Assembly (NCBI GenBank): GCA_964537405.1
Contig: CAZIBS010000004.1
Coordinates: 1-42,112 of the forward strand
Length of the DNA stretch: 42,112 bases
Reading direction: 5' to 3'
Source: an uncultured Thermoanaerobaculia bacterium
Lineage (GTDB): Bacteria > Acidobacteriota > UBA4820 > DSQY01
Position numbers and translations under genes: made by a program. Every line of letters starts with the position of its first letter. Within the stretch, counting starts at the first letter, position 1. Positions 1-42,112 of the stretch are shown here, one piece after another. Below the pieces are notes generated by a model. That model was not told the origin of the DNA and made no database searches. It was given only the letters and a program-made list of their open reading frames with translations.

Positions 1-194
1 ATGTCCGTTATGCAGCCTGAGCCCAGTGTCAACTATACGTGTGTCGGGGTAGTAAGTGGCTTTGGATAAGAAGTGACAGGCAGGATGCCTGTCCCACAGT
101 GGAGTTCGAGATTTTCGAGCCGAAGTCCGACAAGGAAGTACCAAGCGGAACGGTAACGCACGCCAAGGCCACGTGCCTTTGCTGCAATATGGTT

Positions 195-728
195 CTACCA
201 CCGGACCGCGTGCGTGCGCAACTCACTAAACAGCGCGGCGGCGCCCCTTCGCGGAAGGTGTGCGGTGCCGCCCCACCCGGTGAAGAAGCCCAACTTTGGA
301 CCGGGATGACCCAGCACGGCGCGTGGTCCGGCGATACGATAGTCGCAAGCGAGCAGAAAATCCAGGCCTCCGCCCAAGGACGCCCCCTCCGGGCAAGCAA
401 CGAACCAGAGTTTGGAGGTTCGCATTGCCCTGAACAGTCCCTGGCCCGCCGAGGAAAAATCAAGGGCATCCCACGCTCCCAGGCCGCCGAGTTCCTCGAA
501 GTCGGCGCCGGCGAGAAAGGTTCCCGCATAGGAGGAGGTGAATGCCACCCAGCGCAGGCCGGGCATTTCAGACCACCTGCCAAGGGCCGATTCGAGCAGC
601 TTCAAGTTTGTTGTCTTTAGAAGGGGAGGGCGTTTACCGCCGCAGAAAACGACGTGAAGACCGCCCGCCGGAAGCGAGGCGGCTTCTCTAAAGAATGGTT
701 CTCCGGAAGCCCGCCGCGATAGGGTCAT
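195..728 (-). pseudogene. Enoyl-CoA hydratase/isomerase (crotonase) family, apparently disrupted by an in-frame TAG
   Basis: The translation has the crotonase core (FLAGADFEEL ... ASLGGGLDFLLACDYRIAGPRAVLGHPGPKLGFFTGWGGTAHLPRRG), matching the FxAGxDl ... alGGGcElalaCDiRia ... fglPE ... GliPgaGGTqrLpR pattern. The ORF stops at a TAG (+195-197), about 90 aa short of a normal crotonase C-terminus. The same frame continues past the TAG with crotonase-like IAAKARGLGV. Its start overlaps the stop of the upstream B12-domain gene. Confidence 0.5.
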
Positions 729-734
729 GGATGG

Positions 735-1154
735 TCAGCCGCGGGTTGCCGCCCGCTTCGGTTCCACCTCTTCCTTGAGGAAGGCGACCACGTCTCCAGT
801 CGCGGTTCCGGGAGTAAAGACCTTCGCCACCCCGGCTTCAAGAAGACCCTGGATGTCTTCATCCGGAATGATGCCCCCTCCGAAGACGATTATGTCGTCG
901 GCGCCGTTTTCTCGCAGCAGTTTAATAATCTTCGGAAAAAGCGTGTTGTGGGCGCCGGAGAGGATGGAAAGCCCGATGGCATCGACATCTTCCTGGAGGG
1001 CCGTTGCCACGACCTGCTCGGGTGTCTGGTGCAAACCCGTATAGATGATCTCGTAACCCGCGTCGCGAAGGGCGCGGGCGATGATTTTTGCACCGCGATC
1101 GTGGCCGTCCAGGCCAACCTTTCCGATCAGAAGCTTCAACCGTCGTCCAGCCAT
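735..1154 (-). CDS. Stand-alone cobalamin (B12)-binding domain protein of the methylmalonyl-CoA mutase C-terminal domain type (small subunit)
   Basis: The 139-aa protein carries the canonical GLDGHDRGAKIIARAL ... DVDAIGLSILSGAH ... IVFGGGIIP signature of the MCM C-terminal B12-binding domain. A strong RBS (AGGAGGGAG) precedes the ATG at 1154. No mutase large subunit is adjacent. Confidence 0.8.
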   Translation of the reverse strand: MAGRRLKLLIGKVGLDGHDRGAKIIARALRDAGYEIIYTGLHQTPEQVVATALQEDVDAIGLSILSGAHNTLFPKIIKLLRENGADDIIVFGGGIIPDEDIQGLLEAGVAKVFTPGTATGDVVAFLKEEVEPKRAATRG

Positions 1155-1368
1155 TAACTCCCTCCTAAAAGATTATTATACTGTATTAGCAGGCTGAGAT
1201 AAAGTCATGTTCTCACCCTAAATCCACCACCTAAACCTGGATTCGCCTGCCTACCGCGTTGCGTGCAGGTGCGGCCTTTCCGCGCACCGGAGTGGGCCTT
1301 GAGCTTTTACTGGTTTTAGCTTATTGTAAATGTCTGTGCCCTGGCGGGCGATCGAGGTGGAGGGATCC

Positions 1369-2745
1369 ATGTACTGGTACTGGATTTGGATTGCAATTAT
1401 AGTCGTTGCCGTAGCCGTTTTAGTCGTCGTCTGGGCGAAGAGTTACCGGAAGGTCGGGCCGAACCAGGTGCTGGTCATCTCCGGTCGCACTTCAACCGTT
1501 ACGGGGCTGGACGGAAGGATCAAGAAAGTGGGGTACAGGCTCCAGGTGGGCGGCGGCACTCTGGTTGTGCCCTTCCTTGAGACAGTGGATGTTCTGCCCC
1601 TTGAAGTCTTTTCTCTCTCCATCAAGTGTCCGGAGGTTCTAACGGCGCAGGGAGTACTGATCACCGCCGAGGCGCAAGGCCAGATCAAGATTTGCTCCGA
1701 TGAGCCGTTGCTGCACAGGGCGGTGGAAAACTTCTTGTCGAAGGGTGCTTCCGGCATTACCTACGTGGCCCAAGAGGTTCTCGAAGGCCACGCACGCGGC
1801 ATCCTGGGTACAATGTCGGTGGAAGAGGTCTACGAGCAGCGCGAACACTTCTCTGAACTCGTGCGGGAGGCCGCGGCGGAAGATTACAGCCGGCTCGGCC
1901 TGGAACTCGTCTCCTTCTCGCTGAAGGATATAAGCGATACGCAGGACTACATTGCTTCCGTTGGTTCGCGGCGAATCGCGGAGGTCAGGCGCGACGCCGT
2001 CATCGCCAAGGCGGAGACGGAGCGCGATGCCTCCATTCGTTCGGCGGAGTATCGGAAGGAAGGAGACGTTGCCAAGCTCAAGGCCGAAGCGGAACTGGCA
2101 AGGGCGACGCGTGATTTCGAGGTCCAACGGGCGGAATACCAGATGGCTGTTAATGTCAAACGGGCGGGGGCGGACGTGGCTTACGACATTGAGCGTGCCA
2201 AGCTCTCGCGTGAGCTGAAGGAGCAGGAATACAACGTTCGCATCACCGAAAAGAAGATGGCCGCAAAGGTCGAGGAAGCGGAAGTCGCTCGGCGCGAGAT
2301 GGAACTCGAAGCCACCGTCAGGCGTCCGGCCGAGGCGATGAAGGATCAGGCAAAACTTGAAGCGGAGAGCGAAGCGTACCGCCTTGAACTCCAGGCGAAG
2401 GGCAAAGCAGCCGGCATCAAGCTGGCTGGACAGGCCGAAGCGTCGGCCATGCGGGACAAGGCGGAAGCGTGGCACGAGTACGGCGACGCAGCCTTCAGGG
2501 AGATGGCCATAAAGGGCCTGCCGGAACTCGCCCGCGCCGTTTCCGAGCCACTCTCCAAGGTGGACAAGATAATCATGGTTGGCAACGGCGACGGCGTTTC
2601 CAGGCTAACCGGGCAGGTCGCCTCGATCCTTGCGCAGCTTCCGGAGATCGTTGAAAACCTCTCCGGCATCAAGCTTCAGAACCTGGTGGGCGGCGCCGGT
2701 AAGTCCAAGGAAGAAGAGAAGAACCCGAAGGCCGATAAGACTTAA
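1369..2745 (+). CDS. Flotillin-like SPFH/band-7 protein
   Basis: It has an N-terminal TM helix (YWYWIWIAIIVVAVAVLVVVWA) and an SPFH core (VLVISGR ... LQVGGGTLVVPFLETV). A long Ala/Glu/Lys-rich coiled-coil follows (EAELARATRDFEVQRAEYQMAV ...), typical of flotillins. The start was chosen at ATG 1369, which has a GAGGTGGAGGG RBS; the ORF track start at 1330 is an alternative. Confidence 0.85.
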   Translation: MYWYWIWIAIIVVAVAVLVVVWAKSYRKVGPNQVLVISGRTSTVTGLDGRIKKVGYRLQVGGGTLVVPFLETVDVLPLEVFSLSIKCPEVLTAQGVLITAEAQGQIKICSDEPLLHRAVENFLSKGASGITYVAQEVLEGHARGILGTMSVEEVYEQREHFSELVREAAAEDYSRLGLELVSFSLKDISDTQDYIASVGSRRIAEVRRDAVIAKAETERDASIRSAEYRKEGDVAKLKAEAELARATRDFEVQRAEYQMAVNVKRAGADVAYDIERAKLSRELKEQEYNVRITEKKMAAKVEEAEVARREMELEATVRRPAEAMKDQAKLEAESEAYRLELQAKGKAAGIKLAGQAEASAMRDKAEAWHEYGDAAFREMAIKGLPELARAVSEPLSKVDKIIMVGNGDGVSRLTGQVASILAQLPEIVENLSGIKLQNLVGGAGKSKEEEKNPKADKT

Positions 2746-2820
2746 AATAAACGGCGTTCAGACCATGGAGAACGGCGATGGTGTCCGGGTCTCCGTGGGG
2801 GATTTTAAGGCGAGGCTGAT

Positions 2821-5160
2821 ATGCTCTCGGACCGTGTTAACCGTATCGGGTTTTCTCCAACGCTGCGAATAACGGCTAAGGCCAAACAGATGCGGGTTCA
2901 GGGAATCGACGTGGTGGACTTTTCGGTGGGGGAACCGGATTTTAATACCCCGGAAGCCGTCAAACGCGCGGCCAAGGCCGCTCTGGACGCCGACTTTACC
3001 AAGTACACCGCTAACGACGGTATACCGGAACTCAGGGCGGCCATCTGCGAAAAGCTGGAACGCGACAACAACCTCAAGTATGCCCCCAACGAGATAATCG
3101 TTTCGCCCGGCGCAAAAAACGACCTCTTCAACCTCATGCAGGCCCTGGTCGGTCCCGGCGACGACGTGATTGTTCCAACGCCATGCTGGGTCTCTTATCC
3201 TGACCAGGTAAGACTTGCGGGGGCGAACCCGGTTTTCGTGGAGACTCACGAGAACGAGGGCTTTCGCCTGGACGCGGGGGCGCTCTCCGACTCGGTGACT
3301 CCGAACACGAAGGCTATTATCCTCAACTATCCCTGCAATCCCACCGGGGCTTCCTACTCCAGGAAAGACCTGGAGGCGCTTGCCGAAGTCTGTCTCCGGG
3401 AGCAGATTTGGGTTGTAGCGGACGAAATATATGAGAAGCTTCTCTACGACGGGATGCGATTTACATCCATCGCCTCCGTGAGCGAGGCGATGAAAAAGTT
3501 GACCATAGTCGTGAACGGCTTTTCCAAGGCCTTTTCCATGACGGGTTGGAGGCTCGGTTACGCCGCCGGGCCGAGGGAAGTCATCGCGGCGTGCGGCAAG
3601 ATACAGTCCCACAACACCAGCAACGCCACCTCCTTCGTGCAGAAAGCCGCCGTAACGGCGCTTACCTCCTGTGCAATGGACGTGGAACGAATGCGACAGG
3701 AGTTCGAACGGCGCAGAAATTTTATGGTCGGCAAGCTGAGGAACCTACCGGAAGTGAGCTGCGTTTCGCCCTCCGGCGCCTTCTACCTGTTGCCGAATGT
3801 TAAAAGTTACCTTGGCAAGGAATACAAGGGCGCTCCCATCCGCAATTCCTACGGCCTCGCCTACTACCTCCTCAAGGAGGCCGCGGTTGCCGTGGTGCCC
3901 GGTGGCGCCTTCATGGCCGACGATTTTATTCGGGTCTCTTTTTCCACCTCCATGGATAGGCTCCAGGAGGGCGCCCGCAGAATCCGGGAGGCGCTTACGC
4001 GCCTCGAAGAACCTCGCCATGTGCGGCCGAGGGCGCTCAACAACGTTATCACCAAGGTTCGGGACTACGTAGAAACGCGCGCCGTCGCCGGGGCAGAGGA
4101 GCGAAACGAGCTGCTTGCCCTGGCGGAGCGCAGCCTCAAGCCGGACGCCTACTTTGAATGGAACGCGGTCATCGCGGGGGCGGTGGTCCAGTTGAGGACC
4201 AACTCCCCACACTTGGCGGACTTCTACCAGGAGAACTTCTATCCCTCGTCCCTCGAAAGCGACCTGGAACCGCACGCGGTTCTGTACGCCGTCAAGGATG
4301 TCGCCGATCGCGAAGCCCAGGCCCGCCTTAGCCTTGAAACGGGAACCGCCTATCTATTTAACTCGGCCTACTACGGTCAGGCCCGGATCCTCGCCCTCGC
4401 CCTCGCCGGCGAAGCTGCCTCCCGCGTATCGGGCGTTTTCCTTGCTCACTGCTCGGCGCTCGATAGAGACGGCCGCGGCGTTCTCGTCTGGGGGCTTCCG
4501 GGTTCGGGAAGAACCGGAGTGCTCGGCGCAGCGCTACACGCGGACGGAGTCAGGATGGTCGCCGGCGATGATATCATGGTGCGCTACACGACCTCCGGCC
4601 CCGTGGCCGACCTCCCGGAGAGAAAGTTCTACCTCAAGGCAAAGTGGGCAAAGTACCTTGGTGAAATCGACCGGCTGGCCGTAAGGTCAAAGGTGGAGAA
4701 CGCGGTGGTAAGAAGGGAGCAGTGTTCTATCGAATACTGTTCCGAACAGGACGTCTGCCCTCTGGATCTGGGAGCGGCGTGGTGCGGCAAGGCCTCCACT
4801 CACGGGCGCGTCATGCTGGATCCCTACTGGCTGGGCTGCGCCACGCGCCACGTTCGCAGGACCGCGCCGAAGCTGTGCGCCATCCTTGTGAATGACCCGG
4901 TCATACCGGCTCTCAAAGACCTTTCCCCGGGAGAAGCCGCGAGGTTGATCTCCGGCAACGGGAGTTCGGGAAGCGCCATTTTTGACCCTTCCCTTGCCGG
5001 CGCCATGGATCTTTCGCACCGGGACGCCCTTTTGACCCGCCACGAGGAACTCTTCGCCGGAACGAAGACCGTTCTCCTCAACACCGCCGTGGGTACGCCG
5101 GAGAGCGCCGCCGAACGGCTCCTGGACCTCTTGCCGGGGCCCGAACCCCGCTATGGTTGA
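2821..5160 (+). CDS. Class-I/II aspartate aminotransferase (aa 1 to about 395) fused to an HprK-like P-loop kinase-fold domain (aa about 400-779)
   Basis: The N-terminal half is a complete AspAT-type transaminase (GEPDFNTPEAVKRAA ... NYPCNPTG ... NGFSKAFSMTGWRLGY with the PLP lysine ... FIRVSF). The C-terminal half matches the HPr kinase/phosphorylase core layout (LAHCSALDRDGRGVLVWGLPGSGRTGVLGAALHADGVRMVAGDDIMV, compare HASaV ... GvLitGdSGvGKSe ... RGHrLVaDD). Its Walker-A reads GSGRT, with Arg in place of the canonical Lys. It is a single uninterrupted 779-codon frame. Confidence 0.8.
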   Translation: MLSDRVNRIGFSPTLRITAKAKQMRVQGIDVVDFSVGEPDFNTPEAVKRAAKAALDADFTKYTANDGIPELRAAICEKLERDNNLKYAPNEIIVSPGAKNDLFNLMQALVGPGDDVIVPTPCWVSYPDQVRLAGANPVFVETHENEGFRLDAGALSDSVTPNTKAIILNYPCNPTGASYSRKDLEALAEVCLREQIWVVADEIYEKLLYDGMRFTSIASVSEAMKKLTIVVNGFSKAFSMTGWRLGYAAGPREVIAACGKIQSHNTSNATSFVQKAAVTALTSCAMDVERMRQEFERRRNFMVGKLRNLPEVSCVSPSGAFYLLPNVKSYLGKEYKGAPIRNSYGLAYYLLKEAAVAVVPGGAFMADDFIRVSFSTSMDRLQEGARRIREALTRLEEPRHVRPRALNNVITKVRDYVETRAVAGAEERNELLALAERSLKPDAYFEWNAVIAGAVVQLRTNSPHLADFYQENFYPSSLESDLEPHAVLYAVKDVADREAQARLSLETGTAYLFNSAYYGQARILALALAGEAASRVSGVFLAHCSALDRDGRGVLVWGLPGSGRTGVLGAALHADGVRMVAGDDIMVRYTTSGPVADLPERKFYLKAKWAKYLGEIDRLAVRSKVENAVVRREQCSIEYCSEQDVCPLDLGAAWCGKASTHGRVMLDPYWLGCATRHVRRTAPKLCAILVNDPVIPALKDLSPGEAARLISGNGSSGSAIFDPSLAGAMDLSHRDALLTRHEELFAGTKTVLLNTAVGTPESAAERLLDLLPGPEPRYG

Positions 5161-5204
5161 TTCGGATAGCCGTGAAAAGCTCAACATATCGGATGTTCGG
5201 TAAA

Positions 5205-5237
5205 ATGGTGTTTCACTCATCAAGGGATTGGTAGCCT
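5205..5237 (-). repeat. Partial (about 30 bp) terminal fragment of the roughly 100-bp MITE-like element (see 9303-9402, 38174-38270)
   Basis: GGTGTTTCACTCATCAAGGGATTGG matches the reverse complement of the copy-B end (GGTGTTTTACCCATCAAGGGATTGGGG). Confidence 0.45.
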
Positions 5238-5384
5238 TCTGGCCGAAGGCCAGGAAGGCGCCAAGGGCGGGGTAGGAAGTAGTTGTTCCCTCTCCATTCC
5301 AAGAGATGCTTTTTTTCCCGGTAGAAACACCCGCGATTCGAAGACGCTGGCGTTTCAATCGCGGAGATTAGGTGGAAAGGAGCC

Positions 5385-6026
5385 ATGGAGAATACCCGCG
5401 CGGAAGAGATCGCTAATAGTATCACGCACGGACTAGGCGCAATTTTGAGCGTTGCGGGTGTATCGGTTCTCCTCAGCTTCGCTGTTTTGAGGGGAGGAGG
5501 GGCGTGGGTGGTTGTCGCTTGCAGCGTCTACGGCGCGAGCCTCGTGCTGCTCTATACCACTTCCACGCTCTACCACAGCTTTCCCTGGCCGGGAGTGAAA
5601 AGGCTCTTTCGGGTGCTGGACCACTCAGCCATCTTCATCCTGATAGCGGGCACCTACACCCCCTTTACACTCGTGTCGCTTCGTGGAGAGTGGGGATGGA
5701 GTCTCTTCGGAGTCATGTGGGGTCTCGCCATACTTGGCATTTCCACAAAGCCCTTTACCATTGATCGAATCCCTTTCTTATCCACCGTCATATACGTAGC
5801 GATGGGATGGATGATCGTCATCGCTATAAAGCCCGTTCTGGCTGCCGTTCCCGTGCTGGGACTGGTCTATATCTTCGCCGGCGGCATGGCTTACACACTG
5901 GGCACCATTTTCTACGGATGGAAACGATTGCCGCTCCACCACGCCCTTTGGCACCTCTTCGTACTCGCGGGAAGCATCCTCCACTTCTTAGCCGTGTGGG
6001 TCTCCGTCATTCCGGCCGCAAGGTGA
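5385..6026 (+). CDS. Hemolysin-III family (PAQR/YqfA-like) membrane channel protein
   Basis: The 213-aa protein has 7 predicted TM segments. The N-terminal EEIANSITHGLGA motif and C-terminal HALWHLFVLAGSILHF histidines are characteristic of HlyIII. An RBS (GGAAAGGAG) precedes the ATG. Confidence 0.85.
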   Translation: MENTRAEEIANSITHGLGAILSVAGVSVLLSFAVLRGGGAWVVVACSVYGASLVLLYTTSTLYHSFPWPGVKRLFRVLDHSAIFILIAGTYTPFTLVSLRGEWGWSLFGVMWGLAILGISTKPFTIDRIPFLSTVIYVAMGWMIVIAIKPVLAAVPVLGLVYIFAGGMAYTLGTIFYGWKRLPLHHALWHLFVLAGSILHFLAVWVSVIPAAR

Positions 6027-6206
6027 CCATACTGTGCCGGGAGAAGATAGAAACGGGGTCCGCGTCCTCGGTCGCGATGTTGGCCGGGGTCTTGCTTGCC
6101 CTCCGGAAGACGATGTTGACGAGGGCCGGGCCGCCCTCCCCTTCGCGCAGAAATGTTTGGGTCGGCCGTAACAAGGATTCGGCCGATCAACGATCGGCCT
6201 CCGGAG

Positions 6207-6371
6207 CCGCAAGCACTCATCCAGCCGTCGGGGTAATCCTTCCCACTCACATCAGGAACTCATGCTTCGTGGTATTCACCAGGAAAAAACTTGGCCATGG
6301 GGGTAACTCCTCAATTCCCAACGCACTACGAACCCTGTATCATCCGTTTTTAGCTGGAAGACCCACTTTAA
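6207..6371 (-). repeat. Copy 1 of a roughly 165-bp interspersed repeat, inverted relative to copy 2 at 25480-25648
   Basis: The reverse complement of 6207-6371 aligns end-to-end with 25480-25648 at about 85% identity (GGGTCTTCCAGCTAAAAACG ... GGTTCGTARTGCGTTGGG ... GAGTTCCTGA ... GTGGGAAGG ... ACCCCGACGGCT ... GATGAGTGCTTGCGG). The substitutions are mostly nonsynonymous in any shared frame and frames diverge at the ends, so it is not a conserved CDS. Confidence 0.6.
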
Positions 6372-6624
6372 GGCCCGGAGAGAATCGACGATAGGGCCGG
6401 CGCTGACCACCAGAACGTCCCAGCAGCGTTCGGTAACCGCGTCGAGAGGCAGTTGGAGAAGGTCGTTCGTTTTTATTTAATCTCGCGGTACAACCGTGGC
6501 CATTCACCCATTCGGCTTGTTCCAACTTGGACCACCGCCCCCGATTAATTCAGAATCCGTTGCGTGACCCTATTCGTGCAACGGGCTCTTCAGTGGTGCC
6601 AATTAAGCGAAGGTGCGGGAGCTG

Positions 6625-6652
6625 AAAAAGGGCGGGCATTTGCCCGCCCCTG
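6625..6652 (-). terminator. Rho-independent terminator downstream of the fadL-lipase operon
   Basis: The minus strand reads GGGGCGGGCAAATGCCCGCCC followed by TTTTTC. This is a 9-bp GC stem plus a T-tract placed 20 bp after the lipase stop. Confidence 0.6.
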
Positions 6653-6671
6653 TCACCGGATTAGCCCCTTT

Positions 6672-7934
6672 CTAATGTCTCCGAAGAACGGGGTTCTGCG
6701 TCAGAATATCGAGGCTCTTCAAAGGTATGTCCGGCAGGACCACGTCCCTGGTGCTTGCGTAGCCCATCGGATCGGCGGCGCTGACGCTCTCAACGTTAAC
6801 CTTAGGTATGTGGGTTCCGTAGAAGTGGTTGACTTTGCCGATGAACCAGTTGGCGACGATGGCCTGGCCGGTCGGCGTGGGGTGAACGCCGTCAAGTCCG
6901 AAGATGCCTCCCAGGAACTTCGTGGTAAGCTTTTGGCCGTCGGGCATTGTGTACCCGTTCTTAACCAGCTTTTTGAACCGCTTGTGGATGTCCACAACCG
7001 GGAAACCGAAGGTGGCGCCGACCTGCTTGATGTAACTATTGTCTGCGTGGATTATGGCCCTGATCTGAAGAAGCTCCGCCCTGGTCAGGATTTCGTTTGG
7101 ATCAAGGGGCCCGGGATCCTTTCCTTCCATTATCTTTTTGATGTGCTTGTGGGAGAAAGGGGTGACGTAGTCCCTCTGGGTGATTCCCAGCTTCTTGAGG
7201 GGAAACCCGTGTTTTTCGAGGTAACGGCCGCTTGTCATCATGGGGATGGAAACAACGTCGGGAATGGTGGCAAGCACCATCCCGGCGCCGGTCGCGGCGA
7301 TTGTCTGTACGCTGGCCCCGTAGACCTGGGCAAAGACGGATGCGGGTACCGTGAAAGCGGGGTTCCCCAAAGCCGCTCCGCCGAGCACGTCGTTGCCCCC
7401 TATCCATAAGATCACGAAGGTCGGATGGAGCTGCGTGGCGAGTCCCACCTGGCTCAGGGGCGGGTAACCATCGATGTAGACCCACGGGAAGCCGAGGATT
7501 ATGTCGGTGATGTCGGAGGGTTGGGCGTTTGGTTTCTTCGTCAGCAGGTCGATCGAAGTCTGGCCGGGAACCGCCAGGTCGGTCGGCTGGTTCAGGGGGT
7601 TGATAAGGCTGCCCATTGTTTTACCGTCTTCAACTATGATCGGGAAGCCCGTAACCGGATCGAAGCCCTGGAGTCTCAGGGCGATGGGCATACCCGGATA
7701 GCTGATAAGCGGCAGGCTGAGCCGCTCTCCGGCCTGCTCGGCGAAGAGTTCGGCGTAGGAGCGGGGTTGGCCGTACTGGTTCAGGGAACCGTTGTAGTAG
7801 CCGGCGGAGAGGCTGTCCCCCAGGACGAGGATGTTGCTGAAATCGGGTGCGTTGGTACTTTTAGATTGAGCGAAGAGGGGCAGGGCCGGTAAGAGCCCGA
7901 CCGCCAGTAGAAAAAATAGCTTTTTGATCCACAT
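6672..7934 (-). CDS. Secreted SGNH/GDSL-family lipase/esterase
   Basis: It has a signal peptide (MWIKKLFFLLAVGLLPALPLFAQS) and GDSL block I (ILVLGDSLSAGYY). The C-terminal DGVHPTPTG supplies the catalytic Asp-x-x-His. An AGGAGG RBS precedes the ATG at 7934. Confidence 0.85.
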   Translation of the reverse strand: MWIKKLFFLLAVGLLPALPLFAQSKSTNAPDFSNILVLGDSLSAGYYNGSLNQYGQPRSYAELFAEQAGERLSLPLISYPGMPIALRLQGFDPVTGFPIIVEDGKTMGSLINPLNQPTDLAVPGQTSIDLLTKKPNAQPSDITDIILGFPWVYIDGYPPLSQVGLATQLHPTFVILWIGGNDVLGGAALGNPAFTVPASVFAQVYGASVQTIAATGAGMVLATIPDVVSIPMMTSGRYLEKHGFPLKKLGITQRDYVTPFSHKHIKKIMEGKDPGPLDPNEILTRAELLQIRAIIHADNSYIKQVGATFGFPVVDIHKRFKKLVKNGYTMPDGQKLTTKFLGGIFGLDGVHPTPTGQAIVANWFIGKVNHFYGTHIPKVNVESVSAADPMGYASTRDVVLPDIPLKSLDILTQNPVLRRH

Positions 7935-7952
7935 CTTTAGCCTCCTGATAGG

Positions 7953-9206
7953 TTAAAACTTGTAGGACATCGACACACCGGCCAGCCATGCGTTTGCCTT
8001 GTAGGTTCCGGGGACGTACACGGCGTCACTCGGAACGTTCTTGTCGTCGAAACGAACGTTCATGATATAGGTGGATACGCTTAACTTACACGCAGTGTAC
8101 GTAAAACCGGTTTGGGCCGACCAGCGATTGGAATCCGGCAAAATGGGCGATGCGTACCTGTCGGGAACGGCGCTTCTGTCGTAGTAGATCCCGGCTCCCA
8201 CCTTCCAGGTCTGGTTCAAGGTGTACTCGAAGCCGAGCTTGTACTTCGCGGCTTTCTTCCATTTAACGGGCTCCTTCGTGTTGTGGACCTTTCCCCCGGG
8301 GTTATCAAAATCGATGGCAAGCGTGTTGAAGGTCGTCCAGTCGACCATGGTGATGTCTCCCTCGAGAGTCCACTTCTTTTCTATGTATGCCACGCCGATG
8401 TTGTAGGCCCTGGGAAGAGTGATGTGGGTGCTGATTCCGCCTTCGGGAAAGAGGGGACGGAAGTCCGGGCTGGTGGGGATGCGGAAGAAGTTTACGTTGC
8501 CGGTATAATCGATGGTAACCTTATCCCTGAAGTTGAAACCGACCTGCCACTTGTTTGAAAGCTTGCCCAATACGCCCAGTCCCCATCCCCATCCGTGGCC
8601 ACTGCCGGTGAGGCGGGCTATGCCGGGCTGGAGAGTCCTGGTAAGGGGTGGGGTGGAATAGGGAATTGCGGGGAAGAAGATGCCCTGCCTCAGGTACAGG
8701 GTGGAAGTAACGTAGTTCAGGTTGAGGCCCATGGCCCACTTGTCGTTGAGCTTGAAGGCTACTGACGGTGTAATGTAGATGGCCCGCTGGATCGTGCGTT
8801 CCGCTATGGCGGCTCCAGGCCAGTTGTCGCCCCATTCGGTAGCGAGTGCGTGAGGGGCGTAAGTGCCCAGGCCGAAGGTAACCGGCAGGTCGGGCTTGTA
8901 AACGACGTAGGCGTAACCGGGATAAAAATACTTCGTGGGTCCTTTGGAGGTAGGGCCGTACTTGCTGTCCCACTCCATGGTCTCCCTGATCGCGTTGACG
9001 CCGACCATCATGCCGCTGCTTTGAAAGGCCAAGCCGGCCGGATTGAAGAATATAGCGCTGGGATCGTCGGCCCTGGCCACGAAGGCGCCCGCCTGGTAAG
9101 AGGCCCTTGCGCTCTGTTCCTCAATGAGGGTTCCGGAGGCCCAGGCACCCATGGTCATACCAGCGATCGCCAGAAACAGTAGAATCTTACCCGGATTCCA
9201 TTTCAT
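7953..9206 (-). CDS. FadL/OmpP1/TodX-family outer-membrane hydrophobic-compound (long-chain fatty acid) transporter
   Basis: It has a signal peptide, the N-terminal hatch motif (AIFFNPAGLAF), an alternating beta-strand pattern, and a C-terminal aromatic residue (...MSYKF). An RBS (AGAGGAGAG) is present. It sits 19 bp upstream of, and co-oriented with, the lipase gene. Confidence 0.8.
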   Translation of the reverse strand: MKWNPGKILLFLAIAGMTMGAWASGTLIEEQSARASYQAGAFVARADDPSAIFFNPAGLAFQSSGMMVGVNAIRETMEWDSKYGPTSKGPTKYFYPGYAYVVYKPDLPVTFGLGTYAPHALATEWGDNWPGAAIAERTIQRAIYITPSVAFKLNDKWAMGLNLNYVTSTLYLRQGIFFPAIPYSTPPLTRTLQPGIARLTGSGHGWGWGLGVLGKLSNKWQVGFNFRDKVTIDYTGNVNFFRIPTSPDFRPLFPEGGISTHITLPRAYNIGVAYIEKKWTLEGDITMVDWTTFNTLAIDFDNPGGKVHNTKEPVKWKKAAKYKLGFEYTLNQTWKVGAGIYYDRSAVPDRYASPILPDSNRWSAQTGFTYTACKLSVSTYIMNVRFDDKNVPSDAVYVPGTYKANAWLAGVSMSYKF

Positions 9207-9302
9207 TACACTCTCCTCTAAGGTTTAGAACCCCATTTTTTCCACATCACGACCCATACCAATTTAGTTTAATATGATTCGGCAAAGAAGTCCATAGGGT
9301 AT

Positions 9303-9402
9303 CCCTAATCCCTTGATAAATTAAGCGCCATAGGCGCGAAACCGTGGACCGTAAAGTCTTTCCTGGCTATCCGCATCAACCATCGCGGGCGGGATTGGGG
9401 AC
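9303..9402 (+). repeat. MITE-like roughly 100-bp element with 10-bp terminal inverted repeats, copy A
   Basis: CCCTAATCCCTTGAT ... GCGCGAAACCGTGGACCG ... AGTCTTTCC ... TCCGCATCA ... CGCGGGATTGGGGAC is about 80% identical to 38174-38270. The ends CCC(T/C)AATCCC and GGGATTGGGG are reverse complements. Confidence 0.65.
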
Positions 9403-9813
9403 CAACCCGAATCCGCCACCTAACCGAGGGCCGGGGGCGGAGGGTAGGGCTTGGATGCTGGAACCTATCCCGGAATAAGACATGGCCGCGATAGATGGTG
9501 AGGAAGCGAACGAAGGCCGATGTGGTGCATCGGATGAGCAAGACGACAAAACCGGGTGCGCGGCCGGTCCCGCCCCTTCGGGTTGTCCTCCGGCCTGTCG
9601 CCTTCATTGTTCCCCCTTTTCCGAGTGTCCCCGGCACGCGTCGTCGGGACGCCTCGAATCCGTTCCGGCCGGAGGCGCAACGCGCCCGGAACTCCAGACA
9701 GGCGCAACGTGGTAGGCAGGCGAATCCCGGTTCAGGTGGTGGATCCATGAATGCTCCCCGCCTTGCCCCTTTGAGTGTGGTGCGCTATTCTCTCTGGGTC
9801 GGGAAGGGTTCGG

Positions 9814-12081
9814 ATGGCGCAAATAAGGAATGAAAAAGAGCTGAAAAATCCTCAGAAGCGGAAGAACGGGCCTCTCTATCCGTCGAACAAAGAGGCGGTC
9901 TTTTCGATAGGCCGTGAGGTGTTCGCCATCATTCTCTTCTCCGCCTCCCTCCTATCGGCGCTCTCCGTCGCCACCTTCCATCCCTACGATCCGGGCCCTT
10001 TTTCCTTCGGTACGGTGGCGCCGTCTCCTCAAAATTGGGTTGGGATAGCGGGGGCTTATTCGGCCTCGCTCATCGTTCATTTTCTGGGCCTCTGCGCTCC
10101 CTATGTGCCCATCTTTCTGGCCGTTTTAGGAATCCAGGTACTCAATCGCCGCTCCCTGGTGCGTCCATGGCGGTTGACCCTGTGGGCCTCAATGGTGCTT
10201 AGCCAGGTTACGTTCTTACAGTGGGCAATAGGCGAAATTCGCTTTTCTTTCTTCGGGCAGGAGGTTTCAGTCGCGTTGGGGGGGCTCCTCGGCTTGCTGG
10301 TGCTCAAGCTCCTCGAGGAGGAGATCGGCTTGGGCGGCGTCGTTGTCGTGCTGCCGTTGTGGGTATTGGTTACCCTGATGCTCTTCTTTCAATTTTCCTT
10401 TATGCGCCTGACCGCGCGAATCATGTCTCCCGCCGCGAAGCTGCTCTCAGCCTGGCGGGTTCGAAGAGAGAAGAAGAGGCATAGGGTTAACAGGAAGGAA
10501 AAACTCAACCAAATTAAAAGGAGGCAGGAGGAGCGAGTCGGAAAAAGGGAACGAGCCCTGAACGAGCGGCCGCTACCTATTTCAGAACGCAAGGAAACCG
10601 CTCCTGCGCTTCCCTTTGAGGCACCGCCCAACCACGGCTACCGCTTTCCGCCCGCGGATCTGCTTGATCCTCCCCGGCCTCACCCGCCAATCGATGAAAA
10701 GATTCTCAGGGAGTACGCGAATAAGATCGAAGGCCGGTTGAAGGAGTTTGACATTGAGGGCGAGGTAGTGGAGATTCATCCAGGACCGGTGGTGACGATC
10801 TTTGAGTTCAAGTCGGCGCCGGGTGTCAAGTACAGTCGAATCACCGCGCTTGAGCAGGATATAGCCATCTCCCTTAAAACCGATAGCATCCGCGTCGACA
10901 GGGTCAGTGGAAAATCCCACATCGGCATTGAGGTTCCAAACCGGAAGAGAGAACTCATCTCCTTCAGGGAACTCGTGGAATCGTCCGCCTTCGCCGAGAC
11001 CGAGGGGAAGCTTCCCCTGGCCCTGGGCAAGACGGTTGAGGGCCTTCCCTTCATAACCACGCTGGACAATATGCCGCACCTTCTCATAGCCGGAACGACC
11101 GGCTCCGGCAAGAGCGTCGGGTTGAACGCCATTATTCACAGCATCCTCTTTCGTTCGAATCCCGACGAAGTCAAGTTCATACTCGTAGATCCGAAGCAGG
11201 TTGAGCTGAAGGTTTACGAGGGGCTTCCCCACCTCCTGACGCCGGTAGTGACGGACGTAAAAAAGGCCGCCAACGCCCTGAACTGGGCGGTTAGGGAGAT
11301 GACGGAGCGTTACATGCTGCTGGCCTCCGCCAAGGTACGAAGTATAGACCAGTACAACGCCTACGTTCGCAGCCTGACCCCGCCCTCCGTTTTAGAACCC
11401 GGCGGCATCAACCGGCCGCTGCCATATATCGTAATCGTCATAGACGAACTCTACGACCTTATGGCGGTGGTGGCGCGGGATGTCGAGATGGCCATAGCCC
11501 GCCTCTCCGCGATGGCCCGCGCGGTTGGAATACACCTTATTCTGGCCACGCAGAGGCCCTCGCGCGACGTTATAACCGGCGTAATCAAAAGCAACTTGCC
11601 AAGCCGTATCGCCTTCCAGGTGCGGGAGAAGTTGGAGAGCCGTCTTATCCTCGACCAGAACGGGGCGGAGTCTCTCGAAGGCAAAGGAGATATGCTCTTC
11701 CTACCGCCGGGCTCAGGCCGCCTGATCAGAATTCACGGAGGATTTATCTCCAACGCCGAAACGCGGAGGGTTATCAAGTACCTCCGTGATCAGAGAGAAC
11801 CCGAATTCGACACCCGGATTCTCAAGGAAGGCCCCTCGCTTACCGGTGCTCCCGGCTCAACCGGAGGCGGTGAGCTGGAGGAAGACCCCCTGTACCGGGA
11901 CGCACTACGGCTTGTTGTGAAGACCGGAACGGCATCCGCAAGCAACCTCCAGCGCAAGTTGCGGATAGGTTACGCACGCGCCGCCCGTATACTGGACGTC
12001 ATGGAAAACCGGGGCATAATAGGACCCGCCGACGGCGCAAAACCGCGAGAGATACTTATAGAACCCGACGAGGTGGAGTAG
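9814..12081 (+). CDS. ftsK: DNA translocase FtsK/SpoIIIE
   Basis: It has N-terminal TM helices, a Pro-rich linker, and a motor domain with Walker A (LIAGTTGSGKSVGLNA) and Walker B (IVIVIDELYDLM). A C-terminal gamma domain is present (YRDALRLVVKTGTASASNLQRKLRIGYARAARILDVMENRGIIGP). The start was chosen at MAQIRNE (9814); the ORF track start at 9775 is possible. Confidence 0.9.
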   Translation: MAQIRNEKELKNPQKRKNGPLYPSNKEAVFSIGREVFAIILFSASLLSALSVATFHPYDPGPFSFGTVAPSPQNWVGIAGAYSASLIVHFLGLCAPYVPIFLAVLGIQVLNRRSLVRPWRLTLWASMVLSQVTFLQWAIGEIRFSFFGQEVSVALGGLLGLLVLKLLEEEIGLGGVVVVLPLWVLVTLMLFFQFSFMRLTARIMSPAAKLLSAWRVRREKKRHRVNRKEKLNQIKRRQEERVGKRERALNERPLPISERKETAPALPFEAPPNHGYRFPPADLLDPPRPHPPIDEKILREYANKIEGRLKEFDIEGEVVEIHPGPVVTIFEFKSAPGVKYSRITALEQDIAISLKTDSIRVDRVSGKSHIGIEVPNRKRELISFRELVESSAFAETEGKLPLALGKTVEGLPFITTLDNMPHLLIAGTTGSGKSVGLNAIIHSILFRSNPDEVKFILVDPKQVELKVYEGLPHLLTPVVTDVKKAANALNWAVREMTERYMLLASAKVRSIDQYNAYVRSLTPPSVLEPGGINRPLPYIVIVIDELYDLMAVVARDVEMAIARLSAMARAVGIHLILATQRPSRDVITGVIKSNLPSRIAFQVREKLESRLILDQNGAESLEGKGDMLFLPPGSGRLIRIHGGFISNAETRRVIKYLRDQREPEFDTRILKEGPSLTGAPGSTGGGELEEDPLYRDALRLVVKTGTASASNLQRKLRIGYARAARILDVMENRGIIGPADGAKPREILIEPDEVE

Positions 12082-12189
12082 CGCCTCCAACCGGCCTGTT
12101 ATTACCCGGGACGGGAAGAGGTTGACCTTTTCCCGTCCAGCGCTCCTGCCTGCGCCGCAGAACGAAGCGACGCGGGGTATGCCCGATAG

Positions 12190-12495
12190 CCCTCCCGCGG
12201 ACCTTGCGCGATAGGAGGGGCTTCCAGCCCCGAAGGGTGCTAATCCCGCACACCCATATTTCGCGGCAGGATGCCGTTCCCATGGATGATGTCCCCCTAC
12301 CGGTTGGTCCGGGGTCCAACCGTCCGATTCCGGACGCGCTTCGCTTGCCGGAATGACAGGGGAACAGTCGTTATTCCCGCACCTCCCTTCGTCATTCCCG
12401 CAAAAGCGGGAATCCACAACATTGACTGGATCCCCGATGTCTCGGGGATGACGGCACCAGGAGGGGCTTACAGCCCCGAAGGGTGTTTCTTAACC
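12190..12495. repeat. Cluster of stacked hairpin repeat units (BIME-like) in the ftsK-cvpA intergenic region
   Basis: Several perfect hairpins are present: GGGGCTTCCAGCCCC (12203), ATTCCCGCAAAAGCGGGAAT (12404-12425), CCCCGATGTCTCGGGG (12444-12459) and GGGGCTTACAGCCCC (12466-12480). The units GGAGGGGCTTACAGCCCCGAAGGGTG and TCGCGGCAGGATGCC recur at 35292-35353. CTTGCCGGAATGACAGGGGAA (12346-12366) recurs inverted at 35705-35727. Confidence 0.7.
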
Positions 12496-12599
12496 TGTTT
12501 ACGCTTTTTACTCTGCCCCCTCATTCACCATGGTGGTACACTCTTGGGCAAGGCCGTTTGGCGCCGGCCGCGGCCGAAACGCTGGAAAGGAGTGGGCGC

Positions 12600-13166
12600 A
12601 TGACCTTTTGGGATTACCTGATTTTGGTTCTTGGAGCGATCTTCGTGGTGGAGGGGCTCTTCAAAGGAGCCGTGCGGATCGCTTTCGGCCTCCTCGGCCT
12701 TTTTGCAGGCTACTTGTACGCAGGATTCGTAGCAACGCACGTCGCCCTGTACATGGGCTTCCTGCCGAAGGGTGCACGTCATCCGGTTGCGCTCTTTACC
12801 GGTTTCGTTCTCATCTTCGCCGCCTGCGTTCTGGCCGGAGTTCTTATCAACAAACTCGTAAAACACGGCGGCCTGGGACTCTTGAACCGTCTCCTGGGCG
12901 CATTTCTCGGCTTGCTCTTCATTATTTATCTCGCTGGAGGCCTCGTAAGGCTTTCCGAGCGGGTATCTCCCGCCTTCCACGACAGTCTTGTAAAAGGGCC
13001 GGTGGTGGGTTTTCTCTCCGGTTGGGCCGTTGGTCTTGAGGCACTTCTGCCCGAGCCGGTTCCGGGTTGCATTCCGCCTCCGCACGTTCCCCACCTTCCC
13101 CAAAAGGCCAAACCGTCGCAACCACACCCAAAACCAGTCTCTCCACGCCCCGGAGAAAAGGCGTGA
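12600..13166 (+). CDS. cvpA: CvpA-family membrane protein (colicin V production protein homolog)
   Basis: MTFWDYLILVLGAIFVVEGLFKGAVRIAFGLLGLFAGYLYA is a typical CvpA N-terminus, and four TM helices are predicted. An AAGGAG RBS precedes the ATG at 12600. It ends in a Pro-rich tail. Confidence 0.75.
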   Translation: MTFWDYLILVLGAIFVVEGLFKGAVRIAFGLLGLFAGYLYAGFVATHVALYMGFLPKGARHPVALFTGFVLIFAACVLAGVLINKLVKHGGLGLLNRLLGAFLGLLFIIYLAGGLVRLSERVSPAFHDSLVKGPVVGFLSGWAVGLEALLPEPVPGCIPPPHVPHLPQKAKPSQPHPKPVSPRPGEKA

Positions 13167-13188
13167 ACAACCCCTCGCTTGTCATCAT

Positions 13189-14305
13189 CATGGCTCTCCT
13201 TCTTCTCGCTCTGGTTCTTGCGCTCATCCTGACGCTCTTCAGGCTTCGCGCTTCTGTTCGGGCCGGAAACGATGGCGGCAGGGCTAAGGAAGAGCTGCTT
13301 GGCCGCGTGGCGGAGACCGACAAGCGGGTACTGGAACTCCAGGGCCTGCTGACGCAGCAACTCGCCGCTACCCAGCAGCTCCTGCAGGACCGGCTCTCCG
13401 GCCAGGAGAAGGCGCTGAGGGAACAAACCGCCCAGCAGGCAACGGCCTTCCAGGGACAAACGGGGCTGCTTCAGAAACATATGCAGGGCACGCAGAACAC
13501 CCTCTCCCTGGTAACCGAGAAGCTGGGAATGGTCCAGCAGGCATCCCGCCAAATGGTGGAGATGAGAAAAGAATGGGGAGAACTGCAACGGCTTCTCAAG
13601 GCGCCGAAGCTCCGGGGCCAGCTCGGAGAATTGGGTCTTGAAAGCCTCCTCTCCGACATTCTTCCACCCACCCGCGTGACCTACCAGTACGCCTTCAACG
13701 ACGGAAAGAAGGTGGACGCCATGATTCACCTTGAGCGTGGCTTACTGCCGATTGACGCCAAGTTTCCCATTGAGGACTTCCAGAACTACGTCGACGCTCC
13801 CAACGATCAGCGGGAGCAGAAGAGACGGGAGTTCAAGAATAACCTCAAGAAGAAAATCGATTCCATCTCGAAGCTCTACGTGAGACCCGGCGAAGGCACC
13901 TTGCCGCTGGCTCTCATGTACTTACCCGCCGAATCCCTCTACTACGAAGCTTTTGTGGCCAGGGAGCATGGGGACGAGGACCTGTGGACCTACGCCTTCG
14001 ACCGATCGGTACTACCCCTGTCCCCAGCCACCATGGTCGCCTACCTGAAGACGGTGGCAATGGGCCTCAAAGCGGCGTCGGTTGAAAAAAACGCAGGCAA
14101 GGTCCTTGAACTGCTTTCCACGCTTGAAAGGGACCTCGCCGCCTTCACAACCTCCCATGACGTTCTTGGAGGCCACATAGCCAAGGCCCACGCAAAGTTC
14201 CAGGAAAACCGGCAGGAACTCGGCGCCCTCGCGGCGCACCTTGGCCGCGCCCGGACTATAGGAGGCAAGCCCGAAGAAGAGGGCGAACCTCCCGGGGCGG
14301 ACTGA
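13189..14305 (+). CDS. rmuC: DNA recombination protein RmuC
   Basis: It has an N-terminal TM anchor (MALLLLALVLALILTLF), a long coiled-coil, and the RmuC core (GQLGELGLESLLSDILPP ... YQYAF ... VDAMIHLERGLLPIDAKFP ... LMYLPAESLYYEA). The start was taken at the ATG where the TM helix begins. Confidence 0.8.
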
Positions 14306-14426
14306 GGCAGAACTTCAACTCCTATTCCCGACACTAATAGTTGCGTATCCCGAGCGCGCTTTTCAAAGTCACTCTAATGTTGTTTAATAGACTCCGGCGC
14401 ACGGTGCGCTATAGGGTGGAAATTGT

Positions 14427-14801
14427 ATGAAAATAGCGGTAACCTCGCAGGGAAAGAATCTTGATGCTCCTGTTTCCCGGTGTTTCGGCCGCTCGTCCTA
14501 CGTCTTCGTGGCCGACACCGAAAGCCGCGTGGTCAAGATCATCGACAACCACGCCTTTGCACGGTTGAGTCTCGGCGCCGGTTCGAAGACGGCCGAGATG
14601 CTTGCTTTCCTGAGTGTACGGTGGGTGGCCACGGGTGAAATCGGACAAGAGGCCTTTGACATCCTCCACAACGGCGGCATAAAGGTGGTTGTCCGCGCTT
14701 CGGGCAGTTGCCGGGATATCCTGGACCGTCTCGACGCGGGTGGGCTCGAAGCCGCAGAAGGCCCCGCCAAACCGGTCGTGCAGCACCCCCCGAAGGAATA
14801 A
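14427..14801 (+). CDS. NifX/NifB/NafY-type dinitrogenase FeMo-cofactor-biosynthesis domain protein (stand-alone)
   Basis: The 124-aa protein reads [30 protein letters not shown] ... [38 protein letters not shown]. This is the conserved pattern of the Nitro_FeMo-Co domain. An RBS is present. Confidence 0.6.
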
Positions 14802-14832
14802 AGAGCGCGGAGAAGCGCCGACGGAGGAGGAT

Positions 14833-16869
14833 ATGAAGACCATCGACGAACTTTGCACCGACACCTTGAGGTTCCTGGCCGTAGACCAGATCGAAGAAGC
14901 GCATTCCGGTCATCCGGGACTCCCTCTGGGTGCGGCCCCAATGGCTTATGTTCTCTGGGACCGCTTTCTGCGCCACAATCCGGAGAATCCCAAGTGGTTC
15001 GACAGGGACCGCTTCATCCTCTCCGCCGGACACGGCTCCGCCCTACTCTATGCGCTACTCCACATGACCGGTTACAACCTTTCGCTCGACGAACTGAAAC
15101 GTTTTCGACAATTGGGTTCAAAAACTCCGGGCCACCCGGAACACAACCTGACGCCCGGCGTCGAGGCAACAACCGGTCCCCTCGGCCAGGGTTTTGCCAT
15201 GGGCGTCGGAATGGCGATTGCTGAAGCCAACCTCGCCGCCCGCTTCAACCGCCCGGGCTATGAAGTCGTAAACCACTACACCTATGCCATCGTCTCCGAC
15301 GGCGACCTGATGGAGGGCGTCTCCTCCGAGGCTGCTTCGCTCGCCGGAAGGCTGCACCTGGGCAAACTTGTCTACCTCTACGACGACAACGGAATCACCA
15401 TTGAGGGCGATACCTCGATAACCTTCACCGAAGATGTCGGGGGGCGCTTTGAATCATACGGTTGGCAGGTATTGAAGGTTGACGATGGAAACGATTTCTC
15501 CGCACTGGTGGCTGCCATCGGCGACGCACGGGAGGAACCGGAACACCCATCGCTGGTCATCGTCAAAACCCATATAGGTTTCGGCAGCCCGAAACAGGAC
15601 TCTGCCGCCGCCCACGGTTCGCCACTGGGACCAATGGCGGCCAAAGCCACAAAGGATGCCGCCGGTTGGCCTTCAGGGGAGGCCTTCCACGTGCCGGAGG
15701 AGGCCGGGGAGCACATGAGGCTCGCCATCCGGCGCGGCGAAGGATGGGAGAACCGGTGGAAGATGACCGTAGGAACCTACAGGGTGGACTACCCCGAACT
15801 CGCCGCGGCCTTCCTTGAAGCTACGGAGGGAAGGCTTCCAGAGGGCTGGGAGGAGGCGCTGCCCAACTTCGGTGTCGGGGATGGGCCAATCGCGACGAGG
15901 AATGCCTCCGGTATCGTACTGAATGCTCTCGCCGCCAGGATTCCTTCCCTCGTAGGAGGTTCCGCCGACCTCACGCCCTCGAACAAGAGTTCCATCAAGG
16001 AATCGCCGGGCTTCTTTCCAGGGAGCTACGAGGGGCGCAACCTTCACTTCGGCATTCGCGAATTCGCCATGGGCGCCGCCGTTAACGGCATAGCCCTTCA
16101 CGGCGGCCTTATTCCTTACTGCGCCACTTTTCTTGTTTTCAGCGACTACGCGAGACCCGCCCTCAGACTGGCCGCCCTCATGCAGTGTCCTTCCATTTTT
16201 CTCTTCACCCACGACAGCATCCACGTTGGAGAGGACGGCCCGACGCACCAGCCCATCGAGCAACTTATGAGTCTCAGGCTGATACCGGGTCTCTGCGTAT
16301 GGAGGCCCGCCGACGCCAATGAAACCGCCGCGGCCTGGGGTACCGCCCTGAAGCTCAAACGGCCTGCGGTCCTGGTATTAACGAGGCAGAAGCTACCCGT
16401 TCTATCGCCCGGAGCGCAGCAAATCAGCGGCGGTACGGCCAGGGGCGGCTATACCATTCGGGACGCGGGTGCAAAAAAACCCCAGGTTGTAATCGTGGCT
16501 ACCGGCAGCGAAGTTCATCTGGCCCTTGAGGCGCGTTCCGAACTCTCGGCGAAGGAGATAAGCGCCAGGGTCGTCTCAATGCCGTGCCGGGAACTTTTCG
16601 AGGAAGCGCCCACCTCTTACAAAGAAGAGATTCTACCGCCCGGAGTGCCAAGACTGGTCATAGAGGCAGGGCGTACATTGGGATGGGAGGGTTACGCGGG
16701 CGACGGGGGAGCGATCCTGGGGATAGACCGTTTCGGTGTCTCCGCGCCCGGCAACATCGTTGCGGAACACCTGGGCCTTACGGTGGACAGGGCCGTAGAA
16801 ATTGCCGTACGGCTCGTGAGCGACCATCCCGTTATTCCTCCGGTCCACTCCACCGTGCCGGAGCCGTGA
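14833..16869 (+). CDS. tkt: Transketolase
   Basis: It has the ThDP-binding motifs ([19 protein letters not shown] ... [16 protein letters not shown] ... [14 protein letters not shown] ... [18 protein letters not shown]). The GGAGGAGGAT RBS precedes the ATG at 14833; the ORF track start at 14689 is an upstream extension. Confidence 0.9.
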
Positions 16870-16871
16870 CC

Positions 16872-17420
16872 ATGGATTTTACGCATGCCCTGAAGAGGAT
16901 TTCGATTGTCGAGGGAGACATTACGCGCATCGAAGCGGACGCGATCGTGAACGCCGCCAACGGTGGTCTTCTCGGCGGCGGTGGAGTTGACGGTGCCATA
17001 CACCGCGCGGCGGGCCCCGGCCTACTCGCCGAGTGCGGGAGCCTTGGCGGGTGCGCCACCGGCGACGCAAAGGTGACCAAGGGTTACAACCTTTCCGCAA
17101 AATGGGTAATTCATACCGTAGGTCCCGTCTGGCGCGGAGGCAAGGAGGGCGAAGGGGCACTCCTCGCCTCCTGTTACCGTCGCTGCCTGGAGGTCGCTCG
17201 CGATCACGCCGTTAAGAAAACCGCCTTTCCCTCGATATCCACAGGCGTCTACGGCTATCCCATCGAAAAGGCCGGCCGCGTGGCGTTAGCCGAAACCACG
17301 TGCTTCCTTGAGGCTTCACCATTACCCGAAAGAGTGCTCTTTGTCTGCTTCGGCAAAGCGGATCTCGACGTTTATCTCCATATTTTAAAGTCGCCGCCCC
17401 ATAAACTCCTTAGAACCTGA
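16872..17420 (+). CDS. Macro-domain protein (O-acetyl-ADP-ribose deacetylase, YmdB-like)
   Basis: IVEGDITRIEADAIVNAANGGLLGGGGVDGAIHRAAGP ... IHTVGPVWRGG ... FPSISTGVYGYP are canonical macro-domain motifs. The ATG lies 3 nt after the tkt stop, so it is translationally coupled. Confidence 0.8.
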   Translation: MDFTHALKRISIVEGDITRIEADAIVNAANGGLLGGGGVDGAIHRAAGPGLLAECGSLGGCATGDAKVTKGYNLSAKWVIHTVGPVWRGGKEGEGALLASCYRRCLEVARDHAVKKTAFPSISTGVYGYPIEKAGRVALAETTCFLEASPLPERVLFVCFGKADLDVYLHILKSPPHKLLRT

Positions 17421-17546
17421 CCCCCACAGCGACTGGTTTTACAACGGGGGCCTATGCTGGTGTCCATCCGGAAAACAGGGTGGAGAGAAGCGGGGTTTCC
17501 AGTTCGGAAACTATGCTATAAGATACCAGGAAGGAGGTGGTGATAC

Positions 17547-18710
17547 GTGGGCGTGCCTTTTCTGGATTTGACGAGGCAGTACGAAACGATCAGGGAAGAG
17601 ATCGGGGGTGTTCTTACACAAGTGCTTGAAACGCAGCGCTTTGTCCTTGGACGCTTCGTTCGCTCCCTGGAAGAGGAAATCTCCGAATACATCGGAACGG
17701 GCCACGCGATCGGCGTGGCTTCCGGCACCGACGCTCTGCTGCTTGGCCTCAGGGCGCTGGGACTTAAGCGAGGTGAGGGAGTTATCACCTCAACCTTCAC
17801 TTTCTTCGCAACCGCGGGGGCCATCCACAACGCCGGGGGGCACCCCTTCTTTCTGGACATAGACCCGGAAAGCTTCAACCTCTCTCCCGCGGCCGTTGGA
17901 ACCTTCCTACGCGAAGAGTGCGTAAGGGGCGACGATGGATTGCCCGTACATCGCAAAAGCGGGGCGATTGTCAGGGCGATCCTTCCGGTTCACCTCTACG
18001 GCCTTTGCGCCGATATGGACGCACTGAACGACCTCGCGGGTGAATACGGGCTCCGCGTTCTTGAAGACGCCTGCCAGGCTATTGGTTCCACCTATCATCG
18101 GAGGAAGGCCGGCGCACTCGGCGACATCGCCGCCTTCTCTTTCTTCCCCACGAAGAACCTGGGAGGGGCGGGCGACGGCGGCATGGTGACGACCGACGAC
18201 GACGCCCTTGCGCAAAAGCTGGCCCTCCTGAGGGTTCACGGAAGCAGTAAACGCTACATCCACGAAGTCATAGGCTACAATTCCAGGCTCGACGAGCTTC
18301 AGGCGGCGGTACTGGGAGTAAAGCTCAGGCATCTCGACGAGTGGAACGCCGGACGAAATCGTATAGCCGGTTTCTATAGAGAGGGCTTGGCTGACGTCGA
18401 AGGGGTAAGAACACCTTTGTTTCATGAGGGTTTTGGCCAAATCTTCCACCAGTTTGTTATACGAACCACGCACAGGGATGAGTTGAAAGCCTATCTCGAC
18501 GAGAGGGAAATAGGCGCCATGATTTACTACCCGGTCCCACTCCACCTCCAGCCCTGTTTTCATTTCCTGGGCTACCGCGAGGGAGACTTCTCCGAAGCGG
18601 AGTCGGCCTCAAGGGAAGTCCTGGCTCTTCCCATCTTTCCCGAACTGACCGAGGCCGAAGCAACAGAGGTCTGCGATGTTGTCAGGGACTTCCACGCGGG
18701 GAGAGACTGA
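17547..18710 (+). CDS. DegT/DnrJ/EryC1/StrS-family PLP-dependent sugar aminotransferase
   Basis: The N-terminus IPFLDLTRQYETIREEI, the motifs GTDALLLGLRALGL ... ILPVHLYG ... SFFPTKNLGGAGDGGMV (PLP lysine in FPTKN) identify the family. A GTG start has a strong GGAGGTG RBS. Confidence 0.85.
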   Translation: MGVPFLDLTRQYETIREEIGGVLTQVLETQRFVLGRFVRSLEEEISEYIGTGHAIGVASGTDALLLGLRALGLKRGEGVITSTFTFFATAGAIHNAGGHPFFLDIDPESFNLSPAAVGTFLREECVRGDDGLPVHRKSGAIVRAILPVHLYGLCADMDALNDLAGEYGLRVLEDACQAIGSTYHRRKAGALGDIAAFSFFPTKNLGGAGDGGMVTTDDDALAQKLALLRVHGSSKRYIHEVIGYNSRLDELQAAVLGVKLRHLDEWNAGRNRIAGFYREGLADVEGVRTPLFHEGFGQIFHQFVIRTTHRDELKAYLDEREIGAMIYYPVPLHLQPCFHFLGYREGDFSEAESASREVLALPIFPELTEAEATEVCDVVRDFHAGRD

Positions 18711-19228
18711 TGTTGTCGGACCTCTCTAATGCTCACCGGGTTTGGGGAGTCTTCTCCGTCAAGCCGCGCCATGAGAAACTGAATGAGGTCTTTCTCTCGC
18801 AGGAAGGTTTTAACTACTACTGTCCCCGGCTGAAGAGACGCAAGGGAGAGGAGAGCGGACCGCCTCTCTTCCCGGGCTACATCTTCGTACTGCTCTCTCC
18901 CAAGGTGGAACTGGGCCGGGTAAAATTTTTTCCGGGCATGCTGCACCCGCTTCTCTTCGGCGGCCTGCTTGCGTACATCAACCCGGAAGTCGTGGAGTGC
19001 TGGAAGAAGAGGGAGGCCGGCAGGGGCTACCTTGCGCCGGAGCCGAAAGCGGCCTTCAAGGTAGGACAGAAGGTCCGTTTTACCGAGGGCGCTTTCACCG
19101 GTCTCGAAGGCATGGTTCTGGAGGACCTCCCCGCGAAGGATCGAGTGCGCATACTCCTGGAATACCTCAGGATGAGCGTTACCGTTGAAACCGACCGCAC
19201 GGCCGTAAAAATGCCCCCGGCGCGATGA
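18710..19228 (+). CDS. NusG-paralog transcription antiterminator (UpxY/LoaP/RfaH-like specialized NusG)
   Basis: It has an NGN domain (VWGVFSVKPRHEKLNEVFLSQEGFNYYCP ... PLFPGYIFVLL). A KOW motif follows (FKVGQKVRFTEGAFTGLEGMVLE ... RVRILLEYLRMSVTVE). The ATG overlaps the DegT stop (TGATG). Confidence 0.7.
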   Translation: MLSDLSNAHRVWGVFSVKPRHEKLNEVFLSQEGFNYYCPRLKRRKGEESGPPLFPGYIFVLLSPKVELGRVKFFPGMLHPLLFGGLLAYINPEVVECWKKREAGRGYLAPEPKAAFKVGQKVRFTEGAFTGLEGMVLEDLPAKDRVRILLEYLRMSVTVETDRTAVKMPPAR

Positions 19229-19268
19229 TGGCGGAGAAAGTATTCATTCCGCGGATGGAAGAGATGAA

Positions 19269-20306
19269 ATGACAAAAAACTTCGGAGTTGCAATCCTGGC
19301 GGGTGGGAAGGGAACACGCCTCTGGCCGCTCAGTACCGCCGACGAACCCAAGCCCTTCGTTTCCCTCGGGCCCCTGGGGCGTCTCTACAACAGAACGGTC
19401 GAACGCGCGCAGGCACTCAACCCCGCTTTCGTTGCAACGGTAGGCGCCCCCTTGCTGGAAAGATTCTGCGGGGCGCCCGGCGTCGAATTCCTGGCGGAGC
19501 CATGCGCCCGGAACACGGCCGCGGCCGTCGCCCTCGCCGCCGTTTACAGCCGACGCAAACTGGGCGAGGACGGCGGCCTCCTTATCCTGCCGGCGGACCA
19601 CTTCATCAGGGACGCAGCCGCCTTTGCGGCAACCGTACGCAAACTGGCCGGGCTCTGCGATAAGAGGCGATCATTGGGGGTCATGGGCATCACGCCGACC
19701 GGGCCTGAAACGGCCTACGGCTACATTGAGAGCGGTCTTCCCGCCGGGGAGGGCTTCGAAGTGGCGCGGTTCATCGAAAAACCGGACATTGAAGGCGCCG
19801 TAAAACTACTGCGGCAGGGTAATACGACGTGGAACTCGGGAATGTTCTACTTCCCCGTCGGAGTACTTCGGGAGGAGATGCGGCTTTACTGTCCGGAGCC
19901 ATGGAACGCGGCGCAACGGTGGCTCGAAAATGGCGCCCCCGGCTCTTACCAGGCGTTGCGGAAGGTATCGATCGACTACGCCCTCATGGAAAAGAGTCGG
20001 AGGGTTTCAATGGTTGCAGCCGCTTTCGACTGGAGCGATGTCGGTACCTTTCCCTCTCTATATAATATCCTGCCAAAAGACGCGCAGGGCAACGCCGGAT
20101 GGGGTCCAGGCCGCGTCTCGGATTGCCGTAACTGCCTTATCGTAACGCGGCGAAGCAATACCCTGGTAAGGACCATGTCGGAGAGCGTGGTAGTAGAAAC
20201 CGAACACGGGCTGATGGTCAGTCCGATGAAGGGAGCGGCGGAGATTCGTGAAGAGGTGGAGTCGCTGCTCAACGACGCCGGCGGAACGGATAAGGAGAAG
20301 CCATGA
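19269..20306 (+). CDS. Mannose-1-phosphate guanylyltransferase-like sugar-phosphate nucleotidyltransferase
   Basis: It has the NTP-transferase N-terminus (VAILAGGKGTRLWPLS) and the LILPADHFIRD motif. Its length and layout resemble ManC-type enzymes lacking the isomerase domain. Confidence 0.65.
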   Translation: MTKNFGVAILAGGKGTRLWPLSTADEPKPFVSLGPLGRLYNRTVERAQALNPAFVATVGAPLLERFCGAPGVEFLAEPCARNTAAAVALAAVYSRRKLGEDGGLLILPADHFIRDAAAFAATVRKLAGLCDKRRSLGVMGITPTGPETAYGYIESGLPAGEGFEVARFIEKPDIEGAVKLLRQGNTTWNSGMFYFPVGVLREEMRLYCPEPWNAAQRWLENGAPGSYQALRKVSIDYALMEKSRRVSMVAAAFDWSDVGTFPSLYNILPKDAQGNAGWGPGRVSDCRNCLIVTRRSNTLVRTMSESVVVETEHGLMVSPMKGAAEIREEVESLLNDAGGTDKEKP

Positions 20307-21016
20307 AGGGCATAGTGCTTGCGGGCGGAACGGGGTCCCGTCTCTATCCATTGACCAAGGTAACGAACAAACACCTTTTGCCGGTCGGCAAGAAACCGAT
20401 GATCTACTACCCGATCGAGAAGCTCCTGGCGGCGGGAATCAACACGATCCTCATCGTTACCGGAACGGAACACATGGGCTCGGTCGTGAGCCTGCTGGGT
20501 TCGGGGAAAGACTTTGATTGCTCATTTACCTACAAGGTCCAGGACCAGGCGGGAGGAATCGCGCAGGCGCTGAGCCTCGCCGAAAACTTTTCCGGGGGAA
20601 GTTCTATCGCCGTAATACTTGGCGACAACCTCTTTGAGGACAGCCTGACCCCCTTTGTCAGGCACTTTGAAGAGGTGCAGGGTGAAGAGGGCGCCCGCAT
20701 CGTTCTAAAGGGTGTTCCCAACCCCACTCGCTTCGGCGTCGCCACCCTGAAGGGCGACAGGGTTATCAAAATAGAGGAGAAACCAAAGGCGCCGGAAACC
20801 GATTGGGCGGTTACCGGGCTCTACCTCTACGATGCGGAGGTCTTCGAAATAATCCGAACCCTCAAACCCAGCGGGCGCGGGGAACTCGAAATTACCGATG
20901 TAAACAATGCCTACATAGACAGGGGGCTGATGGGCTACGATCTAATGGATGGTTGGTGGACCGACGCCGGCACTTTCGAGAGCCTGAGCCAGGCAAATAA
21001 ACTCATAGGAGAGTGA
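20303..21016 (+). CDS. Short-form glucose-1-phosphate thymidylyltransferase-like nucleotidyltransferase
   Basis: It has MKGIVLAGGTGSRLYPLTKVTNKHLLPVGKKPMIYYPIEKL ... AVILGDNLF and is 237 aa. It sits immediately before the rmlC/rmlD/rmlB-like genes. Its start overlaps the stop of the upstream gene. Confidence 0.7.
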   Translation: MKGIVLAGGTGSRLYPLTKVTNKHLLPVGKKPMIYYPIEKLLAAGINTILIVTGTEHMGSVVSLLGSGKDFDCSFTYKVQDQAGGIAQALSLAENFSGGSSIAVILGDNLFEDSLTPFVRHFEEVQGEEGARIVLKGVPNPTRFGVATLKGDRVIKIEEKPKAPETDWAVTGLYLYDAEVFEIIRTLKPSGRGELEITDVNNAYIDRGLMGYDLMDGWWTDAGTFESLSQANKLIGE

Positions 21017-21019
21017 ACC

Positions 21020-21478
21020 GTGATTCACGACGTGAAGGTAAAGAAACTGACGGTCATTCCCGACGACAGGGGTCGCCTGATGGAAATGCTGAGGGCGGAT
21101 GACGAACTCTTCGACAAATTCGGGCAGGTCTACCTCTCCACCACCTACCCCGGCGTAATTAAAGCGTGGCACTACCACAAGCTGCAGAAAGACAACTTCG
21201 TCTGCGTAAGGGGGATGGTAAAACTTGTCCTGGCCGATACCAGGGACGGTTCCCCATCCAAGGGAGAGGTAGCCGAGTTCGTTATAGGGGAGCACAATCC
21301 CCTCCTTGTGCAGGTTCCGATCGGGGTTTACCACGGCTGGAAGTGCCTCGGAAACCGGGAGTCCTTCGTGGTAAACCTGACAACCAACACTTACAACTAC
21401 GATGATCCCGACGAGTATAGGCTCGATCCCCATAACAACGGCCTGATAGACTACGACTGGGCGACAAAGGATCGTTAA
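21020..21478 (+). CDS. dTDP-4-dehydrorhamnose 3,5-epimerase-like cupin protein
   Basis: The 152-aa cupin has RGMVKLVLADTRDGSPSKGE ... YHGWKCLGNRESFVVNL, resembling RmlC core strands. It has a GTG start and sits between the thymidylyltransferase-like and rmlD genes. Confidence 0.65.
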   Translation: MIHDVKVKKLTVIPDDRGRLMEMLRADDELFDKFGQVYLSTTYPGVIKAWHYHKLQKDNFVCVRGMVKLVLADTRDGSPSKGEVAEFVIGEHNPLLVQVPIGVYHGWKCLGNRESFVVNLTTNTYNYDDPDEYRLDPHNNGLIDYDWATKDR

Positions 21479-22332
21479 TGGCGACGCTCTGCATTTTGGG
21501 CTCAAGGGGAATGTTCGGTAGGGACGCCCTCGGAGTTTTTTCCGGCATGGGTTTCGAGGTGGTTGGCGCGGACCTGCCCGAGGTGGATATCTGCTCCGGA
21601 GACTCGCTGGGCCGCCTTCTTGATGAAAGATCCCCCCGGATCGTGATCAACGCCGCGGCTTACACCGATGTGGATGGGGCCGAAAGCCACAGGAACGAGG
21701 CCTTTCGAATCAACGCGGAGGGCGCTCGAAGAGTGGCGGAAGCCTGCTCCTCGCGGGGGATTTTCCTGGTTTACATCAGCACGGATTACGTTTTTCCCGG
21801 AAATAAGTCTGAGGGCTACCTGCCGGGGGATAAACCCGCGCCGGCCGTCAACGCGTACGGCGAGAGCAAGCTGGAAGGGGAAAGGGCTACGCTGGAGACG
21901 ATGGAAGCGGAGCGGTGCCTTATCTGCAGGACGCAGTGGCTCTATGGCGGCCACGGTAAAAACTTCGTGGACGCGATCCGCGCTCTGGCCGCGGAGAGAG
22001 ACGAACTCCGGGTAGTAAACGACCAGTGGGGAGTGCCAACCTATACAGAAAACCTTGCCCTCCAGATCGGCGCGCTGGTCGGTCTGGGTGTGTCGGGTAT
22101 AACCCACACGGTCGGGGGTGGAGGGCCCATAACCTGGTATCGTTTCGCTTCTGAGATCGTTCGCTTGAGCGGAGCTTCGGCAACCGTGGCGCCCTGTGCT
22201 TCCTCGGCGTTCCCGAGGCCCGCCCCCCGCCCCCGGTATGGATGGCTAAGGACGGAACGCGTACCCTCCGGAGTCATCACTGACTGGAGAAGCGACCTTG
22301 CGGCTTACCTGGCACACGGGCCGAAAAATTGA
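21478..22332 (+). CDS. rmlD: dTDP-4-dehydrorhamnose reductase
   Basis: It has the Rossmann N-terminus (ILGSRGMFGRD), the motifs INAAAYTDVDGAE and YISTDYVF, and the catalytic YGESK. Confidence 0.8.
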   Translation: MATLCILGSRGMFGRDALGVFSGMGFEVVGADLPEVDICSGDSLGRLLDERSPRIVINAAAYTDVDGAESHRNEAFRINAEGARRVAEACSSRGIFLVYISTDYVFPGNKSEGYLPGDKPAPAVNAYGESKLEGERATLETMEAERCLICRTQWLYGGHGKNFVDAIRALAAERDELRVVNDQWGVPTYTENLALQIGALVGLGVSGITHTVGGGGPITWYRFASEIVRLSGASATVAPCASSAFPRPAPRPRYGWLRTERVPSGVITDWRSDLAAYLAHGPKN

Positions 22333-22380
22333 AGAAGCGGCCTTAAGGTTACCGGGCCGCCCCGCAAAGTAAGGAGAACA

Positions 22381-23448
22381 ATGCCCATGAAGACCATCCT
22401 GGTAACCGGCGGAGCCGGATTCATAGGAGCCAATTTTACAAGATACTTGCTGGAATCGAGTCCGAAGTCGCGCGTCGTGGTCCTCGACGCCCTGACCTAC
22501 GCCGGAAACCTCGAGAATCTGTCCGGGCTGGAGGGGCAATATCCGAAGCGTTACCGTTTTGTAAAGGCCGACATCACCGACAGGGATGCCGTGTTGAGGC
22601 TTTTCAGCGACGAATCGGTGACCGGGGTCATCCACTTTGCCGCGGAAAGCCACGTGGACAGGTCTATACTGGAGCCCCTGGCCTTCGTAAAAACCAACGT
22701 GCAGGGTACCGCAAACCTTCTCGACGCCTGCCGGAAATCATGGTCGGCGGGTGAGGAGGGACGCTTTCTACAGGTTTCCACCGACGAAGTCTACGGCGCC
22801 CTGGGGAAAACCGGTTTTTTTTCCGAGAACACCCCGCTGGACCCCAGTTCTCCCTACTCCGCCAGCAAGGCCGCGGCCGATCACCTGGTGTTGGCCTACC
22901 ACAGGACCTTCGGGCTCGACACCGTCATAACCCGTTGCTGCAACAACTATGGTCCCTACCAGTTTCCGGAGAAACTGATTCCACTGATGATAGCGAGGCT
23001 CCTGGACGGTAAGACCCTCCCGGTCTACGGCAAGGGGGAGAACGTGCGCGACTGGATCCACGTTCGGGACCACAACCTCGGGGTTCTTCTCGCCTTCGAA
23101 AAGGGCCGAGCCGGAAGCGTTTACAACCTGGGCGCAAGGTGCGAAAAGAGCAACATAGACCTCGTCAAAGCACTCATTCGCGAAGTGGCGGTCGTAAAGG
23201 AACTGGACCCATCCAGCCTTGAAAAACGGATAACCTTCGTAAAAGACCGTCCCGGCCACGACTGGCGATACGCAATAGATCCATCCAAAGCCGAGAAGGA
23301 ACTCGGCTTTTATCCGGGAGTTTCCTTCGACGAGGGACTTCGCGCAACCGTCGATTGGTACATCGCCAACGAGAGATGGTGGCGCAGGGTTATGAGCGGA
23401 GAGTACCGCACTTTCGTCGAACAACTCTATGGAAAGGGTTCCGGGTGA
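22381..23448 (+). CDS. rmlB: dTDP-glucose 4,6-dehydratase
   Basis: It has ILVTGGAGFIGANF ... VVLDALTYAGNLENL ... HFAAESHVDRS ... STDEVYG ... YSASKAAADHLVLAYHRTFGL. An AAGGAGAACA RBS is present. Confidence 0.9.
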   Translation: MPMKTILVTGGAGFIGANFTRYLLESSPKSRVVVLDALTYAGNLENLSGLEGQYPKRYRFVKADITDRDAVLRLFSDESVTGVIHFAAESHVDRSILEPLAFVKTNVQGTANLLDACRKSWSAGEEGRFLQVSTDEVYGALGKTGFFSENTPLDPSSPYSASKAAADHLVLAYHRTFGLDTVITRCCNNYGPYQFPEKLIPLMIARLLDGKTLPVYGKGENVRDWIHVRDHNLGVLLAFEKGRAGSVYNLGARCEKSNIDLVKALIREVAVVKELDPSSLEKRITFVKDRPGHDWRYAIDPSKAEKELGFYPGVSFDEGLRATVDWYIANERWWRRVMSGEYRTFVEQLYGKGSG

Positions 23449-24452
23449 AACACCTGCTGGTAACCGGCGGCGGCGGTTTTGTCGGCGGCAACTTCGTCCG
23501 CCTCGTTCTAAGAGAACGCCCCTCTCTGAAGGTTACGGTCTTTGACAGCCTCACCGGCCGAAAAAACGCACCCGTACTGGACGAACCGGCAAAACGCTAT
23601 CCGGAGCGCTTCGAACTTATCAGGGGCCACGTTACCAGTAAAGCCGACCTTGAAGCCCTTTTTTCAACGCGCACCTTCGATACGATTGTTCACTTCGCGG
23701 CAAAGAATCCGTCGGGAGACGATATTGTTGACCCCGGGGCTTTCGTGGAGGTCAACATTATTGGCACCGCCATGCTTCTTGAAACCGTTCGCGCTGCGTG
23801 GAAAGAAGGGGAAGGAACCTTCCTGCACCTATCCTCTTACGAGGTTTACGGTTCGGATGAATCACGGGTTTTCACCGAGGGCTCACCCCTGAACCCTTCG
23901 ACACCCTACGCCGCCAGCAAGGCCTCAGCCGACCAACTCACGCTCGCATACCACCGAACCTACAACATGAGAACCCTCGTAACCCGAACGACCAATATCT
24001 ACGGTCCCTACCAATCGAGGGACAAGTTGATTCCCGCCATCGTGGACCGGGTGAAACGCAGAAAAACCATCCCCGTCTTCGGTAACGGTCTCAACCGCCG
24101 CGATTGGATTCACGTTGACGACCACAACCGTGGAGTGCTTTTAACCCTCGAAAAAGGGAAAGCCGGCGGCGTCTACCTCCTCGGGGCCAGGTGCGAAAGA
24201 ACCAACCTCGAACTTGTTCACCGGGTGGCGAGGTTGGCGGCCGCCGGTCTCGGACGGTCGATGGAGGAAGCAGAGGGACTCATAGGTTTCGTCCGGGACC
24301 GCGAAGCCCACGACGCGAGCAGGTCCATGGACCCTTCGGCCACCGAAGAAGCCCTGGGCTTCAAAGCAGCCATTCCCTTCGACGAGGGGCTGAAAGCCAC
24401 GGTGGAGTGGTTGCTGAAAAACTCCCCATACCCGGAACCTATCCGGGAATAA
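23445..24452 (+). CDS. Second NAD-dependent sugar dehydratase/epimerase (RmlB paralog)
   Basis: A GTG start overlaps the rmlB stop (GTGA). It has LLVTGGGGFVGGNF ... HFAAKNPSGDDIVDPGAFVEVNIIGT ... SSYEVYGS ... YAASKASADQLTLAYHRTY. It shows about 45% identity to the upstream RmlB by eye. Confidence 0.75.
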   Translation: MKHLLVTGGGGFVGGNFVRLVLRERPSLKVTVFDSLTGRKNAPVLDEPAKRYPERFELIRGHVTSKADLEALFSTRTFDTIVHFAAKNPSGDDIVDPGAFVEVNIIGTAMLLETVRAAWKEGEGTFLHLSSYEVYGSDESRVFTEGSPLNPSTPYAASKASADQLTLAYHRTYNMRTLVTRTTNIYGPYQSRDKLIPAIVDRVKRRKTIPVFGNGLNRRDWIHVDDHNRGVLLTLEKGKAGGVYLLGARCERTNLELVHRVARLAAAGLGRSMEEAEGLIGFVRDREAHDASRSMDPSATEEALGFKAAIPFDEGLKATVEWLLKNSPYPEPIRE

Positions 24453-24519
24453 GCCATGGCCCCGTCCCTTCGGGCGCGCGCCCCATTTCGTGATAGGCTC
24501 TTAACCTTAGGGAGGCCCT

Positions 24520-25302
24520 ATGTGGAACACGGACCTTATTTTCGTTCACGGCGCTTGGGAGGGGCCCTGGATTTTTAGGAGTTGGAGCGCATACTTTGCC
24601 GAAGAGGGATGGTCCGTTCGAAGCATCACCCTTCCCGGCCACGGTCCCGGTGAGGATCCCCGGAGATTCGGTCTCATCGATTACGCCGAAGCGGTGGAAG
24701 CTGCGATTCGGAACCCGGAACGCACGGTCCTCATCGGCCACAGCATGGGTGGATGGACCATTCTCAAGGTACTGGAGTCCCTCAAGGTCGCGGCGAGCGT
24801 CCTTCTGGCGCCGATACCCCACAGAGGGCTTTCGCTTAAAACGATGAAGGCTCTCGTCGGCATGACCCGTGGGCGCACCCTTTCGGCCATGCTTCTCGGC
24901 AAGCCGCCCCGGTTGGACGAAAGAACCGTCCGGGACGTTTGCTTCACGGAAGGGACGTCGAAAACAATCCTCAAACGCTTCATGAAGGAGAGCGTGGCCG
25001 AGAGCCCCAAGGCGTTGAGGGAAATCGCATTGTTGCCCCTGAGGTTTCCGGGAAGCGTGAGAGTGCGCGTGTCGCGCCTGGCTAAAGCCCAGCGCGGACG
25101 CCCAAGCCTTATCGTTGCTTCCAGTGCGGATTTCTTCGTAAAACCCGCCGAATTGGAGAAAACCGCCACCCTGCTTGGCGCCGAGATGCTTAGCCTCCAG
25201 GAATATCCTCACTGTTTTTTCTACACCGATTCCGGCTTAAGCGTTGCCCATAGGGTGCAGGAATGGCTTGCAAACCACGTAGACTCCAACCCGGGTCTTT
25301 GA
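24520..25302 (+). CDS. Alpha/beta-fold hydrolase
   Basis: It has a nucleophile elbow (GHSMGG) and the typical N-terminal strand (IFVHGAWEGPW). An RBS (GGGAGG) is present. Confidence 0.7.
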   Translation: MWNTDLIFVHGAWEGPWIFRSWSAYFAEEGWSVRSITLPGHGPGEDPRRFGLIDYAEAVEAAIRNPERTVLIGHSMGGWTILKVLESLKVAASVLLAPIPHRGLSLKTMKALVGMTRGRTLSAMLLGKPPRLDERTVRDVCFTEGTSKTILKRFMKESVAESPKALREIALLPLRFPGSVRVRVSRLAKAQRGRPSLIVASSADFFVKPAELEKTATLLGAEMLSLQEYPHCFFYTDSGLSVAHRVQEWLANHVDSNPGL

Positions 25303-25479
25303 GCCTGTTGCACGACTCCGGTACGCGCTTTTGTAGAAAAATTCGGCTTCGTAAAATGGCCGAGGATCAACGAGAATGACTAAACCTATACAAAATGACC
25401 CCCTGTAAAACACCAAAGATGTCAATTTTGCACTTCGTGCAACAGCCTCCTTCCCTGATTTTTTCGATTGCCGACACTC

Positions 25480-25648
25480 TTTAGAGCGGGTCTTCCAGCT
25501 AAAAACGAATGGCGCATGGTTCGTAATGCGTTGGGGATTAAGGGGTTACCCTGTCACGGCAAAGTTTCTTCCTGGTGGACACCACGACGCCTGAGTTCCT
25601 GACGTGGGTGGGAAGGCTCACCCCGACGGCTTGATGAGTGCTTGCGGC
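25480..25648 (+). repeat. Copy 2 of the roughly 165-bp repeat, ending about 60 bp upstream of the mpl start
   Basis: See 6207-6371. The two copies are about 85% identical and in opposite orientations. Confidence 0.6.
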
Positions 25649-25709
25649 CATGGGGCCGTCGCCGCAAATTATGCCGGGTAATGGTAAGATGGAAAAATAT
25701 GGAGGCTGG

Positions 25710-27128
25710 ATGCGCGTCCACATGATGGCGATATGCGGAACTGGAATGGGAAGCCTGGCTGGTCTCCTGAAGGCGAGGGGGTTTGAAGTGACCGGCTGCG
25801 ACTCCGCGCTCTATCCTCCCATGAGTGAGGCTTTAACGCGCTACGGAATAGAAGCGCAAACCGGTTTCGACAAATCGCACCTGGATTCCAAGCCGGACCT
25901 CGTAATCATCGGGAACGCGATACACCGAGACAACCCGGAGGCGAAGGCGGCGATAGAGAGGGGAGTAGAGTACCTTTCCATGGCGGAAGCGGTGCGACGC
26001 TTCGCCGTTGATGGGAGGGAAAGCCTCGTTGTCGCGGGAACGCACGGGAAGACGACAACGACGGCCATCGTGGGTTTTCTCCTCAAGGAGGCCGGCCTGG
26101 ATCCGAACGTACTGGTCGGCGGCGTAGTCAGGGGCTGGGAGACTTCCTTCCGGTGGGGAGGGGGTGGGTGGACGGTTCTCGAAGGCGACGAGTACGAGAC
26201 AGCTTTCTTTGACAAGGGACCCAAGTTTCTCCACTACGATCCTTCGATTCTCGTCCTAAACAACATTGAGATGGACCACAGGGACAATTTTGAAAACATG
26301 GGGGAAGTGGAGACGGCTTTTGTGAGGCTCTTCGGGGTTGTGCGCCCGGGTGGGTTGATAATCGCCGGAACAGAGTCGCCGACCGTGGCGAAATTGCTGC
26401 CGATAGCGGGAAGAAGAATTGAGACCTTCGGCCTCTCTGGAGGCGAAGAATGGCGTGCGGAAGCCGTCAATTACGGGGTCAACGCCACTGTCTTCAAGCT
26501 TTGCCACAAGGAAGAGGACCTCGGCGTTTTCGAGAGCCCTCTCTTCGGGCAACACAACCTTCGGAATGTCCTGGCGGCGCTTGCGGCCTCCATAAGTGCC
26601 GGCGCGGACCCCGGCGCGCTGAAGAGCGCCCTTCCGAACTTTGCCGGCGTGAAGAGACGCCAGGAGGTCGTTTACGATGACGGCAGCCTGGCGATAGTCG
26701 ACGACTTCGCCCACCACCCTACGGCCATCGAGGAAACCATCAGGGGATTGAGACAGCGCTACGTCGGAAGAAGGATAGTGGCCTGTTTCGAGCCGCGCTC
26801 TTACACGTGCCGGACGAGGGTTCACCAGAAGGGCCTTCCCGGTGCGCTTTCGCCGGCGGACGAGGTCTTCCTGGGACCCTTCAACCCCCACCCGAAGATT
26901 CCGGAAGACGAGAGACTGGACCTTTCGAAGGTGGCCTCGGAACTAGAGGGGATGGGAGTGGCGACTACGATAATGGATAGCTTTGATGCCTACTATGGTA
27001 TTCTGGACGCCTGCCGTGCCGCTCCGGCTCTTCTTGTTTTTTTCTCGTCCGGTCCCTTCGACGACCTCCCGGCGCGCCTGGCGGCCAGGGCTTCCTTGCT
27101 TAACGGGGGTGTTGTTGGCAGGGACTAG
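25710..27128 (+). CDS. mpl: UDP-N-acetylmuramate:L-alanyl-gamma-D-glutamyl-meso-diaminopimelate ligase (murein peptide ligase)
   Basis: The Mpl-type N-terminus is present (MRVHMMAICGTGMGSLAGLLKARGFEVTGCD), as are the Mur ligase P-loop (GTHGKTTTTAIVGFLL) and the DDFAHHP motif. The GGAGG RBS is 7 nt before ATG 25710. Confidence 0.85.
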   Translation: MRVHMMAICGTGMGSLAGLLKARGFEVTGCDSALYPPMSEALTRYGIEAQTGFDKSHLDSKPDLVIIGNAIHRDNPEAKAAIERGVEYLSMAEAVRRFAVDGRESLVVAGTHGKTTTTAIVGFLLKEAGLDPNVLVGGVVRGWETSFRWGGGGWTVLEGDEYETAFFDKGPKFLHYDPSILVLNNIEMDHRDNFENMGEVETAFVRLFGVVRPGGLIIAGTESPTVAKLLPIAGRRIETFGLSGGEEWRAEAVNYGVNATVFKLCHKEEDLGVFESPLFGQHNLRNVLAALAASISAGADPGALKSALPNFAGVKRRQEVVYDDGSLAIVDDFAHHPTAIEETIRGLRQRYVGRRIVACFEPRSYTCRTRVHQKGLPGALSPADEVFLGPFNPHPKIPEDERLDLSKVASELEGMGVATTIMDSFDAYYGILDACRAAPALLVFFSSGPFDDLPARLAARASLLNGGVVGRD

Positions 27129-27137
27129 GAGCTTTTC

Positions 27138-27851
27138 ATGGAAGTGAAGTGCGCCAACTGCGGGGCGAAGATTCCGCTCAAGGTGGACGTCCCCTTTCTT
27201 TCGTGCCCCTTCTGCGCTTCGACCCTCTACCTTGACCGCTCCCACACCTTTAACCACTATCTTCTGAAACCCTCCATCTCGAAGACGCGAGCCCTGGATC
27301 TCCTCAAAGAGGAGCTGGAGAAGAGGGAACTGTCCCGGCTTCCCGTTCTGGAAACCAGGGGAAAACTTCTCCCTTTTTGGAGAAAACGCGGCGGGGAAAG
27401 TCTTGAAACCATACCGGCTTTTCCGCCGCCCCACCCCGCTCTGGAAGGCTACCACCTTCCCCCCTCCGGCGCGGAACTATACGATGAAGCGCCGGAAGGG
27501 TTTGAAGAGGTTGCCTGTTCGGAGTCCTCTTCGGCCCATTGGGAGAGCGGCGGGGACACCAATGCCTTCAGTCTTTTCCATATTCCCTTCTACGAAATAA
27601 CCACCGGTTCGCACAGGGTTAGGTACACAATTTGGATAGACGCGGTTTCAGGTCGGCTCTTTCTTGACCAGGCGCCGCCTTCGCTGACGGGGAAGATATC
27701 GTCCCGCTTCTGGGGCGCCCTCGTGGTCCTGTTTCTTCTTTTTTTCGGCGAAGCGATCGTGCTTCCGGGAGTATGGGCTTTTGTGGCCGTAGTGGTTACC
27801 GCGGCCGGCGTTTTTCCCCTGCTGGCGAACTTTTTTGAGGGGGGCGGCTGA
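27138..27851 (+). CDS. Uncharacterized zinc-ribbon protein with C-terminal double TM anchor (paralog 1 of 3)
   Basis: It has an N-terminal CxxC-x14-CxxC (CANCGAKIPLKVDVPFLSCPFC) and the motif LLPFWRKRGG. A DAVSGRLFLD beta-hairpin-like motif and two C-terminal TM helices follow. An AGGAG RBS is present. Confidence 0.6.
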   Translation: MEVKCANCGAKIPLKVDVPFLSCPFCASTLYLDRSHTFNHYLLKPSISKTRALDLLKEELEKRELSRLPVLETRGKLLPFWRKRGGESLETIPAFPPPHPALEGYHLPPSGAELYDEAPEGFEEVACSESSSAHWESGGDTNAFSLFHIPFYEITTGSHRVRYTIWIDAVSGRLFLDQAPPSLTGKISSRFWGALVVLFLLFFGEAIVLPGVWAFVAVVVTAAGVFPLLANFFEGGG

Positions 27852-29002
27852 TGGCCGGGCCCAGAGCGTTATCGTGTCCGTCGTGCGGGGGCGCTGTTTT
27901 GCCTCCACTGGGGTCGAGAAAGACCGGGTGCGAATTCTGCGGCAAGGCTTTCTACTACGCGGGCAAAGACTTTCTGCCGCGTTTGGCTCTGCGGTCGAAT
28001 CTCAGCGAGGAAGGGCTTCACGACGTCTGCATGGACCTTTTCAAAGGGCTCGCCGTGCCCGGGGATCTCGCTCGAAGGGCGCTTCTTCTGCAGAAGCACA
28101 GGATGTATCTACCCTTCTACTTTATGACCGGCAAGCGCGGCGGGATTTTGCAGACCAACAAAGAGCGCATCGACCATTCGTGGAAGCCGCTTAGCGTTGT
28201 AGATAGAATGGCGGCCGGTTCGGGAGAAATCTCCGTCAGCCCCGTCCCTCACCGTCGGCCGGAAGTGATCGTGGAAGAGGACAGCAGCGTGGTCCTGGGG
28301 GACTTTCAGTATCTCTACCAGGCCGTTTCGCTTGAAAACTGGAACTTCTCCGACGCCGACCTTGAAGCTTCCGTGCTTTCAAGGCTTGGAGAAGCCAGGC
28401 CCGTAACCCTGGGAGAACTTGTAAAAAGTGGGAAGATAGCGGACGTCTCCATTCCCCTGGAGACGGTCATAGCAAAGGGAGTAGGCACGGGGGGTACGAG
28501 GGCCGGTGCGTTGGAGGTCCTGGAACTCACGGTTGTTGTCGTATACGTTCCCGTGCGGATAGTCACGTTCCGCTACGGACAGGCCATCTTCAACGTGGTA
28601 GTGGAGGAGTTGGAAGGCCGCGTTGTCTCGGGCAGTTTGCCCTTCCGGAGGGGCTGGGCCTTCCTGGGCGGGCTGACTCTCATCGCAGGTTTAGGTTTCT
28701 TTATCGGACAGTTTGCCCGCACCATAATTGAGATGGTTTCCGAAACCCCCGCCCAAGCGAACAGCTATCTCGAAACCGCAAAGATCCTCGGGGTTCTGTG
28801 CGTCGTTATTGCTCTTGTTGCCACGGCCGGATTGAACGCGGCCTGGCTCTTCTTCAGGACGCCTTACTTCCTGAAGCTTACGAGCAAGGGCGGTAGGCTC
28901 GAATCGCCAATAGAGCTTCCCCGCAGTCCTCTCAACCCGGTAAACGCGCTCATCAAAGCATTCTTCAGGCGGGCTTTACCGGTGGAAAGGGGAGACGAAT
29001 GA
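27851..29002 (+). CDS. Uncharacterized zinc-ribbon membrane protein (paralog 2 of 3)
   Basis: Its ATG overlaps the upstream stop (TGATGG). It has CPSCGG-x14-CEFCG and YLPFYFMTGKRGG. An LEGRVVSGSLPF motif and two TM helices follow. Confidence 0.6.
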   Translation: MAGPRALSCPSCGGAVLPPLGSRKTGCEFCGKAFYYAGKDFLPRLALRSNLSEEGLHDVCMDLFKGLAVPGDLARRALLLQKHRMYLPFYFMTGKRGGILQTNKERIDHSWKPLSVVDRMAAGSGEISVSPVPHRRPEVIVEEDSSVVLGDFQYLYQAVSLENWNFSDADLEASVLSRLGEARPVTLGELVKSGKIADVSIPLETVIAKGVGTGGTRAGALEVLELTVVVVYVPVRIVTFRYGQAIFNVVVEELEGRVVSGSLPFRRGWAFLGGLTLIAGLGFFIGQFARTIIEMVSETPAQANSYLETAKILGVLCVVIALVATAGLNAAWLFFRTPYFLKLTSKGGRLESPIELPRSPLNPVNALIKAFFRRALPVERGDE

Positions 29003-29628
29003 TGGTGGAGCGAAAAGAACGCCTTCTCATTCCCCTTACCTGCCCGGAGTGCGGGGACGACCTCGACGGAGGAAACGGCGCCCGTATATACCTCTGCCGT
29101 GAATGCTCCTACGCCCTCTTCATGGAAAGACCGGGGGAGAAGTACCCCGTACGCTACGTAAAGGCGCACGTAAAAGCGGCTTCTCAGAGGGTCTATGTTC
29201 CTTTTTGGAGAGTCACCGGAACCTTCAAGGCGTCGGGCGCGAATAAGAAACAGTCTATCGGATACGGCAGGATACGGTCCCTGGGGCCGCTGTACTTCCC
29301 GGCTTTCTGGAGTCCCAGGCTCGGCTACTTCGATAACCTTACGCTGACCTACTCGAAGGAGGAGGCGAAGATGGCCTTTGAAGAGGGCCGGGACGACGCG
29401 ATTCTCGACGGAATAAGGGACCCGGCCATTCTGACCGAAATGGCGCGCCTTACCTGGCTGGGATACCTCGACCGCTTCAGCGACGTTACGGGCCTGGAAG
29501 GTCGTTACGAAGTCAAGGATATTCTTTACGCGGGAGTCCCCTTCTTTCCTGACGGAGACCATTTTATGGACGGAGTTTCGGGGGTGCGCATTCCTAAAGG
29601 GTTTCTACCCCTCGGAAGCGGCGAATGA
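28999..29628 (+). CDS. Uncharacterized soluble zinc-ribbon protein (paralog 3 of 3)
   Basis: Its ATG overlaps the upstream stop (AATGATGG). It has CPECGD-x13-CRECS, YVPFWRVTG, and a C-terminal DGVSGVRIP motif. No TM segment is present. Confidence 0.6.
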   Translation: MMVERKERLLIPLTCPECGDDLDGGNGARIYLCRECSYALFMERPGEKYPVRYVKAHVKAASQRVYVPFWRVTGTFKASGANKKQSIGYGRIRSLGPLYFPAFWSPRLGYFDNLTLTYSKEEAKMAFEEGRDDAILDGIRDPAILTEMARLTWLGYLDRFSDVTGLEGRYEVKDILYAGVPFFPDGDHFMDGVSGVRIPKGFLPLGSGE

Positions 29629-29719
29629 AGACATTTCTTGATGGAATAGCCCGCGGGTCTGCTCCTGGAGCTGGCTTCGTGAATTGGCACGTTGTTTACG
29701 CTATTGGGAGGAGATGAAT

Positions 29720-31555
29720 ATGGCTGAAATAAAAACGTTGTGCGATCTCTACTTCAACAACGTGGAGAACCTTAAACGTCCGGACCTCCTCACGATGAAG
29801 AAGAAGGGACTGTGGGAGGTGCTGTCAACCGAAGAGGTCGCCGCAACCGTCGAGACCTTTTCCTGCGGGCTGATGGCCCTGGGCGTTAAACCGGGAGACA
29901 AGGTTGTCATTATTTCGGAGGACAGGCCCAAGTGGCTGATAACCGACTACGCGATTCTCACGGCGGGTGCCGTTACCGTTCCCATCTATCCGACGTTGAA
30001 CGCGCCGGACTCGGCCTACATAGTGAATGACAGCGATGCCGAGGTCGCGGTGGTTTCCAACGAGAACCACGCAAACAAGCTGCTGTCGCAAAAGGCGTCT
30101 CTACCGCGGCTGAGGGACATCGTGATCATGGACCCTCCTATCGAAGGCGAAAAGGAACTTGTTCCGTGGGAGCGGGTAATGGAATGGGGCAAAGATTACG
30201 CCCGTCGCAACCCGGGAGTTCACAAGAGCGTTGCCTCGGGGGTCAAAACCGAAACCCTGGCCAGCATCGTTTATACCTCCGGCACCACCGGGAAGCAAAA
30301 GGGGGTCCAACTCGAACACAAGTGTTTCGTGGAAAACTGCCGGGCGGGCCTTGACTACCTGTATGTAGACAAGAACGACAAGGCTTTTGTCTTCCTTCCG
30401 CTGAGTCACGTCTTCGAACGCATGATCGACTACTGCTACTTTTGGAGGGGAGCCAACATCACTTACGTGGAAAACATCGAGGCCCTGCTCGACAACATTG
30501 CCGAGACCAAACCGACGATAATGGCCACCGTTCCGCGCGTTTTTGAAAAGCTCTATGCCGGAATCATGGAGAAGGCCTCCAAGGCATCTCCGGTAAAGAA
30601 GAGGCTTGTTTACTGGAGCTTGAAATCGGCAAGCGACTGGGCCGAGGCCGTCAAGGCCGGCAAGGTCGGCCTTGGCTTGAGGCTGTGCCATTTTTTGGCC
30701 GACCGTCTGGTGCTGAGCAAGATACGCGAACTCCTGGGTGGACGCTTCAGGTTTATCGTCTCCGGAGGTGCTCCCTTGCCGCGCCACCTCGCCGTGCTCT
30801 TCTACGGTTGCGGATTGCCCATCGCAGAAGGCTACGGCCTCACGGAGACCGCGCCTGTAATCTCGGTCAGCCGGATGGGGAAAGGCGGAAAAGATTTCAT
30901 CCGTTTCGGTTCTCCGGGTCGTCCCCTTACGAACGTAGAGGTGCGAATCGCCGAAGATGGCGAACTCTCGGTAAGAGGGCCGAACGTCATGAGCGGTTAC
31001 TACAAGCTGCCCGAAGAAACGGCCGAAGTTCTCTCGGAGGCCGGTTGGCTGGCTACCGGCGATATCGCGCGCCAGGACGAGGATGGTTATATTTACATAA
31101 CGGATAGGAAAAAGGAGATTCTGGTCACGGCCGGAGGCAAGAATGTAGCGCCGCAGCCAATCGAGAACGAAGTGAAGCGCAGCAAGTACGTGACCCAGGT
31201 GGTGCTTATCGGGGACAAGCGTCCCTACATCGCGGCTCTTATCGTGCCCAACTGGGACAACGTCATCGTGTATGCCAGGGAAAAGGGAGTGAACGAGGTT
31301 GATCCGAGAGAACTCAAGAAAAATCCGGTTGTTCATGAACTCTTCAAAGGCGTTGTAGAGCGGGTGAATAAAGACCTTTCGCGCTACGAGCAGATCAAGC
31401 GTTGTACACTCCTGACCAAGGAGTTCAGCCAGGAGGACGGAGAACTTACTCCGACGCTGAAGACGAAGCGCCGGGTTATTGCCGTAAAGTACGCTGATGA
31501 AATAGAATCTCTCTATTCGGCCGAAGGGTATGACAGGGAAGACATCTGCCGCTGA
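29720..31555 (+). CDS. Long-chain-fatty-acid--CoA ligase (AMP-dependent synthetase/ligase)
   Basis: It has the AMP-binding motif I (YTSGTTGKQKGV), motif II (EGYGLTETAP) and TGDIARQDEDGYIYITDRKKE. A GGAGGAG RBS precedes ATG 29720. Confidence 0.85.
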   Translation: MAEIKTLCDLYFNNVENLKRPDLLTMKKKGLWEVLSTEEVAATVETFSCGLMALGVKPGDKVVIISEDRPKWLITDYAILTAGAVTVPIYPTLNAPDSAYIVNDSDAEVAVVSNENHANKLLSQKASLPRLRDIVIMDPPIEGEKELVPWERVMEWGKDYARRNPGVHKSVASGVKTETLASIVYTSGTTGKQKGVQLEHKCFVENCRAGLDYLYVDKNDKAFVFLPLSHVFERMIDYCYFWRGANITYVENIEALLDNIAETKPTIMATVPRVFEKLYAGIMEKASKASPVKKRLVYWSLKSASDWAEAVKAGKVGLGLRLCHFLADRLVLSKIRELLGGRFRFIVSGGAPLPRHLAVLFYGCGLPIAEGYGLTETAPVISVSRMGKGGKDFIRFGSPGRPLTNVEVRIAEDGELSVRGPNVMSGYYKLPEETAEVLSEAGWLATGDIARQDEDGYIYITDRKKEILVTAGGKNVAPQPIENEVKRSKYVTQVVLIGDKRPYIAALIVPNWDNVIVYAREKGVNEVDPRELKKNPVVHELFKGVVERVNKDLSRYEQIKRCTLLTKEFSQEDGELTPTLKTKRRVIAVKYADEIESLYSAEGYDREDICR

Positions 31556-33674
31556 TTCGGCCGGGCGAAGGAAGGCGCCGCGGGCCGATGACGCTTCCCG
31601 GCTGCCCGCGGGACCGTCCGTCCTGAAGCAACTGGCCGCCGCCGGGATAGAAGGGGAGGAGGATTTTCGCTGGTGGCTTCCCTTCCGCTATGAGGACAGG
31701 AGCAATCCCGTCCCCCTCTCTTCCGCCAAGCCCGGAATGACCGCCTGCTTCAGGGTCGGCGTGGCGGCCATCAAGTCGCGCAGTGCCTACGGGCGCGGCG
31801 TCAGCATCACCGAATCGATCGTCAAGGACGCGTCGGGGACGCTACACGTCGTCTGGTTCAACCAGCCGTGGCTCGGCAACTCGTTGAAGCCCGGAACGGA
31901 GGTGTTCCTTTACGGTAAGACCGCCCTTTTTTCGACCAAGGCCGGACTGCGTCTCCAGTTGGAGAATCCGGAAGTCGAGAAGATCAAGGGCGGTAAATTC
32001 GAGGCCGTACACACGAACCGCGTGGCGCCCGTCTACCACAAGGCCGGATCCATGTCGAGCAAGGCCCTGAGAACGCTCTTTTTCCGTTACTTCAAGAAAG
32101 CCATGGTGATAGCGGAAGTTCTTCCGTCCAGCCTCCTCGAGGAAGAGGGCATGATTCCCCGGAACATTGCCTTCCGGGAAGCGCATTTTCCAGGCCCTAC
32201 GGCGAGGATTGAGGAGTTGGAGAGGTATGCTACGCCACCCCAGAAGAGGTTGATTTTTGAAGAACTTCTTGCCTTTCAGTGGGCGCTGGTTCGTTCGCGT
32301 AGTGAGAGGAGGGGATGCAGCGGGGTTGTAATCCAGCCCTTGAAGGAGACGGGCGACCTTCTTAGAAGCGTTCTGCCCTTCAGGTTGACCGGTGCGCAAA
32401 GGCGGACGCTGAGGGAGATAGTAAAAGACCTTGCGGATGACAAGCCCATGTACAGGCTTCTCCACGGAGACGTGGGCAGCGGGAAGACGGTCGTTGCCTT
32501 CCTGGCCATGTTCATGGCGGCTCACCAAGGTTTTCAGGCGGCCTACATGGCACCCACCGAAGTGCTTGCAAACCAGCAGTACCTGAAGCTCAAGGCGTTG
32601 GCGGAAGGCACCGGCGTCTCCGTCGGTTTTCTGAGCGGAGCGGTCACTGGGAAGGCGCGCCGGGAGATTATCGGCGGCCTCAGAAAGGGTTTATTTAAGA
32701 TGATCGTAGGCACCCACAGCCTCTTCCAGGAAGGGGTGGAATACGACCGCCTCGGCCTGGCGGTGATAGACGAGCAACACCGGTTCGGCGTGGAACAGAG
32801 GGCACGACTTGTCGCCAAGGGCGCAAACCCCAACGTACTCATCATGACGGCCACGCCGATACCCCGGAGCCTTGCCATGACCATCTACGGAGACCTTGAC
32901 CTCTCCGTGATAGACGAAATGCCGCCCGGCAGGAAGAGAGTCGCCACCCTGGTCAGGGGTGAATCGTCCCGCCGCCGGATGGAAGCCTTCCTACGCAAGG
33001 AGATGGATGGGGGCGGCCAGGTCTTCTTCGTCTTTCCGCTGGTCGAGGAGTCGGAGGCCGTAGACCTCAAGGCCGCCACGGAGGCCTTCAAACGCTTGAA
33101 GGAGGGCGCATTCAGGGGTTATCCGGCGGCGCTGCTTCACGGCAGGATGAAGGCGAGGGAGAAGGAAGGGGTAATGGCGCGCGTACGCAACGGCGAAGTG
33201 AAGCTCCTCGTGGCGACAACGGTTGTAGAAGTCGGCGTTGACCTGCCCGACGCCTCCGCGATTGTTGTCGAAAACGCCGACCGTTTCGGCCTGGCCCAAC
33301 TTCACCAGCTTCGGGGCCGCGTGGGAAGGAGCGGCCAGAAGGGCTACTGCGTGCTCATACATCCGGAATCCATCCGGCCCGAGGCTCTCAAGCGGCTCGA
33401 GGTGATGGAACAGACCTCGGACGGCTTTGAAATCGCCGAGGCCGACCTCCAATTCAGGGGGCCGGGCGAGTTCGGCGGAACGCGCCAATGGGGCGGCGGG
33501 ACCTTCAAAATAGCCAGCCCCTTGAGGGATCACGAAATACTGAAGCGGGCGAGGAGCTGGGCTGAAAGGCTTGCGCACGACTCTTATCCGTGGGAAGGTG
33601 ATGAGAAGGAGGTGTTCGAAAAATGGGTCGAAAAGTGGCTCGCTACCTGGGGTTCCTACGGAAGGATTGGCTAA
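31530..33674 (+). CDS. recG: ATP-dependent DNA helicase RecG
   Basis: It has the N-terminal wedge region (WWLPFRYEDRS), Walker A (GDVGSGKTVVA), a DEQH box (VIDEQHRFGV) and the motif VI region. The start is uncertain; the ORF overlaps the upstream gene by 26 bp. Confidence 0.85.
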   Translation: MTGKTSAADSAGRRKAPRADDASRLPAGPSVLKQLAAAGIEGEEDFRWWLPFRYEDRSNPVPLSSAKPGMTACFRVGVAAIKSRSAYGRGVSITESIVKDASGTLHVVWFNQPWLGNSLKPGTEVFLYGKTALFSTKAGLRLQLENPEVEKIKGGKFEAVHTNRVAPVYHKAGSMSSKALRTLFFRYFKKAMVIAEVLPSSLLEEEGMIPRNIAFREAHFPGPTARIEELERYATPPQKRLIFEELLAFQWALVRSRSERRGCSGVVIQPLKETGDLLRSVLPFRLTGAQRRTLREIVKDLADDKPMYRLLHGDVGSGKTVVAFLAMFMAAHQGFQAAYMAPTEVLANQQYLKLKALAEGTGVSVGFLSGAVTGKARREIIGGLRKGLFKMIVGTHSLFQEGVEYDRLGLAVIDEQHRFGVEQRARLVAKGANPNVLIMTATPIPRSLAMTIYGDLDLSVIDEMPPGRKRVATLVRGESSRRRMEAFLRKEMDGGGQVFFVFPLVEESEAVDLKAATEAFKRLKEGAFRGYPAALLHGRMKAREKEGVMARVRNGEVKLLVATTVVEVGVDLPDASAIVVENADRFGLAQLHQLRGRVGRSGQKGYCVLIHPESIRPEALKRLEVMEQTSDGFEIAEADLQFRGPGEFGGTRQWGGGTFKIASPLRDHEILKRARSWAERLAHDSYPWEGDEKEVFEKWVEKWLATWGSYGRIG

Positions 33675-35215
33675 GGTTTCCCTTGGCCCTCGCGGCGGGG
33701 GTTATCCTGTGGGCCCTGTCGCTCCCTCCATACGGCTTTGGAATCCTTGCAATAGTTGCCTTCATTCCCCCTCTCACGGTGTTACCGGACGAGACCCCTG
33801 GAAGAGTGGCGGCGTGGGGTTGGCTCGGCGGAGCCGCGTGGGAGTTTGTCACGCTCTGGTGGTTGATCCCAACGCTGACCAACTACGGCGCCATCTCCCT
33901 ACCGGTTGCCACGCTCCTTATCCTGGGAATGTGCGCCGTACTCGGTCTTTACATGGCCGGCTTCCTCGGCCTCCTCTGCGCCATAACGAAGAGAAGGGGA
34001 GAGGGCGCGCTACTCCTGGCGCCGTTCCTGTGGGTTCTCTGGGAGTGGCTGAGGGGCCACCTCTTCACCGGCTTCCCGTGGTGGGGGCCGGGCTACGGGC
34101 TCAGCGTCTACCAAGCCTTCCTGCAAACCACGAGGATCGCCGGCATTCTTGGTCTCTCGTTTCTGGCCGTCGGTACCGCCTCGGCCGTTGCACTCTACCT
34201 TCGCGAGAGAACCCACCCCGCCGCACTTGTCGGCGTGCCGGTATTCCTCGTGCTGCTCCTCACCGCCTTTATCTGGGGGGCGTGGCAGGATGGTCGGCCG
34301 ATAACGCCGAAACCCGAAGAAAGGGTCGGCTACCTCCAGCCCAATATACCGCAGGATCAGAAGTGGAACCACACCTACGCCGAAGCTACGATGCAAAGGT
34401 TCGAAAACCTCTCCCTGGCCTTCAAACACTACCGCTTGAAACTCCTCGTCTGGCCCGAATCGAGCACTCCCTTCGAATGGGACGAGGACCAGACCTTCCG
34501 CGACAGGGTGATGAAGATTGCGCGCGCCGACGATGCACCCATCCTGCTGGGAACCGTCACGGACTCCGGCAAGGGCTATCAGAACTCCGCGATTCTTCTT
34601 ATGCCGGACGGCAAAGTCGCCGGGCGCTACGCCAAGATCCACCTGGTGCCCTTCGGAGAGTATGTTCCACTCCGAAGGTGGCTCTTCTTCGCCAGGCCCA
34701 TCGTCGATACCATAGGAGACTTTGTTCCCGGCAAAGAGGGGGCGCCGCTTCAGACACCCGCCGGCAAGGTCGGGGTTACCATCTGCTACGAGGGAATCTT
34801 TCCGGAACTCGTACGGCGTAAGGTGCGGGCAGGGGCGGAACTCCTCGTCAACATGACCAACGACGCATGGTACAAAGGTACGCCTGGGCCGGTCCAGCAC
34901 TTTCTCATGGAGAGGGTCAGGGCCGTGGAGACCGACCGCTACCTCATTCGCAGCGCCAACGAAGGCGTCAGCGGCATTGTTGATCCTCGCGGGCGCCTCG
35001 AAAGTACCACTCCACCCAATACCGCGGCCTCCTTTTGGGGCCTGGTGGAGCCGAGGCGTACAGAAACCCTATGGACGCGCATCGGCGACTTCTGGCTTTT
35101 CATCCCCCTCCTCGTAGTTCTTGCCGCCTTCCTTCCCGGACGAAGGCACCAGGGGTGGGGAAGGACCGGCCCTCCCCGTTTCAGAAAATGCTTTTTTTCC
35201 AGGGAGAAACACTAA
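33623..35215 (+). CDS. lnt: Apolipoprotein N-acyltransferase
   Basis: It has a multi-TM N-terminal half and a CN-hydrolase domain (KLLVWPESSTPFEWDED ... AILLMPDGKVAGRYAKIHLVPFGEYVP ... TICYEGIFPEL ... LLVNMTNDAWY). The start is ambiguous, overlapping recG by 52 bp. Its last 25 nt coincide with a short interspersed motif. Confidence 0.8.
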   Translation: MGRKVARYLGFLRKDWLRFPLALAAGVILWALSLPPYGFGILAIVAFIPPLTVLPDETPGRVAAWGWLGGAAWEFVTLWWLIPTLTNYGAISLPVATLLILGMCAVLGLYMAGFLGLLCAITKRRGEGALLLAPFLWVLWEWLRGHLFTGFPWWGPGYGLSVYQAFLQTTRIAGILGLSFLAVGTASAVALYLRERTHPAALVGVPVFLVLLLTAFIWGAWQDGRPITPKPEERVGYLQPNIPQDQKWNHTYAEATMQRFENLSLAFKHYRLKLLVWPESSTPFEWDEDQTFRDRVMKIARADDAPILLGTVTDSGKGYQNSAILLMPDGKVAGRYAKIHLVPFGEYVPLRRWLFFARPIVDTIGDFVPGKEGAPLQTPAGKVGVTICYEGIFPELVRRKVRAGAELLVNMTNDAWYKGTPGPVQHFLMERVRAVETDRYLIRSANEGVSGIVDPRGRLESTTPPNTAASFWGLVEPRRTETLWTRIGDFWLFIPLLVVLAAFLPGRRHQGWGRTGPPRFRKCFFSREKH

Positions 35216-35289
35216 GGGTCTGCCATGGAACAACTGTCATATGCTGCCCGCCGATCCATCCCGCTTGGCCGTGTTGCTCCTCCTTCGTA

Positions 35290-35730
35290 CAAGGGATTTT
35301 CCGTAGGAGGGGCTTACAGCCCCGAATTGGTTGATGGAGGTTCGCGGCAGGATGCCCCTCCTACAACAAGATTGTGATTCGTTTTGTTGAAACAACATCC
35401 CGCCGCGGATTAGTAAGGCAAACCCCATTGTCAAGACCCTTTTCTCCGAGAAACGTGGTATACAATCCGCACCTCCTTCCATTGAGCGAGTGAAGCCGGG
35501 TGAGCAGGTGGGTGTATATCATGGTGGTTTCACATCACCGTGGCAGCGGGGTTCCTGGACCTTCGGGATATCCTGCCGCTTCTTTCAGGTTCCACTCCTC
35601 CTTTACCTTCATTATCTTACGCCTCTTCCGGTGGGAAGCAAGCCCCCTGGTCCCGGAAGCCCGGTCGCCATCCAGCCGTCCGATTCCCGACGAGTTGGAA
35701 TGACGGCTTTCCCCTGTCATTCCGGCAAGC
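35290..35730. repeat. Second BIME-like hairpin-repeat cluster (lnt-rpmB intergenic)
   Basis: GTAGGAGGGGCTTACAGCCCCGAATTGG ... TCGCGGCAGGATGCCCCTCCTAC (35292-35353) has 10-bp outer inverted arms and matches 12195-12290. GGAATGACGGCTTTCCCCTGTCATTCCGGCAAGCGGAGCACGTCCG (35690-35735) is the inverted counterpart of 12336-12366. Confidence 0.7.
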
Positions 35731-35835
35731 GGAGCACGTCCGCAATCCGGCCGAGCCCATCGCTGATTTTGGGGGGAAGGTTGCAAAGACGCCGGCTTTC
35801 TGCTATAAAGAGCGGTTCGTGGAAGGAGTTTCACC

Positions 35836-36027
35836 ATGTCTAGAGTATGTGATATCTGTGGTAAGAAACCTGGAGTAGGCAATAATATCAGCCATGCGCA
35901 CAACCTGACGAAGAGGCGCTGGCTTCCGAACCTTCAAAATGTTAAGGCCAAGGTAAACGGCCAGACCAAGACCATGCGCGTCTGCACAAAATGCCTCAAG
36001 GCTGGTAAGGTTCAGAAGGCCGGTTAA
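35836..36027 (+). CDS. rpmB: 50S ribosomal protein L28
   Basis: The 63-aa protein reads [34 protein letters not shown] ... [21 protein letters not shown] is present. Confidence 0.9.
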
Positions 36028-36062
36028 ATAACCGCAACGATGGCTACACTCCACTCCAAGGC

Positions 36063-37208
36063 TTAATCCGCGGCGCCGGGGTAATCGTTCAGGAACTCCA
36101 GGAGTTCTTCAGCGGCCCGGGCGGAGGCGTTGCCTTTGCCGAGTTTCTGCCTTATCTCGGAGGAAATGGAGGCCGCGTTCCGTTCTGAAGCCTCTTCCGT
36201 TTCAACCATGCGCTCAACTTCATGGACCACCCTTTCCGCTGTGAACTCTCCCTGGATGAATTCCGGTATTGCCGCACGGCCAAGCACTACATTCGGCAGA
36301 CCAACGTACGGCAGCTTTACCAGGCGTTTTCCCATGGCATAGGTAAGTGCCTTTACGCGGTAAACGATGGTCGAGGGTACGCCCATGAGGGCTGCCTCCA
36401 AAGTGGCGGTTCCCGAGGCTACCACCGCCGCCTGGGAGTAACCCAGGACATCCCTGTAATCTTTGACCCACCGAACACCGAAGCCTTGGTAGGGAGCCTT
36501 TAGCTTCTCCGGCAATCCTTCAGCCCACGGTACGAAGATTGCCATCTCCCGCCGGGTGTGGAGAAGCCGGGAGGCGGCCTCCATCATTGGTGGAAGGTTG
36601 CGCTTTACCTCCGAGGCCCTGCTGCCGGGTAGAAGAGAGACTCGTTTTATCTCCGGCCCGATGGAATGCCGAAACAGGAAAGATTCCAGGGATGAATCGG
36701 TGTGAGCCGTGTCGATAAGGGGATGGCCTACGAAGCGCGCATCCACGCCGTGCGCTTGAAGAAATGATTCCTCGAAGGGGAAGATGACGAGGGCGCGATT
36801 TACGTACCTGCGGAGGAAGCGTGTTCGGCCCCGGCGCCATGCCCATACCTGGGGAGTGATGTAGTAGACCACCGGTATGCCGAGGGCGCGGGCGTACTTA
36901 GCCAGCCTGAAGTTGAAGTCGGGGAAATCCACGAGAAGCAGTGCATCGGGGCGCCGCTCTCTAAGAGTCCTCTTCAGCCTGTTCATTTCCAGCCACAACC
37001 CCGGAAGGCTGGAGAGCACTTCTCCGATGCCTACGACGGCCAGCTTCTCCATCGGGACAACCACGTCCATTCCTACGGAAGTCAGGGTGGGTCCTCCGGC
37101 GCCGAACCATTTGCTGCCCGGTACAAGTTTATTAAAGGCCGCGGCCAAATGGCCGCCGTGCGTGTCCCCCGAGTGCTCCCCAGCCACGATGGCCAGCCTG
37201 TAGCCCAT
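36063..37208 (-). CDS. lpxB: Lipid-A-disaccharide synthase
   Basis: The N-terminus is MGYRLAIVAGEHSGD. GT-B motifs are present (VYYITPQVWAWR, GSR ... NLPPM, TATLEAALMGVP). The start was taken at the ATG with a GGGAG RBS (37208) rather than the longer ORF. Confidence 0.85.
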   Translation of the reverse strand: MGYRLAIVAGEHSGDTHGGHLAAAFNKLVPGSKWFGAGGPTLTSVGMDVVVPMEKLAVVGIGEVLSSLPGLWLEMNRLKRTLRERRPDALLLVDFPDFNFRLAKYARALGIPVVYYITPQVWAWRRGRTRFLRRYVNRALVIFPFEESFLQAHGVDARFVGHPLIDTAHTDSSLESFLFRHSIGPEIKRVSLLPGSRASEVKRNLPPMMEAASRLLHTRREMAIFVPWAEGLPEKLKAPYQGFGVRWVKDYRDVLGYSQAAVVASGTATLEAALMGVPSTIVYRVKALTYAMGKRLVKLPYVGLPNVVLGRAAIPEFIQGEFTAERVVHEVERMVETEEASERNAASISSEIRQKLGKGNASARAAEELLEFLNDYPGAAD

Positions 37209-37413
37209 TGTCACTCCCATTCCCCCCAGAGCCGTTATTGTAGCCCAGCTCTTGGAAAGCTGTCGAAAAAGGAGCGTTGCCTGCATCGGGGAAGTGGGGG
37301 TTTATTAATCTGCAACTCTTGAAGTCGCCGGGCTTAAGGCGGTCGAGAAGCTTCGTGTAAACGTTCGGGCACTTATTCGAAACCGGTGGAACCACCAGTG
37401 ATACCGGTAATTG

Positions 37414-38089
37414 CTACTTCCAGGTGACGTCGTAGATGCAGTGCGTTTCAATACTGCCTGCCAGAACCGCACACTTAGTGTGGTTCACCTCGATACCCTT
37501 CGCGCCGAGCTTTTCAAGGCCGCCGTAGAGATAGCCGATGACGGTGGAACAGTCAATAGGACCGGCCTTCTCCAGGTCCTTGTTGTCGAGCATGATCTTG
37601 AAGTGCTTCTCCGAGAGTTGTTCCGATACAAGGCGCTCGGCCGCCTTTGCTCCATAGCACTGGCGGTAAATCGTCGCAAAGGCGCCCGTCAGCCATTCTT
37701 CAGGCTTTTTGCCGACGAAGAAAACGTGAAAAACCCCCTCCGCCTGGCGGTGCGCGTTAAAGCGTCCCGCTTCGAATGCAATGCACGGTCTCTTAGAACT
37801 GGTAGTGTAGAGTTGCGAGCCAGGTCCCTGCAGAACCACCGTCATGGCTTTCAGGAAGAATTTGTCAACCCAGTCAGGCAAGTATGAGCTGGCAAGGATT
37901 GCACCGCCGAAGAGACGCTTTTCGAGTTGCTCTCCCCTTTCGTTCCTCTTTGCCAGGCGTACCGCTTCCCGCCGGATGGCCTCCTGCGTATCCTCGAAGT
38001 TAAGGCCCTTTTTCTTGCATATCTCCTGAATAAAGAGCGTTCTGCCCTTAATGAAGTCCCCGAGTTGGTGTTCCTTTTCCTTGTCTCTC
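37414..38089 (-). CDS. Conserved hypothetical protein (about 225 aa, soluble, Cys-containing)
   Basis: An ORF with a GGAGGAG RBS before ATG 38089 (MRDKEKEHQLGDF ...). No motif I can confidently assign. Confidence 0.45.
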
Positions 38090-38173
38090 ATGGTTTCTCC
38101 TCCGCCGTTCCAAATAAACCAACAGAAGTTATTATACTCCTCCCTGGAGAGAAGAATACAACGCTTCCTAAAT

Positions 38174-38270
38174 CCCCAATCCCTTGATGGGTAAAACACC
38201 GTAGGTGCGAAACCGTGGACCGCGGAGTCTTTTCCGACTTTCCGCATCACCCGTCGCGGGATTGGGGACT
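38174..38270 (+). repeat. MITE-like roughly 100-bp element, copy B (perfect 10-bp TIR CCCCAATCCC / GGGATTGGGG)
   Basis: It aligns with 9303-9402. It overlaps the last 24 nt plus stop codon of the minus-strand radical-SAM gene. Confidence 0.65.
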
Positions 38271-40826
38271 TTCCCGCACGCTTTCGAACTCGAGGCCGAG
38301 GCGGGCAAGGGAAAGCCTTGAAGATTCGGGGCCGGGACAGAGAACCTTGACGAGACTCATAAAACCGCCGCGACGAAGGCGTACCGTAAGGCCCCCTTCA
38401 TCCATGGAAAGGGAAAGCACGCGTTCTTTTATATCGTAGCGCCTGGTTTTTTTACCCGTGCGCGTCACCATCCATTCGGCGGCAGCGTTAAGAGCTGATA
38501 CCCTTTCGAGAAAGCCGGTTCGTTCCCCGGAATCGAGGCCTTCGATTCCAACGTGGTAGAGCTGTACGGTGAGTTCGGAGAGTGACGGCGCACCCGGGGG
38601 AACCACCGTGAGCATTTCGGGAACGATTCCGGAAGGAAGGTTTCCCTTGAGCTTTTCAAGCAGGAGGCGCCTGTCGCCGACTATCCCCACGAACTCCCCC
38701 CACTCCTCACGGCCCTCCACGCCGAGCGGAAGCGGGGCGGGAAAAACCACCTTCGGCATCGGATGGTAGCCCTTCGAGTATGCCAGTAGGACGCCCACCC
38801 TCCTGAGAGCGCGGACAAGGGTTTCCACAAAGTCCAAGTGGCCGAGGAAGCGCGCTAATCCCTCCTTTCGGTAGCGGAGCCGAAAAGTGGCGAAGGAACG
38901 GCTGTTGGCGGGGGAGGTTCTCCGGATCGATGCGTCGGGAAGCGGCCTTGCGTATGCGCCGGCAACGCAGGCCTTGGCGAAGGAGCCACAACCAAGACAA
39001 TCAGCGGGTCCGCAGGTCTTCGTGGTCTCACCCTTCAACGCCCTTTGCCACTCATTCCGGAGGAACTTTTTATGGACGCCGACGTCTATAATATCCCAGG
39101 GCAAAGGTTCGTTCTCTCTCCTTTGTCGGTAGATGTAATCCCCGGGCGCCACCCCGCACCGCTCGAAGGCCTCTCTCCACGCGTCCCGTTTAAAGTGTTC
39201 CGACCACGCATCGAGGCGGCAGCCCAGCGAAACCGCCTCTTCCAGGACCTTCGACAGCCGCCTGTCTCCCAGCGAAAAAACACCTTCAACCACGGTTGCA
39301 TCCACGTCGTGCCACTTGAAAGCAATCGGACCACGCAGCATCTTCTTAAGATAACTCTGCTTCTCCCTGAGAACCGCGGCGGGCGCCATCGGATGCCACT
39401 GAAACGGGGTGAATGGTTTAGGCACGAATGAGGATACCGAAACGGTCGCCCTCGGGTGGGAAGCCCCCGCCTCCTTCGCCGTTTTAACAACCAGCCCGGC
39501 GAGGCGCACTATTGCCTCTACGTCTTCATCGGTTTCCAGCGGAAGGCCCATCATGAAGTAGAGCTTTACGAGCTTGACTCCGGCGGAAAAGAGAACGGTG
39601 GAGGCGTTGCATACGTCCTCTTCGGTTATTTTCTTGTTGACAATATCCCGGAGACGCTGGGAACCAGCCTCCGGCGCAATCGTGAAGCTCGTCTTCCTGC
39701 CCGAGGAGAGAGCTTCAACGAGCCGGCGCGTCAGCGAATTCACCCTGAGGCTCGGCATGGCAACGGAGACGCGCCGGTCTTCTCCCTCGTCGGCTATCGT
39801 CTCAATAAGCCTCTCCACCCCTTCGTATTCGCCCGCGTTCAGGCTGAGGAGAGTGACTTCGTTGAAGCCGGTCTTTTCGAGTCCCTCCTCCACCGATTCC
39901 AGAATCGAAGAGGGGGAACGGCGGCGCTCGGGGCGGTAGACGTAGCCCGCCTGGCAGAAACGGCACCCCGCGGAACAACCCCTGGCTATTTCTACGGAGT
40001 AACGGTCATGCACGACCTCGTGGTGCGGAACAATGACATCGGTGGGAAAAGGAAAACGGTCCATATCTTTAAGAAGACGCTTCTTGACCGGGAAGGGAAC
40101 GCCCTTTTCAAGCGGTGCCGTGACCATCTCCATGGCCGTCTCGGGATCAACCGCCGTCTCGTACATGGCCGGAACATAGGCCCCCTCCACCTTTGCCAGC
40201 TCCCGCCAGAGTTCCCTCCTGCTCTTGCCTTTCATGGTCCTGGCCACTTCGCAGAGTTCAAGAAATCCTTCCTCGCCGTCTCCTACCAAGATCGCGTCCA
40301 TGAAGGGAGCGACGGGCTCGGGATTGCAGGCGCACGGGCCTCCCGCGACCACTACCGGGTGGTCCGGCCCCCTCAGGGCCGCCCTCAATGGAATGCGTCC
40401 CATGTTGAGCATGTGGAGAATGTTTGCGTAGTCGAGTTCGAATTGAAGCGAAAAGCCTACAACGTCGAAGTCGCACAGCGGACGCTTCGATTCGAGGCCG
40501 TAGAGGGGCAGGCCGCGGGCGGCCATGGCCTCCTCCATATCGGGCATCACCATGAAGACCCTTTCCGCCCAGAGCCACGGTTGCTCGTTTAAAATCTTGT
40601 AGAGAATCTTCATACCCATGGTACTCATGGCAATTTCGTAGGCGTCGGGAAAGGCGATTGCGACGTGAAACATTTCCGGGCCGTCGTTCTTTACGACCTC
40701 GTTCACCTCCCCTCCCGTGTAACGGGTGGGCTTGGTTACGGTAGTAAGAAAGGAGAGATCCACGGTTCGCTCCACGCTTTGAGACCTCCGCCCATGCTTG
40801 TTCACGGCGGGTGCTCCGAGCGTCAA
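38247..40826 (-). CDS. B12-binding-domain radical SAM protein fused to a C-terminal radical-SAM-associated (DUF2344-like) domain
   Basis: It has the N-terminus KPTRYTGGEVNEVVK ... VAIAFPDAYEIAMSTMGMKILY and the radical-SAM cluster motif ARGCSAGCRFCQAGYV. The C-terminal roughly 250 aa (FRLRYRKEGLARFLGHLDFVETLVRALRR ...) resemble the partner protein usually encoded next to this radical-SAM family. The start is ambiguous, with TTG at 40826 or GTG near 40764. Confidence 0.75.
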   Translation of the reverse strand: MTLGAPAVNKHGRRSQSVERTVDLSFLTTVTKPTRYTGGEVNEVVKNDGPEMFHVAIAFPDAYEIAMSTMGMKILYKILNEQPWLWAERVFMVMPDMEEAMAARGLPLYGLESKRPLCDFDVVGFSLQFELDYANILHMLNMGRIPLRAALRGPDHPVVVAGGPCACNPEPVAPFMDAILVGDGEEGFLELCEVARTMKGKSRRELWRELAKVEGAYVPAMYETAVDPETAMEMVTAPLEKGVPFPVKKRLLKDMDRFPFPTDVIVPHHEVVHDRYSVEIARGCSAGCRFCQAGYVYRPERRRSPSSILESVEEGLEKTGFNEVTLLSLNAGEYEGVERLIETIADEGEDRRVSVAMPSLRVNSLTRRLVEALSSGRKTSFTIAPEAGSQRLRDIVNKKITEEDVCNASTVLFSAGVKLVKLYFMMGLPLETDEDVEAIVRLAGLVVKTAKEAGASHPRATVSVSSFVPKPFTPFQWHPMAPAAVLREKQSYLKKMLRGPIAFKWHDVDATVVEGVFSLGDRRLSKVLEEAVSLGCRLDAWSEHFKRDAWREAFERCGVAPGDYIYRQRRENEPLPWDIIDVGVHKKFLRNEWQRALKGETTKTCGPADCLGCGSFAKACVAGAYARPLPDASIRRTSPANSRSFATFRLRYRKEGLARFLGHLDFVETLVRALRRVGVLLAYSKGYHPMPKVVFPAPLPLGVEGREEWGEFVGIVGDRRLLLEKLKGNLPSGIVPEMLTVVPPGAPSLSELTVQLYHVGIEGLDSGERTGFLERVSALNAAAEWMVTRTGKKTRRYDIKERVLSLSMDEGGLTVRLRRGGFMSLVKVLCPGPESSRLSLARLGLEFESVRESPQSRDG

Positions 40827-40840
40827 GATAACACAGATGA

Positions 40841-40915
40841 CCCGGATTCCGCGATTGAAACACCCGCGCCCGAATCCGCGATTGAACCGGTGGTTGGGCG
40901 ACCCGGATTCACCAT
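40841..40915 (+). repeat. Three degenerate tandem copies of a roughly 30-bp unit (CCCGRATTCCGCGATTGAAAC ...), adjacent to the IS element
   Basis: Direct inspection shows units starting at 40841, 40869 and 40902. The core TCCGCGATTGAAAC also occurs inverted at 5351-5364. Confidence 0.5.
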
Positions 40916-41009
40916 CAAAAAGGTTTTAATCATATTGATAGTTATATTATACAGTGTTATAATGGAGGTGTGAGGGTTACTGAACCGTCACCAAAGATGA
41001 GGAGAAAAG

Positions 41010-42112
41010 ATGGTGCCCGAACTGCTTCCATACAAATACGGTGAGGCAACAAGAGACAGCGGGTTGACGGGGTTGGCTGGATTGCCGGTTTATATGGACT
41101 TTGCGTAGGTGCTGGAATTGAGCAGGTCCATCCGCGGGCGCATGGTGTTGAGGCGGAACGGTCAGGGATGGACGTACTCACGGATCTCGTGGCCGAAGTG
41201 CGGCGCATGAGGCCTGAGTCCGTAGCCACGCCGGATATGGACGCAACGCTGATCGAGACGATGAAAGCAGCGGCTCTGTATAGTTACAAGAAATCCAGGA
41301 GTTATCAACCGCTCAACCTATGGTGGTTTGAGCAACGCCTTTTAGTACACAGTGAATTTCGGGACGGCAACGTCCCCGCGGGATTTGAGCAGCTCAGGGT
41401 TTTTAAGGAAGCACCGCGGCGGTTGCCGGCCGGTGTAGAGAAGGTACGATTAAGGATCGATACGGCCGGGTACGAACACGAGCTTCTTCAATACTGCGAG
41501 CAAGGCAAAAACGAGCGATTTGGCCGAATAGAGTTTGCCGTCGGATGCGACGTGACCCCGGCATTCAAGGCAGCCGTAGCTCTGGCGCCCGAAGAAGAGT
41601 GGAAGCCCATCCGGGATGAAGTGGACGGCCTGAAAATCAAGACCGGCCGGGAATGGGCCGAGGTGGTCTTTGTTCCGAACAAAATGTGCAACACCAAAAA
41701 AGGCACTTACCGCTTTCTTGCGATCCGGGAGCCTCTTGCCAGACCCTGTCTTCCCGGAATGGAAAAGCAGCTTCCATTTCCCACGATGTTTTTCGATAAT
41801 CGGGCCTGCAAGCTTTTCGGGATGGTCAGCAACATGGATTGGGAAGGGGAGACCCTGATTCACTGGCAGAGGCTGAGGTGCGGAGTCAGCGAGCAAGCCC
41901 GCTCGGTGATGAAGGGAGACCTTGCCGGAGGGACGCTGCCCTCCGGGAAGTTCGGGGTTAATGCGGCCTGGTGGACAATTATGATCCTTGCGCTGAACCT
42001 CAATGAGGCCATGAAGGGCCTGGTGCTGGGGAAGGAGTGGGGAAGCCGTCGCATGAAGGCCGTTCGATTCTCCTTGATTCATATAGCCGGGAGCGTCATG
42101 GAGCGCGGAGGC
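41010..42112 (+). mobile_element. IS1380-family (DDE) transposase gene, apparently frameshifted near its 5' end and truncated by the window edge
   Basis: An open frame from about 41045 to the window end (omitted from the ORF track because it has no stop) encodes PDMDATLIETMKAAALYSYKKSRSYQPLNLWW ... LRSGN-like ... GKFGVNAAWWTIMILALNLNEAMKG, typical of IS1380 transposases. A 33-aa ORF in another frame (41010-41108, MVPELLPYKYGEATRDSGLTGLAGLPVY) looks like the transposase N-terminus. Confidence 0.7.

Follow-up and report, generated by a model that had tools for sequence, protein, structure and literature searches.

An aspartate aminotransferase fused to a compact relative of PEP carboxykinase and encoded beside a flotillin gene

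The fusion gene and its surroundings

The window, i.e. the whole stretch of DNA analysed here (42,112 nt), contains a single ORF at 2821..5160 (+) that starts with ATG and encodes 779 aa followed by a stop codon, as the preliminary description had reported. An RBS-like AAGGCGAGG can be read from the sequence at 2807..2815 (+), 5 nt before the ATG. The encoded protein consists of an aspartate aminotransferase (AspAT), a linker and a C-terminal domain related to PEP carboxykinase (PEPCK), which we call mini-PEPCK; the current annotation, 'pyridoxal phosphate-dependent aminotransferase', overlooks half of it. Directly upstream, across a 75-bp gap, lies a flotillin/SPFH gene (1330..2745, +; Pfam Band_7, 4e-26, and Flot), before which a promoter scan gave a weak sigma-70-like match (1154..1182, +). 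About 70 nt past the stop codon of the fusion gene, a G+C-rich hairpin (5228..5264, +; z -1.96) is a weak candidate for the transcript end, and a terminator scan found no consensus terminator.

The fusion, which had been flagged as unusual, recurs widely. Scanning a single genome from each species gave 53 loci, 45 of which encode a full-length two-part protein (~776-800 aa) in one uninterrupted ORF, and the same fusion is also present on many metagenome contigs. An exact-sequence lookup with the window protein found no record. In principle, the ORF could unite two neighbouring genes, one for an aminotransferase and one for a hypothetical protein, through faulty sequencing, faulty assembly or an overlooked stop where they meet. 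A small number of related records are indeed split or frameshifted (e.g. locus L033), and the gene call in locus L061 is divided into 289 + 482 aa. Against this stand the uninterrupted ORFs in the genomes of 45 species, which were assembled independently and span several phyla, and on the metagenome contigs, a linker with invariant residues, and a composition without a break. We give such an artefact a negligible chance, and mis-assembly or a missed stop is effectively refuted on comparative grounds. The fusion is thus a real, widely conserved gene, because 45 of the 53 loci carry it as one two-part ORF and its junction contains invariant residues.

Flotillin is a conserved partner of the fusion gene: it lies upstream in 43 of 49 fusion loci, with gaps of mostly 2-122 bp, including loci from Aminicenantales (L042) and Zixibacteria (L039 and L061). 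Within the Thermoanaerobaculia, this synteny may be partly inherited rather than selected. A full-length PEPCK is encoded beside the fusion in many lineages, and an NDK gene is a neighbour in three; the 42,112 nt of the window contain no PEPCK gene. Around the stand-alone relatives whose contexts were inspected (P0162, P0163 and P0178) and around P0173, no consistent partner was found, with NDK present once.

The aminotransferase half and the linker

Residues 1-395 (2821..4005, +) form a class Ib AspAT domain, as judged from Pfam PF00155, NCBIfam and PDB matches and from motifs. Residues 30-388 match PF00155 above threshold (E 9e-77, 259 bits), and the PLP lysine together with the cofactor and substrate motifs (GAKN at 97, NPTG at 173, DEIY at 201, SKAFSMTGWR at 235, IRVSF at 370) places the domain in subgroup Ib of the class I/II aminotransferases. 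The PLP lysine is K236 (codon at nt 3526-3528), inside SKAFSMTGWR, and the block SKAFSMTGWRLGY, quoted earlier as the PLP-lysine block, is found at aa 235-247. The best PDB relatives are Ib AspATs (6f35, 4e-102; 1j32; 1bjw; 5wmh). Residues 2-395 align end to end with the enzymes of Thermus thermophilus (1bjw), Phormidium (1j32) and Rhizobium (AatA/AatB, 6f77/6f35) and with the plant Asp/prephenate aminotransferase (5wmh), at E 1e-91 to 4e-102, sharing the PLP-Lys, NPTG, DEIY, TGWR, IRVSF and the GAK Lys. Unlike the window protein, these solved or curated class Ib AspATs all lack a C-terminal extension. The alignments and motifs thus show an intact class Ib AspAT (L-Asp + 2-oxoglutarate <-> oxaloacetate + L-Glu). 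NCBIfam aspartate aminotransferase models score 400-408 bits on this half, under their equivalog cutoffs (NF041091, 408.6 versus 550; NF004769, 400.6 versus 617). Because the score falls under the cutoff (408 versus 550), it does not fix the exact amino-donor and keto-acid specificity, and aspartate is the likely substrate, as opposed to prephenate or another compound.

The linker (aa 396-435; 4006..4125, +) is conserved, with invariant L406, N408, T411 and R428 and a mean pairwise identity of 69 % inside the clade. Up to about aa 412 it is disordered or of low confidence in both AF2 models. The full-length model is poor (pLDDT 61, pTM 0.52) because the alignment barely covers the N-terminus of the AspAT, and it is uninformative on domain packing.

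A compact relative of PEP carboxykinase

The preliminary description had read the C-terminal region as an HprK-like P-loop domain. This holds for the P-loop block, which in sequence is closest to HprK/P (1ko7, E 4e-6), and does not hold for the domain as a whole, which is PEPCK-like. Pfam gave no hits on aa 391-779, and neither Pfam nor NCBIfam yielded a PEPCK match there even at E <= 10. The hhalign comparison with PckA was significant (98.8 %, E 8.2e-17), with profile homology along the domain over 326 columns. Relatives match NF006821 or PF01293 only under threshold, and phmmer against the PDB returned nothing but P-loop noise from AAA ATPases for this region. Searching with E. coli PckA added no profile depth, since all sequences retrieved were >86 % identical; the PEPCKs neighbouring the fusion loci were used for the profile instead. 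The profile alignment shows that the C-terminal half belongs to the PEPCK lineage, in a compact form of ~350 aa that matches PckA 93-465 and includes both parts of the two-domain PEPCK fold (an N-terminal domain and a P-loop nucleotide domain). We are nearly certain of its assignment, by fold and homology, as a shrunken relative of PEPCK.

The N-subdomain (aa 436-540; 4126..4440, +) aligns with PckA ~117-229 and contains the blocks YFEWNA, QLRTNSPH, ENFYP and LEPH and a YYGQAR loop. In that loop, Y517/Y518 correspond to Y207, R522 to K212 and I523 to K213, in a register that may be off by one; here and below, residues are mapped on PckA by the hhalign alignment and not by structural superposition. 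Its invariant polar residues E446, N448, R459, H464, E471, H485 and R497 have no known role in PckA. A match of QLRTNSPH to the Arg65 loop of PckA (GRSPKD) was rejected, since hhalign aligns this motif with PckA ~133-146 and mini-PEPCK has no Arg65 region. The nucleotide-binding subdomain (aa 541-779; 4441..5157, +) aligns with PckA ~230-465. Compared with the ATP-dependent PEPCKs (PckA; PF01293, TIGR00224; 1oen/1aq2/1ii2; ~540 aa), mini-PEPCK lacks PckA 1-92, including Arg65, and the last ~75 residues (466-540). The adenine-binding elements are not retained: the Arg449 loop is shorter, the adenine loop is incomplete, and six residues are deleted at the GTGKRISIKDTR loop.

The active-site set of PckA comprises R65, K212, K213, H232, K254, D269, K288 and R333 (after Matte 1996; PMC13147460, which lists Lys288), and Lys254 contacts the beta/gamma phosphoryls (PMC2684135). 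This set is not present as a whole. In the window clade, H232, D269, K288 and R333 are kept, together with a Tyr at 207 and Thr255; K212 and K254 are conservatively replaced by Arg; K213 is Ile in the window and Ser or Thr in relatives; R65 has no counterpart, and D268 and S250 are lost. The individual equivalents are His543 (4447..4449, +; the Mn ligand His232), Asp583 (4567..4569, +; the kinase-2 metal ligand Asp269, D/E in all fusion sequences), the block ERKFYLK at aa 600-606 (4618..4638, +; PckA FEGGCYAK, with E600-R601-K602 invariant) and Arg663 (4807..4809, +; Arg333, in 43/43 sequences of the clade). These equivalents are at least 93 % conserved in the window clade, versus 66 % overall identity of the subdomain. 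A cysteine cluster, C635-x4-C640-x5-C646-x8-C655 (4723..4785, +), replaces the DGTIDFDDGSKTEN surface loop of PckA. C646 and C655 are present in 60/60 sequences, C635 in 59 and C640 in 35; sequences without C640 have a His just upstream instead, in the examples inspected. The region has reduced pLDDT in the AF2 model, and this Cys3(Cys/His) pattern is probably a Zn site.

The Walker-A/kinase-1a loop GLPGSGRTG (aa 558-566; 4492..4518, +) carries the Arg described earlier: Arg564 (AGA, nt 4510-4512) corresponds to PckA Lys254, and Thr565 to Thr255. Both Lys and Arg occur among related fusions, dividing them into an Arg-type clade (43 sequences, including the window) and Lys-type fusions (16). 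Position 543 is His in 41 of the 43 Arg-type sequences and Arg in 15 of the 16 Lys-type fusions, while position 606 (Lys288) is Lys in the Arg-type clade, Pro or Gln in the Lys-type fusions and Arg in the stand-alone relatives. Relative to the latter, whose P-loop, His and Asp set is fully canonical, the window clade has thus undergone a reciprocal swap (564 Lys to Arg, 606 Arg to Lys). In these alignments, the Arg-for-Lys P-loop is a maintained, compensated and lineage-fixed change. As a natural compensated Walker-A variant, it offers a clean test case for the role of the P-loop lysine in phosphoryl transfer. An isolated, inactivating K->R change was rejected on codon and co-variation evidence. 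In the Lys-type fusions, the Arg333 equivalent also varies (R9 H4 Y2 Q1) and the P-loop Lys is at times followed by Ala or Gln; a canonical PEPCK mechanism therefore cannot apply across the whole family, as these fusions vary at the His232, Lys288, Arg333 and post-Lys positions.

The C-terminal strings quoted earlier (CSAL-DRDGR-GVLVWGLPGSGRTG-V-LGAALHADGVRMVAGDD) are all found in the ORF. The HprK/P Walker A (G-x-S-G-x-G-K-S, with the catalytic Lys) reads G-L-P-G-S-G-R-T in the window. Only ~140 residues of HprK/P (PF07475, TIGR00679; 1ko7, 1jb1) superpose on the window domain, the whole-protein HprK/P fold is not matched, the HprK N-terminal domain is missing, outside the superposed residues the domain is PEPCK-like, and no Pfam/TIGRFAM model matches at threshold. 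PF07475 (Hpr_kinase_C) gave no match on the window protein, and relatives of this protein reach 19-26 bits versus a cutoff of 33.3. The neighbouring genes in the window and at related loci include neither HPr (ptsH) nor a CcpA-type partner. HprK-related kinases A and B (TIGR04352, TIGR04355) and ScmC (TIGR04249, PF27840) are uncharacterised HprK-like proteins of peptide-modification cassettes, named in their TIGRFAM descriptions for PqqD-like, radical-SAM or ATP-grasp partners; such partners are absent from the flotillin/PEPCK/NDK context. Stand-alone members are similar in size (350-570 aa), and the matches are weak and partial, at 16-32 bits against cutoffs of 125-200: on the window protein, HprK_rel_A reaches E 5.7e-6 and 25.6 bits over 69 residues only (cutoff 200 bits) and HprK_rel_B E 0.005, while ScmC matches of the stand-alone relatives are weak or faint. 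Clustering at 50 % identity leaves about 1,200 representatives of the mini-PEPCK family, an unannotated family that bridges PEPCK and HprK-type kinases and on which no curated model reaches its threshold.

Possible roles at the aspartate/oxaloacetate/PEP node

Oxaloacetate is unstable and is part of the PEP-pyruvate-oxaloacetate node, where the choice between gluconeogenesis, anaplerosis and amino-acid metabolism is made. As the best explanation, held tentatively and just short of an even call, we propose that the fusion protein has two functions at the aspartate/oxaloacetate/PEP node. The C-terminal pocket would still bind a phosphoryl donor, a divalent metal and a C4/C3 keto-acid. That it remains functional for ligand binding is quite likely; that it acts on oxaloacetate/PEP we favour slightly; that mini-PEPCK is itself catalytic is plausible but somewhat doubtful. 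With such a pocket, the fused module would take over the labile oxaloacetate of the transaminase and convert it toward PEP by a PEPCK-type decarboxylative phosphoryl transfer, or the route could run from PEP + CO2 via oxaloacetate to Asp. The phosphoryl donor may be other than ATP, as the adenine-binding elements are missing. The fusion would be co-transcribed with the flotillin scaffold, and the module would have as its partner, in many lineages, the full-length PEPCK of the neighbouring gene. Against catalysis by the module, a further PEPCK activity would seem superfluous where an intact PEPCK is encoded alongside.

In the literature searched, no account of an AspAT/mini-PEPCK fusion turned up, and a search on ScmC and HprK-related proteins gave unrelated results only. 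The data suggest that central metabolism has an enzyme module, not described before, where aspartate, oxaloacetate and PEP meet, and a conserved covalent AspAT-PEPCK-type link beside PEPCK and flotillin, in several poorly studied and mostly uncultured phyla, would rewire this node in a new way. In its boldest form, which we consider unlikely, the module would be an unrecognised minimal PEPCK-like class that takes Asp to PEP (or PEP + CO2 to Asp) without release of oxaloacetate, using a rebuilt Arg/Lys phosphate pocket and a phosphoryl donor that may lack adenine or may not be a nucleotide at all, and that forms, with full-length PEPCK on a flotillin scaffold, a membrane-associated oxaloacetate-channelling metabolon.

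Two other readings concern the function. The module could be a non-catalytic PEPCK paralogue, serving as an adaptor that docks the AspAT onto full-length PEPCK (and the flotillin scaffold) for oxaloacetate hand-over, or as a sensor through which bound PEP, oxaloacetate or a nucleotide would allosterically tune the AspAT. We consider such a pseudo-enzyme somewhat unlikely, since no residues of the subdomain are better conserved in the window clade than the active-site equivalents, the Lys/Arg changes are compensated and non-random where pseudo-enzymes usually let such residues drift, and the stand-alone relatives keep their canonical residues. Alternatively, the substrate could be something other than oxaloacetate, given the many invariant N-subdomain polar residues that have no known PckA role. 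The module would then belong to the PEPCK/HprK superfamily as a kinase or phosphotransferase whose target is another small molecule, or a protein or peptide Ser as in HprK/P, HprK-related proteins and ScmC, e.g. regulating the transaminase, PEPCK or flotillin. We rate this as quite improbable; it draws on the P-loop block, which is nearest to HprK/P and HprK_rel_A/B, on the weak matches of relatives to PF07475, TIGR00679 and ScmC/PF27840, on the absence of R65 beside so many family-specific invariant residues, and on the NDK genes adjacent in three lineages, which suggest nucleotide use. Of the functions considered here, it is the one nearest to that of the preliminary description.

A two-part protein in a single reading frame

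The preliminary description reported a single 779-codon ORF (2821–5160), and this ORF is present as described, on the forward strand, with an ATG start and a ribosome-binding-like site (AAGGCGAGG) five bases 5′ of it. A survey of one genome per bacterial species yielded 53 loci, 45 of which encode the complete two-part protein as one unbroken ORF of about 776–800 aa, and metagenome proteins show the same architecture. The majority of carriers are MAGs of Thermoanaerobaculia or other Acidobacteriota (65–72% identity), with out-group fusions in Zixibacteria (loci L037 and L039, 48–49%), Caldithrix (L041, 45%), Aminicenantales (L042, 45%) and Ignavibacteria (L049, 42%). The junction shows no break in base composition in the window, and four linker residues (L406, N408, T411 and R428) are invariant. 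Given the unbroken ORFs across species, the metagenome proteins and the invariant linker, a mis-assembly or missed stop at the junction is excluded for practical purposes. On one Thermoanaerobaculaceae contig, part of the C-terminal subdomain is present a second time (L043:13592–14464, forward strand), about 3.3 kb 3′ of the full fusion. This shorter copy begins slightly ahead of the P-loop, extends to the C-terminus, retains GSGRT and shares ~52% identity with the window protein; it could represent a duplicated fragment, a pseudogene or a repeat introduced in assembly.

The N-terminal half (aa 30–388) matches Pfam PF00155 (E 9e-77), and its top NCBIfam models are aspartate aminotransferases (AspATs), at 408 bits, below the equivalog cutoff of 550. 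Among solved structures, this half comes closest to class Ib AspATs, namely those from Rhizobium (AatB, 6f35, 4e-102), Phormidium (1j32) and Thermus (1bjw) and the plant Asp/prephenate aminotransferase 5wmh. The PLP-lysine block noticed earlier (SKAFSMTGWRLGY) is found at aa 235–247, and the motifs that serve cofactor and substrate binding in AspATs are intact (GAKN 97, NPTG 173, DEIY 201, K236 and IRVSF 370). The substrate of this half is likely aspartate. Literature searches found no description of the fusion, and its database name is only 'pyridoxal phosphate-dependent aminotransferase'; we rate the architecture, an AspAT joined to a PEPCK-like module, as new.

The C-terminal half as a miniature PEPCK

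The C-terminal half was at first described as HprK-like, with the string CSAL-x5-GVLVWGLPGSGRTG-x-LGAALHADGVRMVAGDD, which is indeed present, its P-loop occupying aa 558–566. A Pfam search with aa 391–779 matched no model; among curated models, only HprK_rel_A (25.6 bits against a cutoff of 200) and HprK_rel_B gave a match. Against PDB sequences, the family profile matches HprK/P (E 4e-6), confined to a 55-residue block around the P-loop, and the ATP-PEPCK 1ii2 (E 0.033). A confident AlphaFold2 model (18 homologues; pLDDT 85.6, pTM 0.86) compares best with 1ii2 (score 27.1, 332 of 389 residues), followed by GTP-PEPCK (20.3, 340), the Euglena complex-I subunit NDUEG2 (18.6, 270), PPi-PEPCK (15.2, 353) and four HprK/P entries (12.3–12.8, 138–154). 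Foldseek against PDB gave the same outcome, all top 35 matches being ATP-PEPCKs (E about 1e-16). We aligned 22 mini-PEPCK family sequences by hhalign with a PEPCK alignment made up of the E. coli and enterobacterial PckAs, the PEPCKs encoded nearby in the loci and the PEPCK portion of the related protein P0173. This gave 98.8% probability (E 8e-17) over 326 aligned columns, pairing protein residues 419–773 (query 15–369, in a region starting at residue 405) with PckA 93–465. Stand-alone relatives match the NCBIfam PEPCK subfamily NF006821 (E 1e-6 to 3.5e-18).

Rather than an HprK domain, the C-terminal half is thus a miniature PEPCK; it does resemble HprK, but only across the nucleotide-binding subdomain common to HprK/P and PEPCK. 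Within the PEPCK/HprK superfamily, the protein belongs clearly to the PEPCK side. It differs from PEPCK proper in failing the model thresholds and lacking R65/K213 and the adenine site, and from HprK/P in threshold, Walker-A signature, whole-protein fold and partners. The wider family comprises about 1,202 representatives (E ≤ 1e-3, 50%-clustered library), to which no curated model matches at threshold, and we rate this minimal PEPCK-like family as new. In P0173 (L055:6001–8700, 899 aa), a degenerate mini-PEPCK copy with the P-loop GSSENDIAT precedes a complete PEPCK that scores above the NF006821 cutoff. Its neighbourhood contains V4R-domain and (faint) TFIIE-alpha-like Pfam matches.

The PckA active-site set consists of R65, K212, K213, H232, K254, D269, K288 and R333 (PMC13147460), with the functions of K254 and of the XKK motif's second Lys described in PMC2684135; mutant structures at the same residues occur among the Foldseek PDB matches. 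Mapped through the hhalign alignment, H232, T255, D269, K288 and R333 are kept (H543, T565, D583, K606 and R663), as is Y207 (Y517/Y518, with the register possibly off by one), while K212 and K254 are conservatively changed to R522 and R564. Lost are K213 (I523, Ser/Thr in relatives), S250 (P560) and D268 (G582). PckA 1–92, including R65, and 466–540 are without counterpart in the window protein, and QLRTNSPH was on this ground rejected as the R65 loop. Compared with PckA, the R449 adenine loop lacks six residues, and the loss of adenine elements suggests that the phosphoryl donor may differ from the usual one.

Where PckA has the surface loop DGTIDFDDGSKTEN, the window protein has a cysteine cluster, C635-x4-C640-x5-C646-x8-C655 (4723–4785, aa 635–655). 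Three of these cysteines are essentially invariant and the fourth is Cys in 35 of 60 sequences; most of the others lack it, with a His just upstream in the examples inspected. The cluster is probably a structural Zn site, or may have a redox or Fe-S role. It is missing from the stand-alone relative P0033.

Arginine in the Walker-A loop

The phosphate loop reads GSGRT, as first noticed, with Arg at 564 in all ~40 Acidobacteriota species and Lys in most out-groups. The Arg564 codons differ among species (AGA, CGC, CGG, AGG, CGA and CGT), which shows that selection acts on the protein to keep Arg. Within the clade, pairwise identity averages 0.70 in the mini-PEPCK (0.80 in its N-subdomain) versus 0.80 in the AspAT half; judged by sequence, the domain is not decaying. 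Arg-type fusions conserve R522 (43/43), H543 (41/43), R564 (43/43), T565 (41/43), D/E583 (43/43), K606 (40/43) and R663 (43/43). In Lys-type fusions, R663 (R9 H4 Y2 Q1) and the residue that follows the P-loop Lys have drifted.

Arg-type (42) and Lys-type (16) fusions are fixed for different residues at positions that include three PckA active-site equivalents: 543 (H vs R), 564 (R vs K) and 606 (K vs P/Q). Across the wider family, whose members mostly stand alone, the P-loop is canonical, typically APTGTGKST, with Lys in 83 of 109 representatives and H,K,R as the commonest triple at these positions. The series runs from H,K,R in stand-alone proteins to H,R,K in the window clade, R,K,P in Lys-type fusions and R,M,K in the Met-P-loop variant P0018, so that nearly every variant has one Lys and one Arg, except L039 (N,R,P). 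We read Arg564 as probably one half of a compensated Lys/Arg exchange in a maintained phosphate-binding pocket, not as simple inactivation, and rate this naturally compensated Walker-A change as new.

Neighbouring genes and possible function

The most conserved neighbour is a flotillin/SPFH gene (1330–2745 in the window, forward strand; Pfam Band_7 and Flot), which immediately precedes the fusion in the same orientation in 43 of 49 loci, or 43 of the 45 with enough upstream sequence, mostly with gaps of 2–122 bp. These loci span Acidobacteriota and Zixibacteria, and include L002, Aminicenantales L042, Zixibacteria L039 and also L061; no NfeD-type partner was seen. Co-transcription would pair a membrane-scaffold protein with a transaminase/PEPCK-like enzyme of the cytosol. 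Transcription-unit signals are weak: a promoter-like site 5′ of the flotillin gene, a hairpin 3′ of the fusion stop codon, and no terminator found between the two genes. In 28 of the 49 loci, a full-length PEPCK_ATP-family gene (~610–630 aa, Pfam E 2e-26), with every catalytic residue intact, occurs no more than 8 kb away. It lies upstream in 26 (mostly annotated Acidobacteriota/Thermoanaerobaculia), on the opposite strand in 24 of these, and immediately 3′ on the same strand (gaps roughly 20–80 bp) in L041, L042 and L061, the latter two with the order flotillin-fusion-PEPCK. The window, covering 2.8 kb upstream of the fusion, contains no PEPCK gene. NDK adjoins the domain in three unrelated contexts, following fusion and PEPCK in Caldithrix (L041:4332–4769), following the fusion P0018 (L062:1516–1932) and preceding the stand-alone relative P0162 (L058:4325–4825), which hints at use of a non-adenine nucleotide.

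The best-supported reading starts from what is established, namely the fold, the homology, the conserved and co-varying residues and the linked genes, and is that of an AspAT with a fused PEPCK-type oxaloacetate/PEP conversion, its ligand and catalysis being predicted. The transaminase half would make (or consume) oxaloacetate, which would be decarboxylated and phosphorylated to PEP in the fused pocket, or formed by the reverse reaction, in concert with the neighbouring full-length PEPCK. The pocket would bind metal through H543 and D583 and the phosphoryl group through R564, T565, K606, R663 and E600-R601-K602, and would carry the Tyr/basic loop specific to PEPCKs (Y518, R522). The main rival, which we hold to be rather unlikely, is that this half is a PEPCK paralogue without catalytic activity, serving to dock AspAT onto PEPCK and flotillin or to sense PEP, oxaloacetate or a nucleotide. 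The absence of R65, K213 and D268, its redundancy where an intact PEPCK is encoded nearby and the dead copy that P0173 carries speak for it, while codon use, conservation and co-variation point to a changed, maintained pocket. Distinctly less probable still is a protein/peptide kinase, or a substrate unrelated to oxaloacetate; weak HprK/ScmC similarities and many family-specific invariant residues in the N-subdomain speak for this.

Upstream of the flotillin gene, the window has a reverse-strand enoyl-CoA hydratase-family ORF (195–728), matching part of its Pfam profile only, and a small stand-alone B12-binding-domain protein (735–1154, reverse strand). Most relatives have PEPCK or a His_Phos_1 phosphatase on this side, and the neighbourhood is therefore rearranged in the window genome. 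The B12-binding-domain protein, HlyIII, GDSL lipase, FadL and FtsK have no evident link to the fusion. Further along lies a forward-strand sugar-nucleotide/O-antigen-type cluster (17547–24452) with a DegT/DnrJ/EryC1 aminotransferase (17547–18710), two nucleotidyl transferases (19269–21016), RmlD (21478–22332) and two GDP-mannose-dehydratase/epimerase-family genes (22381–24452). Housekeeping genes encode FtsK (9775–12081), RmuC (13067–14305), transketolase (14689–16869), a Mur ligase (25638–27128), an AMP-binding enzyme (29684–31555) and RecG (31530–33674), and a reverse-strand gene (38247–40826) encodes an 859-aa radical-SAM protein with Radical_SAM_N2 and DUF2344 domains.

Follow-up and report, generated by a model that had tools for sequence, protein, structure and literature searches.

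A non-coding sequence of ~190 bp occurs twice, in opposite orientations and 19 kb apart, in the DNA of an uncultured bacterium, which raises the question of what kind of element the pair represents. The DNA in question, referred to here as the window, is a contiguous stretch of 42,112 nucleotides, and its Mpl and lipase homologues place the lineage among uncultured Acidobacteriota, the nearest Mpl being 66% and the nearest lipase 81–82% identical. The original prediction, made from the sequence alone, described a ~165-bp element, proposed that it belongs either to a family of small structured RNAs or to the MITEs, and suggested that recombination between the copies could invert the DNA between them. 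The reading preferred here, to which a probability of roughly 40% is given, is that both sequences belong to one dispersed repeat family, intergenic, non-coding and specific to the lineage.

Extent and identity of the two copies

The members of the pair are as follows.

Copy 1: 6195..6390, + strand; best-conserved core 6203–6372; found by repeat search and self-BLASTN, and present in contig L004.
Copy 2: 25464..25658, − strand (inverted); found by repeat search and self-BLASTN, and present in part in contig L024.

The copies share 81–87% identity and are interrupted by a single 2-nt indel. Self-BLASTN aligned 6195–6388 with 25464–25658 at 80.6% identity over 196 columns (E = 4e-42), while an inverted-repeat search returned two adjoining arms parted by the indel, the first spanning 6206–6299/25555–25648 (94 nt, 87%) and the second 6301–6388/25464–25551 (88 nt, 78%). 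The repeat unit is ~190 bp and so longer than the 165 bp first stated, with its right end at ~6390 and its left end possibly at 6195; one end of it reads GCCGCAAGCACTCATC. For the interval originally proposed, 6207–6371 against 25480–25648, global alignment gives 141 identical positions of 169 (83.4%), near the ~85% that had been claimed. One 19-mer of the element has exactly two occurrences in the window, where 0.03 would be expected.

The ends of the repeat are sharp, as had been predicted, since local alignment of the 110-nt flanks yields scores within the range of dinucleotide shuffles (fractions of shuffles scoring at least as high as observed, 0.89 and 0.18). A MAFFT alignment had hinted at similarity extending into the flanks, but this was not significant against the same shuffles. 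The possibility that the similarity belongs to a longer stretch of duplicated gene, which the prediction itself had raised as a way in which it might fail, did not hold: the element is a discrete non-coding repeat with unrelated flanks.

Both copies were recovered in independent assemblies of the same population. Contig L004 carries copy 1 in full, with 99.9% identity overall and zero differences inside the element, and contig L024, which starts within copy 2, matches the first ~80 nt of that copy at 100%. The pair therefore does not result from misassembly, and the existence of an element repeated in inverted orientation 19 kb apart is established by the repeat search, self-BLASTN and these contigs together.

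Genomic context

Both copies are intergenic. Copy 1 is flanked by two convergent genes 645 bp apart, hlyIII (5385–6026, +) and a GDSL lipase gene (6672–7934, −), so that the 3′ ends of both neighbours face it. fadL lies upstream of the lipase gene, and ~6620–6650 contains a strong hairpin that resembles a bidirectional terminator. Copy 2 lies inside a 407-bp gap that separates an alpha/beta hydrolase gene (24520–25302, +) from mpl (+), which encodes murein peptide ligase. The true start of mpl is at 25710, as judged from a 472-aa database protein, P0001, with 100% identity and coverage, and copy 2 ends 52–60 nt 5′ of this ATG.

The gene content attributed to the 19-kb segment between the copies was borne out by Pfam, which identified GDSL lipase, FadL, FtsK, RmuC, transketolase and a dTDP-rhamnose/sugar cluster. 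A NusG-like paralogue (18710–19228, +) is found in the sugar-nucleotide cluster, adjoining a DegT-type aminotransferase, and 22390–24452 (+) holds a tandem pair of dTDP-glucose 4,6-dehydratase-like paralogues with 59% nucleotide identity over 990 nt. No transposase was found in the window by Pfam, and a scan for tRNA and tmRNA genes returned none.

Coding capacity and divergence

The prediction had noted a peptide, AASTH.AVGV.LPTH.RNS..VV.TRKKL, shared by the two copies, and had concluded that the element is nevertheless not a protein gene. The peptide is indeed found in both copies, and the conclusion is upheld. Stops occur in five of the six frames, and the 2-nt indel shifts and so breaks the sole frame that is shared. 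The mismatches fall in codon phases 5/5/4 before the indel and 5/10/7 after it, displaying no codon periodicity, and the first 33 codons of the shared frame contain 4 synonymous and 8 non-synonymous changes. A six-frame peptide query against a database of 5.8 billion protein clusters gave no match at E ≤ 10. When the open frame of copy 1 was run through HMMER against 1.84 billion representatives, 3 weak matches came back, each a translation of eukaryotic tandem repeats (satellites). A protein-coding gene or pseudogene fragment is thus ruled out by the mismatch phases, the indel, the stops and the absence of homologues.

The copies have diverged uniformly. Their mismatches are evenly spread and unclustered in bins, with 21 transitions to 12 transversions, and the longest identical run is 20 nt as against 20.7 nt in shuffles. 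No conserved seed-like or motif-like block was found between them. The even spread of mismatches fits the neutral decay of a once-identical duplicate.

RNA structure and regulatory signals

The suggestion of a small structured RNA finds no support. Rfam returned no match at the gathering score for the whole window or for the two small regions, and at E ≤ 10 nothing lay over either copy save a chance match of 14.6 bits (gathering score 50). The folding z-scores of each copy on each strand, relative to shuffles, are close to zero (−0.60, +0.28, −0.38 and −0.29). RNAalifold produced a consensus of −27 kcal/mol in the orientation first proposed and of −39 kcal/mol on the opposite strand; the latter contains 48 pairs and 8 one-sided changes, all of which keep pairing. 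As a control, the same 33 substitutions were placed at random 400 times. Relative to this control the consensus energy has p ~0.45 in the first orientation and ~0.10 on the opposite strand, and the structure conservation index (0.53 and 0.67, respectively) has p 0.73 and 0.32, so that the consensus fold is no better than random substitutions would leave it. Two sequences are too few for compensatory changes to be assessed statistically and cannot prove structure absent; nothing here indicates a structured RNA.

Signals for independent transcription are similarly unshared between the copies. A sigma-70-like site, TTTCCA-16-CATAAT, ends ~10–18 nt before copy 2 in the orientation first proposed and is not conserved at copy 1. 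No intrinsic terminator is conserved at either end of the element, the lone terminator-like hairpin of copy 2 being destroyed in copy 1. A promoter-like hit at 6315–6343 inside copy 1 has no counterpart in copy 2, and a sigma-54-like motif at the end of copy 1, TGG-N8-TTGC, is without its GG in copy 2.

These observations bear on the idea that each copy is a gene for a small regulatory RNA of ~190 nt, the two being paralogous, specific to the lineage and transcribed apart from their neighbours. The size and intergenic location of the copies fit such genes, as do the promoter-like site before copy 2 and the 8 pairing-neutral changes of the opposite-strand consensus. Known paralogous sRNA families such as OmrA/B, PrrF1/2, Qrr1–4 and 6S-1/6S-2 likewise involve intergenic copies of 100–200 nt with 80–90% identity. 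Such families, however, keep their promoter, their seed or structural core and their terminator, whereas the element described here diverges uniformly and conserves none of these; the Rfam result, the z-scores and the conservation index within the random range likewise weigh against it. Paralogous sRNA genes are accordingly considered improbable, at about one chance in five.

A second functional proposal is that a cis-regulatory module has been duplicated, either as the mpl promoter or 5′ leader at copy 2, or as an outward-facing promoter contained in the repeat. The short distance from copy 2 to the mpl start codon is in keeping with this. Furthermore, the region found upstream of mpl in relatives has been replaced here, so that the mpl promoter must come from the gap that holds copy 2. 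A cis-regulatory role is argued against by the inconsistent orientation of the copies to their neighbouring genes and by the position of copy 1 between convergent genes, with no downstream gene on either strand. Neither is there a conserved promoter-like site inside the element, the single hit at 6315–6343 being confined to copy 1, and the sigma-54-like motif is disrupted in copy 2. This proposal is regarded as the least probable of those weighed here.

Relationship to mobile and palindromic elements

The element was also examined for the hallmarks of MITEs. A search of each copy ±50 nt (seed 6, minimum 8 nt) revealed no terminal inverted repeats common to both, and reading of the junctions revealed no target-site duplication, the best candidate at copy 1 being CGAT(C)/CGAT(A) with nothing at copy 2. 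The designation of MITE in its strict sense therefore fails. There are nevertheless clear similarities to MITEs such as Correia/NEMIS of Neisseria and RUP of S. pneumoniae, which are also shorter than 300 bp, non-coding and intergenic, have discrete ends and unrelated flanks, and occur in more than one copy in either orientation, mutually diverged and restricted to a lineage. Unlike these, the present element is without terminal inverted repeats, target-site duplication or fold-back structure, and no parent IS or transposase was seen in the window.

No long self-complementarity was detected in the element, and its DNA and RNA folds are no more stable than those of shuffles; a palindromic repeat of the REP/ERIC type was rejected on these grounds. 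Subterminal hairpins at both ends, as in PATEs derived from IS200/IS605, were looked for with DNA folds of the four copy ends, which gave z-scores of −1.8, −1.1, +0.5 and +0.5. The hairpins near the left ends are situated beyond the conserved unit, their sequence is not the same in the two copies, and they do not clearly exceed what chance would give.

A likeness in size and location is also found among the intergenic mosaic repeats, namely ERIC/IRU of enterobacteria, BIMEs, the RIMEs and Sm-repeats of rhizobia and BOX of pneumococcus, which measure 100–200 bp and are confined to intergenic DNA. ERIC, REP and RIME are imperfect palindromes, whereas the element here is not palindromic and displays no excess folding stability. 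No similarity to known intergenic mosaic repeats was found in the collections searched.

Other repeats in the window and searches for further copies

The 190-bp element is not alone in the window. At least four further significant dispersed repeat families, R1–R4, are present in the same 42 kb, wholly or mostly in intergenic DNA, although at some copies of R1 and R2 an end overlaps the final codons of ORFs that were called mechanically.

R1: 9301–9453 (+), 38172–38320 (+) and 5140–5231 (−) by repeat search; three copies, 67–80% identical, of a ~95–115-nt element at 9301–9410, 38172–38280 and 5135–5236.
R2: 5254–5330 and 35142–35212; 73–81% identical; a GC-rich hairpin followed by ATGCTTTTTTTCC.
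R3: 1222–1263 and 9703–9744, inverted; 93% identical; intergenic.
R4: 12326–12377 and 35697–35747, inverted; 88–92% identical; intergenic.

R1 is bounded by a terminal inverted repeat or closing stem of 11–17 nt, TCCCCAATCCC(TTGATG)...(CATCA)..GCGGGATTGGGGA, and has a consensus fold of 24 pairs with a few compensatory changes. It has no Rfam match, and in appearance it comes closer to a MITE or structured RNA than the 190-bp element does. One copy of R2 closely follows an aminotransferase-fusion gene and the other is at the 3′ terminus of lnt; the two have the appearance of a shared terminator-type module. R4 contains a REP-like palindrome, ATTCCGG...CCGGAAT. The fadL–ftsK gap (~570 nt) carries R1 and R3, and the lnt–rpmB gap (~620 nt) carries R2 and R4. 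These long gaps are mosaics, each with at least two unrelated modules, and in this co-occurrence they resemble the intergenic mosaic repeats of other bacteria.

Two of the genes that border these modules are of separate note. The fusion gene (2821–5160, +) encodes a 779-aa protein in which a class I/II aminotransferase (residues 30–388) is joined to a C-terminal half of ~380 aa that has no Pfam match and contains a P-loop-like motif, GLPGSGRTG. The rpmB assignment refers to a small protein at 35836–36027 (+), resembling ribosomal protein L28 by eye, which occupies the gap after lnt and is missing from the list of long ORFs.

Further copies of the 190-bp element were sought with k-mers drawn from its best-conserved stretches. 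A 19-mer gave 3 matches in 185,579 GTDB species genomes, an 18-mer 18 matches in JGI metagenomes and a 16-mer 14 matches in IMG/VR; on checking with BLASTN and nhmmer all proved to be matches of the k-mer only. Plasmid and phage collections yielded no match by BLASTN at word size 11. These negative results from DNA collections are weak, because the lineage is absent from them and the window's own sequence is unmatched there too. Within the window, the best candidate for a weak extra copy had an nhmmer E-value of 3.5. The orthologous loci of relatives lack the element on both the mpl side (L025–L028 and L046) and the fadL–lipase side (L043–L045), and 346 kb of relatives' loci contain none of the repeat modules seen in the window. 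In the part of the literature on MITEs in Acidobacteria that was seen, nothing evidently concerns this element.

Only two copies have actually been observed, and this counts against a dispersed repeat, as does the lack of the terminal inverted repeats, target-site duplication, convincing end hairpins and transposase in the window by which known mobile elements are recognised. The number of families in the window points the other way. A two-copy family in a genome of a few Mb would fit into one 42-kb window with a probability of ~1%, and five families do so, which suggests that many copies may exist genome-wide. A very high copy number is weakly argued against, because the 5.8 billion protein clusters, which include the MAG's own proteins, contained no spurious ORF read through another copy, and the HMMER matches were due to chance.

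Gene order and the origin of the pair

In comparison with relatives, gene order is broken precisely within the gaps that carry copies 1 and 2. In L043, L044 and L045 a FAD oxidoreductase gene, rather than a convergent hlyIII, is located 92 bp downstream of the lipase gene and on the same strand. In L025, L027 and L046 mpl is divergent from an RnfC/BMC operon and is not beside the hydrolase gene and rhamnose cluster, while the order of the six genes 3′ of mpl is kept. The location of the copies at two order breaks constitutes mild evidence only, because synteny blocks at such evolutionary distance extend over just 2–7 genes. The absence of the element from relatives' orthologous loci, where order breaks, is in keeping with recent gain of the element in DNA prone to rearrangement.

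Some further features of this region may be recorded. The RnfC-like and BMC-domain (microcompartment shell) pair occupies 7812–9790 of L025, 3141–5119 of L027 and 1546–3524 of L046, and in the window's genome is not found at this location. Directly after mpl, three genes without a Pfam match (237, 383 and 209 aa) span 27138–29628 (+); they are followed by genes for an AMP-binding enzyme, recG and lnt, an order kept in all relatives examined (L025, L027 and L046). The post-mpl block is a conserved and operon-like unit with no assigned function.

The prediction had also envisaged inversion of the 19-kb segment by homologous recombination between the copies. This is unsupported. Six contigs from the same population are all collinear with the window, although none of them spans copy 2. 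In E. coli, the minimal efficient processing segment for RecA-dependent recombination is ~23–27 bp, and mismatch repair is a barrier to recombination between diverged sequences. RecA-dependent exchange should therefore be very inefficient between copies that are 17% diverged and have no identical run longer than 20 nt, and inversion by this route is unlikely. More speculatively, the pair might be either two genes for a new, Acidobacteriota-specific regulatory RNA that works through base-pairing and has little stable structure, or a recognition site at which a site-specific system inverts the ftsK–tkt–rhamnose segment of 19 kb; taken together these ideas are given only around one chance in eight.

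Another possible origin is a single local event. According to this explanation the pair is the functionless scar of one inverted duplication over a distance of ~19 kb, arising for example through inversion with staggered breaks or through template switching, and there are only two copies. The proximity and inverted arrangement of the copies, their location where order differs from all relatives examined, their neutral divergence and the failure of the searches to find another copy are all as such an event would leave them. Reversing an inversion between the copies, however, creates lipase–mpl and hlyIII–hydrolase junctions, neither of which is present in relatives, and restores neither the lipase–FAD oxidoreductase nor the RnfC/BMC–mpl arrangement, so that one event is insufficient. 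Moreover, each of the four other repeat families would need a local event of its own, and there is no GC-skew discontinuity at the copies, although this measure is uninformative on a recent inversion. The local scar is therefore thought unlikely, at around one in four, while being more probable than any of the functional explanations.

The preferred explanation remains a dispersed intergenic repeat. A discrete unit of DNA would have been copied into intergenic, rearrangement-prone regions, perhaps through a transposition-like, non-autonomous mechanism, perhaps through ectopic recombination or repair. Since then they would have drifted apart neutrally to ~83% identity, and more copies would be expected elsewhere in the genome. 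Nothing suggests that the repeat unit now encodes a protein or a folded RNA.

Significance

The element is real and most likely an ordinary orphan repeat, one of the interspersed non-coding repeats that form a broad class in bacteria. On present evidence its significance is small: it contributes an uncharacterised interspersed repeat to what is recorded of a phylum that has been little studied. It also draws attention to the long intergenic regions of this MAG as mosaics of lineage-specific repeat modules, and repeats of this kind both break short-read assemblies and mark sites that are prone to rearrangement. Should the element be transcribed, it would become a new sRNA candidate. Should it prove to have many genomic copies, it could serve as a strain marker and as an entry point to the mobile DNA of the Acidobacteriota.

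Follow-up and report, generated by a model that had tools for sequence, protein, structure and literature searches.

We identify, in a 42,112-nucleotide stretch of DNA from an uncultured Thermoanaerobaculia bacterium (Acidobacteriota; contig CAZIBS010000004.1; hereafter the window), a compact three-gene module, A-B-C, that is undescribed and occurs in several bacterial phyla. Profile-profile comparison shows the three products to be anciently diverged paralogues of one another and members of the YdjG/SamG superfamily, sharing a plan in which an N-terminal C4 zinc ribbon precedes an alpha/beta core on two long beta-hairpins, each opening with an hP[FV][WY] motif. By analogy with Bacillus subtilis, these paralogues might together serve SPFH/ESCRT-III-type machinery as its membrane anchor, scaffold, or sensor, an interpretation that we regard as evenly poised.

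The three open reading frames lie on the forward strand, as do their parts and the mpl-like gene given below, precisely where the first-pass annotation had placed them: gene A at 27138..27851 (237 aa), gene B at 27851..29002 (383 aa), and gene C at 28999..29628 (209 aa). Gene A encodes the shortest paralogue, with a zinc ribbon, a helix, two hPF[WY] beta-hairpins, and a C-terminal transmembrane (TM) hairpin; gene B encodes the full-length YdjG-like paralogue, in which the zinc ribbon is followed by the entire core, middle insert included, and then by a TM hairpin and a conserved cytoplasmic tail; and gene C encodes a soluble, TM-free paralogue made up of a zinc ribbon, a hairpin, a helical insert, and a second hairpin. 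The start and stop overlaps described earlier as TGATG and AATGATG were also recovered, with one base of TGATG at the A/B junction (27849..27853) common to the A stop and the B start, and with ATGA at the B/C junction (28999..29002) forming a 4-nt overlap of the B stop with the C start. Related loci carry a 4-nt ATGA overlap between A and B in 21 of 23 cases, whereas the B-C overlap and the gene order A-B-C are each found in 24/24, and both overlap and order are kept across phyla, an arrangement that would fit co-translation and a hetero-oligomer. Gene A had been placed close downstream of mpl, and indeed the stop codon of the upstream Mur-ligase gene (TAG, 27126-27128) is followed by a spacer of 9 nt, while an AGGAG Shine-Dalgarno-like site read directly in the sequence (27127..27131) overlaps that stop codon and sits 6 nt upstream of the gene A ATG.

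Each N-terminus carries a CxxC/CxxC zinc ribbon, at aa 5-26 in A (CANC-x14-CPFC, spaced C5-x2-C8-x14-C23-x2-C26; 27150..27215), aa 9-30 in B (C9..C12-x14-C27..C30; 27875..27940), and aa 15-36 in C (C15..C18-x14-C33..C36; 29041..29106), though the spacer is x14 in all three rather than the x13/14 first described. All four cysteines are invariant in every full-length member of the B family, as they are in the 21 sequences of the A family and the 27 of the C family. Scans of A, B, and C against Pfam, NCBIfam, and PADLOC returned only sub-threshold zinc-ribbon matches, and when the PDB was searched by sequence with the profile of each family, only RpoP-type or ribosomal ribbons came up, with the A ribbon matching solely RpoP-type ribbons in PDB and NCBIfam.

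Following the ribbon, an aromatic motif reads LLPFW in A (aa 77-81), YLPFY in B (aa 86-90), and YVPFW in C (aa 66-70), its P and F being invariant across the three families. The first-pass annotation had located this motif 50-60 residues beyond the ribbon in each protein, which holds for A (53 residues from the last ribbon cysteine) and B (58) but not for C, where the distance is only 32 and the intervening helix is lacking. Family alignments delimit the first hairpin motif of A (LLPFWRKRGG, aa 77-86; 27366..27395), and its second hairpin (HIPFY...WIDAVSGRLF, aa 148-176; 27579..27665) aligns to B and C and has a weak PepSY-like match. For B, the alignment and an AF2 model place a first long beta-hairpin with an invariant R-x-Y-x-PFY...GKRGG motif at aa 78-100 (28082..28150), alignments place a helix-containing middle region (EEDSRVVLGDFRY..), which is found in YdjG-like proteins and missing from A, at aa 101-218 (28151..28504), and the AF2 model and hhalign place a second beta-sheet (VYVPV...EELEGRVVSGSLPF) at aa 219-264 (28505..28642). 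The corresponding parts of C are a first beta-hairpin with YVPFWRVTG (aa 44-80; 29128..29238) and a helical insert that includes a conserved ARLTWLxYLDR helix (aa 83-158; 29245..29472), both from the AF2 model and alignment, and a second hairpin (YAGVPFF...DGVSGVRIP, aa 166-199; 29494..29595) from the AF2 model and hhalign. A second hPF[YF] motif stands upstream of the second hairpin (IPFY at 149 in A, VPFF at 180 in C, and VPV at 233 in B). Of the late D/E-x-VSG-(R/V) motif proposed for all three, DAVSGR of A and DGVSGV of C do align, but the counterpart in B is EELEGR and not the nearby VVSG. Conservation in the family alignments peaks in the beta-hairpin core and in the B tail, not on the ribbon surface. 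The AF2 model of C reached a pLDDT of 88.4 and a pTM of 0.86 and that of B a pLDDT of 71.7, and a significant PDB neighbour was found for neither model.

Membrane segments follow the earlier proposal of two membrane-anchored members and one soluble one, as judged by hydropathy for all three proteins and by the AF2 models for B and C. Hydropathy places a TM hairpin at aa 185-235 of A (27690..27842) that is conserved in the A family, and in B, the AF2 model and hydropathy place one with helices at aa 267-297 and 305-336 (28649..28858; hydrophobic blocks by hydropathy, 268-293 and 304-336), while the same analysis found no hydrophobic block in C (maximum KD19, 0.51). The TM hairpin of B leads into a cytoplasmic tail (28859..28999) recognizable in the alignment by invariant R-T-P and P-x2-P motifs (R336, T337, P338, P360, and P363). 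From the zinc ribbons, together with positive charge on the flanks of the TM hairpins, we infer that all soluble parts of A, B, and C are cytoplasmic.

Paralogy of the three proteins, first suspected from their shared motifs, was borne out by comparing the family alignments A3 (A, 21 sequences), A2 (B), and A4 (C) with hhalign, which paired A with B at 96.7% (E 3.9e-10), A with C at 85% (E 6.2e-6), and B with C at 91% (E 1.1e-6), the shared motifs aligning except for the shifted late motif of B. Word-index homologue searches returned Thermoanaerobaculia relatives only, and a metagenome scan with the C profile returned close relatives only; an exhaustive profile search with the merged A+B alignment against 1.84 billion proteins retrieved a superfamily of 3,748 cluster representatives at E<=1e-3 (612 at E<=1e-10), the top matches of which fall into three recurrent architectures. 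The initial remark that the architecture was not recognized as a named family holds for Pfam, NCBIfam, and PADLOC, none of which has a model covering the core of A/B/C, yet all three proteins are members of this very large superfamily. The A+B profile retrieved YdjG-like proteins at E 1e-16 to 1e-19; they make up a double-ribbon branch, whose members combine the core with two zinc ribbons and a single TM helix. Against the YdjG-like branch (15 proteins), hhalign aligned B over 265 columns from the ribbon to TM1 (99.3%, E 2.5e-20), and aligned A over 84 columns (98.1%, E 1.3e-13) and C over 74 columns (95.1%, E 3e-8), in both cases across the ribbon and first hairpin. The YdjG/SamG branch of the superfamily has already been studied in B. 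subtilis. Our link to B. subtilis YdjG draws on its published architecture and operon order, and on a putative YdjG sequence, used as a lead only, whose ends fit the published primers and which hits the double-ribbon branch with an E-value of 1e-71.

Ordered A-B-C triplets with overlapping or near-abutting genes were found at 24 Thermoanaerobaculia loci and also at L025 (Lernaellota), at L042 (a Myxococcales MAG), and on four further contigs: L026, L043, L044, and the P0059 locus, the last by gene table only. At each of these loci other than P0059, the best profile match of every member is its positional counterpart, and the order, with a single copy of each type, persists between phyla in which the proteins share about 20-30% identity. 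At L043, the gene for a Band_7_1 protein with a double zinc ribbon (E 1.8e-64) stops 14 nt short of A, and three Band_7 genes and NfeD adjoin the triplet at the P0059 locus; of the seven independent triplet contexts, five lack an SPFH neighbour. Among the 27 window ORFs scanned with Pfam or NCBIfam, no TPM, Band_7_1, or PspA match lies near the triplet, and the sole SPFH gene (1330-2745) is 24 kb off and matches general Band_7 (PF01145) only. TPM_phosphatase likewise had no match in the gene tables of L001-L003, L025, L026, L042-L044, and the P0059 locus. Outside the triplets, L029 (Lachnospiraceae) encodes a zinc-ribbon protein, then TPM, then Band_7_1, which is the ydjG-ydjH-ydjI order of B. 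subtilis; a TPM gene adjoins the double-ribbon loci L027 and L030; and the double-ribbon gene directly follows an SPFH gene in RefSeq Enterococcus, Comamonas, Vibrio, Paracoccus, and Tsukamurella. The double-ribbon branch is YdjG-like by architecture and context, and it matches the published description of YdjG as two zinc ribbons, a YpeB-related domain, and a TM segment (Ravi et al. for the core), of YdjH as TPM, and of YdjI as Band-7 plus a zinc ribbon. Gene context shows that the YdjG/SamG family is generally paired with SPFH genes.

In B. subtilis, deletion of ydjG or ydjH abolishes YdjI and PspA foci, YdjG interacts with YdjH, and SamI is recruited by SamG-SamH; this role in SPFH/PspA membrane recruitment comes from B. 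subtilis genetics and two-hybrid data only. Because YdjG and YdjH are needed there for membrane placement of the flotillin-like SPFH protein YdjI and of PspA, and because the L043 triplet has an SPFH neighbour, our preferred reading is the anchor, scaffold, or sensor named at the outset. On this reading, B retains the whole YdjG-type core and adds a TM hairpin and conserved tail, A is a trimmed version with a TM hairpin, and C is a soluble derivative with a helical insert. The genes presumably act as one translationally coupled unit of conserved order, and their products most likely form a hetero-oligomer attached to the membrane from its cytoplasmic side, which would serve SPFH/ESCRT-III-type membrane maintenance or the response to envelope stress. 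It is also possible, if distinctly less probable, that A-B-C is an ancient three-subunit membrane machine, spread over many phyla and based on a fold without a solved relative, with a function distinct from the B. subtilis SamGHI pathway; B would then be a YdjG-like anchor and A and C specialized partners replacing the TPM protein, for example in a ring- or lattice-forming scaffold that organizes envelope biogenesis enzymes at the inner membrane face.

The neighbouring genes raise the alternative of a cell-wall module in which a membrane complex, co-expressed with Mpl, would link the membrane to murein-peptide recycling or to the building of peptidoglycan. The upstream gene (25638..27128) is a Mur-ligase of mpl-like type (TIGR01081 mpl, 338 bits against a cut-off of 388.7; murC, 287), and the order mpl-A-B-C-fadD-recG is kept in 19 of the 24 Thermoanaerobaculia loci, with two more cut at a contig end, and down to about 38% identity in B. 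The short spacer and overlapping Shine-Dalgarno-like site speak for co-expression, as does the mpl-A gap, where a terminator-like site was not found beyond the level of shuffled sequence, and B. subtilis ydjG and ydjH mutants mislocalize peptidoglycan synthesis under alkaline shock. However, only a single order-level group within Thermoanaerobaculia shows this synteny, which is missing in Thermoanaerobaculum aquaticum, in UBA4820, in Lernaellota, in the Myxococcales MAG, and at the remaining triplet loci. The loci without it include L020, L022, L023, L025, L026, and L042-L044. The non-mpl loci instead have unrelated housekeeping neighbours, the deepest Thermoanaerobaculia branches (L022 and L023) having a TPR gene upstream and an EpmA-like gene downstream. 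Triplets recur next to mpl in some relatives but not in the deepest branches or in other phyla, and the mpl adjacency is a lineage-specific context outside the conserved module. A functional link to mpl and fatty-acid activation is not supported, and the restriction of the synteny to one lineage led us to reject functional coupling with mpl or fadD; the cell-wall module as a whole is rather unlikely.

That A, B, and C work separately from one another or as homo-oligomers, being merely co-located duplicates, we also consider unlikely: solo family members do exist (L027 and L028), and SamG is predicted to be a monomer by AlphaFold 3 in the literature, but the order, single copy per type, and overlaps persist at the low identities given above, each position has its own orthologous clade, and C, having lost its anchor, would need partners to reach the membrane. 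Membrane-tethered zinc-ribbon regulators that bind a partner, be it nucleic acid, transcription factor, or translation factor, and sequester or release it at the membrane in an anti-sigma-like manner would account for database similarities being only to RpoP/Rpo12, TFIIB-type, ribosomal, or RNA-binding zinc ribbons, for a regulatory role suggested by Popp et al. for the YdjG ribbon, and for dksA, rsfS, rlmH, and obg lying upstream in L022 and L023. Yet all ribbon matches are below curated cut-offs and generic for C4 knuckles, an HTH or other nucleic-acid-binding domain is absent, no regulator gene is consistently adjacent, and the strongest conservation is away from the ribbon surface, which leaves such regulators quite improbable. 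Very improbable indeed is anti-phage defence or mobile-element cargo, for although the operon is small, tightly coupled, and composed of unannotated proteins, and some family members have AbiEii, AIPR, and BrnA genes in their vicinity, PADLOC gave no match for A or B and only a 9.4-bit chance match for C, tblastn with B matched neither plasmids nor any of 50,697 phage records, and the synteny among housekeeping genes is stable, with integrases and repeats not found.

The YdjG/SamG family comprises thousands of 50%-identity clusters from Bacillota, Pseudomonadota, Actinomycetota, Spirochaetota, Acidobacteriota, Lernaellota, and a Myxococcales-labelled MAG, with no Pfam or NCBIfam core model and no solved structure, and its experimental record consists only of the B. 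subtilis membrane anchor for an SPFH protein and PspA. What is new here is a conserved three-paralogue operon placed in this family, which gives an annotation handle for thousands of "hypothetical" or "RpoP-like" proteins, subunit-specialized natural variants for studying how such anchors assemble, and a testable connection of uncultured phyla with membrane maintenance of the SPFH/ESCRT-III kind.

Among known systems, PepSY/YpeB domains (PF03413) resemble the core in having a helix followed by antiparallel strands that end in a D-x-x-(S/T)-G-x-h turn, and the YdjG-type core has been termed "YpeB-related, NTF2-like" in the literature. Pfam PepSY matched A at aa 150-173 with E 0.054 and 14.2 bits, not reaching the gathering cut-off of 24, and matched neither B nor C, while two distant family members gave sub-threshold matches at E about 1e-3. 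PspB/PspC and LiaF/LiaI are likewise small, sit in the membrane, and recruit or regulate a peripheral protein that remodels membranes, and a functional analogy to PspA/IM30 anchors has been proposed for SamGH; the likeness is one of function only, without sequence or fold relationship, and their domains were not detected here. The closest system is YdjG/SamG itself, with which the triplet shares the N-terminal C4 zinc ribbon, the alpha/beta core that carries a pair of hP[FV]W hairpins, and, as a TM hairpin in A and B but not in C, the C-terminal membrane anchor, and one triplet (L043) adjoins a YdjI-type SPFH gene. Unlike in B. subtilis, the TPM partner (YdjH) occurs in no triplet locus, so partner binding through YdjH is not simply transferable, and a pspA or Band_7_1 gene is not near the window triplet. 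YdjG has two ribbons and a single TM segment, whereas A, B, and C have one ribbon each, with a TM hairpin in A and B and none in C, B carries an extra conserved cytoplasmic tail, and the single protein there corresponds to three specialized paralogues here.

Three forward-strand open reading frames, A (27138-27851, 237 aa), B (27851-29002, 383 aa) and C (28999-29628, 209 aa), make up the feature that the first-pass annotation had described as a coupled cassette of paralogous zinc-ribbon proteins, and that overall description was essentially right, the three-gene feature being real. Each protein begins at its N-terminus with a CxxC-x14-CxxC ribbon, with a spacer of 14 in all three instead of the 13 or 14 originally given, followed by an hPF[WY] motif (LLPFW in A, YLPFY in B, YVPFW in C) that had been placed 50-60 residues past the ribbon throughout but in C lies only about 32 residues away, because C is without the intervening helix. 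A second hairpin opens with IPFY (A), VPV (B), or VPFF (C) and closes with DAVSGR, EELEGR, or DGVSGV, respectively. A single long hydrophobic block spans aa 185-235 of A, TM helices occupy 267-297 and 305-336 in an AF2 model of B, and no hydrophobic segment was found in C. The TGATG junction has one base common to the A stop and the B start, the B/C overlap is ATGA, and 9 nt separate the stop of the upstream mpl-like Mur ligase gene from the A start, with the AGGAG site upstream of A overlapping that stop.

Other parts of the window hold a 779-aa ORF (2821-5160, +) whose first half (aa 30-388) is a class I/II aminotransferase and whose C-terminal ~390 aa have no Pfam match, possibly a fusion or an ORF called too long; a sugar-nucleotide cluster (17547-24452, +) with DegT aminotransferase, two NTP_transferase, RmlC-like (152 aa, also matching Polysacc_synt_C), RmlD, and two 4,6-dehydratase-like genes; and an 858-aa protein with Radical_SAM_N2, Radical_SAM, and DUF2344 domains (38247-40826, -), adjoined by a 277-aa ORF without a Pfam match (37414-38250).

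Pairwise BLASTP among A, B, and C was marginal, and we therefore collected homologues for each protein and compared the family profiles pairwise. A matched B at 96.7% (E 3.9e-10) across the ribbon, helix, and both hairpins and into the beginning of the TM region; A matched C at 85% (E 6.2e-6), spanning both hairpins; and B matched C at 91% (E 1.1e-6), limited to the N-terminal part. The shared motifs thus align in all three comparisons, and the proposal that the genes are paralogous stands, as judged from these profiles. Pfam, NCBIfam, and PADLOC returned for A, B, and C only sub-threshold zinc-ribbon matches and, in A alone, a 14-bit PepSY match, while PDB sequence searches recovered RpoP-like or ribosomal ribbons only and no recognisably related solved structure.

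An exhaustive HMMER search of 1.84 billion cluster representatives with a merged A+B profile yielded 3,748 proteins at E<=1e-3 (612 at E<=1e-10), the best 150 of which fall into three architectures: B-like (330-415 aa; ribbon near residue 9, PFW near 87, TM hairpin), A-like (240-256 aa), and double-ribbon (350-456 aa; two ribbons, core, single C-terminal TM). In the source records, members are annotated as 'hypothetical', 'RPC12/RpoP' or 'LSD1 zinc finger', or erroneously as 'primosomal protein N'', and a Pfam and NCBIfam scan of 58 family proteins matched ribbon models only.

The double-ribbon branch is YdjG-like, and its architecture and operon evidence stand apart from the sequence that we take to be Bacillus subtilis YdjG, which matches the branch at E 1e-71, serves as a lead only, and agrees at both ends (ten N-terminal and five C-terminal residues) with the cloning primers printed in PMC8581546. 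A TPM_phosphatase-domain gene comes next after the double-ribbon gene in L027, L029 (a Lachnospiraceae genome), and L030 (Treponema), and in L029 a Band_7_1 SPFH gene lies directly past it, giving the order zinc-ribbon protein, TPM, SPFH. The double-ribbon gene is directly downstream of an 'SPFH domain-containing protein' gene in RefSeq/GenBank replicons from Enterococcus gallinarum, Comamonas, Vibrio coralliilyticus, Paracoccus, and Tsukamurella, and in Enterococcus a TPM gene also comes after it. These loci have the same gene composition as the B. subtilis pspA-ydjGHI (samGHI) operon, in which YdjH is a TPM protein and the Band-7 protein has a C-terminal zinc ribbon (Ravi et al.). Downstream of the ydjG-ydjH-ydjI-like genes of L029, at 9970-12159, are genes for a DUF4428 protein and a LiaF-TM protein, followed by one for a 7TM histidine kinase, which fits an envelope-stress neighbourhood.

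Aligned by hhalign to 15 YdjG-like proteins, B matched at 99.3% (E 2.5e-20, 265 columns) from the YdjG-type second ribbon through the entire core to the first TM helix, whereas A (98.1%, E 1.3e-13) and C (95.1%, E 3e-8) matched over the ribbon and first hairpin. B is thus the full-length YdjG-like member, A a shortened one, and C a soluble derivative. The architecture, not recognised as a named family in the first-pass annotation, indeed has no Pfam or NCBIfam model beyond the ribbons, but it is no orphan: A-B-C belongs to the YdjG/SamG superfamily as a variant with three paralogues. The superfamily is large, has neither a curated model nor a structure, and has been characterised in B. subtilis only. 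We found no description of the conserved triplet form in the literature searched.

The order A, B, C was identical in 24/24 related loci from Acidobacteriota MAGs labelled Thermoanaerobaculia or 'Aminicenantes' (Thermoanaerobaculum aquaticum among them), with a 4-nt A/B overlap in 21/23 and a B/C overlap in all. An mpl-A-B-C-fadD-recG(-lnt) array is retained in most of the 24 and absent from the most divergent; in T. aquaticum (L022) and UBA4820 (L023) the context is instead obg-nadD-rsfS-(sigma-54 activator)-rlmH-dksA-TPR-A-B-C-epmA-like-corC. Conservation applies to the triplet as a unit and not to its association with mpl. Individual loci show two tandem FadD-like acyl-CoA synthetase genes downstream where others have one (L016, 4017-7753), and an apparently frameshifted C with B extended by ~96 nt, probably an assembly error in that MAG (L021, 7162-7788). 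The SPOUT methyltransferase gene rlmH lies just upstream of family members in two unrelated lineages (L022/L023, 3032-3530; L027, 4512-4991), which may be coincidence.

Beyond these 24 loci, triplets in the same order, with overlapping or near-abutting genes and each member best matching its positional counterpart's profile, occur in 'Candidatus Alcyoniella australis' (phylum Lernaellota; L025), a 169-kb contig (L026), a Myxococcales MAG (L042), a 2.97-Mb metagenomic contig (L043), and L044; a seventh context, P0059, shows the same layout (268/397/211 aa) in its gene table only. The triplication is therefore ancient and older than the split of these lineages. Triplet neighbours vary widely among distant loci, and no triplet locus has a TPM gene. 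Two of these contexts are informative. The L043 gene that ends 14 nt upstream of A (5160-6218) encodes a protein with Band_7_1 and a double zinc ribbon (E 1.8e-64), the architecture of YdjI, and in P0059 three Band_7 genes and nfeD adjoin the triplet on the opposite strand. Directly after C in L043 comes a gene (8867-9460) for a 197-aa protein that combines a zinc ribbon at its N-terminus with an FHA/YscD-like domain, and a 176-aa coiled-coil-looking ORF without a Pfam match overlaps upstream of the YdjI-type gene. Upstream of the L026 triplet is a gene (5884-7044) whose product, unusually, joins the C-terminal portion of an FHIPEP (FlhA-like) domain to TPR repeats; an ORF of 65 aa with a double zinc ribbon precedes it. 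In L022 and L023, too, the gene before the triplet is a TPR gene.

Established are three homologous subunits encoded by tightly coupled genes, two with TM hairpins bearing basic residues on both sides and one soluble. All soluble parts would lie on the cytoplasmic side: zinc ribbons are cytoplasmic modules, and the R/K clusters that flank the hairpin, ahead of TM1 and past TM2, agree with the positive-inside rule. The proteins would assemble in fixed proportion, with C brought to the membrane via A and/or B. The ribbons could bind nucleic acid or a regulator, a reading with no specific support, and it is unlikely that the triplet is of defence or mobile origin. A cell-wall role tied to Mpl is possible and takes some colour from the B. 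subtilis phenotype, in which ydjG/ydjH mutants deregulate peptidoglycan synthesis under alkaline shock (PMC8581546), but mpl adjacency is confined to one lineage.

Most likely, by analogy with YdjG, YdjH, and SamGH, the A-B-C complex would serve SPFH/ESCRT-III-type membrane maintenance as a membrane anchor, scaffold, or sensor, and A and C would replace the absent TPM partner. Evidence for such a function in the window's own lineage is thin: no SPFH, TPM, or PspA gene adjoins the triplet, and the only Band_7 gene among the 27 ORFs of the window that were scanned (1330-2745, +; 471 aa, a flotillin-like length; PF01145, E 4e-26), 24 kb upstream, matches the general Band_7 model and not the Band_7_1 (YdjI) model. 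In B. subtilis, YdjG binds YdjH, and neither the SPFH protein YdjI nor PspA forms membrane foci unless both genes are present (PMC8581546); SamGH has been proposed elsewhere in the literature to be a stress-sensing membrane complex held back by SamI.
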